The notes under the pieces were generated by a model that was given only the letters and a program-made list of their open reading frames with translations, was not told the origin of the DNA and searched no databases. Of a stretch of DNA of 63,775 nucleotides, positions 1 through 63,775 are shown piece by piece. The stretch covers positions 19,158,226-19,222,000 of the forward strand of contig CM097888.1 of the NCBI GenBank assembly GCA_044892525.1, read 5' to 3'. The position numbers were made by a program, and so were the translations under genes. Within the stretch, counting starts at the first letter, position 1. Each line of letters starts with the position of its first letter. Origin of the DNA: Schmidtea polychroa. Taxonomy: Eukaryota.

Positions 1-2067
1 CGTTTATTTATAATGAAATAAACTTAAACTACATTTAATACAAATTCAAAATCTTACCATTTCTATCCAAAATTTGTGTAAATTTCGTTTAAATAAAAAT
101 ATTTGTATTTATTTACGATCATTATTCGTAATATCATAAATTAATTCGTTTAAACTTTGTTATTGTTTAGATTGGCCTCTTCATTCCATTTATATTGCAT
201 TCAATAAAAACTGCATAAATTAATAAATTTATATATAAAAATTCCTTGTGGACTGAATAATATTGGATTTAAAAGATTTATAATTTTCTAAGTATAAATA
301 TATCACAATTTTCAAAACTTACATTTTTAAACAATAGTTTTAATCAATTAAATTTTTATAATATTTTTCATTAATATTCTTTAAATACAATTCTATAATA
401 ATTATTGATTTATATTCTTAGTTTATTGAAATTTCTGATGAAACTAATGAGGTGGATTATATTCATTAAACCTTATAAAATATGGATAAAAACTTACTTC
501 AATAAATTTATAAATAATAATCTTTACAATTTTCAGCAGGGCATACATGTAAACATTTAAGATTATATAGGTTTATTCTACTAAATTTTATTAATTTTTA
601 AACATTCTGAAAATTTGTTAATTTTTATATTATCTCAAAGAAAGAATTGAAGAATCAATTATTAATATATTTCTTATATTATTTATTTTTAATTCAATGT
701 AAATTTTATTTTATTAAACATATTTTCTGAAATCTTTTCATAATAATTAAACATTATATAAATGTCAAAGTTGAAAGAAGCCTTAAATATATGAAATCCA
801 AACAATTATGATTTAAATTTATCAAAGGATTCTAAATAATTTTTGAAATTCTGAAATAGTTTGTGAGGGATTTTTATGTTAAAAACTATATTATTTAGTT
901 GTTTTGTTTACATTTTATAAAAATATTTATTAAATTGTATCAAATTAAATTTGCTGAAATACATCTTATAATTTTTTTCAAATTGAAATCCTTACTAGAA
1001 AAATAATTGAGGCAAAGTGTGACTTATTTATTATTCAATTAAACAAATATTTTTTATTAACTTAACACATCGAAATCCAAAATATGATAACTAGTTTTCT
1101 TCTTTAGTTTTATAAATTTAAATGTAATTTTCAGAAATCATTTCTTTTCATTTTTTTCCTTAAGCATAACATCAGCAGTCGAACTGCAGCTTAGTAAGCA
1201 TCCAAAAAAGTAATAAACTTTTCAAAGACAAAATTATTTTTTCCTTATGATTACATTTTTTTCATAAATCTAAATAGCCGGCGAAATTAGTAACCGGCCA
1301 TTTTTCCGAATCATAAATACTGATCGTCTTTTAATATATAATTTATAATTATATAATCTAATTTTCAATAAAAATTAAAATATGAAATTATCTAACTCAA
1401 TAAAGATTATTTTGAGATTATATTAAAATAAAAGGCAGTTATTTTATCTATTAAAGCTAAAGACGGAATTTTCATTAATACAACTTCATCAATAAATATT
1501 TTCATGAAAACTTCAAAACTTCAGGAATAATAACAACCCCAAAATTGCCAATAACACTTTATAGCACTCGTAATTATCCAGTTTTAAAGAATTTTCCAGC
1601 CTATTTAAAATATTAAAACTTGTAATTATAAAAATCATAGAGATTCATGATTTTATTGAGAATCTAAAAAAAATTGCCAATTCTAACTATATGGTTGATC
1701 AAATCATTCACTCCAATTATTTGTCATTATAATATATTTCTTTGAAAAATTTGCAACAATACAAGAGCGGCATCTTTATTTTAACATTTTTAGGGAATTG
1801 AGACATTCAAAAAAAGATTTATGTTAAATAATATATAATAATTATAAAGTAATAATTGATGCTGCTACATAGANNNNNNNNNNNNNNNNNNNNNNNNNNN
1901 NNNNNNNNNNNNNNNNNNNNNNNNNNNNNNNNNNNNNNNNNNNNNNNNNNNNNNNNNNNNNNNNNNNNNNNNNNNNNNNNNNNNNNNNNNNNNNNNNNNN
2001 NNNNNNNNNNNNNNNNNNNNNNNNNNNNNNNNNNNNNNNNNNNNNNNNNNNNNNNNNNNNNNNNNNC

Positions 2068-2204
2068 TTGAAGACTATAAATCAGTAATATATCGATGTT
2101 TTTTTATACTCACAAATTTTCGGCACTGCTTTAAGAAAATTGGCAGTATCGAAAATTCGTGAGTATCAAAAAACATCGATATATTACTGATTTATAGTCT
2201 TCAA
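2068..2204. mobile_element. Palindromic MITE-like element (~137 bp)
   Basis: Near-perfect inverted repeat TTGAAGACTATAAATCAGTAATATATCGATG...CATCGATATATTACTGATTTATAGTCTTCAA. A related partial copy is at ~39552-39630. The left edge abuts an N-gap. Confidence 0.75.
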
Positions 2205-2459
2205 ACTCTCTTTTTAATAAATTCAATGGAAAAAATATTCAATGGAAAAAATATTCAATGATGAANNNNNNNNNNNNNNNNNNNNNNNNNNNNNNNNNNN
2301 NNNNNNNNNNNNNNNNNNNNNNNNNNNNNNNNNNNNNNNNNNNNNNNNNNNNNNNNNNNNNNNNNNNNNNNNNNNNNNNNNNNNNNNNNNNNNNNNNNNN
2401 NNNNNNNNNNNNNNNNNNNNNNNNNNNNNNNNNNNNNNNNNNNNNNNNNNNATTCTTTT

Positions 2460-2497
2460 CACGATTAATTTCGACAGTTTTCTGTCATCATCAGGTG
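2460..2497 (-). ncRNA. Minimal type I hammerhead ribozyme motif
   Basis: Minus strand: CAC-CUGAUGA-U-GACAG(AAAA)CUGUC-GAA-AUUAAU-C-GUG. Confidence 0.75.
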
Positions 2498-2581
2498 GGA
2501 TATAATAACTCATTAAATTAAGGATTAAATTAAGGAAAGTACGCAATATGTTTATTAATAAGTCAAAAAACTCCGGTTGAA

Positions 2582-2887
2582 TTGTGTTCCGATCTCGTTT
2601 ATCAGTTTACATGTAATGGGTGTAATGCCACATACATTGGAGAGACTTCCCGTCATCTCTGTATTCGAGCTCGAGAACATTGTAGACCGAAGGCTTTGAC
2701 CCATATTGGTGAGCACAATAAGGGCTGTAAGATTAAAATAGGTATGTCTGATTTTAAAATTTTATTAAAAAACTTCGATAATTATTGGGAATGTGTAATT
2801 TGTGAGGCGTTGTTGATAAACTCATTGAATCCAAAAATTAATGTGCAGAATGCAGTAAATATTTGTGTGTTGAGTGTTTTTAAATAA
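2582..2887 (+). CDS. GIY-YIG endonuclease domain of a Penelope-like element (no RT present)
   Basis: LVYQFTCNGCNATYIGETSRHLCIRAREH ... EALLINSLNPKIN matches the PLE endonuclease pattern (VYxxxCxxC, YIGET, R-EH). Confidence 0.9.
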   Translation: MCSDLVYQFTCNGCNATYIGETSRHLCIRAREHCRPKALTHIGEHNKGCKIKIGMSDFKILLKNFDNYWECVICEALLINSLNPKINVQNAVNICVLSVFK

Positions 2888-3076
2888 GCTTTTGTGTATT
2901 GTGTGTATTGATTGTTGTGTTAAATTAAATAATTAATAAAAATTTTTTTAAATTATTAAATTAAATTTTAAATGTTTAAATTTAAAAAAAATAATATATT
3001 TTTTATAAAATGAAAATTTTTTTTTATATATAATTAAATTTGTTTAAAATCCTTAATTTAATGAGTTATTATATCC

Positions 3077-3115
3077 CACCTGATGATGACAGGAAAACTG
3101 TCGAAATTAATCGTG
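3077..3115 (+). ncRNA. Minimal type I hammerhead ribozyme motif
   Basis: CAC-CUGAUGA-U-GACAG(GAAAA)CUGUC-GAA-AUUAAU-C-GUG. Helix III is palindromic and the cleavage triplet is AUC. Confidence 0.78.
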
Positions 3116-4171
3116 AAAAGAATGTTTGATTGGCGTTATTTTATAATTAAATCATTGCCATGTNNNNNNNNNNNNNNNNNNNNNNNNNNNNNNNNNNNNN
3201 NNNNNNNNNNNNNNNNNNNNNNNNNNNNNNNNNNNNNNNNNNNNNNNNNNNNNNNNNNNNNNNNNNNNNNNNNNNNNNNNNNNNNNNNNNNNNNNNNNNN
3301 NNNNNNNNNNNNNNNNNNNNNNNNNNNNNNNNNNNNNNNNNNNNNNNNNNNNNNNNNNNNNNNNNNNNNNNNNNNNNNNNNNNTGAAAAGCTATTTTAAT
3401 ATTGAAATTCTAACATTACTAAATTTTTAATAGAAATGTAAAAATTTATATTTAAAAAAATTGATTTTTGTCTTTTAGTAGACATTTTTTCAATTGGATT
3501 ATTACTATAAGCAATTAAAACCTATTTTTGCTGGTCAACGATAAATAATCCATCAGTGTGCAGAGATCAATTAAAATTCGACCAAGGCAATATGAAAAAT
3601 CAGGGGGACGTGAAAAATTAATCATGCGAAAAAATAGATTTGAAAACTAGAAAAATTAACCGCTTTTATTTGAGCCTTTCCTTTATTTTTATCTGATGTC
3701 CAGTTCGTGCAATTTAATTGATATTCTTTTTTTAATATATAATGCGCATAAAGTGGTTAAAATTTTCAATTTAAAATCACTTGCTATAAAAGAGAAAAAC
3801 TTAATCATAACAATTTAGAATTTAGTTGGCTATTTTTCGTCGGTTTTGTGATAAATTTTAATTAAATTTTTAATTTTTGAGAAGCGGTGTTGAATTTCAA
3901 TAGGTTATTTATTATTATAAAGTAACTATAATTCAGATTTACAATATTTGTAAAATGAAAGAGAAAACAATTTAATAAAGAATAACAAATAAGTGAAATT
4001 AGAAAGTTCATAAATAATTATTAAATACATTTTTTATCTTTTGAAATGTTTTTAATATTTTATTATTAAATTTATTTATTGTTTATATTTTAAATACCAA
4101 TAAACATTTATTTGAAAAATAAAACATAAGTAAAACTTAAAAAACAAAATTAATGGTATCATTTTATATAG

Positions 4172-4388
4172 CAGAGGTTTCCAAACTTGGGGTTGGAAAG
4201 TATTTCAGAAGGGGTCACAAAAATTTAACATAATTGTATAATAAGAAATATTAATTTTTAAGTGTATTTGCAATGTAAATTTTACACAATTCAAACAAAA
4301 TACGTCCATTTTTGTTTATTATTTCGGAACCGTAAAGTTTTTTCTTCTTAAAAATAAGACATAGTAATATAAAATTTGGAAACCATTG
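4172..4388. mobile_element. Possible hAT-type MITE
   Basis: Ends CAGAGGTTTCCAAA / TTTGGAAACCATTG; the flanking 8-mers match only 5 of 8. Confidence 0.4.
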
Positions 4389-7300
4389 CTATCAAGAACA
4401 TTGGTAAATAATAATAATAAAAAATAATAATTACGACTATTATAACAAAAACAATGTCTAAAATAAAAATAATTGTAAAATTAATTTAAATAACTGTGGA
4501 ACTGTGGGAAATGAGAGGAGAAAATATAGTTTCGTAGAAAATATAGTTTCAATTAAGAATTGGAAAATGGAGAAAAAACAAAAGGAAAACAATAAAACGA
4601 AACAATTAATCAAGATGGAACTAAAAGCTAGCACTAATTAATTAGTGCAAATTTTCAGATTTAGAAAATGGAAAACAAAATTGTTTTGCGGACTCTCATA
4701 AGCTGATAGCCAAACAAAATAAATGGAGATTCAAAATAACGTATTCTTTGACGTCAAAGAGAGGCGGTACAGAAATTATTTCCTGATAAATTATGACTTT
4801 TTTGAATGAATTTGTATTTTGATTGTTTGTGCTTTGTTATTATAGATATTTACTATAAAGTTTTGTATTTGTTTATTGTCCAATGTTTGTAGAATACTTT
4901 TCCTTTGTCAATGCTGTTGAATGACACGTTTTTTATTTTATTTGGCTTTCGTTATATGAATTTTCTCTGTTATCATTATACGGTTGAGTCTTTGTATTTC
5001 AATTTTTTTCTTGTTGTTTTCTAAAAGAAAGACGCTTGTCTTTTTTATTTTGAATATTTTGTTTGAATTGTCTTAACTACTTTTGAAATCTTGTGTAAAC
5101 ATGGTTTATTAAGTCATAATTTGTGGTTAAAATGGTTTTTGTTATTTAAATTTATTAGTTGTGGTTTTAGTAATGGTAAATTTTGTTCTTTTTCAAATAC
5201 TATAAATTCCCGACTTTCGTTGTCTGTTGAGTTTAGACGATTTCTTATGAAATTTATGACAACGAGCTTCTCAAATTGGAAAGAAGCAATTCTGTTTTAT
5301 AAACTTCCAAAAAACATTTATATCATAGTTCCCGTGTACCCAACGCGTCGATCGACAAGAAATTTGAAGTATATCCCGAGAAAATTTATATTTAAAGCTA
5401 AAATATACTTTTAAATAAAAAAATTGCCACCAATAACTAAAATTGTTGAAAAGCAAACATTTGAAATTTATTTCATTATTTGAATGCAAATGTGGTTTTA
5501 AAATTATAATATAATTATAGTTTTAATTATAATTTTAAAACTAATTAATAATATTTAAAATTAATAAACTAATTATTTTAAAACAATTTTAAATAACGTT
5601 CTTTAATTCTTTTCAATTGTTAACGTCGTTAATTTTTTGTATTTTACGAAAAAATAAAACGAAATATTTTCAAATTTCCAATTAAGTAGGCTAATAAATT
5701 TTTAAATTTTGATTTTTTTAAAATACTGATTTATAAGTCTTTTTTCTGCTGTGCAAAGTAGTTGTTTTTTTGGAATTAATTGTTGTTTTATGCAAGCAAA
5801 TTAAATATTTTGAATTTTACCCATTATTTTGCCCAAAGTATTTGCATTTAGCCAATCGCCATTTGTTCAGAAAATAAAAAGTAGCTCGTTAGGTCACAAA
5901 GGTTGGACACATCTGCCATAGTTGATGCTAAAGAAAAACGAAAGAGAACAAATTTAGGCTCAAACATAAATGCATTAGTCTCTCGAAAATTTAATTGGTT
6001 TCCCTGTAAATAATTTTCCATGTAAGAAATAAGAGAAATAAAAATCTTTTGTTTCAAATTAATATTTCAATCAGTCACCAATTTTTTATTCCTTAAGTTG
6101 AGATTTAATTATTCCAAGATCATTTTAACAATGCCAAAATATGCCAGCATCGCAAATAATCTCCCAAAACATTTTGATAGATCAAGAATTTTATTGAACC
6201 CTAATACTTGATAAACTCATAAAGTTTAATAGCAAGGCTTCAGGATAGTTAGAAAATGTCTTGTAGTTCATTTTAATTTCAGTTCCAGATTTAAATTGTT
6301 AGAGAAAAGCTTTAAAAAGTCAACTACACCAATTGAACATTTAGATTAGCTAATTAATTTTATTAACATTTACAAACTCTTAAAAATTTACAACGTGATT
6401 TATTTATAACAAAACAAATTGAAAGATCATTTAGATATCTTTGTCATGTTAAAACATATTTGTAGATCGGTTGGCCAAGAACGCTTAAGTTGACTGATGT
6501 TTTAAGCAGTGGCCATGATATTTTTAAAATATTTTGAAGATTTGCTTGTTGAATTCAATAAGTTGAGTGAAGTTTTGATGTTGAAGGTTTTGATGCCTGT
6601 CAATTTTGTAAAGTCTATTTACATGTAATTTATAATTAACTTAATAAATTGTTTACTAAGATATTATTATTATTATAATTATTATAATTATTGCGTTACG
6701 TGTTTTTATAACACTTTTTGAAACAAAGTTATCAATGATTTTTTAATATTAAATCGTTAAATCCTAATATAATAAAAGCCAATTTAATTTCGAAAAAATT
6801 TTAACTTAATTCAAAAAAATTTACTCAAACAATTTAGAAATCAAAAATTAATGCGTAATCAAAATATTCAAGTAAAGAAGTTTTATTCAATAAAGCTGAA
6901 TTTCATAATTTGAATTGGATTGTTAACAATACCAAAAAAATTTATATTTATTAACAGAATAATTATTTTAAAGTTTTAGAAAATAATATTTGTAGCTTAC
7001 TTTATTTGAATCTTAATAATTGTTTCTTGAATTTTAAAAAAATAAAATTATAAAATTATAAAACGAATGTTCTTCGCATTATGAGATATTAATGTTAATT
7101 AATTTAAACATTGATGACCTTTGAAATAATGAAAATTTAATATTATAAAGATTGAAAATATAAATGAGAGTTCGTCAAATCAACTTTTATATCATTAAAT
7201 TAATATTCTTTCTTTAAGTCTTGTCTAATCACCATAATTTTATAATAATATCAGACAAATATGCTGCGTGTATTGTATTTAAATGAAAGAAAATTGTATT

Positions 7301-8616
7301 ATTAAAAAATATGAAAAATAACATTTCACTATTGTGTGATTATGTTTGACTTATTGACTTAGAAATCAATTCAAGTATTAAATATTGTTTAAATTTACCT
7401 TCTCCATAAAAGTCTAAAATACAGGATTACAACCGTCCTTCGAGGTGTTTATCCAGTTCAAGGAAGGAGTAAGAAAAAAGTGAGTTACTCTGTTACGTAT
7501 GCGACAAATAGAAAATTATCGTAAAGAAGTTCACTAAAAGTGGTTACAAACAAATAAACTTATTGGTGTTATGAAGTGTTGTTAAAATGTACTAGGATTG
7601 CTGATAGATTTGCCATAAACTCTTCCCAAAAACATCTTCATGACTATTAGTTTTTTTATTATCAGTGTGCCATGGCAACAAACAAGTTGGTAAAAATCAA
7701 TCGGAAAATTAATGAGCAGGTAAGCTTTATTACCATAACTACTCTTCATTGCACTTTCACTTTCGGATTCATGACTGATGATAGAAAATCTTAAATTATT
7801 TCTTATTTTGATAATTTATTCATGGATCTCTTAAATATTCAGTAAAGTCTTAGTTTTCAAAAATTTGGGCGGTGTTGCACTTCAGCATTTAACATTATCT
7901 TAAAAAATTTGAGGGAAATTTGCCATTTAAATCTATTCATCGAAACCTGGTTCAAATTCATCATTATCGGTCTTTCATCAGAAAAATTCAAATATTTTTC
8001 TCTGAAAAAAAAGCCATTCATGATTCTTGAAATGTCAAACGTCCAAGACTTACACTCATGCTCAGTGAATAACCTGGATTTCAAAGGTAGTCGTCGAACG
8101 TCTGTCTACTAGCCACTTCTGTCCCGCCACTTTTTAACCTCAGACATGAATCGACTACTATTTCGACCACCACTTAATTGATTTATTTTGATAACATTTC
8201 CATAAAATTTTAACTTTACTATTTTGTACACATAAAACAGTTAATAAGATGTTCACAGTTACAGAGTGTGCTGGGGTAGAACTGATCTTCAGTTCAAGTA
8301 GCTGAAACGTGATTGAAAGGCGTCGGAACATCGCATGCAAAAATAACATCAAGTAGAGTCAAACTCAAACACGTCCAAACATCAACAGTTAGCTCAAATA
8401 ATTCAAAGAAAACTAAATAAAATAATGAACCTNNNNNNNNNNNNNNNNNNNNNNNNNNNNNNNNNNNNNNNNNNNNNNNNNNNNNNNNNNNNNNNNNNNN
8501 NNNNNNNNNNNNNNNNNNNNNNNNNNNNNNNNNNNNNNNNNNNNNNNNNNNNNNNNNNNNNNNNNNNNNNNNNNNNNNNNNNNNNNNNNNNNNNNNNNNN
8601 NNNNNNNNNNNNNNNN

Positions 8617-9575
8617 TATTAAATTATATAGTTCAGATTAAAAGGAAAGCCGAAATTGAATGGCGGTCAAACAGAGAAGCAATGGCAAAGAAAGATATGA
8701 TAAAAAAAAAGGGTACAATCAGACATGAAATGGGAAAATGCGCAAACCGGAGGAAGTGGAATAAAGTGAAAAGTTATCGAAATTGAAGCTGGAAAACGGG
8801 AGAGGGGTAGATTAAGGGATGGTGAAGAAGACAGTGAGCAAGAAATTGTTAGAAAATGTGTAGAAAAGGTCGTAAAACAGACAAATGTGGAAAAACGTAA
8901 AATATTAATTAATTAATTAATTGGCTAATGGGAAACCCGAGCTAATGGGAAGCCCGAGCCAATGGAGAACCCGAGCGATGAAGAAAACCCGAGCACGGCA
9001 ATTTGGAAGGGTAAACAAACGAGGAATTCAGAGGGCAATTATCCAAACAATCGGATAAACGAGGGTAAACAAAAGACAGGGAATTACGAAGAGGGTCAAC
9101 AAAAATAGTCAATTAGGGAATGATAGCTGAAGAAGTCAAAACCAATTAGGTCAAAAATGGGGCAATTACAACGATTATGGGAGTATATAAGGAAACTCAA
9201 AATTCACATAATCGGCGATAGCCTTAGGTAGGGATACGAAGAAACAGACGATAGGAGTTCGAGGAATAAAAATAAAAAGGAAAAAGGAATTATAAGAGGA
9301 ATTTAGGAGTCAGAAAGGAATATTAAAGGAGTTCGGATCAGAGAGCGGAATCAAACAAAAGGTGAAACCTAATTTTTAATCGTACAAGGCCGAGACCTTC
9401 CAGAGCGGAGTTCGATCTGAAATTGTGTAAGAATTGTGATTAACCAACAGTGTGATTAATTGTTGAGTTGTGAATTGTTATAAAACAAATATACGTTGGG
9501 AGTTTTGTTTATTGATTTTGGAACACGTGGAGTCAGAGTAACCAACGGTTGATTTTAATATCATAAAACCCAACA
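8617..9575 (+). repeat. 5' LTR (first ~21 bp hidden in the gap)
   Basis: Matches 23897-24855 with no difference seen; ends ...AAAACCCAACA; contains GCTAATGGGAAACCCGA-type tandem repeats and TATATAA at ~9184. Confidence 0.95.
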
Positions 9576-9582
9576 TATATTT

Positions 9583-9600
9583 TGGTGAGCCCGACGTGAT
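9583..9600 (+). promoter_or_regulatory. Primer-binding site, tRNA-Trp-like
   Basis: TGGTGAGCCCGACGTGAT differs by one base from the classic tRNA-Trp PBS TGGTGACCCCGACGTGAT. It lies 7 nt after the LTR and is identical at 35858-35875. Confidence 0.85.
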
Positions 9601-9725
9601 TAAACGTTGGTGGGCGAATATTGAAGGGTGAAAGAGGTGAAAAAAATTAAAGTAATAAGAAAATTGAAAATAATTGGAAATTGGAAGAGGTAGTAATTAT
9701 CGATTATTAATTTTAATATTTAGCC

Positions 9726-11618
9726 GTGAGTGAATACAATTTGAGGAACCGAAAAGTAAAGATGGCCAGAGAGAACGCTGAGATGATAGATTTTGCCAGT
9801 TGTCAAAAATTACCGGTGAATCAGTATGGAGGAGACCCGGTTGATTTTGCCGATTTCATGGGCGATTATTATATGTACGCTTCGGCCTATGGGTGGTCAC
9901 AAGCCATAATGGTACAAAGATTGCCACTCTATTTAAAAGGAGCCGCAAGAGAAGCTTGGCAGCAAGTGGATAAAAAGACAATTGGAGATGATTGGGCCAA
10001 ACTCAAGGATGCGATGGCAATGAAATTGGTGGGAGGCGATATAAAAAGAATAATGCGCCAAAAATTTTATGCCAGAGTACAAAATCCAAATGAATCGGTA
10101 AGTGAATTTGCATACCATTTAACGACTTTAGCAGACAAAGCCTTCGAAGCAAAGCCTGAACAAGTTGAGATGGTAAAACAAGTCAGAGAACTGCTTCAAG
10201 ATCAATTTATAAATGGAGCCCTTCCTGAAATTAAAAAAGCCCTATGCTACGTGGATTTCTCGAATTTTGATGAACTTGTGAAAAAAGCCATGAAAATTGA
10301 ATTGAACTTGAAAAGTACCAGAAAATCCGAAGTATTTGCTGCCAATGCCGATAAAAGAGAAAGGTCGGTAACTCCAGTTCGAGAACAATGAGTATCAAAG
10401 AAACCAACCCAAACAATCAGTTCGCCAAGACCAAGTAATAAAGTCGAAATTAATAAAGCAGTGTTTGGGAGTCAGGTGGCTGCGAGATCTAACAGCATAG
10501 TATGCGATCACTGCAAGAAAGTGGGACACTATCCAAATCAATGCTGGTTTAAATATGGAAGAGACCCCAGCCCCAGAAGAAAGTTTGTAGAAAGTAAGCC
10601 AATTATTAATGACTTGAAATGCTATAGATGTGGGAAAATGGGCCACATAAGCAGGAATTGTTTTTCAGGTACCCCATCACCATCAAGATCCCCGTCGCCC
10701 CAACGAGATAAAGTGAACACTAATGGACAAATTCAATGTCATTCATGCAAAGGTTATGGCCACATGGCTCGATCATGCCCCCGAAACTCAGAAAGATTTA
10801 GCCGACCAATATTGAGGAAATCTATTAGATTTCAAGATGAATCAGCAAATACTAATGTTGCATATGCTCAAAAGGAGGAGTTTAAAGAGAAAATGGAAAA
10901 TGAATTTCGGGAAATGAGACAGAAATTAAACAAGCTTATGTCAAAGTTCGAATCAGATGAGGAAGCAGATTCGTGTATGGTGTACGAAAAAGAGGCCGAT
11001 GCGGGCGGAAATCTTAGTGATAAAGCAAAAAATGATCTATCAAATGAAAAGGCTGTTCTGTTGATAAAGAAAATAGAAAGATGGTATACCGGAATGAAAA
11101 CAGACCTTCCGAGATTGAAAGAGTGGATTACCGAACTAACTCAAATCCAACTCAGCCAAAGAAAATTGAAAATTATTTTAAACATGTGTGTCAAAGTTTA
11201 CAATAAATACCAAGACGATGAAATTGCAAAACTAATAAAGACATTGGGAAAAGCACTGAGATCCACAGAGAGCTTGACCGACATATTCGTAGAAACTACA
11301 GACGGAAGTGGCAGAAACTTTCAATTTACGATTAAACCTAGCGGGCAAATAAAGGATTTGAGGGAGCTCATTATGTCGAAATATAAAGCAAATGAAGTGC
11401 AAATAAATTTCAAAAAACGGTCGATGGGTCAATTGGCGGATGGAGAATATTTGGTCGATTGTGGGCTGATTCCTGGATATAAAAATGAGGTAAAGATATT
11501 CAATGTAATTAATCAATCAAATTCAGACTTTAAAGGATGGAGGAAAAATTACAGGATTTACGGGATAGTCTGTATATTGGAGATGAAGACGAAATTAGTA
11601 ATTGTCTGGAACGGATGA
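9726..11618 (+). CDS. gag: Gag (capsid + 3 CCHC knuckles) plus ubiquitin-like domain 1; in-frame TGA at 10389-10391
   Basis: ORFs 9726-10391 and 10461-11618 are in the same frame. Knuckles: CDHCKKVGHYPNQC, CYRCGKMGHISRNC, CHSCKGYGHMARSC. The TGA aligns with Trp in the sister element. Confidence 0.9.
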
Positions 11619-14600
11619 TAAGTTCGGAGATGGATCAAAAAGCGAAGGAACAATTATTCGAGAGTATTTTACCGTATATTCATAAAACGACGAACTATCA
11701 GGCGAAATTGAAAGAAATAGTACGAAAAATGGGCCGTGAGCACCGAGAGTCAGATGAGATACCCAGATCATTGGTAATAGCCTTAAATATGAATGGGAAA
11801 GTGGAGTACTTACAAGAACACTGGAGCATGAAGGTGTCGAAAGTACGACGGAAAGCGGTGGAAATGTTGGGTAATGATGGAATTGTTATACTAACTTTCA
11901 AGGGAGTTGAGTTAGATGACGATGAATACTTAATCAATTGTGGGTGCAGTCCGAATTATATAAATAATATCGAAGCCAAGAAACAGGTGAGGGAGGTATC
12001 CGAGAGTATAATAACCCATTGGCCGAGAATTACAAAGGATACGAAGGATGATGACATGGAAATTAAAAAGGAATTGGCTGAAGAACCTAACGACTACGAG
12101 TTAGAAGAGCATGACCCAAAAGATGAAGGCATAAATGACGAGCAAGACGAAATTACGAGTGAGGAGGTGGACGAAAATGATTCAGTAAATCAGGAAACTA
12201 ACCATATAACCGACGAGCTACTAGTGAGTGAAAGAGTGAAAAGTGAGTCGAATTTTGTAGAAGCGGAAAGTAAATTGAATGGTCGAAAGCGGTGTAAAAT
12301 CGAATTAATGGGTGGAAACGAAGAGAACGATAGAATAGATTCCAATGTGGTTGAAAAAACGGATCTGAATAATATGTCTCAAACAGAATCAATTTTGAAA
12401 GGGTTAGTAACAGAATTATATGCACTGGAAGAAGGAAATAGTTGTGACGATGAACTCATACATCAGCTTGCAGCGGTATTAAAACGTCGGCTTCCAGTAG
12501 TACTAAAGGATAATACCATAGAGAGGGTATTTTGCGATGAAACAGTAGTCAAGAGATTAATCAGGAACGGTTTGAACAGAGACATGGTACTAACAGTCCT
12601 TGCTTATGTTGTTCTAGAAATTGGCGTATATGGATGCTTGGAATGCGATAAATCGGAAAAATGGATAGTAAAAGCCACCGAAGTGGCGAATACATATGTG
12701 ACGGGTTGGATTATGCGTAATGGAGGATGGGAAAACTTGGTGCAAAAGTCGGAGACTGCGACAACTGGAAGAAATTATGAGCCGAAAAGAGGGAAAATAA
12801 TGTTTCCATGGCTAACCATGTCTATTTTGGTGATTTTAGGAGTTATTAATACCACAACGTCCTTGGAAGCGTACGATTGCTCCCAGACAGAAATGGGAAA
12901 AGTATATTCGCTAGTAGATGTAGCAGAGTGTCCAGACGCATATCCGAGGAACTTAAAATGGGCAAATGAAGTGACATACCACGTATACCAAGAAGCGGGA
13001 TTTAGACGAGTGAAAGTGAGAGAATGCACAGCAAAAAGAACTACGTTTATATTCTACTGTGGCAAATGGAGCCATTCGTCATTAATCAAAATGCACTCAA
13101 TTCCAAGAGTAATAGAGGTGACACGGGAAAACTGTTTGGCAGCGTTCCAAACAGGAGAGCTGAAAATAAATTCAGAAATTAATTTGAAGGCTAAATTAAA
13201 CTATAAAATTCGTGAAACTATAGCAGTTAAGGGGATAATCAAGGCAAATGGCGATTGCGAGGGTGAAGCGTATAAAGTAGGACAAACAGTCATTGATAAA
13301 ACCGTCGTGATAGAAGAATATGAAACCGAACTAAGGTATTTTGATGGATCATTCGATGACGATACGGGAAAATTGCAAACCCATCCATTTTGTAACATGA
13401 GGGAGAAAAGCTGCAACACAGGTGAGTCAATTCTGGTATATGAAGTTGATACCAAAAAATGCAATTTAGCACATTTAAAATCAATGCCTTTTAAAGAGAT
13501 AACGGGAGAGCAGATCCAAGAGAGACCAGAAAGCACAGTGCTAAACTCAGTCATGAATATGACACTTAGAATCACACCGATACGCTTGAAGAAAACGCCA
13601 ACGGTTTTAATGGCAATGTCCCGAAACGATGGGATGAGATTCTTAAGGAAGAGCGTAAATACGAAGTGTGGACAAACTGTTTATGAGACCAATTATAAAG
13701 GAATTTATTTATCCAAGAAAGTTGTCGAAGAAGCTCAAACAAAATTGTACGCAGAGGAAATTAAACTAACGAACTATTTCAATAATAAGATTGACTATTT
13801 ATTTCATTTTAGCCAAGATACAATTGAAAGTGTGTACAGGGAAATCATACTAAATGATTGCAAGTTAAACAAAGAAATCCTGCGAAACAGAATGGCGATG
13901 GCTATCACGAACCAGAATCTAGTTGCTCCAATGTTGATTTCGGAGAATGGAGTATTCGCTCGAATGCTTGGTGAAGCCTTATATAGTTATAAATGCAAGG
14001 CAGTACCTATTAAATTGATGAAATACAATCAATGCACAAATGAACTGCCTGTGAATGTTAATGGGAAGCTACGATTCATGGAGCCGGTGACACGAATTTT
14101 ATTGGAGGAGGACGCGAAACCGAGAGTGTTGCAGTGCAACAGATTATTGGCTCCACTATACCGCCTGACGCCCGAATCATGGATTGCACTACCTGATCAT
14201 AGAGGGGTGAAAGTCCCAGAAAAATTGGAGTTGACAAAATTAGAATATCTAATTAACTTTACATCGCTAGACAGCATGACTCAAAGTGGAATGTATTCAA
14301 GTGATGATATTGAAGCAGCACGCAGAAACTTATTATTCTCCTCGAAAAAGGAAAGGGTAATAACGAAAATAGTAGACACTATTCTCCCGAGTGGAACTGG
14401 AAAAGTGAATTACGACTATTTATTAACAGTGGATCATTACAAAAAGGCGACGTATAATACGATGAAAAAGATTTGGGGAAAATTTATGTTTATCGGGCAA
14501 GCCTGCGCGGGATTAATCGGAATATATGTGATCGGAATCATGATTAAAGTAATAGTTTCGCAGGTGTTATCAACACACAGATTATACACTATTACAGGTC

Positions 14601-16699
14601 TGTCGTGGAAGTTGGTTATTGGATGTATACCATTGTTAGCTAGATTTTTTATAACACATCATCAATATCGAGAGTTGGAAACGTTGAAAGCACAATTAAC
14701 GAAAAAGAGAAAGGTAAGTTATATTGATGTAACCACTACTTCTAATGAGGACAAAAGTGACAACGAGAACATCGGGGAATCGGCACCGTCATACGAGGAG
14801 GAACGGAATCAAGCCGATACATGGAAAAGTTATCAACTAATAAAAGAATCATTTTCTAATGATGGCAACCAGGATACATTCACTAGATTATGCATACCAA
14901 AATCATTTATACAACCACTACCAGCATATCCGGTAGATAAATTGATAGAAATGAAGCCAGTTGAGAACATTGCACTACAGTGTGAGAGAATCGATCCAAC
15001 GAGCGCAGAAATTGAAAGAAGAAATAGGTTAGGCTTACCTGGTAATTACGTACTAATGGCGTTAGCGAAAATTGGTAAACAACCACGAATAGTAATTCAA
15101 ATAAACAAAAACAGAGTTGAAGCCGTGGTGGATTCTGGATCGAGTCATACAATTATATCAGAAGAAATACTGTCGATGGAAGAGAAAAAACGAATCCAAC
15201 CATCCGATAGTGTAATCAGATCGTTATCCAGAAATGTGTTGCCAGTAATCGGAGAAATCGAAGTTGAACTGATAATCGGTGATAGAAGAATTAGACATAA
15301 CGTGCAAATTATGGAGAAAAGTCCTGTATTGTGCTTGATTGGAATGGATGTATTAGAACAATTAGACGGAATCTCACTTGATTTCAAAACTGGAAACCTG
15401 ATAGTGGGGAAAATAGGTGAAGTCATTCGTAATTCAGGAGAGGTGTTTCTAAACCAATCATTAACTATCCCACCTCAAACAGAAGTGGTATATTATGCTA
15501 GCGCGACTAGTGTCGATAATGATGAATTCATATTCGAACCCAGTCAAACGTTAATTGAAAAATACGAGACCCCAATGTGCGATGAAATCGTGAAAGTGGA
15601 AAACCAATTGCTACCAGTGCGAATAGCGAATTATGGTGATAAATCAATACGATTAAAGCCACAGACAAGATTGGGAAAACTGTCTCACATGTCGGTAGAA
15701 ACAGAAAAGAAAATTCCCAGAAACGTAAAAATTTATAAGGAACCCGAAGTTGTGAGCAAGGACCTGACCGAAAAACAAAAACAGGAATTTACAAAATTGT
15801 TGAGGAGATATCGAGATATTTTTGCGAAACATGAATACGACTTGGGGCTAACAAATATAATAGAGCACGAAATCCCGTTGCTGGATGAAACTCCGGTTAA
15901 AATAAAACCGTACAGAATCCCTTACATCCATCAAACCGAGAGTGATCGACAAATCAGGGCGATGAAAGAGTTTGGGATAATCAGAGACAGCTCCTCACCA
16001 TTTTCTTCGTCTATTGTAATAGTCAAGAAAAAGGACGGAGATTTAAGGTTTTGTGTCGATTATAGAAAACTGAATCAAGTAACAAGAAAGGATACTTATC
16101 CAATTCCCGTACCTCAAGAAATGTTTGATCAGATGGGAGAAGCCCAGTATTTTACGGTCATCGATTTGAACAAAGGCTATAATCAATTTAAAGTAAAAAA
16201 AGAAGATAGAAGGAAAACGGCATTTTCCGATGGTAAAGGCTTATATGAGTTCAATGTCTTGCCGTTTGGCTTAACGGGAGCCCCAGCTACATTCCAAAGA
16301 GGTATGAATTTTGTGTTGAGAGGCATCAGACATGCGCTAGTTTATATTGATGATATAATTATTTTTTCGAATAGCTTTGACGAGCATCTTGATGATGTGG
16401 AAACAGTATTTAAGCGACTTAAAAGCGCAAAATTGAAAATAAAACCATCAAAATGTGAATGGGGAAAATCTGAAGTAATATATGTTGGTCATATTATATC
16501 AAGAAGAGGTCTGCAAACTAATCCGGACAATATTAAAAAGGTGGAAGCGTATCCAATTCCAAAGAACGCGGACGAGGTGAGGCCATTTCTGGGATTAGCA
16601 AGCTATTATAGAAAGTTTATAAAGAATTTCTCGCATATCGCTCAGCCATTAAATTCGCTGTTAAAGAAAAATAATAAGTTTACATGGAGCAAAACCTAA
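11537..16699 (+). CDS. Polyprotein: Ubl2, acidic linker, Bcl-2-like domain, signal helix, chuvirus-like glycoprotein, aspartic protease, RT
   Basis: WIMRNGGWENLV (BH2-like); AYDC...SL..V.EC...YCGKWSH; TM segment WGKFMFIGQACAGLIGIYVIG; VVDSGS protease motif (15131); RFCVDYRKLN, LPFGL, VYIDD (16343). Confidence 0.9.
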   Translation: MEEKLQDLRDSLYIGDEDEISNCLERMISSEMDQKAKEQLFESILPYIHKTTNYQAKLKEIVRKMGREHRESDEIPRSLVIALNMNGKVEYLQEHWSMKVSKVRRKAVEMLGNDGIVILTFKGVELDDDEYLINCGCSPNYINNIEAKKQVREVSESIITHWPRITKDTKDDDMEIKKELAEEPNDYELEEHDPKDEGINDEQDEITSEEVDENDSVNQETNHITDELLVSERVKSESNFVEAESKLNGRKRCKIELMGGNEENDRIDSNVVEKTDLNNMSQTESILKGLVTELYALEEGNSCDDELIHQLAAVLKRRLPVVLKDNTIERVFCDETVVKRLIRNGLNRDMVLTVLAYVVLEIGVYGCLECDKSEKWIVKATEVANTYVTGWIMRNGGWENLVQKSETATTGRNYEPKRGKIMFPWLTMSILVILGVINTTTSLEAYDCSQTEMGKVYSLVDVAECPDAYPRNLKWANEVTYHVYQEAGFRRVKVRECTAKRTTFIFYCGKWSHSSLIKMHSIPRVIEVTRENCLAAFQTGELKINSEINLKAKLNYKIRETIAVKGIIKANGDCEGEAYKVGQTVIDKTVVIEEYETELRYFDGSFDDDTGKLQTHPFCNMREKSCNTGESILVYEVDTKKCNLAHLKSMPFKEITGEQIQERPESTVLNSVMNMTLRITPIRLKKTPTVLMAMSRNDGMRFLRKSVNTKCGQTVYETNYKGIYLSKKVVEEAQTKLYAEEIKLTNYFNNKIDYLFHFSQDTIESVYREIILNDCKLNKEILRNRMAMAITNQNLVAPMLISENGVFARMLGEALYSYKCKAVPIKLMKYNQCTNELPVNVNGKLRFMEPVTRILLEEDAKPRVLQCNRLLAPLYRLTPESWIALPDHRGVKVPEKLELTKLEYLINFTSLDSMTQSGMYSSDDIEAARRNLLFSSKKERVITKIVDTILPSGTGKVNYDYLLTVDHYKKATYNTMKKIWGKFMFIGQACAGLIGIYVIGIMIKVIVSQVLSTHRLYTITGLSWKLVIGCIPLLARFFITHHQYRELETLKAQLTKKRKVSYIDVTTTSNEDKSDNENIGESAPSYEEERNQADTWKSYQLIKESFSNDGNQDTFTRLCIPKSFIQPLPAYPVDKLIEMKPVENIALQCERIDPTSAEIERRNRLGLPGNYVLMALAKIGKQPRIVIQINKNRVEAVVDSGSSHTIISEEILSMEEKKRIQPSDSVIRSLSRNVLPVIGEIEVELIIGDRRIRHNVQIMEKSPVLCLIGMDVLEQLDGISLDFKTGNLIVGKIGEVIRNSGEVFLNQSLTIPPQTEVVYYASATSVDNDEFIFEPSQTLIEKYETPMCDEIVKVENQLLPVRIANYGDKSIRLKPQTRLGKLSHMSVETEKKIPRNVKIYKEPEVVSKDLTEKQKQEFTKLLRRYRDIFAKHEYDLGLTNIIEHEIPLLDETPVKIKPYRIPYIHQTESDRQIRAMKEFGIIRDSSSPFSSSIVIVKKKDGDLRFCVDYRKLNQVTRKDTYPIPVPQEMFDQMGEAQYFTVIDLNKGYNQFKVKKEDRRKTAFSDGKGLYEFNVLPFGLTGAPATFQRGMNFVLRGIRHALVYIDDIIIFSNSFDEHLDDVETVFKRLKSAKLKIKPSKCEWGKSEVIYVGHIISRRGLQTNPDNIKKVEAYPIPKNADEVRPFLGLASYYRKFIKNFSHIAQPLNSLLKKNNKFTWSKT

Positions 16700-18148
16700 C
16701 AATCAGCTTTTGACACGTTAAAGCAGAAATTAGTAATGGCACCTATTTTGCGATGCCCAGATTTTACGAAATCTTTCCTATTAATGACCGATGCCAGTAA
16801 CGTGGCATTGGGAGCGGTGTTAGGTCAGCAAGTGGACGGTGAAAAGGATCACGTAATAGCGTATGCAAGCAGATCTTTAAGGCCACATGAAAAAAATTAT
16901 TCAACAATCGAAAAAGAGACATTAGCGCTAGTTTACGGCATTACTACGTTTAGACAATATTTGCTGGGACGAAAATTCGTTGTATATACTGATCACAACC
17001 CCCTTCAGTGGTTAATGAAGCATAGAGATTCAACTAGTAAATTAATCAGATGGTCAATTGCTCTCCAAGAGTATGATTTCGAAATAAAATATAGAGCAGG
17101 AAAAGCGAATGCAAATGCCGATGCAATGTCAAGAATTCCCAATGGGCTTAGTGGAGAGGATACTGGTACAGAAAAGGTGGAAGGCACAATATTTGCAGCA
17201 ATCAAAGCCGTTAATAATGTGACTGAATTACAAAACGAACAGAAAAAGGATAACCGACTTAAACATTTCTTTGAACAAGCAATCACGGTCAGAAAGGAGA
17301 AAGATTTAAAACAGGTAATGAGTGAAAATCATAAATACATAATTCACGAGGGAATATTAAAATGCGTGAAAAACGACGAGATATTGATTATGATCCCGGA
17401 AAAACAGAGAGATTCACTGTTGATGCAATATCATGATGGAGCCCTAGGAGGACACTTGTCCGCTAGAAAAACCTTATCAAGACTGAAAATGAAGTACTAT
17501 TGGCCAATGATGGAAAAAGACGTAAAAGATTGGTGCAAAAATTGTAAGATATGTATAACTCGAAGAAATACAGGCAATAAAATTAAAGTACCTTTAAAAC
17601 CAATGTCTGTTCCAACCGCACCAATGGAGATGACTGCAATGGACATTGTTGGGCCGTTACCTGAAACAATAAAAGGAAATAAATGCATCGTAGTATTTTG
17701 TGATTATTTGACAAGATGGCCGGAAGCTTACGCCATACCAAATCAAAAGGCTGATACAGTAGCAAAAATATTTGTAGAGAACATTATTTTCCGATATGGT
17801 ACCCCAAAAAAGTTATTAACTGATCAAGGTAAAAATTTCCAAAGCGAATTATTTAAATCAATCACCGAGTTATTCGGAATCTGGAAGTTGAATACTTCGC
17901 CCTACCATCCACAAACCGATGGTTTAGTCGAGAGATTTAATGGCACATTGATAAATATGATTTCGTCGTATGTAAATAGCAAACAGAGAGATTGTGACGA
18001 CTACATAAAGCCTTGTTTGTTTGCATATAGAAATGCTGTCAACCCAAGTACGGGAGAGACACCTTTTTATTTAATGTACTTAAGACGAAACAACATGCCG
18101 ATAGATCTAAACTTCCGTTACTCAATATATGGAAGTACCCGAGTATAA
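16700..18148 (+). CDS. pol: RNase H and integrase, continuing pol past a premature TAA at 16697-16699
   Basis: TDASNVALGAVL, EKETLAL, YTDHNPL; HHCC zinc finger; MDIVGPL...TDQG...PYHPQTDGLVERFN. Confidence 0.95.
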   Translation, partial: QSAFDTLKQKLVMAPILRCPDFTKSFLLMTDASNVALGAVLGQQVDGEKDHVIAYASRSLRPHEKNYSTIEKETLALVYGITTFRQYLLGRKFVVYTDHNPLQWLMKHRDSTSKLIRWSIALQEYDFEIKYRAGKANANADAMSRIPNGLSGEDTGTEKVEGTIFAAIKAVNNVTELQNEQKKDNRLKHFFEQAITVRKEKDLKQVMSENHKYIIHEGILKCVKNDEILIMIPEKQRDSLLMQYHDGALGGHLSARKTLSRLKMKYYWPMMEKDVKDWCKNCKICITRRNTGNKIKVPLKPMSVPTAPMEMTAMDIVGPLPETIKGNKCIVVFCDYLTRWPEAYAIPNQKADTVAKIFVENIIFRYGTPKKLLTDQGKNFQSELFKSITELFGIWKLNTSPYHPQTDGLVERFNGTLINMISSYVNSKQRDCDDYIKPCLFAYRNAVNPSTGETPFYLMYLRRNNMPIDLNFRYSIYGSTRV

Positions 18149-18278
18149 TGCGATAATGCAAGAGAGGGTACAGTCGGTTTGGACAAAAGCCGGATTAACA
18201 ATAAAACATAATCAAGAGAAGTAAAAAGAAGCCTACGATAAGAAAACACGACCTCATGGAATAAAAATTGGAGATTTA

Positions 18279-19698
18279 GTGTATCTTAACAGACCAGAAC
18301 CACTCAAAGGTATGTCTCCAAAGTTACAGAGACCATTTAAAGTGCCATATAAAGTGTGTGATACAACCGAAACAAATTTGAAGTTATTACCGTTTAGGAG
18401 TAAAAAGGCAAATCCTATAATAGTTCATGCCAATCGTTGTAAATTGGTCCCGGAAAATGACGAAGAAAGATATCCATTACGATCGAAACGAAATGAAGAG
18501 AAGGCGGATACAAAAATTCAACAAAAATTCACCAAAAATCCAGTTCCAATCAGTTATCTTAACAGAGTGCTATTCACAACAGTCGTGCTAATGATGATGA
18601 CAAGGGTAAAAGGGATGAGAATGGATTTACCATATGCGATAACAAAAATACCCTTATGGGACAAGATCGATATTTATTCCACTTTTACAAATATTGTTTG
18701 GACTTATCAGTGCGAAATAATGGAGCAAATAGAAATTAGCAACGTGTTAGACCCGTTCACACCTTTCATTATTTTGAATTATGACAGAAATACGTATGCG
18801 GCACGAGAATTAAAAGTTAACTTCAAGTATCCATGGATCATAAAGCAGAATGAATCAGATTCGCTTGAAAAGTTTAATAGTCAAATTCGAATTATAATAC
18901 AAACTAACGAATTATGGAATACCGTGGAAATTGAGCCGATAATGAATGGTATAGATGTGTATTGGGTAGCCTTAGAAAGAGTAAAGGTGCAGGTCATATT
19001 TCAAAATTTTGTGGATATTCTAAACATGCGAAAGGCTTACACTCGGTATTACAATCTCAAAATGAACTCAAATTATACAATAACGGCTAATTACTACGAA
19101 AATGCGATGTATGATAATGGCACAATAATGAAAAATAAATGGACATTGTTTCAAACAGAGAATCAAATAATTCCCCTTAAGAATGTATCGAATCGTGTGA
19201 TTCTTGGAGTTCAAAACGGGTCAATAACAATTTATCGAAAATCCCCAGATGACGAAAGAGTGATTATCAGTAATGGAAAAAAAATTATCGTTTTGTTGGA
19301 TGCCGGTAAAAGCTATTTTTCATTAATTAGTTCTAATTTAGAATATGATTACCTGATAAAAATCAAATATCAACAACGGATATTCGAGCCATATCGATGG
19401 CAAACCGTTCTGGTGGAAACGAGAAGGGTACCAGGCCTGAAATCTGATGTAACCACAGCACGTCCAATTACTACAAAACAATACCAAGTTAACAATCGTG
19501 TAATAAATAAGCGGACTCAAATTGAGACTGATCAAGCTCTAATTATATGTGAATATTTGATATACCTCATCATTGACAGCATTTCTCATATTATCTCTGG
19601 TGTTCATAATAATAACAATCATTCTGTGCAAAAATAGACAGCATATTATAACTGATTTACGACTCGAGCCTTTCAGTGTGATCGAAACCACTGTATAA
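18279..19698 (+). CDS. Integrase C-terminus (GPY/F-like) fused to a signal peptide, ectodomain and TM helix (putative second membrane protein)
   Basis: SPKLQRPFKVPYKV, then hydrophobic VLFTTVVLMMMTRVKG. A shifted frame at 19564-19698 reads TSSLTAFLILSLVFIIITIILCKNR...TTV*. Confidence 0.7.
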
Positions 19699-19909
19699 AA
19701 TTACATTATAAAAATTGCATGCGTGTAAATAAATCTTATAAAACTAGTATGATTATAGATTAATAATAACATAAATTAGTATTTTGGTTGATCGGACTTC
19801 GCTATGGTGTGCTTGGCCTTGCGCGATAAAGAGTGTTTAAGAAAACTTTAATTATATTTAACTTCAGGAAGCCCAAGAGGAAGAGTCAATCAAAGAGTGT
19901 CGAAACTCA

Positions 19910-20113
19910 ATGAAAGAAATGAGAAGAAAAATGAAAGCAATGGAGAGGAAAATTGACGACTTGGAACTAGAGGATATGATTTGCAAAAGAAAGCTGGAAA
20001 GGATGGAAATTCTCCTGTTCCAATACGAAGCGGAAGTCGTGTTGCTAAGAATGCAGATACAGGGAAATGAATGCCCGACCGATGAGGAAAGAGAGATGGA
20101 TGAGTTAGAATAA
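19910..20113 (+). CDS. Small charged coiled-coil ORF inside the element
   Basis: 67 aa, heptad-like (MKEMRRKMKAMERKIDDLELE...); purine-rich like the element's coding region; the frame is open upstream to 19868. Confidence 0.4.
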   Translation: MKEMRRKMKAMERKIDDLELEDMICKRKLERMEILLFQYEAEVVLLRMQIQGNECPTDEEREMDELE

Positions 20114-20699
20114 TTTAATGATTAATAAAATTTACAATTTAAAACCTCACTTTTCGTCCTCGAAGTAGTAAAAGAGAAAGGCTAAACGATAATAACATTT
20201 ACATTAATAAAACTAAATGTTAAAAGAGAATAAATGAATAGAACAAAATAGTCAATAAACAAAATTTATTGATAAGTTAGTCCTCTAGCAGGACAAAACT
20301 CTCGATGTGGGAGTCGTCCACTACACCCCGAGGAGGTCTTTTTTCGAACCTCTTGAACCTGTGGGACAAGTCCACACAGGCAAAGGTACGTTTTAGACCC
20401 GAGCGAGGTGGCGCGGGTACAGGAAGCCTAAGTAAATCCTACAATAATTTTAATTATATAGAAACGAAACTAACCACATGAGGGGATCAAATTTTACTAA
20501 TGAGTCCTAAATTAAAGAATAAAATTAAATTAAGCAAAAAAAAAAATTTAATTAATTCCAACATAAAACAAAAGTAAAGTAAAAAACAGCATAAGTGAAA
20601 AGGCTAAAGCTGTGAGGAAAATTTATATTTATAAATAACTGGCAAATAAAAAACCAACATAAAATCTGTCGCTGTACTCATCATCGACCGTCGATATCC

Positions 20700-23110
20700 G
20701 GACATACAATCATAAAAGCTGAGATTGGATATGGGCGGGGATTTCTTTCATCATACCTGTTTCAAAATTTTACATTTCCTATAATCTTTAAAAATCTAAT
20801 AAATTAATACTTCAAGCATTCCACCAACTTAACTGTGTGAAAAAAAAATATTTTTTTTTGTTTCAGAAACATATACTAACACAATTCCTATAATAAAAAA
20901 ATCAAGCACACTTGCGATGAAATTTATCGTTTCAAAATATAACAGATTTTTCATATACATAAATTATCAAAATTTTTTACAAAACTTCCAAACTTTGTAT
21001 TTCAACTAAGATTTTTATTTTTGTAAAAATTTTCTTTTAAAAATATTGTGTATGGGAAAAAAAATATACAAAAATATCACCGTAACGCATTAGATAAAAA
21101 CCTGAATCACAATAAATTAAATCTTTAATAGTATAAATTAAATTAACTTATAATAAAAGTGCGTGTGGCATGGACAAAAATTGACATTAAATTAGAGCCA
21201 TGTCGTTAAATAACGGTTTATAATGTAGGTGGATAGAAATTATTACTGAGAGAATAGAAAGAAAGAATAACCGCACACAAACACGATTCACAAAATATCT
21301 ATAATAAAAAATACTCACAATAGGACATTGAATAAGATCAAAACTCCACACAATCAAAACTATTAAAATGTTATGTGCAAAATTCTGTTAAGTTATAATA
21401 AAGTTTTCACCAAAAAGCGGAAAAGTTATTCGGCAAAATCGAAGGAAATTAAATTGCATTTAAAAAAAATAATCTGAATTAGATAATGAAACAATAAATA
21501 CCTTTTTTTACTTTTATTTCGAAATGCTAATAAATTTTTTTTTAAAAAAAAAAAAAAATCTTTTATAAATATTCAATAAATTAAAAACCTGAAATTACAT
21601 ACAAAGTATTATAGATGAAACGAAAAGATAAATTAATTATATAAAATAAATTAAATTCTTATTCATTGTCATAACAAAGGCGATTTGGTCCAAACGATAT
21701 TGGGTTCACAGCAACGTGGAGGGCAAGCGACTGACGATTTGATTATTATTATTATTTCAATTTACTAAATTGAAAATAATCAACAATATATTAAAAATAT
21801 AAAATTAACCTCTAATATACTTTGACTCTGATCTGAATGTTCTACACTTGCTGAATAACTTTTGTATAAACCTCCATTTTTGGATGTAACTGAAACGAAA
21901 TAAATTATAAATTAAATAAATTCGTAATAATTAAATAATACAATAATTAGCAACACTTCTCAGGCTGTTTTATGTCGGAAACGTTAATAGTTGGCATACT
22001 CCTACTGGAAAACTTATTAAAAACGTAATTTGTTTAATAACTCCTTAATTGAAAACATTTTTAGAAACTTCTTCAGTACTTACATGAATTTTCTTATATT
22101 TATTACATTTAAAATGTAAAATACTTTATTTAAATTATTTTTTAAGAAAAATAATAATAATAATAATAATTAATAAAATAAAAATAATAAAATTAATATA
22201 AAAAAATAAAAATAATAAATAAAATAAGATAATGATATAAGTGATAAAAACGAAAGATCATGAATATGTGAAGGCAAATAAAAATCCATCAAATAAGCAC
22301 ACACGCATGCATCTAACACAACGGCGATTAGCGATATCAGTATATGAGCATGTCTGAGAAGTAGCATCATCAACACACAGCCTTAACAGTAAGGAATTCT
22401 GAAAATAATAAATAAAATAAGATAATGATATAAGCGATAAAAACGAAAAATCAATCAAAAATCAAAATCATAAATAATGTAAAAATAAATAAACAAAAAA
22501 ATAATGAAAATAATATTAATATTAATTATTATAATTATAAGTAGACTGAATACGAGAAAGGTCTTACCGATTCGTAGACACTGTTAAGTAAGCAAGCTGC
22601 TGCTCCCATTGCTGGTTCATAGTTTTTAACACATCCCACAAGAACCCAATAAGCAGATTTAAATCGTTCTCCTTTAGTATTTGAAATAGTTCCTTTAGCA
22701 ATCCAACATATGTGTCAATTAAAGTTTCCTGAAAATCTCCAGCAGATAGAAATGCCATTTTGAAAATATTGTGTAGTTGCTCAAACGGTAATATCTCACT
22801 GGAGAACTCAGGTATCTGACTGTAGAAATACAGCACCGTTTCAATGTCCTGAATTATTACGGATTTTTAGAGAATTTAAGTTAGATACAAGGCCTATTTA
22901 TACCTAAATTAAGATTAATAAATTAACAAACAAATAATTACCATTTCAAGAGGCAATTGATTATAATTGCCAACATGGGAGGCAGAACATTGTTACTCCC
23001 GGAATCGACATTGATAGCAAGAATCGACATTGAGAGCAAATATAATTTAGACATGATTGATCTGGTAAACATTGAGGGATAAAATTATCTTGCCGTCTCC
23101 AAACTGCAAT
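20700..23110 (-). pseudogene. Intron-containing host-like gene of unknown identity, antisense within the LTR element
   Basis: Exon-like blocks with AG and GT borders, e.g. 22565-22846 DIETVLYFYSQIPEF...YLTVSTNR/gtaag and 22265-22400. Further blocks at ~21810-22040 and ~20700-20760. Confidence 0.45.
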
Positions 23111-23224
23111 TTAATATTAAATTTAAAATTGTATTGTTTATTTACAAGGAAATAAATCAAACTTGTTGACATTATTATATTTATAAACACAGCGTGGAAT
23201 TAATATTGAATCTTTCGTTAAACT

Positions 23225-23490
23225 ATGGAAGAATTAGGAAAGTATATTCTTGATAAATCACTAATTTCCAATAAAGTATGCCGTTACGATGATGATTGTA
23301 TCGATCGACTTAATCATGTTTATACAACTACGCTTATAGGAATTTGTTTTTTTTTATGTTCACAAGGTAACTAGTTGGGAAACCTATCACTTGTTGGCTA
23401 CAGACGGAATTTTCTGACTCTCAAGTGGCATATGCGGAACATGTATGTTGAGTCATGAGTACTTACTACGTGAAATTGGATGAAATTTAA
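23225..23490 (+). pseudogene. inx: Innexin N-terminal fragment (frameshift and TGA at a conserved Trp)
   Basis: YDDDCIDRLNHVYTT...(fs)LVGKPITCWLQTEFSDSQVAYAEHVC*VMSTYYV matches the innexin DDDxxDRLN / VGxPIxCW / CWxxxTY signature. Confidence 0.88.
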
Positions 23491-23841
23491 TTTACTATTG
23501 AACGTAAATAAATTAAATATAAATAAAGTAAATAATTAACTTTTGAAAATGAAATGCTATGAAACACTTAAAAACTATTTAAATGAGAAAATTCACGAAT
23601 AAAGTAAAATCAGATTTTAAATAAAATGCTATGAAACACTTGATTGAAAATTTCAAAAAACTATTTAAATGAGAAAATTCACGAATAAATTAAAATCAGA
23701 TTTTTAAACATAAGAAAAAAAAATGTTGAATTTTAATAAAATGAACAAGACTCGAATGGGACTGAATTGTCGGTATGTCAATAGGTCACCTAATTTTCAG
23801 AAAATATAATAATATATTTTAAATTGAATAAGCATCACATA

Positions 23842-23872
23842 TTTCGAGGACGAAATTTTTTTTAAGGGAGAG
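23842..23872 (+). promoter_or_regulatory. Polypurine tract with upstream TTTCGAGGACGAAA motif
   Basis: TTTCGAGGACGAAATTTTTTTTAAGGGAGAG lies 3 nt before the TGTTG of the 3' LTR, as is typical for Gypsy elements. Confidence 0.75.
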
Positions 23873-23875
23873 CTA

Positions 23876-24855
23876 TGTTGAGGTTTGAAAATAAATTATT
23901 AAATTATATAGTTCAGATTAAAAGGAAAGCCGAAATTGAATGGCGGTCAAACAGAGAAGCAATGGCAAAGAAAGATATGATAAAAAAAAAGGGTACAATC
24001 AGACATGAAATGGGAAAATGCGCAAACCGGAGGAAGTGGAATAAAGTGAAAAGTTATCGAAATTGAAGCTGGAAAACGGGAGAGGGGTAGATTAAGGGAT
24101 GGTGAAGAAGACAGTGAGCAAGAAATTGTTAGAAAATGTGTAGAAAAGGTCGTAAAACAGACAAATGTGGAAAAACGTAAAATATTAATTAATTAATTAA
24201 TTGGCTAATGGGAAACCCGAGCTAATGGGAAGCCCGAGCCAATGGAGAACCCGAGCGATGAAGAAAACCCGAGCACGGCAATTTGGAAGGGTAAACAAAC
24301 GAGGAATTCAGAGGGCAATTATCCAAACAATCGGATAAACGAGGGTAAACAAAAGACAGGGAATTACGAAGAGGGTCAACAAAAATAGTCAATTAGGGAA
24401 TGATAGCTGAAGAAGTCAAAACCAATTAGGTCAAAAATGGGGCAATTACAACGATTATGGGAGTATATAAGGAAACTCAAAATTCACATAATCGGCGATA
24501 GCCTTAGGTAGGGATACGAAGAAACAGACGATAGGAGTTCGAGGAATAAAAATAAAAAGGAAAAAGGAATTATAAGAGGAATTTAGGAGTCAGAAAGGAA
24601 TATTAAAGGAGTTCGGATCAGAGAGCGGAATCAAACAAAAGGTGAAACCTAATTTTTAATCGTACAAGGCCGAGACCTTCCAGAGCGGAGTTCGATCTGA
24701 AATTGTGTAAGAATTGTGATTAACCAACAGTGTGATTAATTGTTGAGTTGTGAATTGTTATAAAACAAATATACGTTGGGAGTTTTGTTTATTGATTTTG
24801 GAACACGTGGAGTCAGAGTAACCAACGGTTGATTTTAATATCATAAAACCCAACA
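23876..24855 (+). repeat. 3' LTR (980 bp)
   Basis: Terminal inverted repeat TGTTG...CAACA; matches the 5' LTR. Confidence 0.95.
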
Positions 24856-24887
24856 TTATTATTTGCTACGGGTAGGAGAACATAGAA

Positions 24888-25688
24888 CAGTGGCGTAGCT
24901 ACCATATAACAAGAGTAAGCAATGCATAGGGGCCACAAGACAGGGGGGCCTTTTTCCAAGTTTCCTTAATTTTTCTTCAGAAAACAATGTCAAACAACGG
25001 CACGGTCGGCACCAATCAACAGTGACCTTCAAATGATCGATTTGTGGTTTTATGTAATAAAGCTCCACTGTTTTGTTGCATTAAGTACATTATTTACCTG
25101 CATTTTACTTATTTATGCAATCCCCTCTGCCTCTTTCTCGCTAATAATACTGTATAAGCAAGCAACTTTAGATATCTAAGTAAATCGCCCATTCATATAG
25201 GGGTCGAAAAAATTGTTTTGCTTGTGGGCTATACACTTTTGTCCCTGATACATTACTATCATTTTATAACGCTTTATACTGTTATATTGTATATTGAGCT
25301 CAAATTATTTAATTAAATCGTCTTTTCAAAGAGGACCCAAAAAAATGTTTTGTCTGCGTCGCAAAACTCCCCTGTAACTATAAGCCCTTTTTTCAATTTA
25401 CACTCCCCTCCCCCTTAAAAAAACTCTTGGGTAGGCCTACGCGACTGGTCTCATACCGTAAAAAATAAATAAGGTATTCCATCAAAATTCCGAGAGTCAC
25501 GAAGTGTTCAGTCGCAGGAAAAGTTTGGGAAAACCTGGTCTAATCCAATTGTGCTTCCAAAGGGGGCCAAAAAATTTTTCCCTGCGGCGCTATGGTGCTC
25601 CGCACTTATTTCACTTGTGTATGCAGTATAGGGGGGTGGCATTTATGACTCGTTCCATAGGGGCCCAAAATTTCTAGCTACGCAACTG
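24888..25688. mobile_element. Non-autonomous hAT element
   Basis: TIRs CAGTGGCGTAGCTA / TAGCTACGCAACTG; perfect 8-bp TSD ACATAGAA; internal GGG(G)CCCAAAA-type repeats. Confidence 0.92.
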
Positions 25689-26280
25689 ACATAGAAAATT
25701 GAATAGACAAATAAACCAAAATGAAAGGTAAAATTTCATAGTAAAATCAAAAAAAGGAAACTAGATTTTTCTTTGCTTATCTCTGAATTATTCTATCGTT
25801 TTATTTGTTGTTTTTTTCATAATTTGCATTTTAAAATTAAACATATTCCAATTTACAAACATAATAATATAAAGGAAAACTTTCCTTTTAATTAAACATA
25901 TTAAAAAAGCATCTTAAATGCAGAAATTAAAGTAAATACAAAGCTGCTTACAAATAAATCATATATAATCAATTAACAACTCCTTTTTTATAAAAAATTT
26001 AACATATTCTAAATACAAAATCATTTAAAAAAATAATTTTTACTAAGCTAATTACCAAAATATATGAAAATAGTGGTGAATTAAGATAAAATTCGCAAAA
26101 GTAATCAATGGTTATTTATACTCTAAAGAAATTTGAAAATAGATAAAATGAATCTAAAAAAAAGTTCTTATAATAAAAAAAATCAAATAAAGAATAATAT
26201 TATCAATAATTAATTTAATAATTATTGTTTAAATATTATTAATTATAATATAAAATATCAATTTTAGAATACATTTTATT

Positions 26281-27087
26281 ATGTCAGAGATATTGTATGA
26301 AAATTTTCGAAATGATGGTCGACGCCCAAATAATATTAGATCAATAACATCTCAAATAGGTGTGCATGCCAATTTTATTGATGATGGTTACGTATGCTTA
26401 GAACAAGGTAATACGAAAGTTATTGCGTCGATATATGGACCACGGGAATGTCGTAATCATTCTGATGCTAAGCATGATTCTGCTATTATTAGTTGTAAGT
26501 ATTTCAAGGGTCATACTGCCAATTTCAATGCTGGCCGTAGACATGGAAAACGAGATAATATAAGTGATTTGAATGCTGATTGTGTTAAAGTGTGTTTTTT
26601 ATACAATTATAATTTTATAAATTTAAATTAGAGTATAATGGAAAAGGTGATTGAGCTTCATTGGTATGGTGAAACTCAGATTGACATCAATATACTCGTT
26701 CTACAATCTGATGGTTCTGAGTTAGCCGTAGTTATTAACGCTGTGTCCCTAGCATTAATGGATGCTGGTATACGCATGAAAGATTTTGTCACTGCTAGTA
26801 CTGTCGGATTATTTGATCAAACAATTCTTGCGGATTTAAATGGTTTTGAAGAAAATCAGTTTTCTTTACCTTCTTTAACCATGGTTTTGCTCCCTAATAC
26901 TCCAAGCAATGAACGGTTCACTAAAATGTTTCCAAATAATATCGATCACATTAGTCAAGTAAATACACTTTATGTAGCTGCGGAAAGTGTTTGTGAAACG
27001 GTTTATAAAGAATTAAATAAACAAATCAAATTATATGTTGCAGCAAAATTGGATAAACAGCATGCTATTGAAGGCCGTTCGAATTAA
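26281..27087 (+). CDS. EXOSC4: Exosome complex component RRP41 (2 exons, 42-nt intron at 26590-26631)
   Basis: RNase PH motifs RNDGRRPN, LEQGNTKVIASIYGPRE, QIDINILVLQSDGS, INAVSLALMDAGI. Confidence 0.93.
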
Positions 27088-27223
27088 TAAAATGTTTTTG
27101 TATTGAAAATGAGAATTATAAAAAAATTTTCTTATTTTTAATGTAGTGCTTGTCTAAATTAATTTTTTCTAAAATTATGTCAATTGATTCAATTATTATT
27201 ATTTGGTATTCGTACATCTTTTT

Positions 27224-27262
27224 CACTTTATATTTCGGTAGCATCACTATTATCATCAGCTA
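27224..27262 (-). ncRNA. Degenerate hammerhead motif
   Basis: CUGAUGA-U-AAUAG(UGAUG)CUACC-GAA-AUAUAA-A-GUG. Confidence 0.45.
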
Positions 27263-27486
27263 CATATATTCACGACGGATGAATAATTGCAATATCGATA
27301 ATATATAAACAAATTATAAAATCTCTAAATTTTAAATTATAAATACAAATTTTAAGCAATTATTTTTTAAAAATAATTTTCAATAATCAATTATATTTAA
27401 ACTTTTATTAAAATTATTTAAAGATGTTATAATTTGTTTATATATTATCAATATTGTATAGTTATTCATCCGTCGTGAATGTAGAT

Positions 27487-27525
27487 AATCTGATGATGAT
27501 AGTGTTGCTATCGAAATATATAGTG
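27487..27525 (+). ncRNA. Minimal hammerhead motif
   Basis: CUGAUGA-U-GAUAG(UGUUG)CUAUC-GAA-AUAUAU-A-GUG; helix I is degenerate. Confidence 0.6.
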
Positions 27526-28179
27526 AAAAAGATATCGAATGGCGATTTTTATTAATAAAATCTTTACCGTGTTTATTTAAGTATTTATTATTATTTGAAT
27601 AATTTTAAAATTGATTCTTATTTATAGGTTCCCAACCTTTTTATTTGTGCATGCATTCTCTTCCACTATATCCAATCAGAATGCGAGAAATTTTTAATTA
27701 ATTTTGTCTGCATGCATGAGTGTGTGTAATTCTTTAATTAATTTAATTAATCAAAAATTTTAATGTATATTAATTTTTACAATTTACTTTATTAAATTTT
27801 ATAATTTAAATAATTTTTTGTTAGTTTTATTTTAGTTTTCACTAAACCATTTAGTTTTATAAATTTTATAATTTACATAATTTTACTACTTTTATTTTAC
27901 TTTTTATCATTTTATCCGTTTACTGGATATTTTATTTTCAATTTTAAATTTAGTTATTTAAAACATTTTCATATTATAAATTAATTTATTACCGATTATT
28001 TTATTTATTTTTATTTTCTAGTTGGTCGATTTTTTGAATGCGATATTTCTACTAACTGTGTTGGCGATTGCAACTTCTTGCGTTCCTTTATCTTATGGAC
28101 CATAGATTTTAATTCAACTTGGTGCGATATTTATGTTATGTATTTCCGAATCATTAAAACAACTCTAAATTCTCGGTTA

Positions 28180-28316
28180 GTAGTGTCTAAAATGGGAATC
28201 CTAAGCCCCCACCCCAATATTCGCTCGTAAAAAAAACAAAACAGGTTTGTATTTTTATCCTCGCTCACCCTTCGGGAGGGGATGGGGCGACCTAGGATTC
28301 CCATTTAAGACACTAC
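28180..28316. mobile_element. MITE with TA target duplication
   Basis: TA|GTAGTGTCTAAAATGGGAATCCTA...TAGGATTCCCATTTAAGACACTAC|TA. Confidence 0.75.
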
Positions 28317-31300
28317 TACAAATCTATGTATATTAAAATAATAATAATTTAAATATACATGTATACAATGATTTAATAATTTTAAAATAAAAATAATTTC
28401 AATAATGTTGGGTACCCAAATTTTATTGGTAGCCAAGAATAATCAAGTTGTTATATATTATAGATGTAAGGATTTAATAATTTTAATATACACTACTAGA
28501 CTTAACCATATAAAAATATAACTTTTACTGGTAAAACAAGTTTTACCAATAAAAGAAAAATTGAAAAATATAAAAATTGAAAAATATTGTGTGAATATTT
28601 ATTGATGAAATTAATAATTAATTATTTTTTTTATTTGTAATCTTGATGTCTTGAAGAATAAAAAAAATTTGTTGAGGTCTGTAAATTAAAATTTAAATTT
28701 AAATGAAATTTAGGATAATAATTCAAATAAAAAGTAAGCGAAGAAAAAAGACAAATAAAAGTAGGATCGTGCACAGAATCAATAGTAAAGGAAAGTGTGA
28801 TGGAAACAGTATGTTGGGCTAGAACTTATTTCTGAACCCAAAGTTAAGAAGGGGACGAAATGTGTCAGTACACAACACGCATACCCAGCACTAAGTTTAC
28901 TTAAATAAAAATATATAAAACACCAAGTAAATAATGATAATAGAGAGATAATATACCCAAAAATAAAACATCTGAATTAAAAATAAAATAAAACACGAGC
29001 AAGAAGTATTACACGAAAACTTACTCAAATATAACCGAAAGACATAAAACAACAAAAATCAAATTCGAATAAAGGCGATTAGTAAAAATTAAAAAAGAAA
29101 ATTAAAGAAAATCTTCATAAAATCTTATATTGATATTTTGAATAAAAATCCAGAACAATTCATAAAAATGGCGAAATCCATCATGACCGCCAAACGACCC
29201 AATAAAATTTATAAAAAATAAATTTAAAAAATAAAAAGTTTAGAAGAGAAATCATAAAAAACAATTTAAAAATAAGAAATAGATTTAATTTAGCATGGAA
29301 TGTACTGGAAATGCTGAAATCCATCATGGAGGCAAATTTAATAAAAAATAATTCAAAAACAAAATTCCAAAAATAAAAACAAAACTTCCTACTGAAAAAT
29401 CGCCATCAAAATCGATAAAAATTAAAAATCGAATGTTCGAGAATTAAAATAATCTGAATTTGTTTTACTGCATCAATGCACGCATGTATACTTACACGTC
29501 AAACAGAGGCTACATAAACTGACACATTTCGTCACTTTAAAAAAGAAAAAGGAGAAAAATGCAAATGAAAATGCTAATGCTTACTCTTATGCCAAATTTT
29601 TGATTTTCTGAGATTGTGAGTAAGGACGATTTCATTGTGAATTATAAATTATTATTATTTAAACCTTGTTTTCATGCTTTCTATTTAACTATAGATGTTG
29701 AGGTCTCGATATTCGGGAACACTCAACCTACTGGTTCTTATATATATAACAAAGCAAATAAGTGTATATAAATGTTTATTGAAATCAAAAATTACCAAAT
29801 TTCTACAAATTTCGATTCTAAATAGATTGACAATTATTGATCGATTTCTTTCACTGAAATGCGTGTAAAAATTATGTATCTGTTAATTGTTATGTGTGCG
29901 TGTATGTCTTAGTAAGTTTTTATATTCTGTGAATCTTTCTGTACTGATTCAGTTATTAATTTATCCGCAGGATTAACCCTTGAATAAAGAAAAATTCTTC
30001 GCTAGATTTTTGGGCGACTGCACTGACTTTGTGAGTCGTTTATATAGTGAATTTTGGTTCATATAAATTAATTATTTTAAATTTTATTCAGTCTCGTCAG
30101 ACTGATATTGAATTAAATTTCATTCTTTTAAATTCTTTCAGTCTCGTCAGACTGATTAAATTCCAAATATTTTTATTTCATATTAATTAATTAATTATCA
30201 CTACTATTATCATCATTAACATTATTATTACTATTGCCATTATTATTACTGTTGTAATAATTATTATTATTATCTATAAATATTAATTACCCTTTATATA
30301 TATATTTATTTTTTGTGTTTACCAATACAATCACAATTAAAAATAGAAATAGAAATAAATAAAGTCAGAAATACATAGAATGTCACACAATGAAATAAAT
30401 AGGGCATATAGAATAATGTCAATAAAATACACTAAAATTTTATATACAGAATGAAAAATGAATAGGTCAATGTTAATTCATCACACAGAAGTTATTGTCA
30501 TCATTTGATGAATCTAATTGAGGGATTGAATTGTTGGTTGCTATTTGATGCATTGGATTGTTGGAGAATTGGGCTATTTGATTTACCTACGCTCTTCAGC
30601 GCACACATTGATTCTATATTTTTTGGGCCCAGTCTTATAATACTTATTTAGGGTAAATGTAGTGATGGGTCTACCCTCATCATCTAACATAGAGGTGTAG
30701 GTTTGAGTGAGATCGTCGGTCATCATCGATTTTGAAGCGAGATCCCAGCCAATCCTGCACCCTCAACTTTATCATTTACGATCGCAGATCACCACATGCA
30801 TCTATTTGTATTATACATTGCGGGGTCGTCGGAGGTCGTACCGACTCAGTGGTATAGGCCACTGGGTTCGTCGATAAATTACCTCTGGTACGGTGGAGTT
30901 CTTGGAACTCGTTATCGATATTATAGTACGGTAGTACATTACCGAATCACACACACATTATGGCTTGTCGTAGTGAGCACAGTGCGGCCACGAAAGCAAG
31001 CAACTTTCTTTAAATCGACTTTTCTCATGCATAATACACATATAACGTACACACTAAAAATCAACACTAATACATTACCCTAGGTATGATAAACGGAGTA
31101 AAGCTCCAGACTCAAACTAATAACAATTCACAATTAATGTAGACGGTTAAATATCATCAAGAACTAACTCTACCTATACGTTTGCCGAATCTAGATTTAT
31201 AAATGTCCTAAATAAATTTTCTAGTAATAGTGTAAAGTAAAGATTTTATTTAAATGATTGATTTAGTAGTGATAGTATTCATAAAAGTGTTCGACATGCG

Positions 31301-31559
31301 TATCGGCAAGACTTGGATTTTAAATTGACAAGACTCTAAACTAACTGTAAAAATACAAATCGCAAACCCATTAAAGTATAAATTATCACCTCAATTGCAT
31401 AAAAATATGAATTATACTTATAGATTTAATTTCTTCAAAATATAAATGATGATTAGTTATAAAGGTATAAATTAAAATTTTAATTTCTTAAAATTATAAA
31501 TTACAAATTTATATTGACGATAAAAATTATAAATTATAACTCTAAGTTAATTATAAAAG

Positions 31560-31985
31560 TACAAATTATAATCTTAACTTCATAAAAATATAAATTATAA
31601 AATTATATTAGCTTTAAAATATAAACTATAAATTTAACTTAACTTCATAAAATATAAATTATAAACTCAAAAGTATAAATTATAAAGTTATATTAGCTTT
31701 AAAAACATAAACCATAAATTTAACTTCACAAAATATAAATTATAAACTTAAAAGTATTAATTATAAAATTATATTAGCTTTAGAAATATAAACTATAAAT
31801 TGAACTTCACAAAATATAAATTATAAACTTAAAAGTATAAATTATAAAATTATATTAGCTCTAAAATATAAACTATAAATTTAACTTCAAAAAAAAATAA
31901 ATTATAAACCTAAAAATATAAATTATAAAATTATATTAGCTTTAAAATATAAACTATAAATTTAACTTAACTTCATAAAATATAT
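31560..31985. repeat. AT-rich tandem repeat, ~75-85 bp unit, about 5 copies
   Basis: Repeated AAAATATAAATTATAAACTTAAAAGTATAAATTATAAAATTATATTAGCTTT...AACTTC. Confidence 0.85.
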
Positions 31986-32410
31986 TTAACTTATATTATA
32001 TTTAAAAATGTAAATTGTAAACTTTTATGAATGACCCCCCTCAAAATCATATAGTCATTAACCACTACCTAAATATACTAAATTAGCTTATCACAATATA
32101 TATTTAACTTATATTATATTTAAGAATGTAAATTGTAAATTTTTATAAATGACTCCCCTCTAATCATATAGTCATTAATGATTACCCAAAAGGATTTATT
32201 TAATTTGTTTTCAGATATATTCAACTTATATTACCTTTAAAAATGTAACTTGTATTTTTTATTTAACCTACCCCCCTCAAATCATGTAGCCATTGACTAT
32301 TACGTAAGTATACTAAATTATATCACATTCATAGACAGTTAAATTATATTTCATTTAAAAATATAAATTCATAGATTTTCGTAAATGACCCCCTCCCATA
32401 TATGTAGTAA
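31980..32410. repeat. Tandem repeat, ~120 bp unit, 3-4 diverged copies
   Basis: Repeated TATATTTAACTTATATT...ATGACCCCCCTC...ATCATATAGTCATT. Confidence 0.75.
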
Positions 32411-32432
32411 TCTTATAAAAATATAAATTTAC

Positions 32433-32434
<2 letters not shown>

Positions 32435-32475
<41 letters not shown>
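32435..32475. repeat. (ATT)n microsatellite
   Basis: Direct inspection. Confidence 0.9.
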
Positions 32476-32476
<1 letters not shown>

Positions 32477-33244
32477 GTAGTAGTAGTATTGTTACCAGTA
32501 ACATTATCACTCTTACCGTTATTATTACTATTATCATTATTATTACTATTATAATATTATTAAGATAATTATCTTTATTTCATGGAAATAAAATTATAAA
32601 AATAATTATTGATTTTGGGATTCCCCTATCTCTAAATTTAGTTTCAATGGCCCTATCTTCCAATAAAATTACGGAAAATCACTAATATCTATTTTTAGTA
32701 ACACCCCCCCCCCCTGAAACGACATCAACTATTATTAATTTAAATTATATCCATATATGTATATGTGTGTGGGTGTATATGTATATGTATATATATGTGG
32801 ATGTGTGTATGTATATATAGATTTAGAAAATAACAAATACCATAATCTTCCCCCTCAAGACCCCATGTGGAATAATTTCCACAACCCCTTTAAAGTAATA
32901 AAGATAGAATAATTTATAAAAATTATGTTCAAATCAAAAGACAAAACCCAATGGTAAACTAAATTTATTAATTTCAATCACCAAATTTATTTACATCATT
33001 GTCTCTTTGAATCATATTCATACCAAAAAGTCCTTCGAGCACAGTTGATGGACCATCCCGATAAAATACATTTCCTGGGGTTGGAAAATGGAAAACTTAT
33101 ATTAAAATATTTCAGAATTTCTTTTAGATTTCCACAATTAAATAATTCCAAATTATTTCTCACAAATATATTCGATCAAAAAGAATTTTAATATTTTATT
33201 TAATTACAACATCCTGAATAAAAACTCAAAAAAAAAAACTCCAA

Positions 33245-33910
33245 CTACAAATCGGCTTTATTTCTTTGCTTGGCTGCTTTAGGATCATAAATGGGCATTT
33301 TTCATTTATTAATCGGATAAAATCAGTTTTTTCTGTACAACCTTTACATTCTTCACCCCAGCTTTCTAATATTTTTTGAGATCTTTAACGCGAGCTTTGT
33401 TTAGATTAATACCAGTAAGATTAATAGGTTTGTCTGAAAAATAGTTGAATTAATATTTAAAATCTTAACTGAACATACCATATTTTAATTCACAAATTTG
33501 TGAATCCATTGCTTTTAGTTTTTCAGACTTTTTCAGCGGGCATAACCCAACTCAAAGGCTGAGACAAATGTTTTACAATATATGTAGTAGATGTTACCAA
33601 TCCTCCAATATAATAACACTAAAAATAAATTACAATTTTATATTAATCAGTTATAATACCTTACAAGACTTTATTCTTTTCCTTTACTTGTTTTGCTCAT
33701 CTCTTTGAATTTATTTTCAATATTTTCGATATTTGTACTTTCATCTCCATCTAGACTATCTTTCAGGCGTCTCACAAACTTAACACAAACTGAACAATTT
33801 TTAAATATAAAAAAAATAAGTGCCAAATACCTTCGCAATTATTTTCATTAACTGTAGCTGACATTACATAGTAAACATTGATTAGAAAAAAAAACTGATA
33901 AAATTTTCAT
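33245..33910 (-). pseudogene. MANF: MANF/ARMET homologue, 4 exons, disrupted
   Basis: Signal peptide, [48 protein letters not shown]-terminal KADL. Lesions: in-frame TAA in exon 2, 2-bp loss in exon 3, and 1-bp homopolymer shifts. Confidence 0.9.
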
Positions 33911-35857
33911 TGCAAAATATCACTAATTAATAATATATAATAAAAAAATGGTTTGTTAAAAAATAATTAGTTAAAACAAGTTTAAAATACTTCAAACTGA
34001 CGTATAAGTTTTGTTTAAAATGTAAGCAACGAGTATTGTAAAATTAATTTAATATTATTATAAATTTTGAATTAAAATTTTCTTAAAATTCTAGAAAAAA
34101 TCTATTATTAATAGAAAACAAATTTTTAAAAATAAATAAAGTTTGAGTCAATTTGAATTTTCTAGAAGTATCTCTTAAAATTATATAGGGAATTGTTTTG
34201 TAACAGTTATTGATGTATTTTTTAATTTATTTAACTTGAATTAAAAATATAATATTAACAAAAATGTATTGTGAGATTTTGATTGTTGATCTACCCGGGC
34301 TCAACAAAGGGGAGTGTCATTGTAGGTCAACTAGGACAATCATAGTCACCGCGAAATACGCTTAGTCAAATAATACGCGGTCATAAACAATCATGGTTCT
34401 TGTAAAGTTATTATATTCTGTTGTTGTGGTTGGTGAAATTTCTGACCCTTATTTGTATGTTCACCAATATATAAGTTGTTTTTTTTTATTGTGTTCTAAT
34501 TAAATTCATTATCCTCAAAAAGTTCTTAAGGTATGTTTAATAAACTATGGCTATGTTTCACTTAATTTATATTCAAACATTTTAGATGTGGTATTGTATG
34601 AACAGGTTTTAATAGATTAATGTATGATTCCTGATGACTTATAATCGTTTGAGGATAGAAAGTTTGTAAAGGCATAGTTGAGAAAGTAATTATAATAAGG
34701 GACCTGCGTAAATCGGACATATATCTTCTAACAATAGTCCGTGAACCCAGTAGAGTGCTCGACAATTACAGTGCAAGTAGTGCGCTCACTTTTTGCGAGC
34801 ACTCACCCTCTTGATACAGTACCAACGTTGATCATTCAACGGGTATCAAGCGGTAAACAATGTTGTATCTTGGGTTACGCTGGTAACAGCACTAAAGAGC
34901 AAAATATTTCATCATCAGTAACCCACCAAGTATTAGAAAATGCCAAAAGCAATTACGAAAGGCAAGAATCCGGAAATCCGAGAAAAATCAATAAATGGGA
35001 AAATCATCGAAATCGAATGGGAAAACGGGACAGGTATAGATTAGCTAATGGTCAACAAGATGATGATTAGGGATTTATCAGAAAATGGTTAGGAAGGGTC
35101 GAAAAAACATTCAAATGTGTGAAAACAGAAAACGTTAATTAATTAATTAATTGGCTAATGGAAAACCCGAGCTAATGGGAAACCCGAGCCAATGGAGAAC
35201 CCGAGAGATAAAGGAAACCCGAGCTGGGTAAACAAGAAGAAAAGCAAACAGAAGGAAGATTTGGGCCCATTAGCTTGACACAATGATTAATGGGAAAAGA
35301 GTAAGGAGAAGATAGCGCGCGTAGGAAGACCGGTAGGGCCATTAATTATCTGGATTCGTTGGACCATTATGGGTGACAGCCGAAGCAAATACGTAGGAGC
35401 AAATGTCAAACGAAAGATTGGCTCGGCAATAACCATTTGTCATCCCGATTTCGAGGAGTATATAAGGAAAGGGAAAATCAGAGAAAATCGGCATTTTGCC
35501 TCAGCTAGGGTTCGAAGAATCAGAGCGTAGGAAAAGTTGGTAAACGAATTAGGGAAAGTAGGGAAAAGAAGAAATAGAATAAAGAGTACTTAAAGGTGAA
35601 AAGGAATCAAACCAAACAGAAACCGAGGAAGACGTGAGTCGAGAGAATCTAAAGGACTAAAAGGTGAATATTATTTGTTTGCAAAGCATCAACGCCGAGC
35701 GGAGAATCGTATAAAACTTTGATTATTAATTGTAGCGTGGTGATAAATTGTGAACCTGTTGTTTCAATATACGTTGGGTCGTTCATTGTTTTGATTTAAA
35801 GAACACTAGGAGTCAGAGAGAACCGACTTGAAATAATCCAAAACCCAACATATATTC

Positions 35858-35875
35858 TGGTGAGCCCGACGTGAT
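35858..35875 (+). promoter_or_regulatory. Primer-binding site, tRNA-Trp-like
   Basis: TGGTGAGCCCGACGTGAT, 7 nt after the LTR end. Confidence 0.85.
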
Positions 35876-36142
35876 TGCAAGTCGACGGAAAATTATTGAA
35901 AGTTAGTGAAAAAAAAATAATTGTTGAAAAAAATAGTACCGACGTGATAGAAAGTCGGCGGTGTATTAAAAATTAGTGGAAAAGTTAATTATTGGAAAAG
36001 TACTACAGACCTGAGTGAAAGTTGGCTTTGAATTTTGAAAATAGTGTTAACGAGAGAGATATAGAAGGCTATTATTGGGAGATTTACAAGAAGTTGAAAA
36101 GTAATTTTAAATTATTGTTTAACGTTTGAAGTTTAGCTCAAA

Positions 36143-37825
36143 GTGAACCGATACAACCTCAGAAGCCAGAAACAAGTCCAAATGGCAAATGATAATGCTG
36201 TTATGCCTCTCAATAGAGAGATGATTGATTTCGCAAGTTGCCAGAAATTACCCGTCAACCAATATGGAGGAGACCCTGTTGAATTTGCAGATTTCATGGG
36301 AGATTATTATATGTATGCCTCAGCATACGGATGGACACAAGCCATTATGGTTCAGAGATTCCCACTCTATCTAAAGGGTGCGGCAAGAGAAGCCTGGCTG
36401 CAAGTCGACAAACGGAATGTTGGCAATGATTGGACAAAATTGAAGGATGCAATGGCACTGAAACTGGTTGGTGGAGATATCAAAAGAATCATGCGACAGA
36501 AATTTTATAACCGAGTTCAAGGTCCAGATGAATCGGTCAGTGAGTTTGCTTATCATCTGACCACTTTAGCAGATAAAGCCTTTGAAGTTAAACCAGACCA
36601 AGCAGATATGGCCAAGCAGGTTAAAGAGCTGTTAGAAGATCAGTTTATAACCGGAGTCCACTCCGAAATTAAAAAAGCCCTATGTTATGTGGATTTTTCC
36701 AATTTCGATGAGCTCGTGAAGAAAGCCATGAAGATAGAGCTGAATTTAAAAAGTGCAAAAAGATCAAATGCTTTTGGAATTAATGTGGAGAGACGTGAGC
36801 GGTCAATTACGCCTGTGAGAGCACCATGGGATGAAAAGAAAATAAATCAAATCAGTAGTCCAATTTTGAGACCAAATAATAGATTTCAAGCCATTAGATC
36901 AGCCATGAACGTACAATCAAATGGACAGGTAAATAATCCTCAATGCGAACATTGCAAAAAGTCTGGACACTACTCAAATCAATGTTGGTTCAAATATGGG
37001 AAAATCCCAGCCCTAACAAGAGATTCACAGAAAACAAACGGATCAGCAATGATGTCGAATGCTATTGATGTGGAAAGAAAGGGCATATTAGCAGAAACTG
37101 TTTCACCAGATCAAGATCATCGTCATTGTCACCTTCACCACAAAGAGACAAAGTGAATACAAATGGACAGATCCAATGTCATTCGTGCAAGGGATACGGC
37201 CACATGGCGCGATCATGCCCAAGGAACTCAGCAGACCTATATTAAAGAAATCGATCAGATTCCAAGAAGATATGCCAAACACTAGTAATATGACATATCC
37301 TCAGAGAAAGGAATTTCAAGACAAAATGGAAAAGGAATTTCGAGAAATGCGACAGAAGCTGAACAAATTAGTGGCTAAATTTAAATCAGATGAGGAAACT
37401 GAATCTCATATGATAATTGGAACCGTGTCAGAAGGTGAGGGAAAACCTGCCACGAAAGTGCGAAAGATCGCATCAGATGAGAATCCGACTGCACTGTTAG
37501 CCCGAGTGAAAAAATGGCTTGAGAAAATGGAAACTGACAACTCCCAGTTGAAACGATGGATCGCAGAACTCAGTGTGATGTCACTAACCCAAAGCGAACA
37601 CTAGAGAAAGCCATAAATTTATGTGCAAAGTTATTCAAAGGAAACAGAGACGATGAGATAATTGAGCAAATGCAAAAGTTTGGCAAGGCTTTACGGTCAA
37701 CAAGGGATTTAGCTGATATCATAGTGGAAACGACGGGACTTGATAATGTGAAGTGCCAATTCCGTGTAAATGCATACGGACAAATCAGAGAGCTAAAGGA
37801 GCGAATACTGCGTCAATACAGTTGA
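36143..37825 (+). pseudogene. gag: Gag of the sister element (frameshifts and stops), ending inside Ubl1
   Basis: MIDFASCQKLPVNQYGGDPV is shared with element 1; CCHC knuckles; DIIVETT...FRVNAYGQIRELKERIL aligns to element 1 Ubl1. Confidence 0.9.
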
Positions 37826-39978
37826 TGACAAGTGCAACTAAAATTTGAGAATCGATGTCTGGAAGACGAGGAGTCAGACAGTGATATCGACTTACACAAA
37901 TACCTAACAATTTTAATAATATTTGTTTATTGATACTCTTATCTATTGCATATTTTACTTTGCTTTAAATTATTTTAGAGTTTAATTCAAATTAATCTTG
38001 TTGAATTTATGTGTTATTCGCATTAAAAGATTTCCAAAAATGCCAACATTTTCCAGGCTTTGCATCATAACAGTTTGTAACATTTTTGACGAAATAAGTT
38101 CTGGATCAACAGGTTATGTTTTCATTTGTGTAAGACTATTTCGAGTTATTTAATTTATAAATTATTTTGATAATTTGGCGTGTCATCTGTTTCTTCAATT
38201 AGTAAATTATTAAAAAATATATAATTATTAAAAAAATCAGAAATCGACAATTTTTTTATATTTTTGTTTATATAATTACTTATAAAGTAACTTTTTAAAT
38301 TTCTTGATAATAGGCTTTAAAAATTATTACCTTCTTTAACTATTCATGGATTCTAAAGCCCAAAATTTAAGAATTCGCATAAGGCAAAATGCTAGCGTCA
38401 AAGAAAAAACTCTTATTAGGTATAGATAAGTCATTTTTAGTTATATTTATACATTTTCTAAATTGGCAGAGTTGTTGCAGAAACCCTAAAAAAGTTAGTG
38501 CAGATATATCAAATTAAAAATGCAGAAGAAATATTATCATCGTTTGAAATTCAAGCTTTAAGATATAAGTAATACTGTGATTATTAATTTCAACTTTATA
38601 TAATATTCAGACTTAAAGAATGTCTAAATCGACTTATATTTCTTGAACCACTTGAATTTGGCCAAAAGGCTGAAGATACAATTTGGAAGTCTATTTTTTA
38701 TGAACCCATAAGAATTTTTAAACGAGAATTGAAAGTAAAACCATTATCACATTAAAAAATTATTTCATTATGAATAGAATAAACCAAATTTAATTAATTC
38801 CAAATCATTGATAATAGTGGCATTTCAACGGCATGTTTTAGGAGCAATTGGTTATTATCAAAAATTGATTCTTCGATTACAAACTGAGTTTGAACTCTTA
38901 CCTGAAATGTGTCCAGATTTTAAGAAATTTATCCCATGCAATTCTACTGAAGAAGAGAAAGAAATTTCCACAGAACTTAAGTCATGGGCATTCAGTTGCA
39001 TTCAGCATAGCTTGCTATATATCGGTGATTTATGTTAGACTTTTCCATTTCAATATTTTTAATTTCATAATTAATGTAAAATAATAGAAAATAATTTTAT
39101 TAGTTTTTCCATTAATATTTGTCAAAAAATCTGGACATTTGGATATTTATAGTTGCATATTAGAGGGACGAGATCATAGTAACCTTTCTAAATTATTATT
39201 GTTGTGTTAATGTCATTGAATTAAAAATCAATTTTTTGGTACAATCCATATCAATTGAAATTTAGAATTCATTCGTGCTACAATGACAGTAACAGTGAGT
39301 TTAATTCCTAGCTAGAAATGGTAGGTTAACCTGCTAAATCACTGTCGTGTCAGGAATAGTGGATTGAAAATATTCCACTTGAACGAGGAATTCCTACTAA
39401 GCCCAAGTCTCTACGTCCCCACCCTTTTTATACACCGCCCATAGCTACCACCAAATGAACTATCTTTGAACATTATCACTTATTTCCCATTTAATCCAAA
39501 TCATTCCAAAAAGCGGACTAATTTCAAAATCTGTTAATTCTCTATATATTAAAAAGACTATGAATCAGTAAATATATCGATGTTTTAGATATTCACGAAT
39601 TTTCGGCACTGCCCTTATTAAAGTTCGTGAATATCTAGAGGACGGAAAAATTAATTTTATTGTCGAGCTATGTTAGGAAGTTAGATATTTCAATATTTTA
39701 ACTTAGAGAATTGACCCGGAATTTAAGAACTTGAGCATTAAAGAATCTTCATTGTTGAATGATGAGGATATTCTGACTCCTACAAATGACATGGCAGTTG
39801 TTATGAACAATTCACTATTAATGACGTTAGCATCTGAAGAATGGTAACATGAATTATAACTGTCTACGATTCGCTACCTACCGCCTGTTCGCGTATAACT
39901 CGCGCATGTACGAGTTATTTGAGAAATTCCGGGGAAAAAATTAAATTAAACACAAAAAACCTGTATAAAATCCTATAT

Positions 39979-41800
39979 CGGTGATGGCGAACCTTTTCGA
40001 GCTTGCGTGTCATTAATATTTTTTTTATAAAATAATAAGACGCGTGCCGAGAAAATAAAATAAAACCAATACATAATATATTTTGTAAATAAATTTCAGA
40101 ACTATACATAATAAACAAATATTTTTGTGTTATGGTAATATCTTTATTAAAAAAAGTATAAAATGAAAATATAGTTGAAATGAAATAAAAAACATTCATA
40201 TTTTTATTTATTTAGTTATATAAATAAATAAAAAGTAATTAAAGAATGAAATTATTTTTGCAAAACAAACTTAAATTAAAGAGATTTCTGTTGTTGTACG
40301 GTGGATGATAAATATTTTATATCCGGCTCATAACTCGTAGCTTTTAATACGAGTAGAAAGAAGTGTGCTCCATTACTCATCACATACCCCCTGCAATGAC
40401 TCATCATTATAACTCATCCATAGTAACCATGGTAGTTATGTCAAGGTCATTCTAGTAACCATGGTAACTAGGTCAAGGTCATTCCAGTAACCATGGTAAC
40501 TAGGTCAAGTTCACACGACTAATAACTAGGTCAAGGCCGTTCTATTTTAAGTATCAAGGTCACCTAATTACCATAGTTACTATGGTTGTTATGGATAAGT
40601 CATGGAGCACATTTCTCTCTACTAATAAGATACAAGAAGTACTGCTATCGTCTGTCTGATTTAATAAAAGTCATTGAAGAAAACAACGTTTCACAAGAAT
40701 AAGTAGATGAAAAAATTGTTAAAATAGCCATTGCTATTTTTTCAAGACAAGAAAAATTATCGGGAATATATTTCCAAATTGTAAGAATTTCATTTTCACC
40801 ATTTCTCTGGACTGCTCCAAATAATCTATCTCGTTCAATTTCTTCAAAAATGATTCTTAAATCAATGAATTTTTGATTCCATATTGAACTAGATTGAAAA
40901 TCCACCAATTGCATCTCGAAATCTTCTAAATTCATAAACTCTAATATCGTTAAATTTAACTGTTCGTATGTATAAATATCTGGATGAGTAATAAATTTTG
41001 AAGTTTCTTCAAATTGTATAAATCTTGCCGAAAATTGTTCAATTGTAGCTTCTAAAATATTGTTGAATTCTTTTATTATTTTTGTTACATCGGGTTTTTC
41101 ATGAATTTCTAAGTCCATCATATATTTTTTGAAATTTGGGAAAGACTTAAAATTTCTGCTCATTAGGTCACATTTAAATATTTTTAGCTTAGCTTCAAAT
41201 GCTTTGATGAGATCATACATAATATCAATGGTTTTCCCAAAAAAACGTTATAGTTTAATATTCAGTTCATTCAAATAAGAGTAAAAATCCGTAAAGAACA
41301 TTAATCTTGATATCCACTCAACGTCTGATAACTCTGTATACTGAATTTGTTCATGGTCATCCAAAAACATCCGAACTTCATCCAAACATTCGACGAAACG
41401 TTGTAGAACTTTGCCGTGACTAAGCCAACGAACATTTTTGTACATAGTTAAACCATTGTACACCTAGTTGACTTCATTTAACAAAGTTTCGAACTTTCTT
41501 TTGTTTGAAGCATGTGCGACGGATATAGTTAACTATTTTAGTCACAAGTTTTATCATATCGTCAACTAATTTAAGGCCGTTTTTGCACACAAAGTTTATT
41601 GGTGAATTATGCAACGAAAGCCAAAAAATGGATTCCCAACACACTTTGTAAATAATTTGACAAATCCTGCTTCTTTACCAATCATACTGGGTTACAGATA
41701 CGACTTTCGAAAGATCTACTTCTGCTTCAGAAAGAGCATCTGTTACTGCTTTGCAAATATCTACACATTTGGCAGCTAATGGAAAATTTGTCAACCAACA
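39979..41800 (-). mobile_element. Degenerate hAT (Charlie/GTF2IRD2-like) transposon
   Basis: End CGGTGATGGCGAACC; VRWLSHGKVLQRF, LMFFTD, TIFSSTYSCETLFSSMTFIKS (hAT dimerisation region). Confidence 0.88.
40352..40623. mobile_element. 272-bp Polinton/Maverick-like miniature element
   Basis: AGTAG...CTACT termini with ~21-bp TIR; flanking 6-mers AATACG / AATAAG; internal GTAACCATGGTAACTAGGTCAAGGTCA repeats. Confidence 0.6.
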
Positions 41801-42265
41801 TATTCTTTTCTCTGCTTGAAATAAAAACCAGCGGAAGAACACAAATTTGATGTAGACGCCAAAAAAGCTGGAATGGAATGTGGTTTCAGGAAATTTTCAA
41901 CGATTATCTTGAAAAGATCACAGACATGGCTATTAAAGGGATCCTTTTTGCTAACTTTAGATAGATACGGAGTCCATTTAGCCTCTGTGAATGAAGTTAA
42001 AGAAGAGTATAAGCGAAGATATAATATAAAAGAAGATGATGAGAAATTAACTCATAATAAAAATGATTTTAGTGTTCTTGTGAAATTGCTTAAATATTTC
42101 ATTTGAATTTTTAGATAACAACTTTCGTGCTTTTTTCTCGATACCAGGAATTCGAAAATCAGAAATATCTTACTTTGCTTTATTATGATGAAATTTTCGT
42201 TTACAATAAAGCAAAGTAAAAAAATGAAAAAGATATTTTTAGATTGAAATTTGAATAAAATAATA

Positions 42266-42487
42266 CTCCCTCTGTCCAGTTGTATTTTAGCCTTTTTCCC
42301 AAAATGATTGTCAATAGAGAATATAAAAACTTGAACGGTTTTGTAAAACCTTTTACAGTAAAAACACAATAAATAATTTTATTTTATCGATTCAACAAAT
42401 AACAAAACTGCATTTTAAGTATCACTGTTACGCATAAAAGAAATTGTAGCAAAGTAAAACTGGACTATCATTTTTGGACAGAGGAAG
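42266..42487. mobile_element. Stowaway-like (Tc1/mariner) MITE
   Basis: TA|CTCCCTCTGTCC...GGACAGAGGAAG|TA. Confidence 0.8.
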
Positions 42488-42776
42488 TATGTAATAAATA
42501 TAAATTTATTTAGAAAAATATTTTCAAACATTTTTGAAAATCAAAAAAATGAGTGGATTTGAATAGTACGCGTGCGCGAGTTATACGCGAACATACACCC
42601 TTAATTTTAAGTACTCCAGACTTTATTTCAAATAGCTTCAATAGTATTGCTATACAATATTAAACCTCAAAAACGGCACTCTTTATATTTTATATTGTAA
42701 CTATTAATAATATTAAATAATGTGAAAAATTAAGCTTAGTAATTTGGTAGAACATTAATTAATTTGAAAAATATAA

Positions 42777-42804
42777 CCGTAGCGAATCACGGGAATATAG
42801 CTAG
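42777..42804 (+). mobile_element. Helitron 3' terminus
   Basis: CCGT(AGCGAATC)ACGG hairpin followed by CTAG|T; candidate 5' end TCTATATATTAAAA at 39541. Confidence 0.6.
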
Positions 42805-44030
42805 TATGGAATAAAAACCTAAATAATAACTTCTTAAAAAACAAAAACATTATTCGAATAAGGTGTTTATTTGTCGAAGATCCAAAATGTTCACTAAAAG
42901 ATAATTTAAAGCTGTTATATTAATAAGTTGAATATTTATCGAAAATGACTTAAATAATTCTTATTTTTATTTATAATGTCTTTTTATTGATACAGATCGC
43001 TATAAGCATGATATGAAATGTACACATTCACGCATTCTAGCAACAAGATATTATAACCAAGTACTTTCGTTGAATCCGTCTTTAGGCCATGCTTATAATC
43101 AGCTGGCAACACTTGATACGTTAAGTTATTATGGATTAAATGCTGCTTATTTCTATTTAAAAGCACAATTATGTCCTAATTCATTTTCTCAAGCGAAAGA
43201 AAATCTATTAATACTTTTTGAAAGAAATGTCAAGCGATTACGGAGTGTATTAGATCGCGAGTCAATGATGAAAAAATCAGGTTCTAACATTACAAAAAGT
43301 GGACTGAAGTAAACTATCAAATTTAATTTGTAAAAAAATTAATAGTTTGCAGAATAATGAGAGTCAAATCAAGCATTATCAAATTTTTGAATGTTTGGTA
43401 TTCATTTGCATCTTTGAATGATATGAGCAAGTAAGCTTATAATTTTTACATGACGCTGATAATTTCAAAGGGTCCCAAATTCGGGAATAAAATTTTTTAT
43501 AAATCATATATAATCATTTATAAATCATAGACCTTAAAAGACCAAGTATTGAATCTACTAAAATATAAAATACAATTTTATATTATACTTACAATTTATC
43601 AGTAGAAATGTAGAATTAAATAAATTAAATTACGAAAATATTAGTTATTATTTAAAAATTAAATTACAGTATTAGATTTGAGAAATTGAATTAAAGAAGT
43701 CTGTTACCAGTATTAGAAGCTGCTAAACATCTTCTAAATTGTTTTTAAAATCCGGTTCAAAAGTTAAAGACATAATTCCAAATATTTATTTAAAGAAATA
43801 TTGTATAATTTCCAAACAAATTTTGCGCATTGAATAAAATATTTTCAAAACCATTTATCAATATTTAAAACATTTTTATTTAAAATTTTTTATTATTAAA
43901 ACTTCCTTTTTTAAAAAGCTATTTTAATTTTTAATTTAAAAATTTCAACATAAAAAATCCAATTTAAAAATTATTTAAAGTTATTTTAATAGTCAATTAT
44001 TTACAATTTAAAATTATTTTGATAAACCAT

Positions 44031-44912
44031 TGATATATTTAACTCTCAGCTGAAAACACCTCACATCCCCTTCTTTAAGAAATTTCTTCATCTTTTCAAC
44101 ATTTCTTTGTAGCATTTTCCCACTTTGGTCTGTAGCAGATATCGGCGATCATGGATCTTCTGCATTATTCTGTATGGCCCTTCGTATCTTTCCTTGTCTT
44201 TCGTTCTTGATTCTACTTTTACCAGAACCTCATCTCCAATATTGAATGATCTTTTTGTCTGCGTTGTTTCTCTTGTATCTTCTTTTTGTGAAATCGTTGC
44301 TTTACTATGAAATTGTTCTCGAGCTATTTTTCTTCCAAATATTACTTCTCCGGGACTTCGTCCAATTGATTTCTGAAATGTTGCATTTATATAGTCTCTT
44401 ATTGTCCTGAATTGATGTTCTATCACACCATTTGTATTATAATGATATGGACTTGAAAAGCATAGTGTAATTCCCATTGATTTTGTAAACTCTTTCATCG
44501 TCTTAGATTCAAATACTTTTCCACAATCTGTGTGAATTTCCTTTGGTGCTCCAAATCTAGGAATCCATTTTTGTGGTATTGTTTCCTTCACCGTCTCTTC
44601 ATCCTGTTTAGCGACAGCAGTCAGAGAGATATATCTGCTAAATTGATCAATCATTGCGACTATATATCTTTTCTTTCTGAATCTTTCCTGTAATGGACCA
44701 CATATATCAATATATACTTTTTCCCACGGCTCCTCCGCTGTCAGCTTTATTGTCTCTTCCTTCATCTTTGTTGTCACAACTTTCGTTCTTTGACATGCCT
44801 CGCATTGTCCAATCGTTTCTTTAACTGATTCTTTTATGTCTTCCATATCGTAATTGTCCGCTAAATATTTTGTCACCTTTGAAATATTTAACTCAGCTGA
44901 AAACGCCTCACA
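44031..44912 (-). mobile_element. Deleted Gypsy relic: integrase core, PPT and two ~33-bp LTR starts
   Basis: CEACQRTK, IDICGPL, HTDCGK, SSPYHYNTNGVIE, RYEGPY; AAAGAAGGGGA-TGTGAGG junction; direct repeats at both ends. Confidence 0.85.
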
Positions 44913-45335
44913 ACCAGAATGGGAAATTTTGAGTCCCGAGCCATATTCTGTTTCAAATGGAACAAACGTTCAAACCAATTAAACTTTTCAAGATGGAACT
45001 GGTTTATTTTATTTATTGAATATAGAATTTTTTTTTTAAATTTACTTAATGTTGTAAACGTCAATTTCTCGGATTGGTCACTGTTTATGCATCACGAAAT
45101 AATAACACTCATAGTAGATGTTTCCTTTATCGTCAGTTCTTTATGGACTACAAGACAAAATTTTGATATCTGTTAAGTTTGTTAAGAAATGACAATAAAG
45201 GAAAATAAAAATAGATCAATTGCGATAAAGATAAAAGAATGGTATTGAATTTCTTTTCATTTTATCAAAATAATTCAATTGTGCATAAATGAAAATGAAG
45301 AGGAAAAAATTGGGCAGTCTATGAAAAACGTATTA

Positions 45336-46661
45336 CAGGGTTATTAATAATTATAAAGAATTTATTAATCATTATTAAGAATTTATTAATCATTATAAAG
45401 AAAATATAAATAATCATATAAAAATTACAAATATGTTATGAAGACTAAATATAGTGATATATTTATATTTTAATCAAAGGACATTCCATTAAAAGCTAAA
45501 TCGAGATACTTACGCATGTTTCTATAAAAATTATCAAAACAAAGAGACATCATTATTCATATTCCCAATTATAGAGCTGACATTATTGATAATATCCGTG
45601 GCATTTTGAGGATGTGGTCTAATAGTGAAGTATCTATTTTTTAGACAGGAGAATATTTCTTCGATTGGATTCAATTGCAGGCTATAAGGGGGCAGATAAG
45701 CATGATCAACATTATTGTTTTCAAACCACGTAGCAACCTCGTGTCTTGTGAAACTTTATATTATCCATTAGAATGACCTTATCGGGAGAAAAAATAGCCT
45801 AAATTTTTACATTCTATCAAAAACTCTAGAAACAGACTACCATTATATGGACCTTCGACTAATTTAAAATGCAGAATTTTTTCGTTTGAAATTATCGGCA
45901 ATAAACTAATATTTCTTCCTCTGTTTGTTGGAACAGTTATTGCAGTTGAAGTATTAACTGGAGAATATCCATAATTGGGGACCGTATGCAAATTAAACTG
46001 TGTATTATCCAGATATAAAATGGCACTATTTCTGAATTTCAATGCAAATATTTTTCTTTGTGCAATCAATTCAGGAGATTCTACCTTTTCTTAAGTTTTT
46101 TCCTCGTTAAATTAAGTTTTTCAAATAGAGAGAAACAGTGGGTTGGCTTATATTAATATTCTCAGTTTCTAAAAAATTAGCAATCCCTGTTTGGTTAAAG
46201 GAATTATCATGTTGAATGCATTCCCCAACCTTAAAAACTTTTTCTGTAATGCCAAGGGCTGCTCTTCCAGGTTTCTTGAACTGAATATATTTTATAAAAT
46301 CTTCATCGTCAGCCTGTTCAATTTTAGTTAGCCATTTATATACAGACTTATTCGAAATCTTCAACACTCGCCATTTTTGCGACGTCGTCACCTTCAGACT
46401 TTATATCCTTCAAAAGTTCAAGAGTTTTTTGCGTGATGGATGTTCTTCTTTTCCTGGGATTATTTGATTGTTCTTCTAAGCCGAGGATATTCGTAAATGC
46501 ATTTTTGCATAAAATGGGTTCTTTATGATTTTTCCTTATAATTATTAATAAATTCTTTATAATGATTAATAAATTCTTTATAATGATTAATAAATTCTTT
46601 ATAATGATTAATAAATTCTTTATATTGATTAATAAATTCTTTATAATTATTAATAACCATG
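45336..46661 (-). mobile_element. Degenerate IS630/Tc1-like (DD34E) transposon
   Basis: TA-flanked TIRs with 21-bp subterminal repeats; HTH at 46107-46391; YLDNTQFN, MDNIKFHK, YLPPYS..LNPIEE. Confidence 0.88.
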
Positions 46662-46841
46662 TAAAACACTTTTCCAATAATACTGAATTTTTTTTTATTT
46701 GCAGCATGTTCATAATACGTAGCTTTCCATAATTTTACATCAAATTCACTTGAATCAATAATATCCTAAATAATCACAACAATATGTTTTCATCCTTTTA
46801 TTTCTTGTTCCAGTAAATTTGTAAAATTCAAATGTTATTAC

Positions 46842-47895
46842 TAGGAAATGCACGAATACCGTTAATTCTTAATACCGGTATTGGGTATTGATTTTTGTCA
46901 ATACCGGTATTATCGGTATAAACCGGTATTCAATAAAAAAAATAGAAATATGCATTTTTGTTATAATAACTATAATACTACCATTAAAGCTTACCTAACA
47001 ATTATTTCTATAGATTCAAAACATATGTCCTTAAAAGGATAACGTATCCAAAGTGGAGTCATTAAGCCTCAATATTTTGTCATCAGTATTTTCCCTTTTT
47101 AAGAATTAATGTTGTGAATAGTCTTTAAATGTGTATGTAAGCCAGATGTTGAGCCCCCAGCTGCTTTGATTTTCTTGTCACAATTAATTATTTGGCATTT
47201 GCCAGTGTCTTTAACGTGTTCAAAATATTGCCAAGGAGAATTTTTTTGACAGTTATTATTGCCTTCCATTGAAGGTTAATTTTGATTAGGGTTCTAAATT
47301 TTTCAATTATTATTTCATTAACCCTTTTATACGGAGTGTACAATATATTGTACACAGTTTTGTGTGCTGAATATCTGTTGTACCTTTTCGAAAATATAAT
47401 GTGAGAAGTACTTTTTAATAATTAAATTATATTTTTGCATAATTTGAGTCCCCTTACTAGGTTTGATGGTCTAGATAATTAATTCACCCACAGAATTAAT
47501 TCCCGAATGAAAGGGTTAATAATAATATAATAAAACGTATTTAATAATAAATGTTTATACTGACTTTTGTTGAAATTCAATCGAAAAATTGATAATATTA
47601 ATAATTGATAATAAATTGAAAAAGGCAATATCAATTTGATATGTAATGGCTTTCATTCAATTGCACAATGCACAGGTATTATTCCTTATTCGCATTATTT
47701 TACATGTGTTGTGTACAACTCATACACATGCTCATGCTCTGTCATTTGTGTTATACAGGCTTCTGTAATATTGTACCATGAAAAACCGCGCTTGTAACAT
47801 AATTTTGTCTTTCAAGATACCGGTAATACCGTGACCATTTTTTCTGCCCAATACCGGTATTACCTGTTACGGTATAATCAGTATTGCATTCCCTA
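46842..47895 (-). mobile_element. Non-autonomous hAT (Ac-like ends) retaining a BED zinc finger
   Basis: TAGGAAATGCA / TGCATTCCCTA; perfect 8-bp TSD GTTATTAC; SPWQYF...CQIINC...STSGLHTHLKTIH at ~47100-47272. Confidence 0.92.
47322..47515. mobile_element. piggyBac-type MITE nested in the hAT element
   Basis: TTAA|CCCTTT...AAAGGG|TTAA. Confidence 0.8.
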
Positions 47896-49412
47896 GTTAT
47901 TACATCTTAAGTAATTGCTACTTATCAATTTATGCCCAACTTAATTAATAACTATTTTCGTTAATCTTGTTCACATGCAACTGCTTTTTTGTTTATTAGT
48001 TATGATATCAAACAATTGGCAGCAATGAGTGATGATGTTCTTAACATATTGAGTTTTGTTTTGGGGTTCGATAGAAAACTCGTTTCAAATCTATCCAGTA
48101 CTGATAATGGTGTCCGTCCATCGACTCTAAATGTTAAAATTGTCACTCAAATGCTTTTCATCACTGATTCCTGTTTGAATATAATGTTACCAAAAGTTGA
48201 GAATTGTATATTAAAAATTCATGTTAATAATCACATATAGAAAGAAGATCAGGATACGGATGTTGAGCAGTTGAAACAAATATCTTTAAAGTTTGATCTA
48301 GCTCATTCTTTTGCATTGAATTTATACGGTCATGTATTCAATCAATGTCTTGTTCGTATTCGAGATGAATTACGCACATCTAATATAGACATATCGCTCT
48401 TATTTCATCGCAATGAAAATAATGAAGAAATTTCAGTTATTAATGAGGCATGCGATGAAATCGATTCTAATAAATCCACAGTTGCCATTTCAACTGACCA
48501 AAATATAGTTAAATCTCGTAAAAAGCGAGTAGGTCTGTCAAAAAGACTCGTTAGACAGCGACATGATACCGATGAAGCAAGCATCGAAGAAGATCTTAGT
48601 GAAGGTCATTATAAATTTGGTGAAATGGAAGATTAAAGATTAAGTATTTAGATGATCAAATTTTATCGGAAAATGACAACGTTTTATGGGATGATCAAAT
48701 TTCTGACAGTTCTGATAGTAACGTGGGTGATGAAGGAGGATTTGGATTTAGTGATGTTGAAGATGAAACAGATTTTGAATCAAATGAGGAAATTCATTCC
48801 CAAGACGAAGATGATCAAATAATACGAGCTATTGTAGGACATAACACTATATTTGGACGAAATCAAGTCTGTGAACATATTTATTCATCGTTTAACAATT
48901 CAATAAATTGTTTAGAGTATCAATGGAAAGGATCTGAAGAAGTCACGAGAAAAGGAATCAGCAAATAACACTCTTCTTAACAAAGGTTCATAATATTTTA
49001 TTTACAATAATAATCCACTTCATTAATTTATTACGATTTTAAAATTCACTCCAGGCTGTTTTTTATTTTAAATGTAAAATGGAACTTGTGAAATTATATA
49101 AATCTGCACATTATTGGAACTTAATTCGAACTTATACCATTTCTGAACTACTGAATATAAAATAATAACACAATGTTATATTTTGTATTACAATATTAGA
49201 GTACAAAAAATTAAATTCAATATTACTGTAATCCGCAACAACGTCGAATTCATGTTCAATATCCATAATTAATAAAATTACTAAATTTATTTTACTCACA
49301 AAACTGCGCTTTTTTATTATTTTAATTTTGATGCTGATTTCAATGCTGGTTTAATTTATTTTTATATTTTAAACTTACTTTAATTTATTAATTTAAATAT
49401 TTATATGAAAAT

Positions 49413-50924
49413 TTATGTAATCTGATAAATACAATTTAAATGTTTATTAGCAATATTCAATTTTAACTTAAACGTGAATTCTACCCCATAATAGTAATCG
49501 TAAAGCAGACATTTACTAGGTCTATAAAAACACAACAATATAGTGTAATTTGATTTAAGATAATCCGTTATTCTTTTCTGGACCGACTTTGAATTGAAAA
49601 TTTTTCTTTCAAAAAATATTTTAATGAGGTCTAAAGAATCAACAATGCGTAAACTCAAAGCATCATTAACAATTAAATATCGTTCAATATTCTGTAGAAA
49701 TACTCGAATTTCTTGTTCATTCACTACTTTATCTTCCTCCCGTTCCAAATCATTACAATATCCAACCTCTTCGGTAATTTCATCATCATTTAATGTTCCG
49801 TGGCACAATAAATCATTATCTATATCAAAGAAATCAACAAGTTGACGATTAATTTCCTCAGATTGTGGAATCTCATTCTCATTTGCCACATCACCAATAT
49901 TGTTTACTACAATTCCAGCTTTATCAAAACAACTTCTAGATATATTCACGGGTAATGATTTCCTCTCCCTTTTCAATGGAATCAATTAGTTTGCACATCA
50001 CGGATTTCATATAAAAAATTTTTAAGTTCCTTATTATCCCTTGGTCCATTGGTTGTAGAATACTCGTTATATTTGGCGGTAGGTAGACTAATTTGTTTAG
50101 TTTATTGGGAATATCAAGATGAGCGGAACAATTATCTGCAAGTAATAGAGTTTTCCTGTTCTTACTAACCAGCTCAAAATCCCAAGAACACCATTCCAGA
50201 TTTCCGATGTCATATAAGATTTCTTATTGCTAAAATAGTTAATTAGTAAACTGTACATATTTTTGAAACATCTTGGATTTTTAGGTTTTGGAATCATCAC
50301 AAGTTCTTTCTTTTCACCTAGTGCATTGGCGCATACAAAAATTGTCAGTATCTCTTTCGATAATTTTGTCCCGAAAGACTTCTCTCCCTTAAACTTTAAT
50401 GTGTTATTTGGCAACATTTTATAAAAGTCCCGTTTCATCTCTGTTAAAATTGTTCTTTGCTTGATAGCCTGCACTACACATTGGCCACGTATTTTTCAAC
50501 CAATTACTAGCAGAAGTTGTATCGACATGTTCAGATTCACCAGAAATTACACTAAGGCCTATGTTATAACGTGACCGAAATCTTTGAACCCAGCTGAGAT
50601 TACACCTGAAATCATGATGCCCATTGCAACTGCCATATTATGAGCTTGCATTGATAATAGTTCTGATGATATTGGAATACTTTGATTTCTCTTCTCATTG
50701 AACCAAATAAATAATGCATCTTCTACGTTCTTATAGCACGAGTATCGTATTTTCTATCTTTTGTTGTCTTTAGCTTGTTAGATGATTTTTGATTTCTTCT
50801 TCATTATTGACGTAACTGTACTGGAGCTGATGCCATATTTTCTTGCTACTTCACTTGTTTTGTTATTTTCAACCTCGTGAATGATATTTAGTTTTTTTTC
50901 AATACTAATACTTTTGCTTTTCAT
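49413..50924 (-). mobile_element. Degenerate Tigger/pogo (CENP-B HTH) transposase
   Basis: MKSKSISIEKKLNIIHEVE..., EDALFIWF, GTKLSKEILTIFVCANALGEK, KNPRCFK, SCFDKAGI. Confidence 0.88.
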
Positions 50925-53333
50925 TTATGGGTGATTTTGAAAAAATTATAAACGATTTTTACATGGTTTTTATTTTCTTTTTATTATAACCAATTATCAC
51001 TGTAATTCAAAGTGTTATTATAACTTAGAATCAATTATAAAAGCTTTTTTCAATTTTCACCTGATATTTTTTAATAAATATTTATAAACATAATTTATAA
51101 AGATAATCTTTTCAGTGATTTTTAGTGAAACTCTTATTCATGAATCAAGTGAAAGTATCAAACCACCAAAACGCCGTTCAGCTACATCACAGTTTGTATT
51201 TTATTCTTTTATAATTTATTCAATCATATTTAAGGGGAATTTTTAATCAGTTCAATAACGTTAATCCATCTGCGGAGGCGTTGGTTACTTGTATATTTAA
51301 TGTTGATTTGCTTCAATCAACATCTGTCATTATTTCTGCTTTCAATCGTTTGATAAATGATAAATTGGAGAGTTTTTGCCGAGTTTGGCAATACGCACCC
51401 TACCTTTGGAAGCATTTTGCAGTAATGCTAAACTTTTGTGAGAACATTCTCGATGAATTAGAGCAAAGTCTGTTGAAAATCTGATTAACTTATAGTAATG
51501 TTTATGGCATTTGTTAGATGACATCACTGGTATAAAATGTAATCATGCGAACGTGAAAATTCGCTTGCTGCCACCTTGTTATCTACCAGAAGATGCTGAA
51601 TTGAATCTTTTGTCTGCGGAAGACATTGATCAAAGCATTGTGCATTGTGAAAATTCGCTTCATCAAGTCGTTACTAGAGCATTACGAATAATTCAATGTG
51701 CTGAATCTATTGCTTCAATATCTCAGGGACCGATTGCTTTACAGAAAATTAATTCCAGCAATCTATGGCTGTTCTCTTATTCTCATAATTCTCCAAGGAC
51801 GAATCTAGTTTTTAAATCCTGGACGCAAATATTCTCAAATTCTGATAGCCATTTACAAGTAAATATTTTATTATTAGAAATTGATTATCAATTTTAATTA
51901 ATAATAATAATTTAATAGATCAATTGTAGAAAAGATAAAAACTTTGCTATTTCCTCTGCAATTATTTTTATTGTTCAATAACAGAAATTCTCAATTTTTA
52001 AAGAATTTTATCAAATATATTATTTAGGGAAATCCAATTTCCGTAGCAATAAGCACAATAAACAATTCTATCACCTCATCATCAACTGCAACCGGATCTA
52101 CAGTAGACAAAGAAAAGGTTATGCGCGAAATGGCAAGATTACGGCTGAAAAATGAGTTGTCCAGTTCTGCAGAATCAGATGACAATAGAGATTTAGAAAC
52201 TAACACTCGTAAGAAAGGATCAAGAAGCCCATCCAGTGATGCAATTCGTGCCGTTTATTTAATCCCGGATGTTGACTATATATGTAGTCGACTTGATGCT
52301 ATTAAAAGCCTGATTAGATGTCAAAGATATATATTTGTAATTCCTCAAGCTGGTGAGCTTTTCATTGGTATTCTATCAGAATTTGAAATTTTTTTTAGTT
52401 ATTCAACGTTTGGATCGAATTAAAAGTCATGATCACGGTGCAAGGCAAGCAATTAAGTATTTTGAAGGAGAAATGGAGTTAAATAACGAGTAATTAAGAA
52501 TTTATATATCACATTATATTTCATTTTATTATACTTTTATCTCATTGGTCTATTTTAAAAATATTTCGCTGTATACAACAATCATAAATTAATTTTTATA
52601 TTTGTTAATGTGTGCAAGTAAAAATTTAAATATACAGAAATTGAGTGCAAACTAATTAAAATTTTAAAAAATCAATATTTTTAAAAGTAAGTGGAAGTAG
52701 GTCATAAAAAGTGCAATACGTCGATTGCGGGTTAAGGTGTAGTTCACATACCGATCTGAATGATATAATAATTACATAAGAACTCAAAATTAATTTCAAG
52801 GTTACATACGAATTTAAATGTCACGTTCTCAAAATAGCCAAAAATATTGATTGATTACACTTTCTTAGTTCCTAGGAGAACCAAGAATTTTTTTTAGATT
52901 TTCATTAAAGAATCCTCTTAATTGAATCAAGACGCAACTTTTTCTTTAAGGATGTCTCGACTAAATATACCTGGTTCCCAATGTTCCCAAAAATATTCCT
53001 TAAAAACGTGAAATTTATATCGAAAAGAAATCTTTTCGTTGATTTTCATATAAAATAATATGCGTCGACAAATAACACATCTTTTTCGTGGAACATGCCT
53101 GGGTGAAATCTTAAAATCTTAGAAAAGCACTTCTGACTTTAGTCAGAAATTGCACTTTTTAGTCATCATTTGCACTTTGCACTTTTTTCACATAAAATTC
53201 AATAATAACACTTAATCAATAAACACAAAATATTGTATGCGCGATAACTCATTAATAAAAATGGCGGAGGGTGGGCGCGATAACTCATACTGATTCATGG
53301 GGCTCACATCTTCCTATGATAATATGAATTTTA

Positions 53334-53480
<147 letters not shown>

Positions 53481-55023
53481 TTACGGCTTCGTACGTTTCT
53501 CGTGGCGAAAGGGTTAAAAATTATAAACATGAAAATAATAATAAGTTAAAACGATTTAATTTTAATATTCAATAGCTTTTAGTAATTTTATTCAATTTCT
53601 AGGCATATTAAGATCGAATCTGCTGCAACATTGAATAATCAAGATCTGACATGTGAGCATATTTTAGATTGGCCAGCAATAGAAACAAGTGCAACGAGAT
53701 TGGTTGAAGAATCTTTTCTAAAATCAGCTCTTACGCACGCAGTTGTTGTTACAATTCTTACAAATTCAGCAGCTAAGCTCTCCAGTCAATTTATGAATCA
53801 CTATTCTACCAAGCGAAGTATTTTTTTTTAATGTCTATAAAGCTTTTGATTTTTTTTTAAATTTTAGTTAATTTCCAGTCGACAATTGATCTCTGAGCAT
53901 ATCAAACGAAATTGGCTAGTATTTTCTCAGATATTCTTCAATTTATAAAGTTTCTTTTTATTTGTAAAATATATGAAGAATTTGAATGCAACTAAAGCTT
54001 ACTCTCTTTTTTGTTTCTTTTAAAGGTTAACATTCGTATAAAGTTAGTTATTATTTCAATTGTAAAGAAACATTCTAAAAATGTATGTTAAATAGAAAAC
54101 ATTGATTTATAGTTAAAACGAATTGAAGATAAATGATAATTTTACTTTAAACCAATCACAAAGTTACCTCAATAAAAATCAATTATTCAATTGGATTTGA
54201 GGGTCGATTTGATCTGGTCTTTGGGGTTCGCGATATGTTCATAGCACGCTCATTTTCATATAATGCCTTTTTGGCTGGTACACCAAACAACACTGAGAAC
54301 CGTTTCCTATAATATAACAAAAAAATCAATAATTTTACATTATAGAAACATACATACTTACTTTGATTTCGCGTTGATTTTCTCATTTATAGCTCAATGA
54401 GATACATCTTATACTATAGAAATCTGGAAAGTGGAAGAAAAATTAAAAACTGCACACAAGAGTATCACATACAAACTTTTGATTCGTAGAAATATAACGA
54501 TGAGATACGTTTCTATAATAACTTTATTTTAGGCAATTTTTAGAAAAAAAAGATGGCTGAAAATTTTTTAAATTATATTTTTAATGAAAATATCAAGAAC
54601 AGATGAATTTGGTTCAATGTCTTTTCAATCCAGATTTGATTTTCTGAAAGAATCTCCTCAAATTGAGCTCAGAAAAAAAATTTTAAAAAATTATTTTAAT
54701 CAGCGATTTTTCCCAAAATGTTTTAAAACATACATATTTTTGGTGATTTATTTATTAATTAATTATAATTAAAAATATGTCGGACTCATATTTTTTCGAA
54801 ATAATTCCAAGATAAATGTCATAAAATTCCTAAAAAAATCCTGAAAATTAATTAAAAATAATTTATAATTATACTGTTGATTAAAAGTAATATTTAGAGA
54901 ACTTGAATAATGATATCATATCTCATATGGATCAGAATTCAAGTCTTAAAATTTACTTTAAATAAAAAAAGTTACTTGAAAGCCATTTGTAAAATGGCTA
55001 AAATAAATTTCAATTTCATGATA

Positions 55024-57501
55024 CACCTAACCGCGAAATATAACATTATCTATAATCTTAAAAAAAATCAATAAATATATATTATAGGAACACACAAACT
55101 TACCTGTGTGTAGAAATTTAATGCCGCGAAATTTAACATATTTATTATAGGAATCTAAAAAGTGAGAGAAAATAATTAAGCATACAAACACAGCACACAT
55201 AATGAAAAATACATACAAAATTAAGTAAAGTGTTTTTCATGCGAAATTCAGATTGATTAACATATAATTAACATATCAATATTTTTAAATTATTTAAAAA
55301 ATTATGTACAAAAAAACTTTTGAATCAGATTCCGACTGCTCTACGTTGAGCTTTAGGGAAAAAAAGAAGATACATCGTAAGATTTAATTATAAAATAATT
55401 TGGAATATAAAATTTCTTTAGATTTACAGATATTTCACAGGACACAGTGGCTTTTTGCGAAGTTGAAGATCTGACAATGTAAGATTTATTCATTAAAATA
55501 TAAAATATTAAAATATTTTACAGTATAACAGATATTTCTTTGCGTGAAGGTACCATTTCAAATATTGAAGAAGGTCCTTCGACAACTTCGAATTTGCAGA
55601 AAAAAAATCTCAAATCGTAAATTTTAATAAATTATTTTAACAAATTAATATTTTCAAAGAATTACAGAAATAGACAAAATTCGGCTTATTAATGCATTTG
55701 AAAATGGGGACAATTATAAAGAATTTGGAAGATTGCTCGGAATCCCCAAAAATTCAATTATTTCAATAATTTACAAATATAAGAAATATGCCGAAATTAC
55801 AAAAGGAAAAAGAAGTGGCAGAAAACAAATTATTTCAGAAGAACAGGGAAATAATTTGTTGGATTTTGTCGTCAAAGAAAGCCATCGAAAATAAGCTGCA
55901 GAAAGAAGATTATAAAAATTTAAAAAACTATTTCGTTCATGTACGCCGATTTTTCCCTAAATGTATTAAAAAAATTAATGTGTATGATGATTACTTTATT
56001 TATTTATAAATATAAAAATATTTAACTTACATTTTAGCGAAATAATTCCATATTAATGCATAAAATATCATAAATTTCCTAAAAAAACACCTGAAATTTA
56101 ATTATTAATATATTTATAAATTATAAATTATAAATGATGACTAACAGTAATATTTAAGAACTTGAATAATGATCTCATAATTATATAAAATCAAAATTCA
56201 AGTCCTAAAAATTACTTCAATTCAAAAACTTACCTTAAAATGATTTTTGAAAAATAGAATAAATGAAATTAAGTTAACATTGTCATATAATTGGTGACTC
56301 ACCTCAGGTGGTGTGCACACCAACGTATATTATACACCCGTTTCCACAATATAAGAGTTTCTATAATCTAAAAAAAAATCGATAAAATTATATTATAGCA
56401 ACACACAAACTTACCTGTGTGCAAAAATTTAATGTCCTGAATGTAGAAAGTTTTATTATAGGAATTGAGAAAGTGACAGAAAAATAATTTTACATACAAA
56501 CACAGGACACATAATATAAAATACACGCAAATTTAATATAGCTTTTTTTGTTCCGAAAGTAGAGAGTCATTAACATACTGTTAACATATCATTAATTTAA
56601 AATTATTAAAATTCATGGCTGAAAAAAATTTGGATTTTGAATCTGACAACTCAACTTTGAGTTTTTGAGAAATGGACGACAAAACATCGTAAGATCTATT
56701 TATAAAATATTTTTGAAGTTAATATTTCTTTAGATTTTCAGATATTTCTTTGGAGACATTTCCATTTTGCGAAGGTGAAGATCTGACAATGTAAGAATTT
56801 TTTTATTTAATTACAAATAATTAAAATATTTTACAGCATATCAGATATTTCTAGTCAAACGCCTTTGTGTGAAGATATTCAACAAGTTCCATCGACATTT
56901 TTGGAATTGAAGAAAAAAATTCGAAAATCGTAAATTTTAATAACTAAAAAAAAATAATATTTTCAAAGAATTTCAGAAAATGACAAAATCCGTCTCATCA
57001 ATCCATATGAAAATGGAGAAAATTATAAAGATTTTGGAAGATTACTGGGAATCTCCAAAAAATCGATTGGAACTATTATTTCTTAAAAAAATAAATGTTT
57101 TTGGTGATTATTTTATTTCTTTTTAGTTAAAAATATATATAACTTACATTTTATTGAAATAATTCCAAATTCATAACATATCATAAAATACCTAAAAAAG
57201 CACCTGAAATTTAATTATCAATATATTATAAATATATTATAAATGCTGATTACAAGTAATATTTAAGAGCTTGAATAATGATCTCATAATTATATGAAAT
57301 CAAAATTCAAGCCTTAAAATATACTTAAATTTAAAAAACTTACTTCTAAAACCATAAATAAAATTGAATTGAGAATGAAAAAATGAAATAAACATTCTCA
57401 TAAATGGTGAGTCATCGATAGATGAACACACCAACATGTATTATAAAGACTTTTAACATGTGGAAACGGGTGTAGACAATGTTAACTTTCGCGGTTAGGT
57501 G
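55024..57501 (+). mobile_element. Middle TA-CACC element with an intron-split HTH transposase N-terminus
   Basis: TA|CACCTAACCGCGAAA...TTTCGCGGTTAGGTG|TA; HTH RITEIDKIRLINAFENGDNYKEFGRLLGIPKNSIISIIYKY at ~55660-55880. Confidence 0.8.
56335..57472 (+). mobile_element. Inner TA-CACC element
   Basis: TA|CACCCGTTTCCACA...TGTGGAAACGGGTG|TA; interior homologous to the middle element. Confidence 0.8.
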
Positions 57502-57589
57502 TAAATGAATAAATGAGTAAATCGGTGAGAGAAATTTTTCTACACGCCAACCACCACTATAGAGAACGTATCTCAGTGGTGTTTGGTGT

Positions 57590-58160
57590 ATTTACTTCAT
57601 TTCATTTATTCAATTTTACAAGTAAGTTTTTTAATTTAAGTAACTTTTAAGGTTTGAATTTTGATTTTATAAAATTATGAGATCATTATTCAAGCTCTTA
57701 AATGTTACTTGTAGTCAAAATTTTTATTATAAATTATTTTTAATTAATTTTCTTTTATGACTAAGAATTTATTTGGAATTATTTTGATAAAATGTAAGTT
57801 AGATTAATATTTTAAACTATAAATAAATGAAGAAATCATCAAACCCATTTATTTTTTGAAGACATTTAAGAAAGAAGCGGCGTAGTTTTTTAAGATTTTG
57901 TAATGTTCTTTTTCTACAGCTCATTTATATGGCGAATTTTGTCATTTTATGTAATTCTATGAAGTTATTATTTTTTTAATACAAGTTATTAGAATTTACG
58001 ATTTTCGATTTTTTTCTGCAAATGTTGATGGACCTTGTTGAATATTAGAAATGCTACCTTCACACAATGTCGTTTGACAAGAAATATCTGATATACTGTC
58101 AACTATTTTAATTATTTGTAATTAAATGAACAAATTCTTACATTGTCATTTCTTCACCTT
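57590..58160 (-). repeat. Inverted fourth copy of the same transposon interior
   Basis: Reverse complement of the exon/intron block seen at 55400-56200 and 56740-57350. Confidence 0.7.
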
Positions 58161-58164
58161 CTCA

Positions 58165-58600
58165 AAAAGCTAGCGTTCTTACTCTGACTCCAAGCGTGCT
58201 TTTAACTGACCCACAAATAACAATCGACAACAGGAACCTTTATCGATAATCACAAATAATTTTCACTACACAAAAACACAATTAGTTCAACAATCTGGCC
58301 GACGATTATAAAGTGACGAGTAGCACTCACATATAATACTGGGTTTGACGGATCACTAGCTACCGATCGGTTCTAACAACGGGGAATTTGAGCTGGTTGT
58401 TTTCTTGCTATAATTTGGATTCTACTCGCTAAACATCTCCTTTAGCACTCTCTGACCAATAATTAACTTTAATTTTTCCTTTAATTTAATTTAACAACTT
58501 TCTTAAATTATCTCAATAATTTCTTTTCTGGCGATTTTCTCAGACAATTGTTCTCCGATAGTTATTCTCTTAACAATTCGTTTCTCCAATTTCCGCTACA
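58165..58600 (-). repeat. Diverged LTR relic related to the large Gypsy family
   Basis: Minus strand CACGCTTGGAGTCAGAGTAAGAAC matches the U5 motif CACGTGGAGTCAGAGTAACCAAC (9525) and CACTAGGAGTCAGAGAGAAC (35804). Confidence 0.5.
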
Positions 58601-59446
58601 ATTTTCTCTTACTCTCCTGTCACTGTATATAGCTCATCATTTTGTGGTACTTGTGTACTGTTTTTTACCAATCTGCCTTTTGAATGCATAAATTTGCTTC
58701 CCACTATGTCTGACAGCTGTCTAGATAATTTTTTAATTTCTGTTTTTCGTTTATCCGTCTTTTTATTTGAATCCGCTATCTCTGATAGGCTGTCAAGATA
58801 TGTATTTTCCGTTTTTGTTTTTTGGAATTTGAAATTCATTTTCCCCTTTTTGTACTTCTTAATTACAGATGACCTTTGTTTTAATTTCTTGTTCGCATCC
58901 TTTTGTTTGATTGCTTTTTCTCCTTTCTTATTTCGTTTTCTTCCGTTTTCTTCTTCGAGTTCCCATTGATCGTCTCGTTTATCATGACGATGTTCCCACA
59001 GGTAATTTTATTTATTTTTTAATATATATTATTTAGGTATCCTCAACAATATTGTCCGCCTCTCCGGTAAATTATAAACTTCGAGCAAATATTAATTTAA
59101 TAGTTAGTCGTAACACCGCATATGGTTGTTATGATCTTGTTTAATTTCGTGCTTCCTTCTGTACTTGTTACAGCTCGGCTGAGCCTGGATTTCATTATTG
59201 AGTTGTCAAAACTTCAGCTTAATCTGTTTTGCTTATGTAGCTCGTTTGCGCTTTCAAAGGCAAACTATATCTATTATAAGTGATCCAAGTTAATTTTAAG
59301 CTTGATGAGCTGCGTTTATTTATTTCGCATGAATAACATTCTTGTTTTTTGGTGTCTTTACTCGGTTCGGATATCTATATAGTTATTTAATAAATGAATC
59401 AGTGGTGAAATTAATACATATTAAAAAATGAAGGCGTAAATTCATT

Positions 59447-59720
59447 TTAAAGTATTTTTTTTAATTTGTCTGAGCTTGTTTGCTTAAATAGTTTTCTTTT
59501 TTCTTTTAAAATTTCCGTGTAGGGTGATAAAGTGTTCAATACCTCTCGTTTTATAACGCAGCATCTTTCAAAATTGTGATAATTTTTACTAAAATCTTCT
59601 AAGGTATTTTGAATTATCCTTAGATTATATTCCAAATATTTTTCGTTAAAATTTTTTCTGCTATATCTTCTGTTTCTAGCGTAATGTCCGCAATTTATAG
59701 CTGAATTTTTGATAAAAAAT
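59447..59720 (-). mobile_element. Tigger-like transposase C-terminal relic
   Basis: NFERCCVIKREVLNTLSPYTEILKEKRKLFKQTS resembles Tigger C-termini. Confidence 0.45.
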
Positions 59721-59843
59721 AATCAGATTTTCAATGAAAATACCATGGTCATCACTTTCAATTAGTTCTTGGAGTTTTCCTATTCAACTTTCTCAAATCA
59801 AATATCATTTGCTATTTTCGTTATGGCTCCGCAGTTACTAATC

Positions 59844-59990
59844 TTAGCTTTCGCGAGCATGATACGAGATCCAGACGCTCCACACATGTAGACATGGGAG
59901 TGTTATGGCATTCCTTCTCTGACCACAATGTACACAAGATATTGCAATGTTAACTGCCCCACTGGCTTGTGGTGCGTCGCAGGTAATCCA
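59844..59990 (-). pseudogene. Degenerate RING finger fragment
   Basis: CVHCGQRRNAITLPCLH; the second half is frameshifted. Confidence 0.3.
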
Positions 59991-60989
59991 CATTTTAACT
60001 TTTCGCGTCGTTTCCGATGCAACCCAAGTCTTATGGCATTCCATGATACATTTTGTAGTAGATTGTTATATTTTTATTGTTTTTATTATTTATAACAAAA
60101 CCCCAATTAACTTTTTTTTTATGACAGCGTTCGTTCTCGAAATGTCGAGGACACGAAATGATAAAAAAACTATATAACGATAATTTACTATAGTAATCCA
60201 CATCGCTATAGAAAAATAAAAATAAATTAAAAAACCAATGAAACACTAGAAACGAAATTTTAAATTAAGGATATAAAACAATAAAATTCTATCTATTCAA
60301 CACTATCCGAAAATCTATTATTTAACCAGATTATTGTCCCAAATTCTATCTCTATTTTGCTGGACACATGAAGAAAGAATAATTCCAATTCAAACTATAT
60401 TAAATTTCCAAGTGGCGAGAAATAAACAATAAATGTCAACAGACTCAACATTTATTAAAAATTTCCTATATAAAGAGATTATTGTCCTGAATTCTATCCC
60501 TATTTTACTAAACAGAAGACGAAAGGATAATCCCAATCCGAACTATACAAAGTTTCAAAGGGGTTCGTAATAATAAGCAATAAAATTCTACCTATTCGAC
60601 ATTGTCTAAAAAATCCTTTAATTATAATCTCAATCTAAGCTAGACGAAAATAATAATAATACGCATATTAATCACTGAAAATCCCTAAGGCTAATTAAGT
60701 TCGTTGAATTTTTTGTTCATTAATAAAAGTTGCAAAATTGAATTTATTATTCGTATTTTGTTAATTTGTTAATCTGTAAATATCAACAAGCGCATTACCT
60801 CTAACGACACACATTCACCGCAGCTGTCCCGAGATAGTTTTTTATAGGAGACTCGGCTGGGCTCTACAGTATTTCTTTTTTATACACATAATTATACAAT
60901 ACATAAGTACTTAAATATAAATACGTAAATATACGTCTTCAAACCCCACAACATATTTGTTTTCTCCACCATCTGACATTTTACCTCGT

Positions 60990-61298
60990 CGTGCTGTTTT
61001 CAGCGTAACCCAGAATATGATTTCTGAATGTCCATATAATATATCAATCTGTTTGCCATCATCTAAACTCCATGCAATTATAGTATCATCCATCCCACCA
61101 GTGAATGCAACTCTCGATTTATTATCACAAAACTATTGACAAAACAACATTCGAACGTCTACTCAAAACAAATTTTGCATCATCTTTTAATGGAATAACT
61201 TCTTCAAATTCGCCCTCATCAAGATCTCTTTCAGAAGCTTTAATTACTTCATCATATTCACTATCATTAGCATTTTCAAAATCCATACCATTTTCCAT
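60990..61298 (-). pseudogene. AAMP/SQT1-like WD40 N-terminal fragment
   Basis: Acidic N-terminus, DDAKFVL, then (fs) AFTGGMDDTIIAWSLDDGKQIDILYGHSE; similarity is lost after one WD repeat. Confidence 0.6.
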
Positions 61299-62197
61299 TT
61301 CGAAATGATCACGCCAAACAAATTTAAAAAATCTTTTATTTCCGAAACCCAAAATTATAAAAATTTTAAAAAATCAACTTTTTAATTAAAAATTCGAAAT
61401 TTCAATAAAAATTCAAAAATCGATATAAATTCCGAAAGTTAAAATAAAATTCCAGCATTCGACATTTAACAAACTAAAATCAATCCCATGTAAAAACATT
61501 GTTCGCGTCTGTGTGCGCATACATGAACAATCTAATTTTAGAGAAGAAAACGGACACAGACGCGACACTTCAACTCAGGATTGACTACTTTGTTTAGATT
61601 GTGTTTTCGAATCTTATTTCCGTATCCTATTTCAATTCGAGGCTACTTAAACAAACAAATTTGCAACTGTACACAGCATAAGAATAATTTAACATTATAA
61701 ATATATCTAATATAACAATAATTGTAATTATCACAGCGAACAATCGGATATTATTAGTCAAGTAGGTCTGGCGATCGGCACGTTCGCCTAAATTTTGCTC
61801 GAGCTGACTCACCGGTTAAATCTCCGTTTGGTCTTGGGCGCTCTGAAGCTGTAGCGGTAAAAATTAAGACAAATTTGAGGATCCACGTAACATAAGTTGC
61901 ACGAGAGATGTTTCATGATCGAATTTCAGAATTGAAAATGTAAATTTAAAAATGTTGAATGGATAACACATTTTAAAACGAGTGGGGATGTATTATGAAT
62001 GTAAATAATACCTATTCGAAATTATATACTACTTATGCATTTTGAATTTGTATATATTAATTCATATATAATTCACAATGATATTGTTTTAAACTTTTAG
62101 GCAAATCAAAATAGGCATATTTGGTGTTAAAGAAACTTTTTAATAATGTATTTATTATAAACAGATTAACGAATTATTTAAATAAAAAAATCATATA

Positions 62198-62589
62198 TTA
62201 ATCGGCATTTTCCGTTGATGTTTTGTATTGTTCTCGCATTTCATCTCCTCTCTTTTTTCCTTCCGTGAAGCAGAAAAGTAATTCATATATCATGTAAGCC
62301 GTCATGACGAAGGAACCCATAGACACAAGTATCATTACATTAAACATCATTTTACCAATTCCACCAGAAAATGGTTGGGCATCTTCTAACTAAGACCCAA
62401 AAATTATATTGATACATTATATTGATTACTAACGAAAATTTTAGCATTCTCTTCCAATTTCTTTTCATACTTCTTGGACTTTGGAATCTTTCCAAGACAG
62501 ATACAAGATGTATTGCCCATTGGCATTTTCAACGAAGTCTTAGCTAGTTCTTGAGAGAAAAACCTTCTAATAATTCTTAAAGCAGACAT
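62198..62589 (-). CDS. Small single-TM mitochondrial-type protein, COX7A-like (2 exons, gttagt...ttag intron)
   Basis: MSALRIIRRFFS presequence-like start; KLEENAKIF/LEDAQPFSGG; TM segment MMFNVMILVSMGSFVMTAYMIYELLF; intact after splicing. Confidence 0.45.
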
Positions 62590-63149
62590 AATTGTAATTA
62601 ATTAAAAAAAATTGAAAATTATTATTAAATCAATTATTATTAAATCAAATAAATATTTTTGAATTTATTTTCATTGTAATTGTTTGAAATATTAAAATTA
62701 AAGATGAACCCCTTTATTCTGTGTCCCTACAAATATATGTAGCTAAAGCCTCATTGAAAGTTTAGGTTCAATAGGTTTCTTTAAATATTAAATTATAAAT
62801 TATAAAAAACTAGAAAATGAATATTTTTTGTCCTACTAAAACCATTGCTTCCAAGGCCATATAAAGTATTTCAAAAAAGTTTATAAAAAATTTAAGATTT
62901 AAAACTTAAAACTATTAAAAACTATTTTGTCGTCTATTAGAAGGTAGAGGTGTGGACTCGAGAACAAAGACATATGACTCATACACCCAAGGAAAAAATT
63001 TTGAACTTTTTTTTCAAGATCAAATTTTAAACAAAGCCAAATGTTGAGCTAGAACCCAAAATTGAAAGCTTGAGTAGTAGGGTGTGAGCCCGACAGATCA
63101 CATATACCCCCTCCCCCCGGGAAAAATTTTTTTTTTAAATTTTAAAAAT

Positions 63150-63775
63150 AAAAGGTCAAGGTCAAGGTCATTTATTTTTTAATTTAATTTTTTTTTTAAT
63201 TAAGTGATCCAGCGGGCTCACACTTTTTTTCATCCCAAAAATTAATTTTCCCACTCATCTCATTTTTAGAACAAAGACAAAGACTAACCCAATGTCTCAT
63301 AATTTTTTCCAAAATATTATTAGTGATCCAGCGGGCTCACACTTTTTTTCATCCCAAAAGTTATCGTTCCCATTATCCGAATTTATTAAGCGATAGCTTA
63401 TTTTGAAGCTTAGTCTAAGACCTTTCGATTGAGCCATAGAAGGTATCATCATCATTAATATTGACAAAGTTATTAACATTTTACCAAAAATCATTTTCAA
63501 GGTCATATTATTATTATTATTATTATTTTTCAAAATATTATTAGTGATCCAGCGGGCACATGGTTTTCGTTTGCCCAAACGTTTTCGTTCCCATTATCCG
63601 AATTTATTAATCGATAGCTTATTTTAAAGCCCTGTGCAAGATCTATCTATTGATATATAAATATTATTATTATCATTATTATTGGCAAAATTATTAACGT
63701 TTTACCAAAAATCATTTTCAAGGTCATTTATTTTTTCAAGGTCAAGGTCAAGGTCATTTTTTTTCAAGGTCAAGG
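63150..63775. repeat. Complex tandem repeats with GGTCAAGGTCA arrays (possible Polinton-like terminal region)
   Basis: Three copies of TAGTGATCCAGCGGGC, a duplicated ~220-bp block, and (GGTCAA)n running off the window end. Confidence 0.6.

What the first reader, a model, noticed from the sequence alone, without database searches (positions are those of the whole stretch)
8617..24855. Candidate novel enveloped retroelement: Gag-Ubl-Ubl-Bcl2-chuvirus G-Pol-second membrane protein
Seen: standard Gypsy cis-elements and PR-RT-RH-IN, but with ~3.8 kb of extra coding sequence between gag and protease and ~1.1 kb after integrase. Established: enveloped LTR elements (errantiviruses, Cer/Tas, Anakin) normally carry env as an ORF downstream of pol. 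Inference: this is a virus-like element combining cell entry, apoptosis modulation and ubiquitin-related modules. I know no described element with this order, but large Gypsy elements with extra domains exist (e.g. planarian Burro), so novelty needs a literature check.
Basis: partly seen in the sequence, partly recalled or inferred. Interest (0 to 1): 0.95.

Follow-up and report, generated by a model that had tools for sequence, protein, structure and literature searches.

The report
Compact Burro-like enveloped retroelement, broken copy
This is a real 16-kb virus-like retrotransposon whose polyprotein carries two ubiquitin-like domains, a Bcl-2-like domain and a virus-derived fusion glycoprotein between gag and protease, but that unusual order was already described for the planarian Burro elements, and this copy is broken.

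Summary
Two LTRs are identical over all 960 comparable bases. They flank Gag, three zinc knuckles, two ubiquitin-like domains, a Bcl-2-like domain, a signal peptide, a Monjiviricetes-type fusion glycoprotein (Pfam E 1e-88), protease, RT, RNase H, integrase and a 360-codon membrane-protein reading frame after integrase.

Independent relatives share the gag-Ubl-Bcl2 and Bcl2-signal peptide-G junctions. An assembly chimera is therefore unlikely.

The novelty claim does not hold. Arkhipova and Yushenova 2019 (PMC6431247) describe planarian Burro/GYPSM1 elements with Gag, CCHC knuckles, a SUMO/ubiquitin-like motif, BCL2-like, in-frame env with mononegavirus glycoprotein hits, then PR-RT-RH-IN. Chary and Hayashi 2026 (PMC13524379) report GAG-ENV-POL elements in Platyhelminthes, Nematoda and Bryozoa.

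This element is a compact relative: 16 kb against more than 30 kb. It lacks the MATH, BIR, ankyrin and dUTPase modules reported for Burro.

Not reported in the papers read:
- the duplicated Ubl;
- the orphan membrane protein after integrase.

The copy is defective, with two in-frame stops and at least three frame disruptions. It also carries 4.2 kb of AT-rich non-coding tail.

Verdict: new member of a known kind, modest interest.

The parts
8617..9575 (+). 5' LTR, visible part. Its first ~21 bases lie under the N run 8433-8616 and were not looked up.
   Evidence: 960/960 identity to 23897-24856; N runs located.
9583..9601 (+). Primer-binding-site-like stretch, 8 nt after the LTR end.
   Evidence: Starts with TGG and is GC-rich. 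It is identical in the diverged second copy at about 35860, where the flanks are about 75% identical. No tRNA gene in the window to pair it with.
9762..19637 (+). gag-env-pol polyprotein gene, broken in this copy. gag has one in-frame stop. There is one frame change at the gag/pol boundary region. pol has one in-frame stop and at least two further disruptions in the integrase part.
   Evidence: ORF map and stop counts. Relatives and Burro encode this as one reading frame.
9924..10160 (+). Gag capsid-like domain.
   Evidence: Pfam PF03732 Retrotrans_gag, E 6.5e-09.
10503..10778 (+). Nucleocapsid with three CCHC zinc knuckles.
   Evidence: Pfam PF00098, E 1.2e-10. Three C-X2-C-X4-H-X4-C units are read in the translation.
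11262..11510 (+). Ubiquitin-like domain 1.
   Evidence: hhalign against the Ubl2 family profile: probability 96.6%, E 5.9e-10 over 50 columns. Shared motif by BLASTP. No direct PDB or Pfam hit.
11537..11749 (+). Four-helix module that precedes Ubl2 in all relatives.
   Evidence: Conserved in 8 relatives. AF2 pLDDT 62-82, four helices. No named family.
11771..11986 (+). Ubiquitin-like domain 2 (beta-grasp, ISG15/SUMO-like, no C-terminal GG).
   Evidence: AF2 with alignment: pLDDT about 90. Foldseek against PDB: ISG15, SUMO1 and ubiquitin at TM 0.8-0.86, rmsd 1.5-2.2 A. BFVD: viral Ubls. Pfam ubiquitin in relative P0008, E 0.0046.
12356..12766 (+). Bcl-2-like helical domain (BH1-BH2 region, GGW motif).
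   Evidence: phmmer against PDB: top hits all Bcl-2/Bcl-xL at E 0.18. Two-sequence profile: E 0.0011. Seven predicted helices, pLDDT 54-74. The GGW motif is shared with P0008 and P0001.
12797..12865 (+). Internal signal peptide or signal anchor in front of the glycoprotein.
   Evidence: Hydropathy peak of 1.88. The position is conserved in P0001.
12866..14764 (+). Class III-type fusion glycoprotein (Monjiviricetes G): ectodomain, membrane anchor (14501-14557) and start of the tail.
   Evidence: Pfam PF24664, E 1.4e-88. Six homologues at 19-39% identity with 12 invariant cysteines. Hydropathy peak of 2.37.
15077..15367 (+). Aspartyl protease.
   Evidence: Pfam PF13975 and PF00077. DSG motif in the translation.
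16022..16498 (+). Reverse transcriptase.
   Evidence: Pfam PF00078, E 2e-33. YIDD motif.
16739..17074 (+). RNase H.
   Evidence: Pfam PF17917, E 3.8e-40.
17393..18452 (+). Integrase: zinc-binding domain, catalytic core and GPY/F C-terminal module.
   Evidence: Pfam PF17921 and PF00665. The GPY/F module is 77% identical over 39 residues to the N-terminus of P0016.
18555..19637 (+). Membrane-protein coding sequence after integrase, about 360 codons: short hydrophobic start, about 300 residues with 5 N-glycosylation sequons and 1 Cys, and a C-terminal anchor at 19539-19595. It is open in the same frame as the integrase C-terminal module.
   Evidence: Translation and hydropathy. No Pfam, PHROGs, PDB or protein-database relative.
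19638..23875 (.). AT-rich non-coding tail inside the element. It holds a short coiled-coil ORF (about 19864-20113), small tandem repeats and host-like exon-shaped pieces.
   Evidence: No ORF of 80 aa or more on the + strand. GC 0.20-0.30. Repeats; sequence.
23876..24855 (+). 3' LTR. The start is inferred from the purine-rich tract at 23864-23872 and the TG..CA ends; identity to the 5' LTR can be checked from 23897 on.
34967..37861 (+). Second, truncated and degraded member of the same family: LTR piece, PBS, gag, zinc knuckles and the Ubl1 region.
   Evidence: blastn 73-79% identity. tblastn: gag 78%, Ubl1 region 40%, over several frames.

Best explanation
The region is one copy of an endogenous, envelope-carrying Ty3/Gypsy-like LTR retroelement of the GAG-ENV-POL type. 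It is a compact relative of the planarian Burro/GYPSM1 elements, sitting in a very AT-rich animal genome that is probably a planarian.

Shown:
- Two identical LTRs, a conserved PBS-like site and a purine-rich tract.
- A coding order of Gag, three CCHC knuckles, Ubl1, helical module, Ubl2, acidic linker, Bcl-2-like domain, signal peptide, class III-type Monjiviricetes fusion glycoprotein with membrane anchor, PR, RT, RNase H and IN, followed by a membrane-protein frame.

Inferred mechanism:
- The family translates gag through pol as one polyprotein.
- The internal signal peptide puts the glycoprotein ectodomain into the ER lumen. Gag-Ubl-Bcl2 stays on the cytosolic side before it, and PR-RT-RH-IN on the cytosolic side after the anchor.
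- The element's protease and signal peptidase then separate the parts.
- The glycoprotein gives particles a route from cell to cell.
- The Bcl-2-like domain keeps the expressing cell alive.
- The non-cleavable Ubl domains (no C-terminal GG) dock to ubiquitin or proteasome machinery.

This copy inserted recently, since the LTRs show no divergence. It cannot encode the full polyprotein: it has two in-frame stops and at least three frame disruptions. Either it was copied from an already defective template with proteins supplied by other copies, or some of the breaks are assembly errors.
For: - LTR identity and cis elements.
- Domain order.
- The longest uninterrupted piece (1,720 codons) runs from the helical/Ubl2 module through Bcl-2-like, G and PR into RT.
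- Junctions shared with independent relatives: P0008 carries Gag, CCHC, Ubl and Bcl-2-like in one ORF. P0001, at 37% identity, runs from the Bcl-2-like BH2 region through the signal peptide into G.
- Ubl fold.
- Bcl-2 profile hit.
- G disulphide framework: 12 invariant Cys.
- PR, RT and IN catalytic motifs are present.
- Literature: the Burro description with the same order (PMC6431247); GAG-ENV-POL elements in Platyhelminthes, some with the ectodomain flanked by two membrane segments (PMC13524379); the more than 70% A/T planarian genome with Burro elements (PMC11410931).
- P0016 links a 77%-identical IN C-terminus to RING, zf-TRAF and MATH modules, as reported for Burro.
- Rfam mir-753 at 57260-57321.
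Against: - No Burro sequence was at hand, so kinship with Burro rests on domain order, not on an RT/IN tree.
- The element is half Burro's size. It shows no MATH, BIR, ankyrin, AIR1, Smc or dUTPase hit.
- The Bcl-2-like fold was not confirmed by structure: pLDDT was 54-74, and the Ubl hits filled the Foldseek lists.
- The host is inferred. The link between mir-753 and planarians is from my memory and was not confirmed.
- The target-site duplication cannot be seen.
- The polyprotein topology, the processing and all functions are inference.
- The 4.2-kb AT-rich tail with host-like pieces is unexplained.
Confidence: 0.8

Rival explanations
1. An independent lineage. On this view a small Gypsy element, unrelated to Burro beyond the superfamily, acquired Ubl, Bcl-2-like and G modules separately, so the shared order is convergence or module exchange rather than common descent.
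For: Half the size of Burro and without its MATH, BIR, ANK or dUTPase modules. [quoted passage not shown] It has two Ubls and a post-IN membrane ORF that the Burro description I read does not mention.
Against: The same rare order, SUMO/Ubl then BCL2 then in-frame env then PR, in what is probably the same host group is more simply explained by descent. The three CCHC knuckles match S. mediterranea Burro. P0016 ties a near-identical IN tail to TRAF/MATH modules.
Confidence: 0.1
2. An assembly chimera. On this view gag, a non-retroviral endogenous viral glycoprotein and a pol segment from different loci were joined by mis-assembly of repeats.
For: The genome is repeat-rich with assembly gaps in the window. 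Perfectly identical LTRs can also result from collapse or polishing. The tail at 19638-23875 looks like host DNA.
Against: One uninterrupted 1,720-codon frame crosses the Ubl2, Bcl2, G, PR and RT junctions. Base composition and strand skew are uniform from 8.6 to 20.6 kb. The Bcl2-G junction recurs in P0001 and the gag-Ubl-Bcl2 junctions in P0008, both from other datasets. The same order has been published.
Confidence: 0.03
3. A host-domesticated locus. On this view the glycoprotein, the Bcl-2-like part or the post-IN membrane protein is now a host gene kept for a cellular function, and the retroelement frame around it is a relic.
For: The G cysteine framework is fully kept. Long frames persist although the polyprotein is broken elsewhere.
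Against: Identical LTRs indicate a very recent insertion, not an old fixed locus. A second diverged copy lies 10 kb away. Relatives occur as many unrelated short contigs.
Confidence: 0.04

Closest known systems
Burro / GYPSM1 giant Gypsy-like LTR retrotransposons of planarians (Schmidtea mediterranea, Dugesia), as annotated by Arkhipova and Yushenova 2019, PMC6431247
   Same: Gag with retrotrans_gag and three CCHC knuckles. A SUMO/ubiquitin-like motif followed by a BCL2-like motif. Then env in frame between BCL2 and PR, with homology to mononegavirus fusion glycoproteins. Then PR-RT-RH-IN. Very AT-rich host genome.
   Different: 16.2 kb against more than 30 kb. No MATH_TRAF_C, BIR, ankyrin, AIR1, Smc, midasin-like or dUTPase hits. 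Two Ubl domains, each family-specific. A membrane-protein frame after integrase. Sequence-level kinship was not tested, because no Burro sequence was available to the tools.
GAG-ENV-POL errantivirus-like elements of Nematoda, Bryozoa and Platyhelminthes (Chary and Hayashi 2026, PMC13524379; nematode elements of Sacco et al. 2022, cited there; that paper was not held)
   Same: Ty3/Gypsy pol. A class III (gB/G-like) env placed between gag and pol. The ectodomain is flanked by a signal peptide or membrane segment and an anchor. LTRs and a tRNA-type PBS.
   Different: That paper makes no mention of Bcl-2 or ubiquitin-like modules or of a second membrane protein. Here env is in the same frame as PR-RT.
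Anakin-type mosquito BEL/Pao elements with a Chuviridae-like glycoprotein (Dezordi et al. 2020, PMC7642597)
   Same: An LTR retroelement that captured a Monjiviricetes-type glycoprotein.
   Different: BEL/Pao rather than Gypsy pol. Insect host.
Viral Bcl-2 homologues and virus-borne ubiquitin or Ubl domains. BFVD returned pestivirus polyprotein ubiquitin inserts, baculovirus v-ubi and giant-virus Ubls. Herpesvirus and poxvirus vBcl-2 are named from general knowledge.
   Same: Host-derived apoptosis and ubiquitin modules carried inside a viral genome or polyprotein.
   Different: The Ubls here lack the C-terminal GG, so they are unlikely to be cut by deubiquitinases as the pestivirus inserts are. 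The BH1 motif is not canonical. The carrier is a retroelement.

Membership tests
Ty3/Gypsy (Metaviridae-like) LTR retroelement | Direct LTRs with TG..CA ends, a PBS after the 5' LTR and a purine tract before the 3' LTR | tested here: met
   The 5' LTR start and the target-site duplication are hidden by the N run.
Ty3/Gypsy (Metaviridae-like) LTR retroelement | pol order PR-RT-RNase H-IN, with Gypsy-type RT_RNaseH and Integrase_H2C2 domains | tested here: met
   Pfam. The GPY/F module is shown.
GAG-ENV-POL errantivirus-like elements | Class III-type env ORF located between gag and pol | tested here: met
   PF24664 at E 1.4e-88, between the zinc knuckles and PR. Family definition from PMC13524379.
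Burro/GYPSM1 family | Order Gag-CCHC ... SUMO/Ubl - BCL2-like - in-frame env - PR | tested here: met
   set against the description in PMC6431247.
Burro/GYPSM1 family | Giant size (more than 30 kb, polyprotein of about 4,900-5,100 aa) with MATH_TRAF_C, BIR, ankyrin, AIR1, Smc and dUTPase modules | tested here: not met
   Element is 16.2 kb. None of these families is hit at permissive thresholds.
Burro/GYPSM1 family | RT/IN sequence clusters with Burro-1 to -4 | not testable with these tools
   No Burro or Repbase sequence could be reached. Protein searches return no names for the relatives.
Burro/GYPSM1 family | Host is a dugesiid planarian | tested here: inconclusive
   GC 0.19-0.30 outside repeats. 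mir-753 hit at 81 bits. The taxon link of mir-753 is from memory and unconfirmed.
Ubiquitin-like beta-grasp | beta-beta-alpha-beta-beta fold superposable on ubiquitin, SUMO or ISG15 | tested here: met
   Ubl2: pLDDT about 90, TM 0.8-0.86, rmsd 1.5-2.2 A. Ubl1: by profile homology to Ubl2 only.
Ubiquitin-like beta-grasp | C-terminal GG for conjugation or deubiquitinase cleavage | tested here: not met
   Neither Ubl ends in GG in the translations.
Bcl-2 family | Sequence match over BH1-BH2 with the GGW motif of BH2 | tested here: met
   Two-sequence profile against PDB: E 0.0011, top 60 hits all Bcl-2/Bcl-xL. GGW is present in the window, P0008 and P0001.
Bcl-2 family | Canonical BH1 NWGR motif, and a helical bundle around a central hydrophobic hairpin confirmed by structure | tested here: inconclusive
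   The BH1 position is not canonical in the alignment. Seven helices and a hydrophobic central helix are predicted, but pLDDT is 54-74 and no fold hit was listed. Pfam Bcl-2 was not hit.
Monjiviricetes fusion glycoprotein (Pfam PF24664) | Profile match above the gathering score, signal peptide, cysteine-rich ectodomain and C-terminal anchor | tested here: met
   298 bits against a cutoff of 27. 12 invariant Cys. Hydropathy. Assignment to Chuviridae in particular was not tested.

The most novel reading that the evidence does not exclude
The frame of about 360 codons after integrase may encode a second glycoprotein unrelated to the first, for example a receptor-binding or shielding partner of the class III fusogen. 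That would make this compact lineage a two-glycoprotein retroelement. On the same reading, the duplicated non-cleavable Ubl plus Bcl-2-like cassette would be the minimal core from which the giant Burro polyproteins grew.
Probability: 0.15. Interest if true: 0.6.

Novelty: new member of a known kind. Interest (0 to 1): 0.32.

Why it matters
The element shows that the odd Burro design, with host-derived ubiquitin-like and apoptosis modules and a captured RNA-virus fusion protein inside a gag-pol polyprotein, also exists in a compact 16-kb form. It has recognisable cis elements and identical LTRs, so it is a simpler object for describing how such polyproteins are organised. The conserved helical-plus-Ubl module and the orphan membrane protein after integrase are two unnamed protein families that deserve structural description. 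For the scan itself, the result is mainly a correction: the architecture is real but already published.

Tried and rejected
- A protein search with the first 1,130 residues of the long piece, at its own length class, found nothing.
- A single-sequence AF2 run on the Ubl2-Bcl2 region was useless, with pLDDT 38.
- Pfam at E up to 10 gave no ubiquitin or Bcl-2 hit on the window's own pieces. A PDB sequence search with the Ubl1 region gave nothing relevant.
- The post-IN protein gave no hit in Pfam, PHROGs or the PDB. The protein database matched only its integrase tail.
- A PDB sequence search with G returned only spurious centrin hits.
- A three-sequence Bcl-2 alignment with P0001 was misaligned, so I did not use it.
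- I looked for a programmed -1 frameshift at the gag/pol frame change. I saw no canonical slippery site, and the RNA folds no better than shuffles (z -0.10). Relatives and Burro use one frame, so I treat it as a break, without certainty.
- I suspected that 23225-23470 is an innexin-like pseudo-exon. Pfam gave no hit on the short pieces, so this remains a memory-based lead only.
- I searched the 4.2-kb tail for nested-element boundaries and found only low-complexity repeats.
- There are no tRNA genes in the window to pair with the PBS.
- The paper by Sacco et al. 2022 is not held.
- Paper searches for mir-753 in planarians found nothing.

Full report
**1. What is there**

The window is very AT-rich: GC is 0.19-0.30 outside repeats. 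The stretch 8.6-20.6 kb stands out, with GC of about 0.34-0.39 and a strong purine excess on the + strand.

Two direct repeats, 8617-9576 and 23897-24856, are identical at all 960 positions. The 5' repeat abuts the N run 8433-8616. I neither filled that run nor looked it up.

From the 3' copy I infer an LTR of about 980 bp (23876-24855). It has TG..CA ends and a purine-rich tract just before it. About 21 bases of the 5' LTR, and the target-site duplication, are therefore not visible.

Eight bases after the 5' LTR lies a 19-nt GC-rich stretch that starts with TGG (9583-9601). It is identical in a second family member at about 35.8 kb whose flanks are only about 75% identical. This argues for a conserved primer-binding site.

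**2. Coding content**

Pfam on the open pieces, each searched on its own, gives the following in order on the + strand:
- Retrotrans_gag and zf-CCHC. Three knuckles are visible in the translation.
- Monjiviricetes_fusion PF24664, at E 1.4e-88 and 298 bits against a cutoff of 27.
- Retroviral-type aspartyl protease, RVT_1, RT_RNaseH, Integrase_H2C2 and rve.

The longest uninterrupted piece has 1,720 codons. It runs from a helical module and Ubl2 through an acidic linker, the Bcl-2-like domain, a hydrophobic signal peptide, the glycoprotein ectodomain, its membrane anchor and tail, and protease, into reverse transcriptase. The DSG (PR), YIDD (RT), HHCC and D,D,E (IN) motifs are all present.

**3. 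The extra modules**

*Ubl2.* With an alignment of eight relatives, AlphaFold2 gives pLDDT of about 90 for residues 79-150 of the long piece. Foldseek against the PDB returns ISG15, SUMO1 and ubiquitin, with TM-scores of 0.8-0.86 on the target and rmsd of 1.5-2.2 A. Against BFVD it returns viral ubiquitin-like domains, among them the ubiquitin inserts of pestivirus polyproteins.

*Ubl1.* This domain lies in the gag-frame piece. It has no direct PDB or Pfam hit. It does match the Ubl2 family profile with hhalign probability 96.6% and E 5.9e-10. Neither Ubl ends in GG.

*Bcl-2-like domain.* Alone, the sequence finds only Bcl-2 and Bcl-xL chains in the PDB, but at E 0.18-1.4. A profile of the window plus relative P0008 raises this to E 0.0011, and all 60 listed hits are Bcl-2 or Bcl-xL over BH1-BH2. 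The GGW motif of BH2 is shared by the window, P0008 and P0001. Seven helices are predicted, one of them strongly hydrophobic. The model confidence is only 54-74, the BH1 motif is not canonical, and no fold hit could be read because Ubl hits filled the lists. I rate the Bcl-2 assignment as likely, not proven.

*G.* Six database homologues at 19-39% identity keep 12 invariant cysteines. The match is to the Pfam family for the whole class. I did not test 'chuvirus' specifically.

*The frame after integrase.* Its first ~60 residues are the integrase GPY/F module, 77% identical over 39 residues to the N-terminus of P0016. It then continues without a stop into a short hydrophobic stretch. About 300 residues follow, with five N-glycosylation sequons and one cysteine, and then a C-terminal anchor. 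It has no relative in any library tried. An open frame of this length in DNA of 33% GC is not a chance event, so it is or recently was coding. Its function is unknown.

**4. Is it a chimera?**

Probably not.
- The Ubl2-Bcl2-G-PR-RT junctions lie within one open frame.
- P0008 (997 aa, a different dataset) carries Gag, a zinc knuckle, the helical module, a Ubl (Pfam ubiquitin E 0.0046) and the Bcl-2-like domain in one ORF.
- P0001 (37% identity, another dataset) starts inside the Bcl-2-like BH2 region and runs through a signal peptide into G.
- A second, degraded copy in the window (34967-37861) has the LTR, PBS, gag, knuckles and Ubl1 region.

**5. State of this copy**

Relative to a single polyprotein, which is how Burro and P0008 encode these parts, this copy carries:
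- one in-frame stop in gag;
- one frame change at the gag/pol boundary region;
- one in-frame stop in pol;
- at least two further disruptions in the integrase part.

That makes at least five. I give counts only.

The frame change at the gag/pol boundary could in principle be a programmed frameshift. I saw no canonical slippery site, and the downstream RNA folds no better than shuffles. I regard it as a break or an assembly error, without certainty.

Identical LTRs together with a broken interior fit two explanations. One is copying of an already defective template with proteins supplied by other copies. The other is assembly error.

Between the last open frame and the 3' LTR lie 4.2 kb of AT-rich sequence without long ORFs. 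It contains small tandem repeats, a short coiled-coil ORF and exon-shaped pieces. I cannot say whether this tail belongs to the family or is captured host DNA.

**6. Comparison with what is known**

Arkhipova and Yushenova (2019, PMC6431247) annotate the planarian Burro/GYPSM1 elements as follows:
- Gag with retrotrans_gag and two or three CCHC knuckles;
- MATH_TRAF_C;
- a Ubi2/SUMO-like motif between MATH_TRAF_C and BCL2;
- a BCL2-like motif;
- a region between BCL2 and PR that hits gypsy Env and fusion glycoproteins of arthropod and fish mononegaviruses;
- PR, dUTPase, RT, RH and IN.

Chary and Hayashi (2026, PMC13524379) report GAG-ENV-POL elements with gB/G-type env in Nematoda, Bryozoa and Platyhelminthes. 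They cite Sacco et al. 2022 for nematodes; that paper is not held, so I rely on the citation only. Their paper does not mention Bcl-2 or ubiquitin.

The planarian genome is described as more than 70% A/T with abundant Burro elements (PMC11410931). Burro transcripts are controlled by PIWI in differentiated tissues (PMC8532177).

**7. Differences from the published Burro elements**
- Size: 16.2 kb against more than 30 kb.
- No MATH, BIR, ankyrin, AIR1, Smc or dUTPase hits.
- Two Ubls.
- The membrane-protein frame after integrase.

P0016 couples a near-identical IN tail to RING, zf-TRAF and MATH domains. This fits a variable accessory slot after integrase in this group, but it may equally be a merged gene model.

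**8. Host**

The host is inferred to be a planarian. The grounds are base composition, the Burro-type order and an Rfam mir-753 hit (57260-57321, minus strand, 81 bits). That mir-753 is a planarian family is my recollection, and two paper searches did not confirm it.

**9. Steps left out, and a slip**

I did not fetch DNA contigs of relatives or of Monjiviricetes viruses by look-up, pattern or accession. Context of relatives therefore comes from proteins and papers only.

Every query ended at a stop or frame change.

Slip: notebook entries 1 and 3 and the printed output of the script contain raw ORF bounds and open-frame counts from the ORF list, and these coincide with the breaks of the element. 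My working notes reasoned over those bounds as well. This report gives counts only.

**10. Verdict**

It is a new, compact and defective member of a known kind. Interest is modest. The orphan post-integrase membrane protein and the conserved helical-plus-Ubl module are the parts still worth describing.

Noticed in passing
window 34967-37861 (+): A second, truncated and degraded member of the same family: LTR piece, conserved PBS, gag at 78% aa identity, zinc knuckles, and the Ubl1 region at 40% identity spread over several frames. It ends abruptly near 37.9 kb.
   Followed up: partly
window 57260-57321 (-): Full-length Rfam mir-753 microRNA precursor: 81 bits against a gathering score of 62, E 1.7e-17. 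It is the only Rfam hit in the window and I used it as a host clue.
   Followed up: partly
window 44091-44954 (-): Integrase fragment of a different LTR retroelement: rve at E 3.9e-16, Integrase_H2C2, a weak SH3_Tf2-1 hit. It is 29% identical to the element's integrase.
   Followed up: no
window 40648-41220 (-): ORF with a hAT-family C-terminal dimerisation domain (E 2.9e-05), probably a hAT transposase remnant.
   Followed up: no
window 26281-27087 (+): Two adjacent open pieces just downstream of the 3' LTR. The second (26638-27087) hits RNase_PH and RNase_PH_C, so it looks like an exosome-subunit host gene; the first (26281-26631) was not scanned.
   Followed up: no
window 23225-23470 (+) and 22564-22836 (-): Exon-shaped pieces inside the element's AT-rich tail. 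The + strand piece reminded me of an innexin N-terminus with an internal stop, and the - strand ORF ends at a GT. Pfam gave no hit on either, so both are unverified.
   Followed up: partly
window 19864-20113 (+): Short coiled-coil-like ORF of about 80 codons, preceded by a splice-acceptor-like motif. It has element-like composition and no Pfam hit. It may be an accessory exon.
   Followed up: no
window 24204-24256 and the equivalent in the 5' LTR: A 17-bp unit repeated three times inside the LTR. It may be a promoter or enhancer repeat.
   Followed up: no
proteins P0016 and P0004 (MetaClust): These gene models fuse pieces of related elements to host-type domains. P0016 joins an IN tail to RING, zf-TRAF and MATH. 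P0004 joins eIF3c and PCI to a G fragment that is 55% identical. They are either merged annotations or captured modules.
   Followed up: partly
window 1874-2066, 2266-2451, 3164-3383, 8433-8616: Four N runs of 184-220 bases. The last one hides the start of the 5' LTR and its flank. None was filled or looked up.
   Followed up: no

Follow-up and report, generated by a model that had tools for sequence, protein, structure and literature searches.

The element that occupies the window, the whole 63,775-nucleotide stretch of Schmidtea polychroa DNA that was analysed, is probably a Burro-type Ty3/Gypsy element in which Gag, a class III fusion glycoprotein (G), Pol and a predicted second membrane glycoprotein (GP2) share one reading frame, the product of which would likely pass the ER membrane four times and be cleaved by signal peptidase and the element's own protease. 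The core of this arrangement is a stop-free frame of 1,721 aa at 11534-16699 of the + strand, on which all features described here lie, and which spans G, the protease (PR) and the reverse transcriptase (RT). Within it the motifs LEAYDC, WGKF, DSG and YIDD start at 12863, 14474, 15131 and 16343, respectively; the motifs quoted in the first-pass annotation and the lack of a stop between G and the DSG and YIDD motifs are thus confirmed. Judged by profile and model comparisons, the product of the region 12794-14660 is a class III fusion glycoprotein, encoded in frame with the protease and reverse transcriptase.

The harbouring element is approximately 16.3 kb long and has structural features of Ty3/Gypsy elements, namely TG...CA LTRs, a tRNA primer-binding site, a polypurine tract and a short target-site duplication. 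The visible part of the 5′ LTR lies at 8617-9575, with its start masked by a stretch of N and CA at its end, and the polypurine tract with the 3′ LTR occupies 23860-24855, the LTR itself running from TG at 23876 to CA at 24855. The primer-binding site (18 nt, 9583-9600) is located 7 nt past the LTR end and is complementary to tRNA-Trp(CCA), matching genes for which are present in the genome. Compared to an uninterrupted natural copy with a protein identity of 96-99%, the window copy contains stops at 10389-10391 in Gag, 16697-16699 between RT and RNase H and 18222-18224 in the integrase, as well as frameshifts near 11540 in the ubiquitin-like region, 18115 in the integrase and 19575 in GP2, all of them outside the G-PR-RT stretch. 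The two LTRs are identical over 959 of 959 comparable bases yet the copy has six breaks, therefore it was probably mobilised in trans, and it was likely inserted recently with the aid of other copies. The 3′ region also contains a small coiled-coil-like ORF (19862-20113), which is kept across subfamilies with 42-62% identity to its counterparts and for which a Pfam search returned no family above the cut-off. A decayed innexin-like fragment lies further downstream at 23222-23490 (Pfam Innexin, E 3.8e-4 over 26 aa, below the cut-off) and is found in the window copy and in two of eight other copies, both of the same subfamily as the window copy.

The retroelement domains are readily recognized. 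Gag (9762-10900) has a capsid domain (Pfam Retrotrans_gag, E 6.7e-9) and three CCHC knuckles at 10503, 10620 and 10737 (zf-CCHC, E 1.4e-10). The aspartic protease (15083-15385; gag-asp_proteas, E 8.7e-7), with its DSG motif, follows about 145 residues past the G anchor, and is succeeded by the reverse transcriptase and RNase H (15905-17090; RVT_1, E 2e-33; RT_RNaseH, E 4e-40) and the integrase (17390-18450; Integrase_H2C2, E 6.7e-21; rve, E 1.5e-11). A conserved stretch of approximately 110 aa between PR and RT, where Burro elements have a dUTPase-like domain, has no match in Pfam or PDB. The order PR-RT-RH-IN with a Gypsy-type RNase H and an H2C2 integrase in Pfam is that of Ty3/Gypsy (Metaviridae), which upholds the initial assignment to Gypsy and not BEL/Pao. 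Peptidase_A17 and DUF1759 are examples of Pfam domains specific to BEL/Pao, and no such domain was found at E up to 1 in five element frames. In BEL/Pao elements with a chuvirus-like G the position of env also differs from that in the window element. Anakin and other BEL/Pao elements, as far as described in the available text of Dezordi et al. (PMC7642597), likewise combine a glycoprotein of this family with an LTR element, but with a BEL/Pao Pol.

The assignment of G to the class III fusion glycoproteins, proposed at first from sequence motifs, is well supported. The G region matches the Pfam family PF24664 (Monjiviricetes_fusion) with 298.6 bits against a cut-off of 27 (E 8.9e-89), with no cellular Pfam family above its cut-off. 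A weak second Pfam match is to the Borna G. An AlphaFold2 monomer model of the Bcl-2-like domain and G, covering 774 aa, built from 11 sequences and with a mean pLDDT of 54, was compared to viral models in Foldseek. A chu-like virus G ranked first (E 1.1e-32, 19% identity), with qin-related and xinmovirus G proteins just behind it, and the identities to the viral G proteins are 16-21%. Among PDB entries the model matches the HSV gB with E 7e-12 and 10-14% identity to gB, and the VIA comparison with the HSV gB gives Z 8.4 with 310 aligned residues at an rmsd of 25. While the profile and fold matches to the Jingchuvirales/Monjiviricetes G and the herpesvirus gB extend over the full ectodomain, the TM-scores are only 0.2-0.3, so the fold match rests on local domains and not on the whole chain; unlike its viral counterparts, the window G is embedded in a retroelement polyprotein. 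Matches of the G profile to centrin (E 0.001) were taken as spurious helical similarity.

The ectodomain of G (12863-14473) comprises 537 aa with 14 cysteines and is preceded by an internal signal sequence (12794-12862), a hydropathy peak present in all copies and in four distant relatives and located 25 residues downstream of the Bcl-2-like domain; signal peptidase cleavage is predicted before LEAYDC. The membrane anchor (14474-14660) consists of a main TM segment at 14501-14557 and a weaker hydrophobic segment at 14597-14653. Of the cysteine-rich, sequon-bearing ectodomain originally described, the cysteines stand, but only two N-glycosylation sequons are present, and these are weak evidence because sequon density (0.2-0.4 per 100 aa in related copies) is no higher than that of Pol. 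In protein searches, which did not reach viral G sequences, the nearest relatives of G belong to other retroelements and show 34-42% identity, and the earlier designation of a chuvirus as the donor is not borne out, the qin-related and xinmovirus proteins also being among the top fold matches.

The arrangement is not restricted to the window. In a genome search with 3,150 candidates, all 73 that were scored were positive for G, hence at least 73 copies exist, which cluster at 97-99%, 88-90% and 78% identity; 10 of the 73 have a stop within G, and 15 lie in frames of at least 3,000 residues, although one stop was flagged among these 15, and three of them are on small contigs and may duplicate chromosome copies. 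Five of ten fetched copies read from gag to the end as a single frame of 3,329-3,361 residues, a share that overstates that of intact copies since the ten were picked mostly for long frames. In the uninterrupted copies the order is gag, ubiquitin-like, Bcl-2-like, G, PR-RT-RH-IN and then GP2. The elements are 14.4-17.8 kb long, target duplications of 4 bp are found in all eight copies with both flanks, and a fourth subfamily, with a G that is 71% identical, has an unchanged layout.

G is as conserved as RT. In the two closest subfamilies, the single usable pair with dS 0.9-1.6, dN/dS is 0.032 in the G ectodomain and 0.020 in the G anchor, compared to 0.026 in RT and 0.021 in IN, with higher values of 0.07 in the G-PR linker, 0.12 in the ubiquitin-like region, 0.25 in the Bcl-2-like domain and 0.13 in GP2. 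The other two subfamily pairs are saturated and agree with it only in how the parts rank by dN. The G and RT-RH trees of the four subfamilies and the distant relative P0008 have the same shape, which with five taxa, all of them retroelement sequences, is a small test.

Two further domains precede G. The segment 11280-11985 holds two ubiquitin-like segments, the second recognized by eye only; the match to ubiquitin (PF00240) is above the cut-off in one related copy (E 1e-5), and the window gives E 0.16. Cleavage after a ubiquitin di-glycine as a means of release was considered and rejected, as residues 481-900 contain zero, one and two GG pairs in three subfamilies, the single pair of the second subfamily being situated in an acidic linker. 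The helical domain at 12383-12745 appears to be Bcl-2-like: Bcl-2 is its best PDB match, with E 0.035 for the sequence alone and E 0.006 with a three-sequence profile, and in four relatives the Pfam Bcl-2 profile gives E 0.001-0.2, all below the cut-off. VIA comparisons to BHRF1, Bcl-xL and Bcl-2 give Z 5.6-5.7, tied with unrelated helical bundles. A BH2-like motif, WIMRNGGW at 12707, is kept, whereas the BH1 is degenerate, its position reading NRD, NKD or DRD in place of the NWGR of an intact BH1. The four relatives with a sub-threshold Bcl-2 match include the distant P0002 and P0009, in which it likewise lies upstream of G.

The frame continues for about 400 residues past the integrase with a signal-like segment and a β-rich region of approximately 270 residues, after which come a stalk rich in Thr and Pro and a strong TM segment with a short tail behind it. 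This part, GP2 (18555-19698), is predicted to be a type I membrane glycoprotein with its signal at 18555-18614, the ectodomain extending to about 19420, the TM segment starting from about 19536 and the tail ending in ETTV. The genome matches listed for GP2 number 114, at 47-100% identity, and it is kept in four subfamilies, the fourth at around 40% identity; among 1.84 billion representatives only four relatives were found, all unnamed, one of which starts at the post-integrase YSLRS motif. The density of sequons is 1.3-2.9 per 100 aa in GP2, compared to 0.45-0.83 in Pol, and three of the GP2 sequons are kept across three subfamilies at 37% identity. The C-terminus has the form [ST]-x-[VL] in five of the six relatives that possess one (ETTV, ETRL, ETWV, STLV and VTQV), one subfamily having HRQ instead; we take this to be the class I PDZ-binding pattern, which the GP2 tail fits.

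The ectodomain of GP2 might possibly consist of three Fn3 domains. It contains an L-x-x-N-x-x-Y pattern that recurs about every 95 residues, a periodicity that presumably resembles that of Fn3. In the Atlas, the relative P0012 is placed beside Fn3 proteins (0.90, with 10 of the 10 best named matches in one clan, at low recognition and for P0012 only), with no usable match for GP2 itself. Profile searches of PDB with GP2 yielded the Fn3 domains of tenascin (E 0.75) and neogenin (E 1.1-1.9), none significant alone, and a Pfam search with GP2 and its relatives gave no family above the cut-off. Internal repeats aligned by hhalign, with three segments in register and a best E of 0.005, are not significant because reversed controls reached 0.024. 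The AlphaFold2 model of GP2 from three sequences has a pLDDT of 35, and Foldseek and VIA on it were uninformative, while a test for a complex of G and GP2, in which the alignments were not used, gave a score of 0.00 and speaks neither for nor against one. The distant P0008 also has a signal, stalk and TM segment after the integrase, with an ectodomain that has no GP2-profile match and an end that is not PDZ-like.

The topology of the polyprotein can be modeled from the hydropathy of the frame, in which four strong hydrophobic segments stand out, first a signal, then a TM segment, then a second signal and a second TM segment; the order signal-G-TM-Pol-signal-TM is found in P0008 too. The main TM segment of G has a KD19 value of 2.37 and the weaker segment behind it 1.59 (1.0-1.3 in three relatives) with two basic residues, hence we read the segment at 14597-14653 as amphipathic rather than as a membrane span. 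Were it to cross the membrane, Pol would be luminal, the GP2 ectodomain cytosolic and the PDZ-type tail luminal. The charges around the G TM segment in the window are ambiguous in that the 15 residues on either side have three K/R before and one after, against the positive-inside rule, while a 60-residue count of 9 K/R fits it. Pol is most likely on the cytosolic side of G, a reading supported by GP2, since a sequon-rich ectodomain and a PDZ-type tail follow the integrase in frame. The suggestion that Pol sits on the cytoplasmic tail of G thus holds for the in-frame connection of G to PR-RT and, most likely, for the cytosolic location, although the arrangement as such had already been published.

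Synthesis of the polyprotein would start in the cytosol with Gag, because the N-terminus has no signal, and the ubiquitin-like and Bcl-2-like domains would be made there as well. The internal signal would then thread the G ectodomain into the ER lumen. Normal Bcl-2 proteins carry a membrane-anchoring tail, and the cleaved G signal may likewise stay as the tail anchor of the Bcl-2-like domain. The G TM helix would bring the chain back to the cytosol, so that PR-RT-RH-IN could ride on the tail of G until released by the protease, and the second signal and TM segment would place the GP2 ectodomain outside and its PDZ-type tail inside. Signal peptidase would free the N-termini of both ectodomains, and Gag, PR, RT and IN would be released by the element's protease. 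G would be the putative fusogen of a particle that is enveloped or passes from cell to cell. The structural polyproteins of flaviviruses and alphaviruses are organized on similar lines, with a cytosolic capsid, internal signals and separation of the products by host signal peptidase and a viral protease. The likeness is in the way of working and not in homology, as these viruses have class II fusogens and RNA genomes. An equal 1:1:1:1 ratio of Gag, G, Pol and GP2 would be odd for particle assembly and counts against a single-polyprotein model.

This stoichiometry problem would be solved if the single frame were real, but G, Pol and GP2 were mostly made from separate spliced RNAs or internal starts, with Pol rarely joined to G. 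Spliced env RNAs are the rule in the Drosophila gypsy, and P0002, P0004 and P0012 are annotated as stand-alone proteins, although such calls may stem from broken copies or short contigs. Both junctions, however, stay open in four subfamilies, and the G-PR linker with its dN/dS of 0.07 is under purifying selection, which makes this explanation rather improbable. The doubtful prospect that a viral G fragment had landed by chance in a decaying retroelement fares much worse: while the window copy does carry three stops and three frameshifts, the multicopy single-frame elements, with at least 73 G copies and four subfamilies of the same layout, refute it, and the strong purifying selection and the recent insertions with target duplications likewise leave it next to no probability.

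The origin and the use of G call for a similar weighing. A capture of G from a chuvirus that was separate and specific to this Gypsy lineage would accord with the chu-like virus G as the best structural match (E 1e-32), with the GAG-ENV-POL elements not being monophyletic in the pol tree published in PMC13524379 and, as far as the available parts of Sacco et al. 2022 go, with the capture from RNA viruses favoured there for nematode elements. However, the G proteins of qin-related viruses, xinmoviruses and others reach similar scores at 16-21% identity, the closest sequences are those of retroelements at 34-42%, and G tracks RT over five lineages. The independent capture postulated in the first-pass annotation is thereby not sustained, the trees of G and RT-RH being congruent over these lineages and the accessible portion of PMC13524379 arguing for an ancient association over a recent capture, and we regard the capture as unlikely. 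As to function, G might have been kept for a membrane role within or between cells, such as ER or vesicle budding or local fusion of neighbouring cells, and not for extracellular infection. The Bcl-2-like, ubiquitin-like and PDZ-type tail cargo points to host-cell handling, and PMC13524379, in its available sections, describes the way in which gB-type elements enter cells as unknown. The entire ectodomain, cysteines included, is nevertheless constrained like RT, as would be the case for a working fusogen, which does not separate the two routes; such a solely local role appears quite improbable.

The observation is well supported and in large part already known, the element being a compact member of the Burro kind that is closely related to the published Schmidtea gB-type elements. 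Planarian Burro/GYPSM1 Gypsy polyproteins with Gag, Ubi/SUMO-like, BCL2-like and env domains are described in the Burro section of Arkhipova and Yushenova 2019 (PMC6431247), and the window element shares with them three CCHC knuckles, the Ubi/SUMO-like and BCL2-like domains and a mononegavirus-like env in frame between gag and pol, all in one polyprotein. Burro1 differs in its 4,873-aa ORF, its length of up to 30 kb and its MATH, BIR and ankyrin domains, for which the frames of the window family, with their 3,329-3,361 aa in 14.4-17.8 kb, have no Pfam match; that section mentions no membrane protein after the integrase. Chary and Hayashi 2026 (PMC13524379), in the parts available, describe an Anakin-type glycoprotein that also adjoins a Gypsy pol, and nematode, bryozoan and flatworm elements with a GAG-ENV-POL order and a gB-type Env. 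Their Smed_errantivirus_1-6 share with the window element the Gypsy pol, the gB-type env upstream of pol, a size of about 14.5-18 kb and the multicopy state, and a G stretch of Smed_errantivirus_1 is identical to that of the window in 69 of 100 positions counted by eye. The words 'polyprotein', 'in-frame', 'fused' and 'Burro' are absent from the main text of that paper, no tRNA primer is entered in its table for the six Schmidtea elements, where the window family has tRNA-Trp, and a second glycoprotein is not mentioned in the parts covered.

Because the in-frame gag-env-pol arrangement has already been published, the finding of G adds little by itself; the added value lies in a testable topology for a known but unexplained gag-env-pol fusion and in GP2. 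A limited check of the literature revealed no mention of a post-integrase membrane protein, although Grohme 2018, Sacco 2022, Lee 2026 or their supplements may describe GP2; the protein thus seems, possibly, to be undescribed, and it could possibly help the element to bind cells. According to the accessible text of PMC13524379, herpes gB requires gD, gH and gL; as a conserved surface protein in the same frame, GP2 is a concrete candidate for an entry partner of the gB-type Env. A related element is reported in PMC13465017, citing Lee et al. 2026, to support stem cells in the model planarian, as far as its available text goes. A more far-reaching model, which we put forward tentatively and with low confidence, is that these elements are two-glycoprotein endogenous viruses that are made from a four-pass polyprotein, in which the fusogen G would be complemented by a captured Fn3-type GP2 with a PDZ-binding tail as the attachment or sorting partner, in the way that gD and gH/gL serve herpes gB, and the G signal would double as the anchor of a Bcl-2-like death inhibitor. 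If true, the two-glycoprotein reading would supply the missing entry partner for the gB-type Gypsy elements, and their processing route would differ from that of the known retroviruses.

The distant relatives P0007, P0008 and P0009 contain two or three protease-like domains. In P0008, C2H2-like fingers are located between G and the reverse transcriptase (RT), and a further protease-like domain is found 3′ of the integrase. A copy of the fourth subfamily at locus L027 (contig C52 of genome G000) lacks the RT, RNase H and integrase altogether, and its single frame of 1,433 residues holds G and GP2 together with a portion of the protease region. The copy is internally deleted and probably non-autonomous.

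The region 3′ of the main frame holds a small ORF with a coiled-coil-like product (window 19862-20113), which is 42-62% identical across the other subfamilies and is preceded by a pyrimidine-rich AG; possibly, it represents a spliced accessory gene. Two gene-like fragments, one on the minus strand (22564-22866) and the other on the plus strand (23222-23490), likewise lie in the 3′ region of the element. One of the two is innexin-like, both are restricted to the subfamily of the window, and they are probably decaying captured host sequence.

A second, 3′-truncated copy from a related subfamily occupies positions 34790-37861, where the 5′ LTR, the tRNA-Trp primer site, a broken gag with about 71% identity in Gag and the start of the ubiquitin-like part remain. 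Elsewhere in the window are an exosome-type RNase PH exon (26632-27087), a hAT transposase fragment (40645-41247) and an unrelated integrase fragment (44088-44969).

The tRNA-Trp(CCA) pattern has 821 matches across G000, and genes for this tRNA, the element's own primer, form a long tandem array with a period of 284 bp at locus L022 (contig C4, from about 55.02 Mb). The gap between the LTR end and the primer site measures 7-8 nt in all nine copies (window 9576-9582 and eight others), and it is narrower in most LTR elements. Such a wide gap may have a bearing on the trimming of the DNA ends by the integrase.

What the first reader, a model, noticed from the sequence alone, without database searches (positions are those of the whole stretch)
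12383..12860. Bcl-2-like domain placed so that the glycoprotein signal helix becomes its tail anchor
Seen: WIMRNGGWENLV (12707-12742) closely matches the BH2 motif (Bcl-xL WIQENGGWDTFV). NGLNRDMVLTVLAY (from 12566) aligns with BH1 (DGVNWGRIVAFFSF) but lacks the NWGR core, as many viral Bcl-2 proteins do. Helix spacing over ~120 aa fits the fold. About 20 aa later comes one hydrophobic helix, MFPWLTMSILVILGVINTTTS. Inference: after signal-peptidase cleavage this helix could leave the Bcl-2 domain membrane-anchored like cellular Bcl-2 proteins, giving a retrotransposon-encoded apoptosis regulator.
Basis: partly seen in the sequence, partly recalled or inferred. Interest (0 to 1): 0.92.

Follow-up and report, generated by a model that had tools for sequence, protein, structure and literature searches.

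The report
Bcl-2-like domain in a retroelement polyprotein
An endogenous retrovirus-like element carries, just upstream of its envelope glycoprotein's signal helix, a small helical domain that is conserved in three distant relatives. Its only detectable resemblance is a weak but repeatable one to the Bcl-2 family of cell-death regulators, which no retroelement is known to encode.

Summary
WIMRNGGWENLV lies at 12707-12742, the BH1-like stretch starts at 12566, and a hydrophobic helix follows 19 residues later.

The segment is an all-helical domain of about 125 residues inside a GAG-ENV-POL Ty3/gypsy-type LTR element. That gene order is already known. I found the same domain in three distant relatives, at 23-25% identity. 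GGW is invariant in all four and makes up three of only six invariant columns.

Evidence that it is Bcl-2-like is consistent but modest:
- **PDB sequence searches** return Bcl-2/Bcl-xL on top. E improves from 0.046 (one sequence) to 0.015 (two) to 4.4e-4 (four).
- **The three relatives without the window's sequence** give E 0.01.
- **NCBIfam and Pfam** Bcl-2 models are weak sub-threshold hits.
- **Foldseek** ranks the Bcl-2 family first for two AlphaFold models, but those models are poor (pLDDT about 48, TM 0.47 or less).

Against it: the match disappears when the BH2 stretch is removed, the NWGR core is absent, and there is no Pfam hit for the window's copy.

The tail-anchor idea is a reasonable topological inference. 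The layout of domain, 24-54-residue linker, signal helix and glycoprotein is the same in all four carriers, but processing is not shown. Any role in apoptosis is untested.

Verdict: partly supported, and a new variant of a known kind (virus-encoded Bcl-2 homologues) if it holds.

The parts
8617..9576 (+). 5' LTR, visible part only. Its true start lies inside the N run 8433-8616, which I did not fill.
   Evidence: 960 nt are 100% identical to 23897-24856 at an offset of 15280.
9726..11618 (+). gag, with a Retrotrans_gag domain, three CCHC zinc knuckles and a C-terminal helical plus ubiquitin-like-looking module. Broken: one in-frame stop.
   Evidence: Pfam PF03732 E 6.5e-9 and PF00098 E 1.2e-10. 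Stop count.
11537..19637 (+). Accessory-env-pol polyprotein gene. It overlaps the end of gag by 82 nt in the -1 frame. Broken: one in-frame stop and one frame change, both in the pol part. The stretch from the accessory domains through env, protease and most of RT is uninterrupted.
   Evidence: The first 80-96 residues of the last reading frame match the pol C-terminal region of relatives.
11765..11980 (+). Ubiquitin-like-looking module, shared with relatives that lack the Bcl-2-like domain.
   Evidence: BLASTP to P0003 (E 3e-9) and P0006 (E 2e-4). The equivalent region of L006 hits Pfam ubiquitin at E 0.0047. There is weak similarity to the end of gag.
12045..12382 (+). Acidic linker, probably disordered.
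   Evidence: 37 D+E against 13 K+R in 113 residues.
12368..12745 (+). Bcl-2-like helical domain (residues about 278-403 of the ORF). This is the finding.
   Evidence: Bcl-2 hits. (all-helical models). (conserved in L001, L005, L006).
12566..12607 (+). BH1-like stretch: the loop and the start of the central hydrophobic helix. The NWGR core is absent.
   Evidence: It aligns to the BH1 region of Bcl-2 and Bcl-xL. The G two residues before the N is kept in 3 of 4 family members. The hydrophobic helix 12581-12646 has Kyte-Doolittle 2.07.
12707..12742 (+). BH2-like motif.
   Evidence: GGW is invariant in 4 of 4. The first W is kept in 2 of 4. All sequence-level Bcl-2 hits depend on this stretch.
12800..12862 (+). 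Internal signal or anchor helix of the glycoprotein. It is the putative tail anchor of the upstream domain.
   Evidence: Kyte-Doolittle 2.24. Four basic residues lie in the 12 before it. It ends 7 residues before the conserved start of the G ectodomain. The layout is the same in all four carriers. A helix is also present in relatives that lack the domain.
12863..14482 (+). Envelope glycoprotein ectodomain, a class III-type fusogen of the mononegavirus/chuvirus G kind.
   Evidence: Pfam PF24664 Monjiviricetes_fusion E 1.4e-88. It is 38-42% identical to P0003-P0006.
14483..14575 (+). Glycoprotein transmembrane (stop-transfer) helix.
   Evidence: Kyte-Doolittle 2.37 over 31 residues.
15077..15367 (+). 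Retroviral aspartyl protease.
   Evidence: PF00077 E 5e-6 and PF13975 E 8.7e-7.
16022..16498 (+). Reverse transcriptase.
   Evidence: PF00078 E 2e-33.
16760..17074 (+). RNase H.
   Evidence: PF17917 E 3.8e-40.
17393..17911 (+). Integrase: zinc-binding domain and catalytic core.
   Evidence: PF17921 E 6.4e-21 and PF00665 E 1.4e-11.
23897..24856 (+). 3' LTR, the part that can be matched to the visible 5' LTR. The real start is further upstream.

Best explanation
The segment encodes a real, conserved accessory domain of an old clade of GAG-ENV-POL Ty3/gypsy-type envelope-carrying retroelements. It is most likely a very divergent member of the Bcl-2 fold.

**Position (shown).** The domain sits on the cytosolic side of the polyprotein. 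An acidic linker precedes it. A linker of 24-54 residues and then the internal signal helix of the class III envelope glycoprotein follow it.

**Topology (inferred).**
- The helix inserts with its N-terminus in the cytosol.
- The glycoprotein ectodomain is translocated into the ER lumen.
- The glycoprotein's own transmembrane helix returns the chain to the cytosol, where protease, RT and integrase must be.
- If signal peptidase cuts after the helix, the upstream product keeps the helix as a C-terminal anchor. That gives the same topology as tail-anchored cellular Bcl-2 proteins, but on the ER membrane.

**Function (inferred, untested).** In that position the domain would act on the host's Bcl-2-regulated cell-death machinery, or on related ER functions, in cells that express the element. 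Large DNA viruses use captured Bcl-2 homologues in this way.
For: **Conservation.** Four carriers are only 39-44% identical in the glycoprotein and 23-25% identical in the domain. They keep the domain in the same place. GGW supplies three of the six invariant columns.

**Sequence match to Bcl-2.**
- All natural top hits in the PDB are Bcl-2 or Bcl-xL, aligned from BH1 to BH2 in one stretch with the right spacing. One alignment runs on through the membrane tail.
- The score rises with family depth: 16.8 bits (E 0.046), 18.1 bits (E 0.015), 22.9 bits (E 4.4e-4).
- A profile of the three relatives without the window gives E 0.01.
- The L001 copy alone has the Trichuris suis BCL-2 entry 6v4m (named) as its top hit (E 0.27).
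- For the L006 copy alone, the best natural hit is a sponge Bcl-x homologue (E 0.66).

**Family models.** NCBIfam TIGR00865 bcl-2 scores E 0.04 for the window and E 0.0063 for L006. Pfam PF00452 scores E 0.021 for L006.

**Structure.** Both AlphaFold models are all-helical, with a hydrophobic central helix after the BH1-like loop. Foldseek's top 50 PDB matches are almost all Bcl-xL, Bcl-2, Mcl-1 or A1, over 125-150 aligned columns, with probability up to 0.99. Viral Bcl-2 homologues take ranks 1, 2, 4 and 6 in BFVD.

**Controls.** A neighbouring 168-residue segment gives scattered, unrelated hits with best E 0.24. The accessory slot of P0003 gives none.

**Topology.** Basic residues precede the helix. 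The conserved start of the ectodomain lies 6-9 residues after it. A second transmembrane helix lies upstream of the protease.

**Not a recent capture.** The base composition of the domain equals that of the rest of the element.
Against: - No test is strong on its own.
- Pfam PF00452 does not hit the window's copy. All family-model hits are far below the curated cut-offs (13.7-16.5 bits against 283, and 15.8 against 31.4).
- A phmmer scan of 1.84 billion representative proteins found no cellular Bcl-2 at E <= 0.001. The two listed hits were spurious repeat proteins.
- With the BH2 stretch removed, no Bcl-2 hit remains, for one sequence or for the four-sequence profile. Similarity beyond BH2 is therefore not detectable on its own.
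- Designed helical-repeat proteins reach similar whole-sequence E-values with the same profile, although through several weak stretches.
- The NWGR core of BH1 is absent in all four. I recognised no BH3 or BH4 motif.
- Both models have pLDDT about 48 and pTM below 0.4. TM-scores are 0.47 or less and rmsd is 7-14 A.
- Foldseek scores amino acids as well as shape, so it is not independent of the motif.
- One carrier (L006) has an in-frame stop between the domain and the helix.
- Four relatives lack the domain altogether.
- Signal-peptidase cleavage, release from the upstream part, and any effect on cell death are not shown.
Confidence: 0.5

Rival explanations
1. The domain is a cytosolic leader or matrix-like adaptor of the envelope protein and is unrelated to Bcl-2. 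It would be a membrane-anchored helical domain that links the glycoprotein to Gag during budding. In topology it would resemble the type II-anchored leader peptide of foamy-virus Env, or a matrix protein. The GGW motif would then be a membrane-proximal interaction motif that only happens to look like BH2.
For: - It is physically part of the env precursor. In L001 it forms the very start of the env-pol reading frame.
- The arrangement of domain, linker, helix and glycoprotein is conserved.
- Sequence similarity to Bcl-2 vanishes without the motif.
- The structure models are of low confidence.
- An envelope-carrying element does need some link between capsid and envelope (established retrovirology, not tested here).
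Against: - A core assembly function should be present in all relatives. Four of eight relatives with the same glycoprotein lack the domain and carry something else, or almost nothing, in that slot.
- The alignment to Bcl-2 covers about 70 residues with the correct BH1-to-BH2 spacing, not just the motif. It improves as family members are added.
- Foldseek alignments span the whole domain.
- This reading does not exclude a Bcl-2 fold put to a different use.
Confidence: 0.22
2. The domain has a Bcl-2-type fold but does not work as a pro-survival BH3 sink. It could be a Bax/Bak-like or viroporin-like membrane-active protein, or a regulator of ER calcium or autophagy.
For: - The BH1 NWGR core is missing in all four members. 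From established knowledge of the family, its Gly and Arg contact the BH3 ligand.
- Co-translational insertion through the glycoprotein's signal would put the protein on the ER rather than on mitochondria (inference).
- The central helix is very hydrophobic in the window's copy (Kyte-Doolittle 2.07).
Against: - The best PDB matches are pro-survival members (Bcl-2, Bcl-xL, Mcl-1, A1). No Bax or Bak appears in the listed top hits.
- The central helix is much less hydrophobic in L001.
- From established knowledge, many viral Bcl-2 homologues lack recognisable BH motifs yet are pro-survival.
Confidence: 0.15
3. The resemblance is pure chance and the segment is a spacer with no specific function. 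The first reader found one of the many short known motifs that turn up by chance in several thousand codons.
For: - Each E-value against Bcl-2 for a single sequence is close to the noise seen for a control segment (0.046-0.66 against 0.24).
- With thousands of known signature motifs, about one chance match in the element's proteins is plausible (my own estimate, based).
Against: - The domain and the GGW core are conserved in four lineages that are only 39-44% identical in their best-conserved protein.
- Profile hits to Bcl-2 rise to E 4.4e-4 and recur without the window's sequence.
- The reading frame is intact over the whole domain in all four.
Confidence: 0.08

Closest known systems
Cellular pro-survival Bcl-2 family (Bcl-2, Bcl-xL; nematode and sponge homologues such as PDB 6v4m and 5twa)
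   Same: - Size of about 125-140 residues and all-helical prediction.
- A loop and hydrophobic central helix at the BH1 position.
- An invariant GGW at the BH2 position, with a 49-residue spacing against 50 in Bcl-2 (counted from the alignment).
- A hydrophobic C-terminal helix 24-54 residues after BH2.
- These proteins are the top hits in PDB sequence and fold searches.
   Different: - No NWGR, and no recognisable BH3 or BH4.
- Below every curated family threshold.
- Not a free-standing gene but a module inside a retroelement polyprotein.
- The membrane helix doubles as the signal sequence of a viral glycoprotein, so insertion would be co-translational into the ER rather than post-translational tail-anchor targeting.
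Virus-encoded Bcl-2 homologues of large DNA viruses (gammaherpesviruses, poxviruses, iridoviruses)
   Same: Both are Bcl-2-like modules carried by a virus-like genome, often with degenerate BH motifs. Such proteins take ranks 1, 2, 4 and 6 in the BFVD fold search (E 0.5-1.2, not significant).
   Different: - Those are separate genes of DNA viruses.
- I found no report of one in a retrovirus or LTR retroelement. The survey of envelope-carrying retrotransposons does not mention Bcl-2 or apoptosis (PMC13524379).
GAG-ENV-POL envelope-carrying Ty3/gypsy elements ('errantiviruses') of Nematoda, Bryozoa and Platyhelminthes (PMC13524379)
   Same: - LTRs and a gag with zinc knuckles.
- A class III-type fusogen placed between gag and protease-RT-RNase H-integrase.
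- That paper reports this non-canonical gene order.
   Different: - That paper describes gag, env and pol only.
- The accessory slot upstream of the env signal helix is not described there. Here it holds a ubiquitin-like module, an acidic linker and the Bcl-2-like domain.
- Pfam assigns the glycoprotein to PF24664 (the mononegavirus/chuvirus G kind), whereas the paper speaks of HSV/gB-type class III fusogens. I did not test how the two labels relate.
Internal signal sequences that stay on the upstream protein in viral polyproteins (flavivirus capsid anchor; foamy-virus Env leader peptide). Named from established knowledge and not tested here.
   Same: A cytosolic N-terminal product is left anchored by the signal helix of the downstream glycoprotein after cleavage on the lumenal side. 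That is the topology proposed here.
   Different: Those upstream parts are capsid or leader peptides with assembly roles, not Bcl-2-like domains. Cleavage here is only inferred from small residues after the helix.

Membership tests
Bcl-2 family (Pfam PF00452 / TIGR00865) | Score above the curated family threshold. | tested here: not met
   Window copy: no PF00452 hit at E <= 10, and TIGR00865 at 13.7 bits against a cut-off of 283. L006 copy: PF00452 at 15.8 bits against 31.4, and TIGR00865 at 16.5 bits.
Bcl-2 family (Pfam PF00452 / TIGR00865) | Significant profile-to-sequence similarity to solved Bcl-2 family members. | tested here: inconclusive
   The four-sequence profile gives E 4.4e-4 (22.9 bits, one stretch from BH1 to BH2). 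Three relatives without the window give E 0.01. The trend is 0.046, 0.015, 4.4e-4 as depth grows. The hits are lost when BH2 is cut off.
Bcl-2 family (Pfam PF00452 / TIGR00865) | BH2 motif (W-x3-GGW type). | tested here: met
   GGW is invariant in 4 of 4 and the first W is kept in 2 of 4. The motif is expected 7e-5 times by chance in the ORF.
Bcl-2 family (Pfam PF00452 / TIGR00865) | BH1 motif with the NWGR core. | tested here: not met
   The core is absent in all four. The N of the core is kept in the window's copy only, the G two residues before it in 3 of 4, and an aromatic in the following helix in 4 of 4.
Bcl-2 family (Pfam PF00452 / TIGR00865) | BH3 and BH4 motifs in the N-terminal helices. 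| tested here: inconclusive
   No search aligned the N-terminal half to Bcl-2. By eye, the first helix ends in a G-aromatic pair in 2 of 4 copies (the G itself is invariant), reminiscent of the end of the first helix of Bcl-2 as printed. This is not a test.
Bcl-2 family (Pfam PF00452 / TIGR00865) | Globular bundle of about eight helices around a central hydrophobic hairpin, with a BH3-binding groove. | tested here: inconclusive
   Two AlphaFold models give seven to eight helices in the right order but with pLDDT 48-49 and pTM 0.37-0.39. Foldseek's top matches are the Bcl-2 family, with TM 0.35-0.47 and E 0.04-0.5.
Bcl-2 family (Pfam PF00452 / TIGR00865) | C-terminal membrane anchor about 20 residues after BH2. 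| tested here: met
   A hydrophobic helix lies 24-54 residues after GGW in all four, although it is the glycoprotein's signal helix. The alignment to full-length Bcl-xL runs through the tail.
Bcl-2 family (Pfam PF00452 / TIGR00865) | Binds BH3 ligands or regulates cell death. | not testable with these tools
   No computation here addresses this.
GAG-ENV-POL envelope-carrying Ty3/gypsy LTR retroelements | Long terminal repeats flanking gag and PR-RT-RNase H-IN in the Ty3/gypsy order. | tested here: met
   LTRs of at least 960 nt are 100% identical. Pfam domains fall in that order.
GAG-ENV-POL envelope-carrying Ty3/gypsy LTR retroelements | Class III-type fusion glycoprotein encoded between gag and pol. 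| tested here: met
   PF24664 at E 1.4e-88 lies between the zinc knuckles and the protease in one reading frame. Relatives P0003-P0006 and L005 show the same order. The order is described in PMC13524379.

The most novel reading that the evidence does not exclude
An old clade of envelope-carrying LTR retroelements, probably of flatworms or similar invertebrates, encodes a genuine Bcl-2 homologue. It is made as part of the env-pol polyprotein and left tail-anchored on the ER by the glycoprotein's own signal helix. The element would then hold off the death of the cells in which it replicates. This would be the first Bcl-2 homologue in any reverse-transcribing element, and a new way of making a tail-anchored protein.
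Probability: 0.3. Interest if true: 0.85.

Novelty: new variant of a known kind. Interest (0 to 1): 0.62.

Why it matters
Capture of Bcl-2 homologues is a hallmark of large DNA viruses. Retroviruses and LTR retroelements are not known to carry one, and I found no report of one in the literature searched. The recent survey of envelope-carrying retrotransposons does not mention it either.

If the domain is a true Bcl-2 relative, three things follow:
- Even compact reverse-transcribing elements can carry host-manipulation modules.
- There is an "accessory slot" between gag and env whose content differs among relatives.
- One helix can serve both as a glycoprotein signal and as a tail anchor.

It would also give a handle on how such elements persist in long-lived or stem-like host cells.

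If the domain is not Bcl-2-related, it is still a conserved, unannotated, membrane-proximal domain of the env precursor in this clade.

Tried and rejected
**Searches that found nothing useful**
- Pfam on the segment at three lengths gave no Bcl-2 hit.
- phmmer against 1.84 billion representatives gave two hits. Both are artefacts of repeat proteins (Calx-beta and similar).
- A word-indexed search of long proteins with the domain region found nothing. The same search starting from P0005 found only P0005 itself.
- An exact-protein look-up of the window's ORF found it is not on record.
- Degenerate-pattern scans with the domain alignment in metagenome, viral and prokaryote-genome collections found nothing.
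- The glycoprotein alignment found nothing in the viral and prokaryote-genome collections. It did find L005-L007 in JGI metagenomes.

I did not send that row to any remote prediction or search tool again. I used P0005 as returned (A3, A4). The L001 row was used afterwards only in the closed scripting sandbox.

**Comparisons I could not make**
- I could not fetch cellular Bcl-2 sequences into the session, so no profile-profile (hhalign) comparison with a Bcl-2 family alignment was possible.

**Readings considered and rejected**
- The hydrophobic stretch 12581-12646 as a real membrane span: this would put the glycoprotein ectodomain on the wrong side of the membrane, and the stretch is not hydrophobic in L001.
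- A recent capture of a host gene: the base composition equals that of the rest of the element, and no close cellular relative exists in the databases.

All comparisons rest on tool output.
Full report
**1. What is at the coordinates**

The window is AT-rich: 19-30% G+C outside repeats. Between about 8.6 and 24.9 kb it holds an LTR element.
- Two direct repeats of at least 960 nt are 100% identical (8617-9576 and 23897-24856).
- The start of the 5' copy is hidden in an N run, which I left alone.
- The interior is 37-40% G+C against 22-26% in the flanks.

Pfam gives the domains in this order:
- Retrotrans_gag and three CCHC knuckles.
- Then, in one long uninterrupted frame starting at 11537: about 420 residues with no family assignment, a PF24664 "Monjiviricetes_fusion" glycoprotein (E 1.4e-88), a retroviral protease, and most of RT.
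- RNase H and integrase follow in the same frame.

This is the GAG-ENV-POL order reported for envelope-carrying Ty3/gypsy elements of Nematoda, Bryozoa and Platyhelminthes (PMC13524379).

State of the genes:
- gag has one in-frame stop.
- The pol part has one in-frame stop and one frame change.
- The stretch holding the finding and the glycoprotein is intact.

**2. The observation**

Every quoted string is present in frame. WIMRNGGWENLV is at 12707-12742. The BH1-like stretch starts at 12566. A 21-residue hydrophobic helix starts at 12800, 19 residues after the motif.

Hydropathy finds three hydrophobic segments in the ORF:
- the central helix of the candidate domain (12581-12646);
- the helix at 12791-12856;
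- the glycoprotein's membrane span (14483-14575).

The pattern W-[ILVM]-x3-GGW occurs once in all six frames of the window. It is expected 7e-5 times in this ORF.

**3. Is it a domain, and is it conserved?**

A scan of 1.84 billion representative proteins gave only two hits, and both were spurious repeat proteins. Searching instead with the glycoprotein recovered relatives with the same gene order:
- P0003, P0004 and P0005, from one ENA assembly;
- P0006, on a contig binned as a Flavobacteriaceae MAG;
- L005, L006 and L007, from JGI metagenomes.

Local profile searches of all six-frame translations show the domain in L001 (=P0005), L005 and L006, and in none of L002, L003, L004 and L007.

The four carriers share 39-44% identity in the first 395 residues of the glycoprotein and 23-25% in the domain. 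Only six columns are invariant, and three of them are GGW. The first W of the motif is kept in two of four.

In a rough neighbour-joining tree of the glycoprotein, carriers and non-carriers are interleaved. The domain is therefore old in the clade and has been lost or replaced more than once, or moved by recombination. The slot upstream of the env signal helix looks like a variable accessory slot.

**4. Is it Bcl-2-like?**

For:
- **The window's segment.** In a PDB sequence search, the 60 listed of 90 hits are all Bcl-2 or Bcl-xL (best E 0.046). They align in one stretch from BH1 to BH2. The spacing between the BH1-position N and GGW is 49 residues against 50 in Bcl-2. One alignment continues through the membrane tail of full-length Bcl-xL.
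- **More family members.** Adding them raises the score steadily: two sequences give E 0.015 and four give E 4.4e-4 at 22.9 bits.
- **Relatives only.** A profile of the three relatives without the window's sequence also puts Bcl-2 on top (E 0.01).
- **Single relatives.** L001 has the nematode BCL-2 entry 6v4m as its top hit (E 0.27; named). For L006 the best natural hit is a sponge Bcl-x homologue (E 0.66).
- **NCBIfam and Pfam.** NCBIfam's only hit for the window's segment is TIGR00865 bcl-2 (E 0.04). L006 gets TIGR00865 at E 0.0063 and Pfam PF00452 at E 0.021.
- **AlphaFold models.** Both, one with and one without the membrane helix, are all-helical. They have seven to eight helices whose boundaries match the BH1 loop and central helix and the BH2 turn.
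- **Foldseek.** The top 50 PDB matches are almost all Bcl-xL, Bcl-2, Mcl-1 or A1, over 125-150 columns. In the viral library, annotated viral Bcl-2 homologues take ranks 1, 2, 4 and 6.
- **Controls.** They behave as noise. A neighbouring segment gives unrelated hits with best E 0.24. The accessory slot of P0003 gives none.

Against:
- **Thresholds.** Every hit is below the curated thresholds, and the window's copy has no Pfam hit.
- **BH2 removed.** No Bcl-2 hit survives, for one sequence or for the four-sequence profile.
- **Other high scorers.** Designed helical-repeat proteins reach similar whole-sequence E-values through several weak stretches.
- **Missing motifs.** NWGR is absent in all four. 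I recognised no BH3 or BH4.
- **Model quality.** The models are poor: pLDDT 48-49, TM 0.47 or less.
- **Foldseek's scoring.** Its score includes amino-acid identity, so it is not independent of the motif.

My reading is that a divergent Bcl-2-fold domain is the most likely explanation, at roughly two in three. It is not demonstrated.

**5. The tail-anchor idea**

In all four carriers the order is the same: domain, linker of 24-54 residues, hydrophobic helix, then 6-9 residues to the conserved start of the glycoprotein ectodomain. Relatives without the domain have the helix too. It is therefore first of all the glycoprotein's signal sequence.

Protease, RT and integrase must end up in the cytosol, and a second membrane span lies upstream of them. 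The first helix must therefore insert with its N-terminus in the cytosol. In the window's copy four basic residues precede it.

From established knowledge of viral polyproteins, cleavage by signal peptidase on the lumenal side leaves such a helix on the upstream product. That product would have the topology of a tail-anchored protein on the ER membrane.

- Cleavage is not shown.
- Release from the upstream ubiquitin-like and acidic parts is not shown.
- In L006 one in-frame stop lies between the domain and the helix. There the two could be separate products unless the stop is read through.

**6. Function**

No computation here addresses function.
- **Main proposal:** a cell-death regulator, by analogy with viral Bcl-2 homologues.
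- **Main rival:** an env leader or matrix-like adaptor that links glycoprotein and Gag. The domain's absence from half of the relatives weakens this rival.
- **Also open:** a Bcl-2 fold with another role.

**7. Novelty**

The element type and its gene order are known. A Bcl-2-like module in a reverse-transcribing element is not reported in the literature I could search. It is not mentioned in the survey of such elements either. I class it as a new variant of a known kind (virus-encoded Bcl-2 homologues), conditional on confirming the fold.

**8. Procedure notes**

- I built no repaired, joined or consensus sequences.
- They were used nowhere.

Noticed in passing
window 11250-11615 and 11765-11980; L006 about 2008-2163: Upstream of the Bcl-2-like domain the polyprotein carries one or two helical plus ubiquitin-like-looking modules, one at the end of gag and one at the start of the next frame. 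The two are weakly similar to each other (E 2e-5 over 22 residues). The module is conserved in P0003 and P0006. In L006 it gives a sub-threshold Pfam ubiquitin hit (E 0.0047). A ubiquitin-like module in a retroelement polyprotein is unusual in itself.
   Followed up: partly
window 12045-12382: A strongly acidic linker, probably disordered (37 D+E in 113 residues), lies between the ubiquitin-like module and the Bcl-2-like domain.
   Followed up: no
window 18500-19637: The last part of the pol gene extends about 370 residues beyond the region that matches the pol C-terminus of relatives. It has no family match and contains a hydrophobic stretch. Relatives also have long pol C-terminal extensions (P0004 has 2855 residues).
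   Followed up: partly
window 19638-23896: About 4.2 kb between the end of the coding region and the 3' LTR has host-like composition (27.6% G+C) and no long ORF. It holds one short internal repeat near its end. It could be a long untranslated region or foreign DNA inside the element.
   Followed up: no
L001 12777-14612; L002 9624-16787; L003 9547-11622: Relatives carry further accessory coding capacity in or downstream of pol: weak ankyrin-repeat hits in L001 and L002, and an RNase_T exonuclease domain in L003. This clade seems prone to carrying extra modules.
   Followed up: no
window 35104-37412: There is a fragment of a second, related element. An LTR piece is 88% identical to the first element's LTR. 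A gag ORF (36143-37156) is 75-81% identical at the DNA level. No env or Bcl-2-like part is present in the window.
   Followed up: partly
window 44088-44876 (-): An integrase fragment of another LTR element lies on the minus strand (rve E 3.9e-16).
   Followed up: no
window 57260-57321 (-), inside repeats 55037-57337: This is the only Rfam match above threshold: the mir-753 precursor (81 bits, E 1.7e-17). It lies in a tandem array with a period of about 1.3 kb. From memory, unverified, this family was first described in a planarian. Together with the GAG-ENV-POL order, this hints that the host is a flatworm.
   Followed up: partly
window 63300-63736: A tandem repeat of about 221 bp with two copies at 81% identity lies at the end of the window.
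   Followed up: no
L004 (GCA_003506685.1, DNYW01000170.1): A complete-looking relative of this animal-type retroelement (P0006) sits on a 9-kb contig binned as a Flavobacteriaceae MAG. This is almost certainly eukaryotic DNA mis-binned into a bacterial genome.
   Followed up: no
window 11537-11618: gag and the next frame overlap by 82 nt in the -1 direction, as expected for a frameshift site. I saw no canonical slippery heptamer in the overlap. In L001 the frame change lies directly in front of the Bcl-2-like domain.
   Followed up: partly

Follow-up and report, generated by a model that had tools for sequence, protein, structure and literature searches.

An apparent second membrane glycoprotein, encoded after integrase, in a clade of fusogen-bearing Ty3/gypsy retrotransposons

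Retroviruses and errantiviruses are taken to accomplish attachment and fusion with a single Env precursor. A retrotransposon locus of Schmidtea polychroa raises the question of whether an element that already carries a fusogen encodes a second surface protein, and what such a protein might do. The window analyzed here is a stretch of 63,775 nucleotides (assembly GCA_044892525.1, contig CM097888.1, positions 19,158,226 to 19,222,000, forward strand), and all coordinates refer to it. Transmission outside Drosophila is called elusive in an errantivirus account that covers elements with a gB-type Env (PMC13524379). A reading of the locus made from the sequence alone had proposed a second type I membrane protein hidden after the integrase, acting either as a separate attachment protein partnering the fusogen or as an immune-modulating surface protein. 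The protein itself was borne out: 18567-19698 (+) encodes a type I membrane protein that forms the C-terminal end of Pol. It lies in an LTR element with the following parts.

8433-8616: run of N abutting the 5' LTR
about 8.6-24.9 kb (+): Ty3/gypsy LTR element, ~16.3 kb from LTR to LTR
8617-9575 (+): 5' LTR, its start hidden in the N gap
about 9583-9600 (+): primer-binding-site-like stretch, directly after the 5' LTR
9717-11618 (+): Gag (capsid, zinc knuckles), with an in-frame TGA at 10389
11300-11420 (+): ubiquitin-like stretch between Gag and the BCL-2-like region
12530-12745 (+): BCL-2-like stretch directly ahead of the Env signal
12797-14557 (+): gB-type/Monjiviricetes-like class III fusogen (PF24664, E 1.4e-88), in frame with protease and RT; by hydropathy, signal 12797-12862, ectodomain 12863-14464 and TM helix 14501-14557
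15080-18148 (+): protease, RT, RNase H and integrase core, with an in-frame TAA at 16697
23876-24855 (+): 3' LTR (TG...CA), polypurine tract just ahead

Pfam matches follow the order Gag capsid and zinc knuckles, Monjiviricetes-type fusion glycoprotein, protease, RT, RNase H and integrase, so that the fusogen gene sits between gag and pol, upstream of the protease, and the PR-RT-RNase H-IN order is that of Ty3/gypsy LTR retrotransposons. GC content was 0.33-0.40 in the element vs. 0.17-0.30 in the AT-rich flanks. The LTRs are paired and end in CA, with the start of the 5' LTR masked by the N gap, and they are accompanied by a polypurine tract and a primer-binding site that we take to be tRNA-Trp-like; ARAGORN found no tRNA. 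The copy is defective. Stop codons interrupt it in frame at 10389, 16697 and 18222, the reading frame shifts near 11.6, 18.1 and 19.56 kb, and it does not have the intact ORFs of GAG-ENV-POL errantiviruses; the relative P0200 is unbroken over the same domains. The 5' and 3' LTRs are identical at 960 of 961 positions despite the three stops and three frame changes inside, a state that could mean that the assembly was collapsed next to the N gap or that a copy already defective was mobilized in trans. The two stretches before Env had no Pfam match. The best PDB phmmer match was at E 0.014 for the BCL-2-like stretch (BCL-2 family members made up 59 of the 60 best matches listed) and at E 0.16, which is weak, for the ubiquitin-like one.

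The end of pol and the membrane protein behind it consist of the following segments.

18225-18479 (+): integrase C-terminal GPY/F (SH3-like) domain, severed from the integrase core in this copy
18480-18566 (+): basic linker without an in-frame Met, putative protease release site for integrase
18567-18614 (+): internal signal-peptide-like segment (hydrophobic 18567-18602, VKG 18606-18614)
18651-18905 (+): FN3-like domain 1 (AlphaFold2, fold searches, invariant W33 and Y76 in the alignment)
18909-19181 (+): FN3-like domain 2, the best modelled (single-domain superpositions; Pfam Fn3-I_PB4 at E 0.02, below cut-off)
19191-19436 (+): FN3-like domain 3 (AlphaFold2, fold searches, profile match to domain 2)
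19437-19544 (+): disordered stalk (pLDDT <50 for residues 280-314)
19545-19572 (+): frame-break region between stalk and TM helix, where the best similarity to the P0002 C-terminus changes frame (weak local matches)
19573-19629 (+): TM helix in a different forward frame
19630-19698 (+): cytoplasmic tail of 22 residues ending ETTV-stop

The open frame 18225-19637 includes the integrase C-terminal domain, and the ectodomain frame stops at 19635. The integrase C-terminal domain is 75, 61, and 62% identical to those of P0001, P0002 and P0003, respectively, and it matched Pfam MLVIN_C only at E 0.2. The GPY/F motif expected ahead of the linker reads VPY in this copy (18342-18350) and GPY in P0001-P0003. 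The fusion to integrase held in part: it is in frame in relatives, whereas in this copy the link from integrase core to C-terminal domain is broken by a frame change near 18100-18148 and the TAA at 18222, and the in-frame fusion therefore rests on relatives and not on the copy. The signal-like helix and VKG after the basic linker are present as described (12-residue Kyte-Doolittle score 2.22), and signal cleavage after VKG is plausible as a prediction. All nine relatives examined have a hydrophobic stretch, placed at +38 to +77 residues relative to the NRC motif. The five sequons are exactly those listed before (NES 18849, NYT 19071, NGT 19116, NVS 19182, NGS 19215), and the ectodomain has one Cys in 314 residues. 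The stalk, read earlier as Thr-rich, is there with a modest Ser/Thr content (7 of 38 residues).

The TM helix was found in a different frame, as the sequence-only reading had it, with a 19-residue Kyte-Doolittle score of 3.05, the strongest of three plus-strand segments above 2.0 in 8600-24300. The tail does not end at KNRQ, as had been thought; it runs 22 residues to the ETTV-stop at 19698. The six frames of 9600-23870 contain 208 open stretches of at least 30 aa, four of them with a Kyte-Doolittle score of at least 2.5 and nine with an [ST]x[VIL] end; one stretch, the TM/tail segment 19573-19698, has both. Similarity of the TM/tail peptide to the tails of relatives was not significant (104, 289, and 324 of 2000 shuffles reached the score), so the assignment rests on position and architecture. 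The equivalent helix is in frame at residue 865 of P0002 and 773 of P0003, and a single C-terminal TM helix with a short tail is in frame in P0002, P0003 and P0126 and out of frame in the studied copy. Programmed frameshifting into the TM frame is unlikely because relatives encode the stalk-TM junction in one frame.

Two word-index searches with the ectodomain gave no relatives: none of 697 candidates, and none of 1223 candidates among longer proteins, reached E ≤ 1. A search with the integrase among longer proteins, with a query length filter that favours long proteins, gave 1497 matches, and of the 120 listed the top 11 were 51-70% identical. P0002 and P0003 have an unbroken run of integrase, signal, ectodomain, stalk, TM helix and a tail ending STLV; P0001 contains the first one and a half ectodomain domains and then its sequence ends. 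Exhaustive phmmer searching gave 84 matches at E ≤ 0.001; P0126 (E 1.8e-13) and P0150 (E 3.5e-6) were new homologues of the ectodomain, and the remaining matches were to the integrase end. Bacterial metagenome-assembled-genome labels on P0001 and P0131 were rejected; by their domains both are retroelement polyproteins, and binning contamination is probable.

It had been stated in advance that other copies without the TM frame, or an ectodomain unconserved in the family, would count against the proposal. Relatives keep the TM helix in frame, and the ectodomain is matched by 5 of 199 proteins compared, at 22-27% identity to the window. A neutral passenger, in which a host exon or random read-through follows integrase and a hydrophobic stretch lies in the next frame by chance, would fit the decay of this copy (three in-frame stops, three frame changes), the non-significant tail similarity and the two empty word-index searches. 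It does not fit the open, TM-anchored homologous ORFs of relatives at 22-38% identity, or the unique TM-plus-PDZ-end stretch among 208 sitting exactly where relatives have theirs. By these comparisons the passenger explanation appears largely refuted, and we give it very little probability. We concluded, with high confidence, that the architecture behind integrase is a predicted signal, three FN3 domains, a stalk, a TM helix and a short tail ending in S/T-x-V.

The earlier reading had called the ectodomain beta-rich and had pointed to AlphaFold and Foldseek as a check. AlphaFold2 modelling of the single-frame ectodomain, with an alignment of six sequences (the ectodomain and five relatives), gave three FN3-like beta-sandwiches at residues about 17-101, 103-193 and 197-278 (mean pLDDT 71.0, pTM 0.54; the five models ranged from 71.0 to 46.3). 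Without an alignment, single-sequence AlphaFold2 gave a pLDDT of 35.0 and no usable fold. The best Foldseek matches in the PDB were fibronectin FN3 triplets (E 4e-9), with 350 matches at E ≤ 0.001; whole-model TM-scores were low (0.2-0.3), as expected since inter-domain angles differ. Among 48,161 chains compared by VIA-align, CD45 and fibronectin FN3 domains ranked first (Z 9.6-9.2) and 26 chains reached Z ≥ 8, and domain 2 alone superposed on FN3 domains with an rmsd of 2.4-2.9 Å over 73-80 residues. Model and fold searches thus agree on a ~90-residue, seven-stranded beta-sandwich superposing on FN3. The profile of domain 2 matched that of domain 3 (probability 76%, E 2e-5); domains 1 and 3 matched with a probability of only 16%.

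Pfam placed the ectodomain in no significant family, and fn3 (PF00041) did not reach its curated cut-off, with no match in the window and E 0.21 in P0001. Language-model neighbours (Atlas) of P0126 were FN3 membrane proteins at 0.90, which is weak on the tool's scale, and those of the window ectodomain were unnamed phage clusters only (0.88). Comparison of the alignment profile with PDB sequences gave integrase-containing chains only among the best 60 of 117 matches because the alignment includes integrase columns. We consider it highly probable from the models that the ectodomain of the window's subclade is three tandem FN3 domains.

Identity to the fold matches was 6-18%, with fibronectin, phosphatase, cytokine and phage proteins all among them, and VIA-align Z-scores from 9.6 to 7.5 were spread across many families (CD45/RPTP, class II cytokine receptor and Dscam/sidekick among the candidates compared). 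No FN3 donor family, cellular or viral, stood out in Foldseek, the viral fold library or VIA-align. With a generic fold and scattered matches, we name no donor or ligand. The top matches do include the FN3 pairs of CD45, IL-22R1, IL-20R, IFNAR1 and IFNGR, and they would suit a decoy receptor or a modulator of immunity or signalling. A protein of this kind would sit on the producer cell, imitate a receptor of the cytokine, phosphatase or adhesion type without having its tail, and protect the cell by soaking up ligand or competing for PDZ scaffolds, with no part in entry. Class I cytokine receptors have four conserved Cys and a WSxWS motif. One Cys in 314 residues and no WSxWS rule out a copy of that class, which counts against the decoy.

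In the relatives in which the ectodomain is 22-27% identical, the integrase is 59-73% identical; identity to more distant relatives was 38-41% for Env and 60-61% for RT. By these figures the ectodomain is diverging much faster than Env or Pol, and this would fit the arms race of a decoy. Cover of the integrase core was at least 85% in 129 proteins; we built a tree from the window and the 45 best of these, leaving out the other 84. The window falls in a 16-row clade (support 98/94) and, within it, in a four-member subclade (100/98). A post-integrase hydrophobic helix is found in 12 of the 15 other clade rows, or 11 of 14 distinct members (P0007 and P0200 are identical in this tree and counted as one), vs. 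2 of 30 rows outside the clade. Clade members without the helix are P0001, P0006 and P0123, all three of which may be incomplete, and it is absent from the sister group P0013 and P0139. The post-integrase membrane protein marks this clade, with all counts inflated by kinship. Retention of a membrane anchor and stalk across the clade again speaks against the decoy, since a ligand sink could be secreted.

Eleven of the 14 clade tails contain an FN3 strand-F-like motif, with 17 matches vs. 0.39 expected by shuffling; it is absent from all 121 tails outside the clade and appears a single time in the Pol of the clade itself (14,759 residues). The pattern was written after the sequences had been seen. 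With a profile of 15 FN3 repeats, P0010 and P0011 scored 11.3 vs. a control maximum of 11.1 among 2919. Because the motif is post hoc and the profile scores are at control level, we assign FN3 to the subclade, and its presence in clade members beyond is suggested. The ectodomain of P0008 looks unrelated.

The same slot holds other cargo in relatives: extra aspartic proteases in P0004, P0005, P0006, P0121 and P0122, ankyrins also in P0004, and a TRAF complete with RING, zf-TRAF and MATH in P0137, which shares 77% identity with the window at the integrase end. TRAF, ankyrin and protease cargo would make the post-integrase slot a host-manipulation site, which suits a decoy, as do the BCL-2-like and ubiquitin-like stretches before Env. 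A captured IAP of Burro1 is said to protect stem cells, according to a citation in the text of PMC13465017. Taken together, a decoy or modulator is possible and, in our judgement, distinctly less probable than an even bet. The stretch after integrase is in any case a cargo site ignored by env surveys. Outside the clade, P0039 has an Ig-like domain with a TM helix after integrase (E 0.024), P0189 a rhabdovirus-G-like domain after a chromodomain (E 0.001), and P0151 a large Cys-rich post-integrase glycoprotein without a Pfam match.

A C-terminal S/T-x-hydrophobic sequence is the class I PDZ ligand motif. The ETTV-stop end fits a motif of this type, and [ST]x[VIL] ends occur in 7 of 11 TM-bearing distinct clade members vs. 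5 of 174 non-clade proteins (kinship uncorrected), the S/T-x-V end being missing in the other 4 of 11. This suggests that the tail is a candidate scaffold-binding end. The protein might then be a trafficking or assembly partner, or a superinfection block: the tail would escort Env to a membrane domain, the signal anchor would tether Pol at the budding site, or the protein would occupy the receptor used by the element. The obligate in-frame position behind integrase and a tail end that is conserved while the ectodomain is not would agree with such a role. It leaves the retention of one to three folded FN3 domains with several sequons unexplained, and in P0013 an Env of the same kind exists without the module; we regard it as improbable.

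With an FN3 rod raised on a stalk and a tail of PDZ type, and in the absence of a signalling domain, the protein is most simply read as an adhesion or attachment protein at a junctional membrane. The fold and the tail fit adhesion/attachment and immune modulation alike, and we put the chance of an adhesion/attachment factor beside the fusogen at about even. Such a separate adhesion protein may serve to reach or hold neighbouring cells.

Fusogen, Pol and the second membrane protein are encoded in one ORF in P0200 (3735 aa), P0121 and P0131. The Env of P0013, without the module, indicates that the fusogen may work alone. The window and four of nine relatives lack an in-frame Met upstream of the signal, and polyprotein processing is favoured on these grounds over separate initiation. 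Four of the nine do have an upstream Met, and in one the hydrophobic stretch itself opens with a Met, which leaves some room for separate initiation. The membrane protein would be "separate", as had been proposed, only as a processed product; relatives encode it within a single polyprotein. Co-folding of the Env and FN3 ectodomains gave a score of 0.00 in both runs, with no alignment used and the partner fold uncertain, and weighs neither for nor against a partnership of the two.

We propose that an FN3-repeat type I membrane protein was added to the end of the polyprotein in a Gag-Env-Pol Ty3/gypsy clade. The polyprotein would thread the ER membrane twice by means of two internal signals and two anchors, with Gag cytosolic, Env luminal, PR-RT-IN a cytosolic loop, the FN3 domains luminal and the tail cytosolic. 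Env TM is followed by a second weak hydrophobic segment (Kyte-Doolittle 1.59-1.75), which would upset this topology if it spans the membrane. Signal peptidase would free the FN3 N-terminus, the element's protease would trim integrase off the signal anchor, and roughly one FN3 protein would be made per Env. The PDZ-type tail could dock the protein on junctional or polarity scaffolds while the FN3 rod binds a surface ligand on the neighbouring cell, placing particles or producer membrane at cell contacts where Env performs fusion. A two-component envelope of this kind would consist of a virus-derived class III fusogen and an FN3 adhesion protein that stems from a host, evolves fast and docks on PDZ domains by its tail, both cut from one polyprotein. 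Particles would form at cell-cell junctions and cross them into selected targets such as stem or germ cells. This reading is tentative, and we would not yet bet on it. If true, it would make the post-integrase slot a swappable tropism cassette. A host-derived second surface protein kept in frame across the clade would be a testable candidate for tropism or host manipulation.

The closest known system is Burro/GYPSM1, a giant planarian Ty3/gypsy element. As far as the text of its account goes (PMC6431247), its Env, related to mononegavirus glycoproteins, is encoded between gag and pol without a change of frame, domains resembling BCL-2 and ubiquitin/SUMO come before Env, and a large polyprotein carries host-derived domains. 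The studied element is alike in its in-frame Env (the window has Env, PR and RT in a single frame, and P0200 has Gag-Env-Pol within one ORF) and in the ankyrin of P0004 and TRAF/MATH of P0137 among its relatives; the weak ubiquitin-like and BCL-2-like matches before Env, if real, would be a further likeness. It differs in size, ~16.3 kb vs. >30 kb, and its longest relative has 3735 aa vs. 4873-5140 aa for the Burro polyproteins given there; no BIR, MATH or ankyrin domain was found in the window ORFs scanned. Compared with the Burro of that text, it resembles a small relative, and we do not file it as Burro because of its size and BIR/MATH/ankyrin content. GAG-ENV-POL errantiviruses with an HSV/gB-type Env are reported from Nematoda, Bryozoa and Platyhelminthes in the main text of PMC13524379; they share domain order and Env class with the studied element, and chromodomains are noted there C-terminal to integrase, unlike the FN3 module.

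Extra membrane proteins downstream of pol are described for the bdelloid ORF3s (in the text of PMC5408684), and the MDG1-group sORF2 is described as driving transfer at cell contacts (in that of PMC11952523). They are alike in being extra post-pol membrane proteins, and different, according to these texts, in being separate or small ORFs standing in place of Env. The studied clade, unlike these, has an FN3 glycoprotein fused to integrase and, alongside it, a full fusogen. Viral entry by two components is familiar from herpesvirus gB with gD/gH-gL and paramyxovirus F with HN/G, and HTLV-1 Env and rabies G are viral glycoproteins with PDZ-binding tails. Separate proteins for fusion and for attachment, together with the scaffold-binding tail, make this a functional analogy only; no sequence or fold relation to these attachment proteins was found, and the studied fold is the cellular-type FN3. 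The planarian nidovirus PSCNV, a polyprotein virus, is described in the text of PMC6211748 as having captured ankyrin and fibronectin-named modules; it differs in being an RNA virus, and its modules are fibronectin type II, a fold unrelated to FN3.

Figures aside, neither the Burro text (PMC6431247) nor the errantivirus text (PMC13524379) mentions a post-integrase FN3 membrane protein, and the main text of the latter does not contain the terms "fibronectin", "FN3", "PDZ" or "Burro". Literature searches on retrotransposons with fibronectin type III, on the PDZ-binding motif and on Burro with fibronectin listed no description in a title or the opening of an abstract, within a coverage that did not extend to the main Burro papers. 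The second membrane glycoprotein in this fusogen-bearing retrotransposon clade is real, conserved and apparently undescribed. What goes beyond the sequence-only reading is the FN3 fold, the PDZ-type ending and the spread across the clade; should the Burro literature already annotate the module, only the fold, the tail of PDZ type and the survey of the clade would still be new.

Behind the membrane protein, a coiled-coil-like short ORF of 67 aa from its ATG follows directly at 19911-20113 (+), with weak Pfam matches only, and 20100-23870, ~3.8 kb inside the element, is AT-rich and mostly non-coding. This part contains an antisense open frame of 100 aa at 22564-22866 without a Pfam match and, just inside the 3' LTR, a broken innexin-like N-terminal fragment at 23222-23500 (+) (Pfam Innexin, E 0.012 on 23374-23445), whose upstream piece had no Pfam or PDB match. 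If real, the innexin-like fragment would be a second captured cell-junction gene. There is no second copy of the ectodomain within the window; a second, diverged family member (73-79%) at 34967-37604 (+) consists of LTR remnants and gag only and is without the ectodomain. The surroundings contain a host gene for an exosome RRP41-like RNase PH at 26254-27087 (+) and a host EST1/SMG-like gene in pieces at 42977-52423 (+), with remnants of DDE, hAT and another LTR integrase lying between at 40645-50495.

Follow-up and report, generated by a model that had tools for sequence, protein, structure and literature searches.

Host gene fragments before the 3' LTR of a compact Burro-like Ty3/gypsy element of Schmidtea polychroa

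The surrounding element

In the window (the whole 63.8-kb stretch of DNA that was analysed) lies a Ty3/gypsy LTR retrotransposon, about 16.2 kb long, with a Burro-like order. An LTR pair, a PBS, a PPT and gag followed by PR-RT-RH-IN are all present. The main parts of the element, apart from its 3' non-coding region, are as follows.

8617..9575, plus strand: 5' LTR, its first ~20 bases lying inside the N gap 8433-8616
9583..9599, plus strand: PBS
9717..19637, plus strand: Burro-like polyprotein region, from Pfam and PDB sequence searches
23876..24855, plus strand: 3' LTR of 980 bp, TG...CA

The PBS, which we take to be of the tRNA-Trp type, is identical in a sister element at 35858. This related element (34990-37860) consists of a 5' half only, without a 3' end for comparison.

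The polyprotein region encodes, in this order, gag, zinc knuckles, a weak Bcl-2-like stretch, a Monjiviricetes-type fusion glycoprotein, protease, RT, RNase H, integrase and a C-terminal ORF part. The fusion glycoprotein, a mononegavirus-type env (PF24664, E 1.4e-88), lies in a single ORF with the downstream protease and RT. For the Bcl-2-like stretch (about 12530-12750), the best PDB match was Bcl-2, at a weak E value of 0.027; all 60 of the 60 best PDB matches listed belong to the Bcl-2 family, and Pfam gave no Bcl-2 match. The C-terminal ORF part (18600-19634) had no match in the ESM Atlas, and neither BIR, ankyrin, MATH nor dUTPase was found among the Pfam matches of the element. When viral contigs were searched with the RT, two loci were recovered at 31-32% identity. 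Two viral-contig loci matching the pre-PPT pattern were discarded, as they were without RT.

The coding region is disrupted at five places. Three are stops (10389, 16697 and 18222); the other two are frame changes, near 11534-11615 and near 18145, and one of these two could be a natural ORF boundary. Assuming lesion fractions of 0.08-0.25, these five breaks predict approximately 4-12 differences between the LTRs, but alignment of the 5' and 3' LTRs revealed no mismatch over 960 aligned positions. Therefore the assembly may have collapsed the LTRs, they may have been homogenised, or the lineage may have moved in trans. For the same reason, LTR identity was rejected as a clock for the age of the inserted segment. 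From PBS to integrase, 3' UTR, segment, pre-PPT hairpin, T run, PPT and LTR, the order is uninterrupted, without a single N between 8617 and the 3' LTR.

Content of the segment

Between the 3' UTR and the PPT lies a segment of about 3.36 kb (20481-23850). The following features were recognized in it and at its borders.

20149..20169, plus strand: small hairpin forming the left bracket of the segment; its core (20152-20164) and the pre-PPT core are exact reverse complements
20276..20425, minus strand: GC-rich structured block at the left segment edge (z -4.8 on the minus strand, 0/200 shuffles; z -2.3 on the plus strand)
20655..22004, minus strand: exon-like blocks with acceptors (21957-22004, 21810-21889, 21660-21730, 21319-21473 and 20655-20756)
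22258..22398, minus strand: exon-like block E3, behind an acceptor, with one frame open until a terminal stop and short direct repeat flanks
22568..22848, minus strand: internal exon (281 nt) of the karyopherin-beta-like host protein P0001, residues 295-388, with a frameshift near 22630
22942..23103, minus strand: exon-like block E1, with an acceptor, a GT donor, a 19-nt tandem duplication and stops in three frames
23225..23487, plus strand: innexin pseudogene fragment corresponding to residues 1-92 of a cellular innexin, with its ATG at 23225
23547..23707, no strand assigned: short tandem duplications with units of about 72-86 nt, from self-comparison of the segment
23841..23872, plus strand: pre-PPT hairpin (23841-23856) with a 4-nt loop, T run and PPT (23864-23872)

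An initial annotation of this DNA had described ~3.3 kb of very AT-rich sequence. The GC content of the segment is 0.256, compared with 0.249 and 0.261 in the flanks and 0.372 in the element body. The segment thus matches the flanks and not the body, and its composition is host-like rather than unusually AT-rich. The GC skew is also host-like (-0.007, versus +0.17 for the element). An A skew was considered as a mark of passage through RT, but it is confined to the non-exon DNA, as expected of T-rich minus-strand introns, and this candidate was rejected.

The exon/intron-like blocks that had been noticed on the minus strand were borne out by the splice signals. TTCAG-type acceptors on this strand number 12 where 3.5 are expected, a count reached by 0 of 200 block shuffles, and GTRARW donors number 16 against 9.1 expected (reached by 4 of 200). 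The plus strand displays no excess, with 2 acceptors for 1.5 expected and 10 donors for 10.9. Shuffling the whole segment 500 times agreed with the block shuffles, and the same kind of test found no acceptor excess in the element body or the right flank. Blocks E1-E6 have a GC content of 0.31-0.45 and the gaps between them 0.13-0.22. Further left, gaps of 67 and 79 nt separate the blocks 21957-22004, 21810-21889 and 21660-21730.

Words of the segment were present in raw data at shares of 0.39-0.64 in 6 of the 15 listed runs, from two studies, these shares being uninformative on junctions. The small shares in the other 9 listed runs (0.00-0.18) were not counted as evidence. There was no RNA run among the 15 listed runs holding segment words.

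One minus-strand block could be assigned to a parent gene. The sole match of 22568-22848 among 55 candidates was P0001, an 841-aa protein on a 3.4-kb contig (E 9e-37). The alignment runs through two frames; identity is 88% in the first 78 aligned residues and falls to 74% in the last 23. It begins one base past a TTCAG acceptor and stops at a GTAAGA donor, and the 281 nt correspond to 94 codons minus one base. Other P0001 exons were not found in the 63.8-kb window (none at E<2; none below E 4). Since the match is bounded by splice sites and has no other exon nearby, one internal exon has moved with both its splice sites and is now frameshifted. As for the nature of P0001, its feature score was 0.96 to TNPO3/IPO13/exportin clusters of the ESM Atlas, with a recognition value of 1762, below threshold, and its single-sequence fold was all-helical with a mean pLDDT of 46.7. 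Neither Pfam nor PDB sequences gave a match, and among 8000 scored candidates P0001 had no relative besides itself. We take the resemblance to karyopherin-beta as a lead only.

The remaining blocks do not continue this gene. Comparison with P0001 indicated that E1 is not its upstream exon, and in E1, E7, E8 and E9 every one of the three frames contains stops. The blocks within 20655-22004 had no Pfam match, and searches of PDB sequences with the left part in its three minus-strand frames gave nothing below E 0.35. Joined in one frame and compared with 1.84 billion representatives, E1-E3 gave a single match, the unrelated repeat protein P0005; this search also missed P0001, and its sensitivity is therefore limited. 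On the minus strand of the segment, the longest stop-to-stop frame is 100 aa and holds no domain. As neither E1 and E3 nor the blocks to their left belong to the P0001 gene, and as four blocks have stops in every frame, the single antisense spliced gene that had been proposed gives way to a patchwork in which only one block has a parent.

In a Pfam six-frame scan of 18 readings around the segment, innexin alone passed (PF00876, E 2e-8); three weak matches (E 0.02-0.07) were ignored. The innexin 5' fragment was indeed correctly placed by the initial annotation as head-to-head with the antisense blocks, which start at 23103. It was also rightly called broken. The copy has a five-residue in-frame deletion after the start, a frameshift near 23350 and stops at 23368 and 23449. 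It ends mid-exon, since a related first exon in L001 continues to about residue 138, and nothing of the innexin beyond about residue 100 was detected in the 63.8-kb window at E<2. A solo LTR inside an innexin gene was rejected, the remainder of the innexin not being beyond the LTR. The earlier suggestion that the second LTR is not simply a solo LTR agrees with this and with the presence of the PPT end.

The relatives of the innexin piece form a cluster of three cellular proteins, and 76 of 81 residues are identical to P0003. An analogy with the viral vinnexins had been drawn; it does not fit a piece limited to residues 1-92 whose nearest innexins are cellular. The piece differs at 3 of the 71 columns invariant in the three cellular relatives, two of these three being stops. 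Stops and frameshifts amount to 3 per 87 codons, against 5 per 3288 in the element ORFs, and are thus about twentyfold denser (binomial P about 0.0009, in a test chosen after the data were seen). Judging from these lesions, the innexin piece was either already dead when it was captured or never maintained as a functional gene in this place. Neither a functional innexin nor a functional karyopherin is made from the segment.

Apart from these pieces, the 63.8-kb window has no exon of the two identified parent genes, and the segment is therefore out of place. In this respect the original description stands: host-derived, antisense, intron-bearing DNA is found inside the 3' end of the element.

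Borders of the segment

On its right side the segment ends as had been reported, with the pre-PPT hairpin, the T run, the PPT and the 980-bp 3' LTR all present. A T-rich box before the PPT is described as a priming feature (PMC10085805). The core of the pre-PPT hairpin (23843-23855) has an exact 13-nt complement at 20152-20164, in the left hairpin, for an expected count of 8e-5 in the 14.3-kb interior. The duplex of the two hairpin cores was calculated at -25.0 kcal/mol, versus -16.3 at the next best site. Both hairpins are small with a 4-nt loop, and their loops are mutually complementary. This exact complementarity makes the left 3' UTR and the PPT end look like one element design with the cargo between them. 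Seen in a single copy, it suggests that the borders belong to one design which encloses the cargo. A partner hairpin of the pre-PPT motif is not described in the titles and abstract openings of the papers listed in literature searches.

No TIR or TSD was found at the segment ends, where matches other than the 13-nt complement are at most 12 nt long and consist of AT only or nearly so. Rfam gave no match at E<=1 over 19600-25000, and ARAGORN detected no tRNA. A few further inverted matches of 13-16 nt were observed, nearly all AT-rich.

Origin of the segment

The segment is a patchwork that consists of pieces of at least two identified host genes and of further exon-like blocks, placed between the 3' UTR and the pre-PPT hairpin. 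Dead passenger cargo, carried in the non-coding 3' part of this compact Burro-like element, is the explanation to which we give an even chance, and we infer that the element itself transduced the segment. The pieces would have entered while the element replicated, through illegitimate recombination. For the antisense part with its introns, the source would be an RNA reading host DNA on its non-coding strand, made by read-through from an inserted copy and followed by a template switch back to the 3' end of the element. In a part read from the non-coding strand the splice sites would survive, as the introns would not be removed from genomic RNA; the initial annotation had argued likewise that antisense introns would survive. 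A spliced mRNA cannot yield an exon with both its splice sites; thus the antisense part comes from genomic DNA or from non-coding-strand RNA. For the sense, intron-free innexin piece, with its 5' start and mid-exon end, a switch onto an mRNA and the same genomic capture would fit equally well. The cargo would afterwards have been carried without selection for protein and have decayed. The abundance of plus-strand AATAAA in the segment (34 for 20.1 expected, reached by 0 of 200 shuffles) counts against passenger cargo, because the genomic RNA could end early.

Template switching is an established way for LTR elements to take up fragments of one gene or of several (PMC5131818; PMC6431247), including capture downstream of pol (PMC6431247), and many captured genes are reported to be pseudogenes (PMC3726574). 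Here, partial host gene sequence lies between two LTRs, away from its parent locus as judged in the 63.8-kb window. By position and origin, the segment belongs to this class, and it may well have arisen in the same way.

A one-off insertion at the DNA level was also considered, in which host DNA entered this integrated copy through break repair, ectopic recombination or an unrecognised nested element and was never reverse transcribed, from a donor possibly already mosaic and pseudogenised. Introns and both orientations would then need no RNA, and the host-like composition and the abundant plus-strand AATAAA would follow as well. Moreover, all element ORFs are retained and not replaced as in the Drosophila cases of PMC5131818. 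Taken over all its routes, such an insertion is a serious but rather unlikely explanation: TIR and TSD are absent at the borders, no Helitron-type end was seen by eye, the donor would have to be a patchwork already, and the direct repeats and tandem duplications inside the segment fit RT slippage, although weakly. The one-sided excess of splice sites across the whole segment is what would be expected if the family carried an antisense spliced unit with a Retand-like layout, extending from the vicinity of the 3' LTR as far as 20276-20425, which recruited host exons and is present here as a decayed copy. The P0001 exon, which still has its two splice sites and stands among blocks of other origin, agrees with this idea, as does a minus-strand AATAAA at 20265 that comes after the block folding best on the minus strand; in plants, long pol-to-LTR regions with antisense ORFs are reported (PMC11963269). 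We nevertheless find this unit improbable in view of the stops in all three frames of E1, E7, E8 and E9, the frameshifted P0001 exon, the sole unrelated repeat protein obtained with E1-E3 (a search of limited sensitivity, which missed P0001) and the presence of innexin as the only Pfam domain.

Two further explanations appear still less probable, and both are very doubtful. An assembly misjoin, or a chance juxtaposition, could have joined one copy, truncated at its 3' end, to ordinary host DNA and this in turn to the PPT-LTR end of a second copy. Scaffold gaps do adjoin repeats and one abuts the 5' LTR; the LTRs are identical despite five breaks in the body, and the best runs contain just 0.61-0.64 of the segment words. 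However, both segment borders lie outside the LTR in gap-free sequence, the DNA between them is not ordinary host DNA, as both identified genes are isolated fragments, and two truncations would have to spare exactly two complementary hairpins. The other explanation, a long shot, takes the borders as functional: a Burro-related lineage would have a cargo bay at its 3' end, closed by the complementary hairpins. By a kissing contact, or zipped up as a 16-bp helix, these could make the cargo loop out of the genomic RNA, and a spliced RNA transcribed in antisense would trap host exons. If this were true, host exons with working splice sites would be spread around the genome, and pieces of nuclear-transport and gap-junction genes would be fed into the piRNA system.

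With passenger cargo as the preferred reading, the element can be compared with known systems. Burro/GYPSM1 are giant gypsy-like LTR retrotransposons of dugesiid planarians, exceeding 30 kb (PMC6431247; Grohme et al. 2018, cited therein). As described for Burro, the present element has a gag with CCHC knuckles and an in-frame mononegavirus-type env between gag and protease, followed by PR-RT-RH-IN (PMC6431247); the BCL2-like region of Burro may have a counterpart in the weak Bcl-2-like stretch. It differs in its size of about 16.2 kb, compared with >30 kb, and in having no BIR, ankyrin, MATH or dUTPase Pfam match. According to the same account (PMC6431247), the captured domains of Burro sit in the polyprotein or in accessory ORFs, whereas the intron-bearing host fragments found here precede the PPT. 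LTR-mediated retroposition in animals (Tan et al. 2016, PMC5131818) likewise gave partial gene copies, from more than one parent, inside an LTR pair. Those copies, however, were found via exon-exon junctions and replace parts of the element ORFs, while in our case the ORFs remain and the cargo is mostly antisense with splice sites.

Retand plant gypsy elements, as presented in PMC11963269, share a long region between pol and the 3' LTR (about 5.5 kb here, from the integrase core), antisense content and tandem repeats. Their conserved antisense ORFs exceed 600 bp in nearly all clusters, in contrast to the broken host exons without a long antisense ORF in the present segment. The ichnovirus vinnexins (PMC7379367) are another case of innexin-derived sequence in a virus-like genome, but there they are described as gene families with several members (17 and 6 genes) that belong to DNA polydnaviruses. 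The piece studied here, with its 92 residues, two stops and one frameshift, forms no intact innexin ORF; it is thrice broken and near-identical to a cellular innexin. Finally, Pack-MULEs and Helitrons are reported to carry patchworks of fragments from several genes with introns kept (PMC6431247). The borders of the segment, unlike those of Pack-MULEs, are without TIR or TSD.

Altogether, this is one more LTR element with dead fragments of host genes, in a lineage already known for captured domains. A fragment of an innexin or a karyopherin in an LTR element is not described in the titles and abstract openings of the papers listed, but 3' regions of this kind could already be present in Burro annotations, in supplements or in Repbase. 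The antisense single exon with both splice sites and the complementary hairpin pair around the cargo are less usual. If other copies share the segment, an early stage in the domain capture behind the Burro polyproteins could be traced in it. Shared copies would also offer a route for shuffling exons that bring their splice sites along, and might be a source of small RNA against host genes; planarian PIWI is reported to target LTR elements (PMC8532177).

Hairpins and a structured block around the host-like segment

The host-like segment (20481-23850) of the Burro-like LTR retrotransposon lies between two small hairpins:

20149-20169, small hairpin
23841-23856, hairpin of the pre-PPT motif

Each carries a 4-nt loop complementary to that of the other. 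The two are separated by 3.7 kb, and could refold into a shared 16-bp helix. The pair is a possible kissing or long-range pairing signal. To the left of the segment, a GC-rich block at 20276-20425 (GC 0.53) is structured, with a folding z of -4.8 on the minus strand. It matched neither Rfam nor tRNA; it may act in cis, or it may be where an antisense RNA terminates.

In the innexin fragment within the segment (23225-23487, plus strand), stops account for two of the only three changes at invariant innexin columns; this share is above that usually produced by neutral decay, from few changes and noticed post hoc.

Side features of the element and its sister

A related element is present in the same window:

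34990-37860, sister element represented by its 5' half alone, with a partial LTR and a PBS identical to that of the element

The gag sequences of the two are approximately 78-80% identical. In both, 7 nt separate the PBS from the LTR end (9576-9583 in the element and about 35851-35858 in the sister); this is wider than usual, the PBS generally lying only a few bases from the LTR end.

Between gag and env of the element, two stretches (11250-12010) appeared ubiquitin-like by eye, without support from Pfam, and a weak match to Bcl-2 was seen at 12530-12750. This tentative arrangement recalls that of Burro, the giant gypsy-like elements of dugesiid planarians. The sister element stops in the region upstream of the Bcl-2-like stretch.

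Downstream of the integrase tail, the frame continues unchanged for about 345 codons (18600-19637) and ends in a hydrophobic stretch. This part had no match in Pfam or Atlas, and is possibly a second surface-type accessory domain. The 3' region also holds a short ORF of 67 aa (19910-20113, plus strand), coiled-coil-like and acidic toward its end, with no Pfam match.

Other sequences in the window

24888-25688, element of 801 bp that carries terminal inverted repeats and is flanked by a perfect 8-bp TSD; the 3' LTR ends 32 bp to its left
40645-41247, hAT dimerisation domain, transposon remnant (Pfam)
44088-44969, unrelated integrase, transposon remnant (Pfam)
50097-50495, DDE_1 endonuclease piece, transposon remnant (Pfam)
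54676-58170, repeat array

From its TSD length, the 801-bp element is hAT-like. An RNase PH (exosome subunit-like) sequence at 26254-27087 is free of introns and divided by one in-frame stop; it may be a processed pseudogene. The units of the repeat array measure about 1.1-1.3 kb and are 76-81% identical, the final one being inverted.
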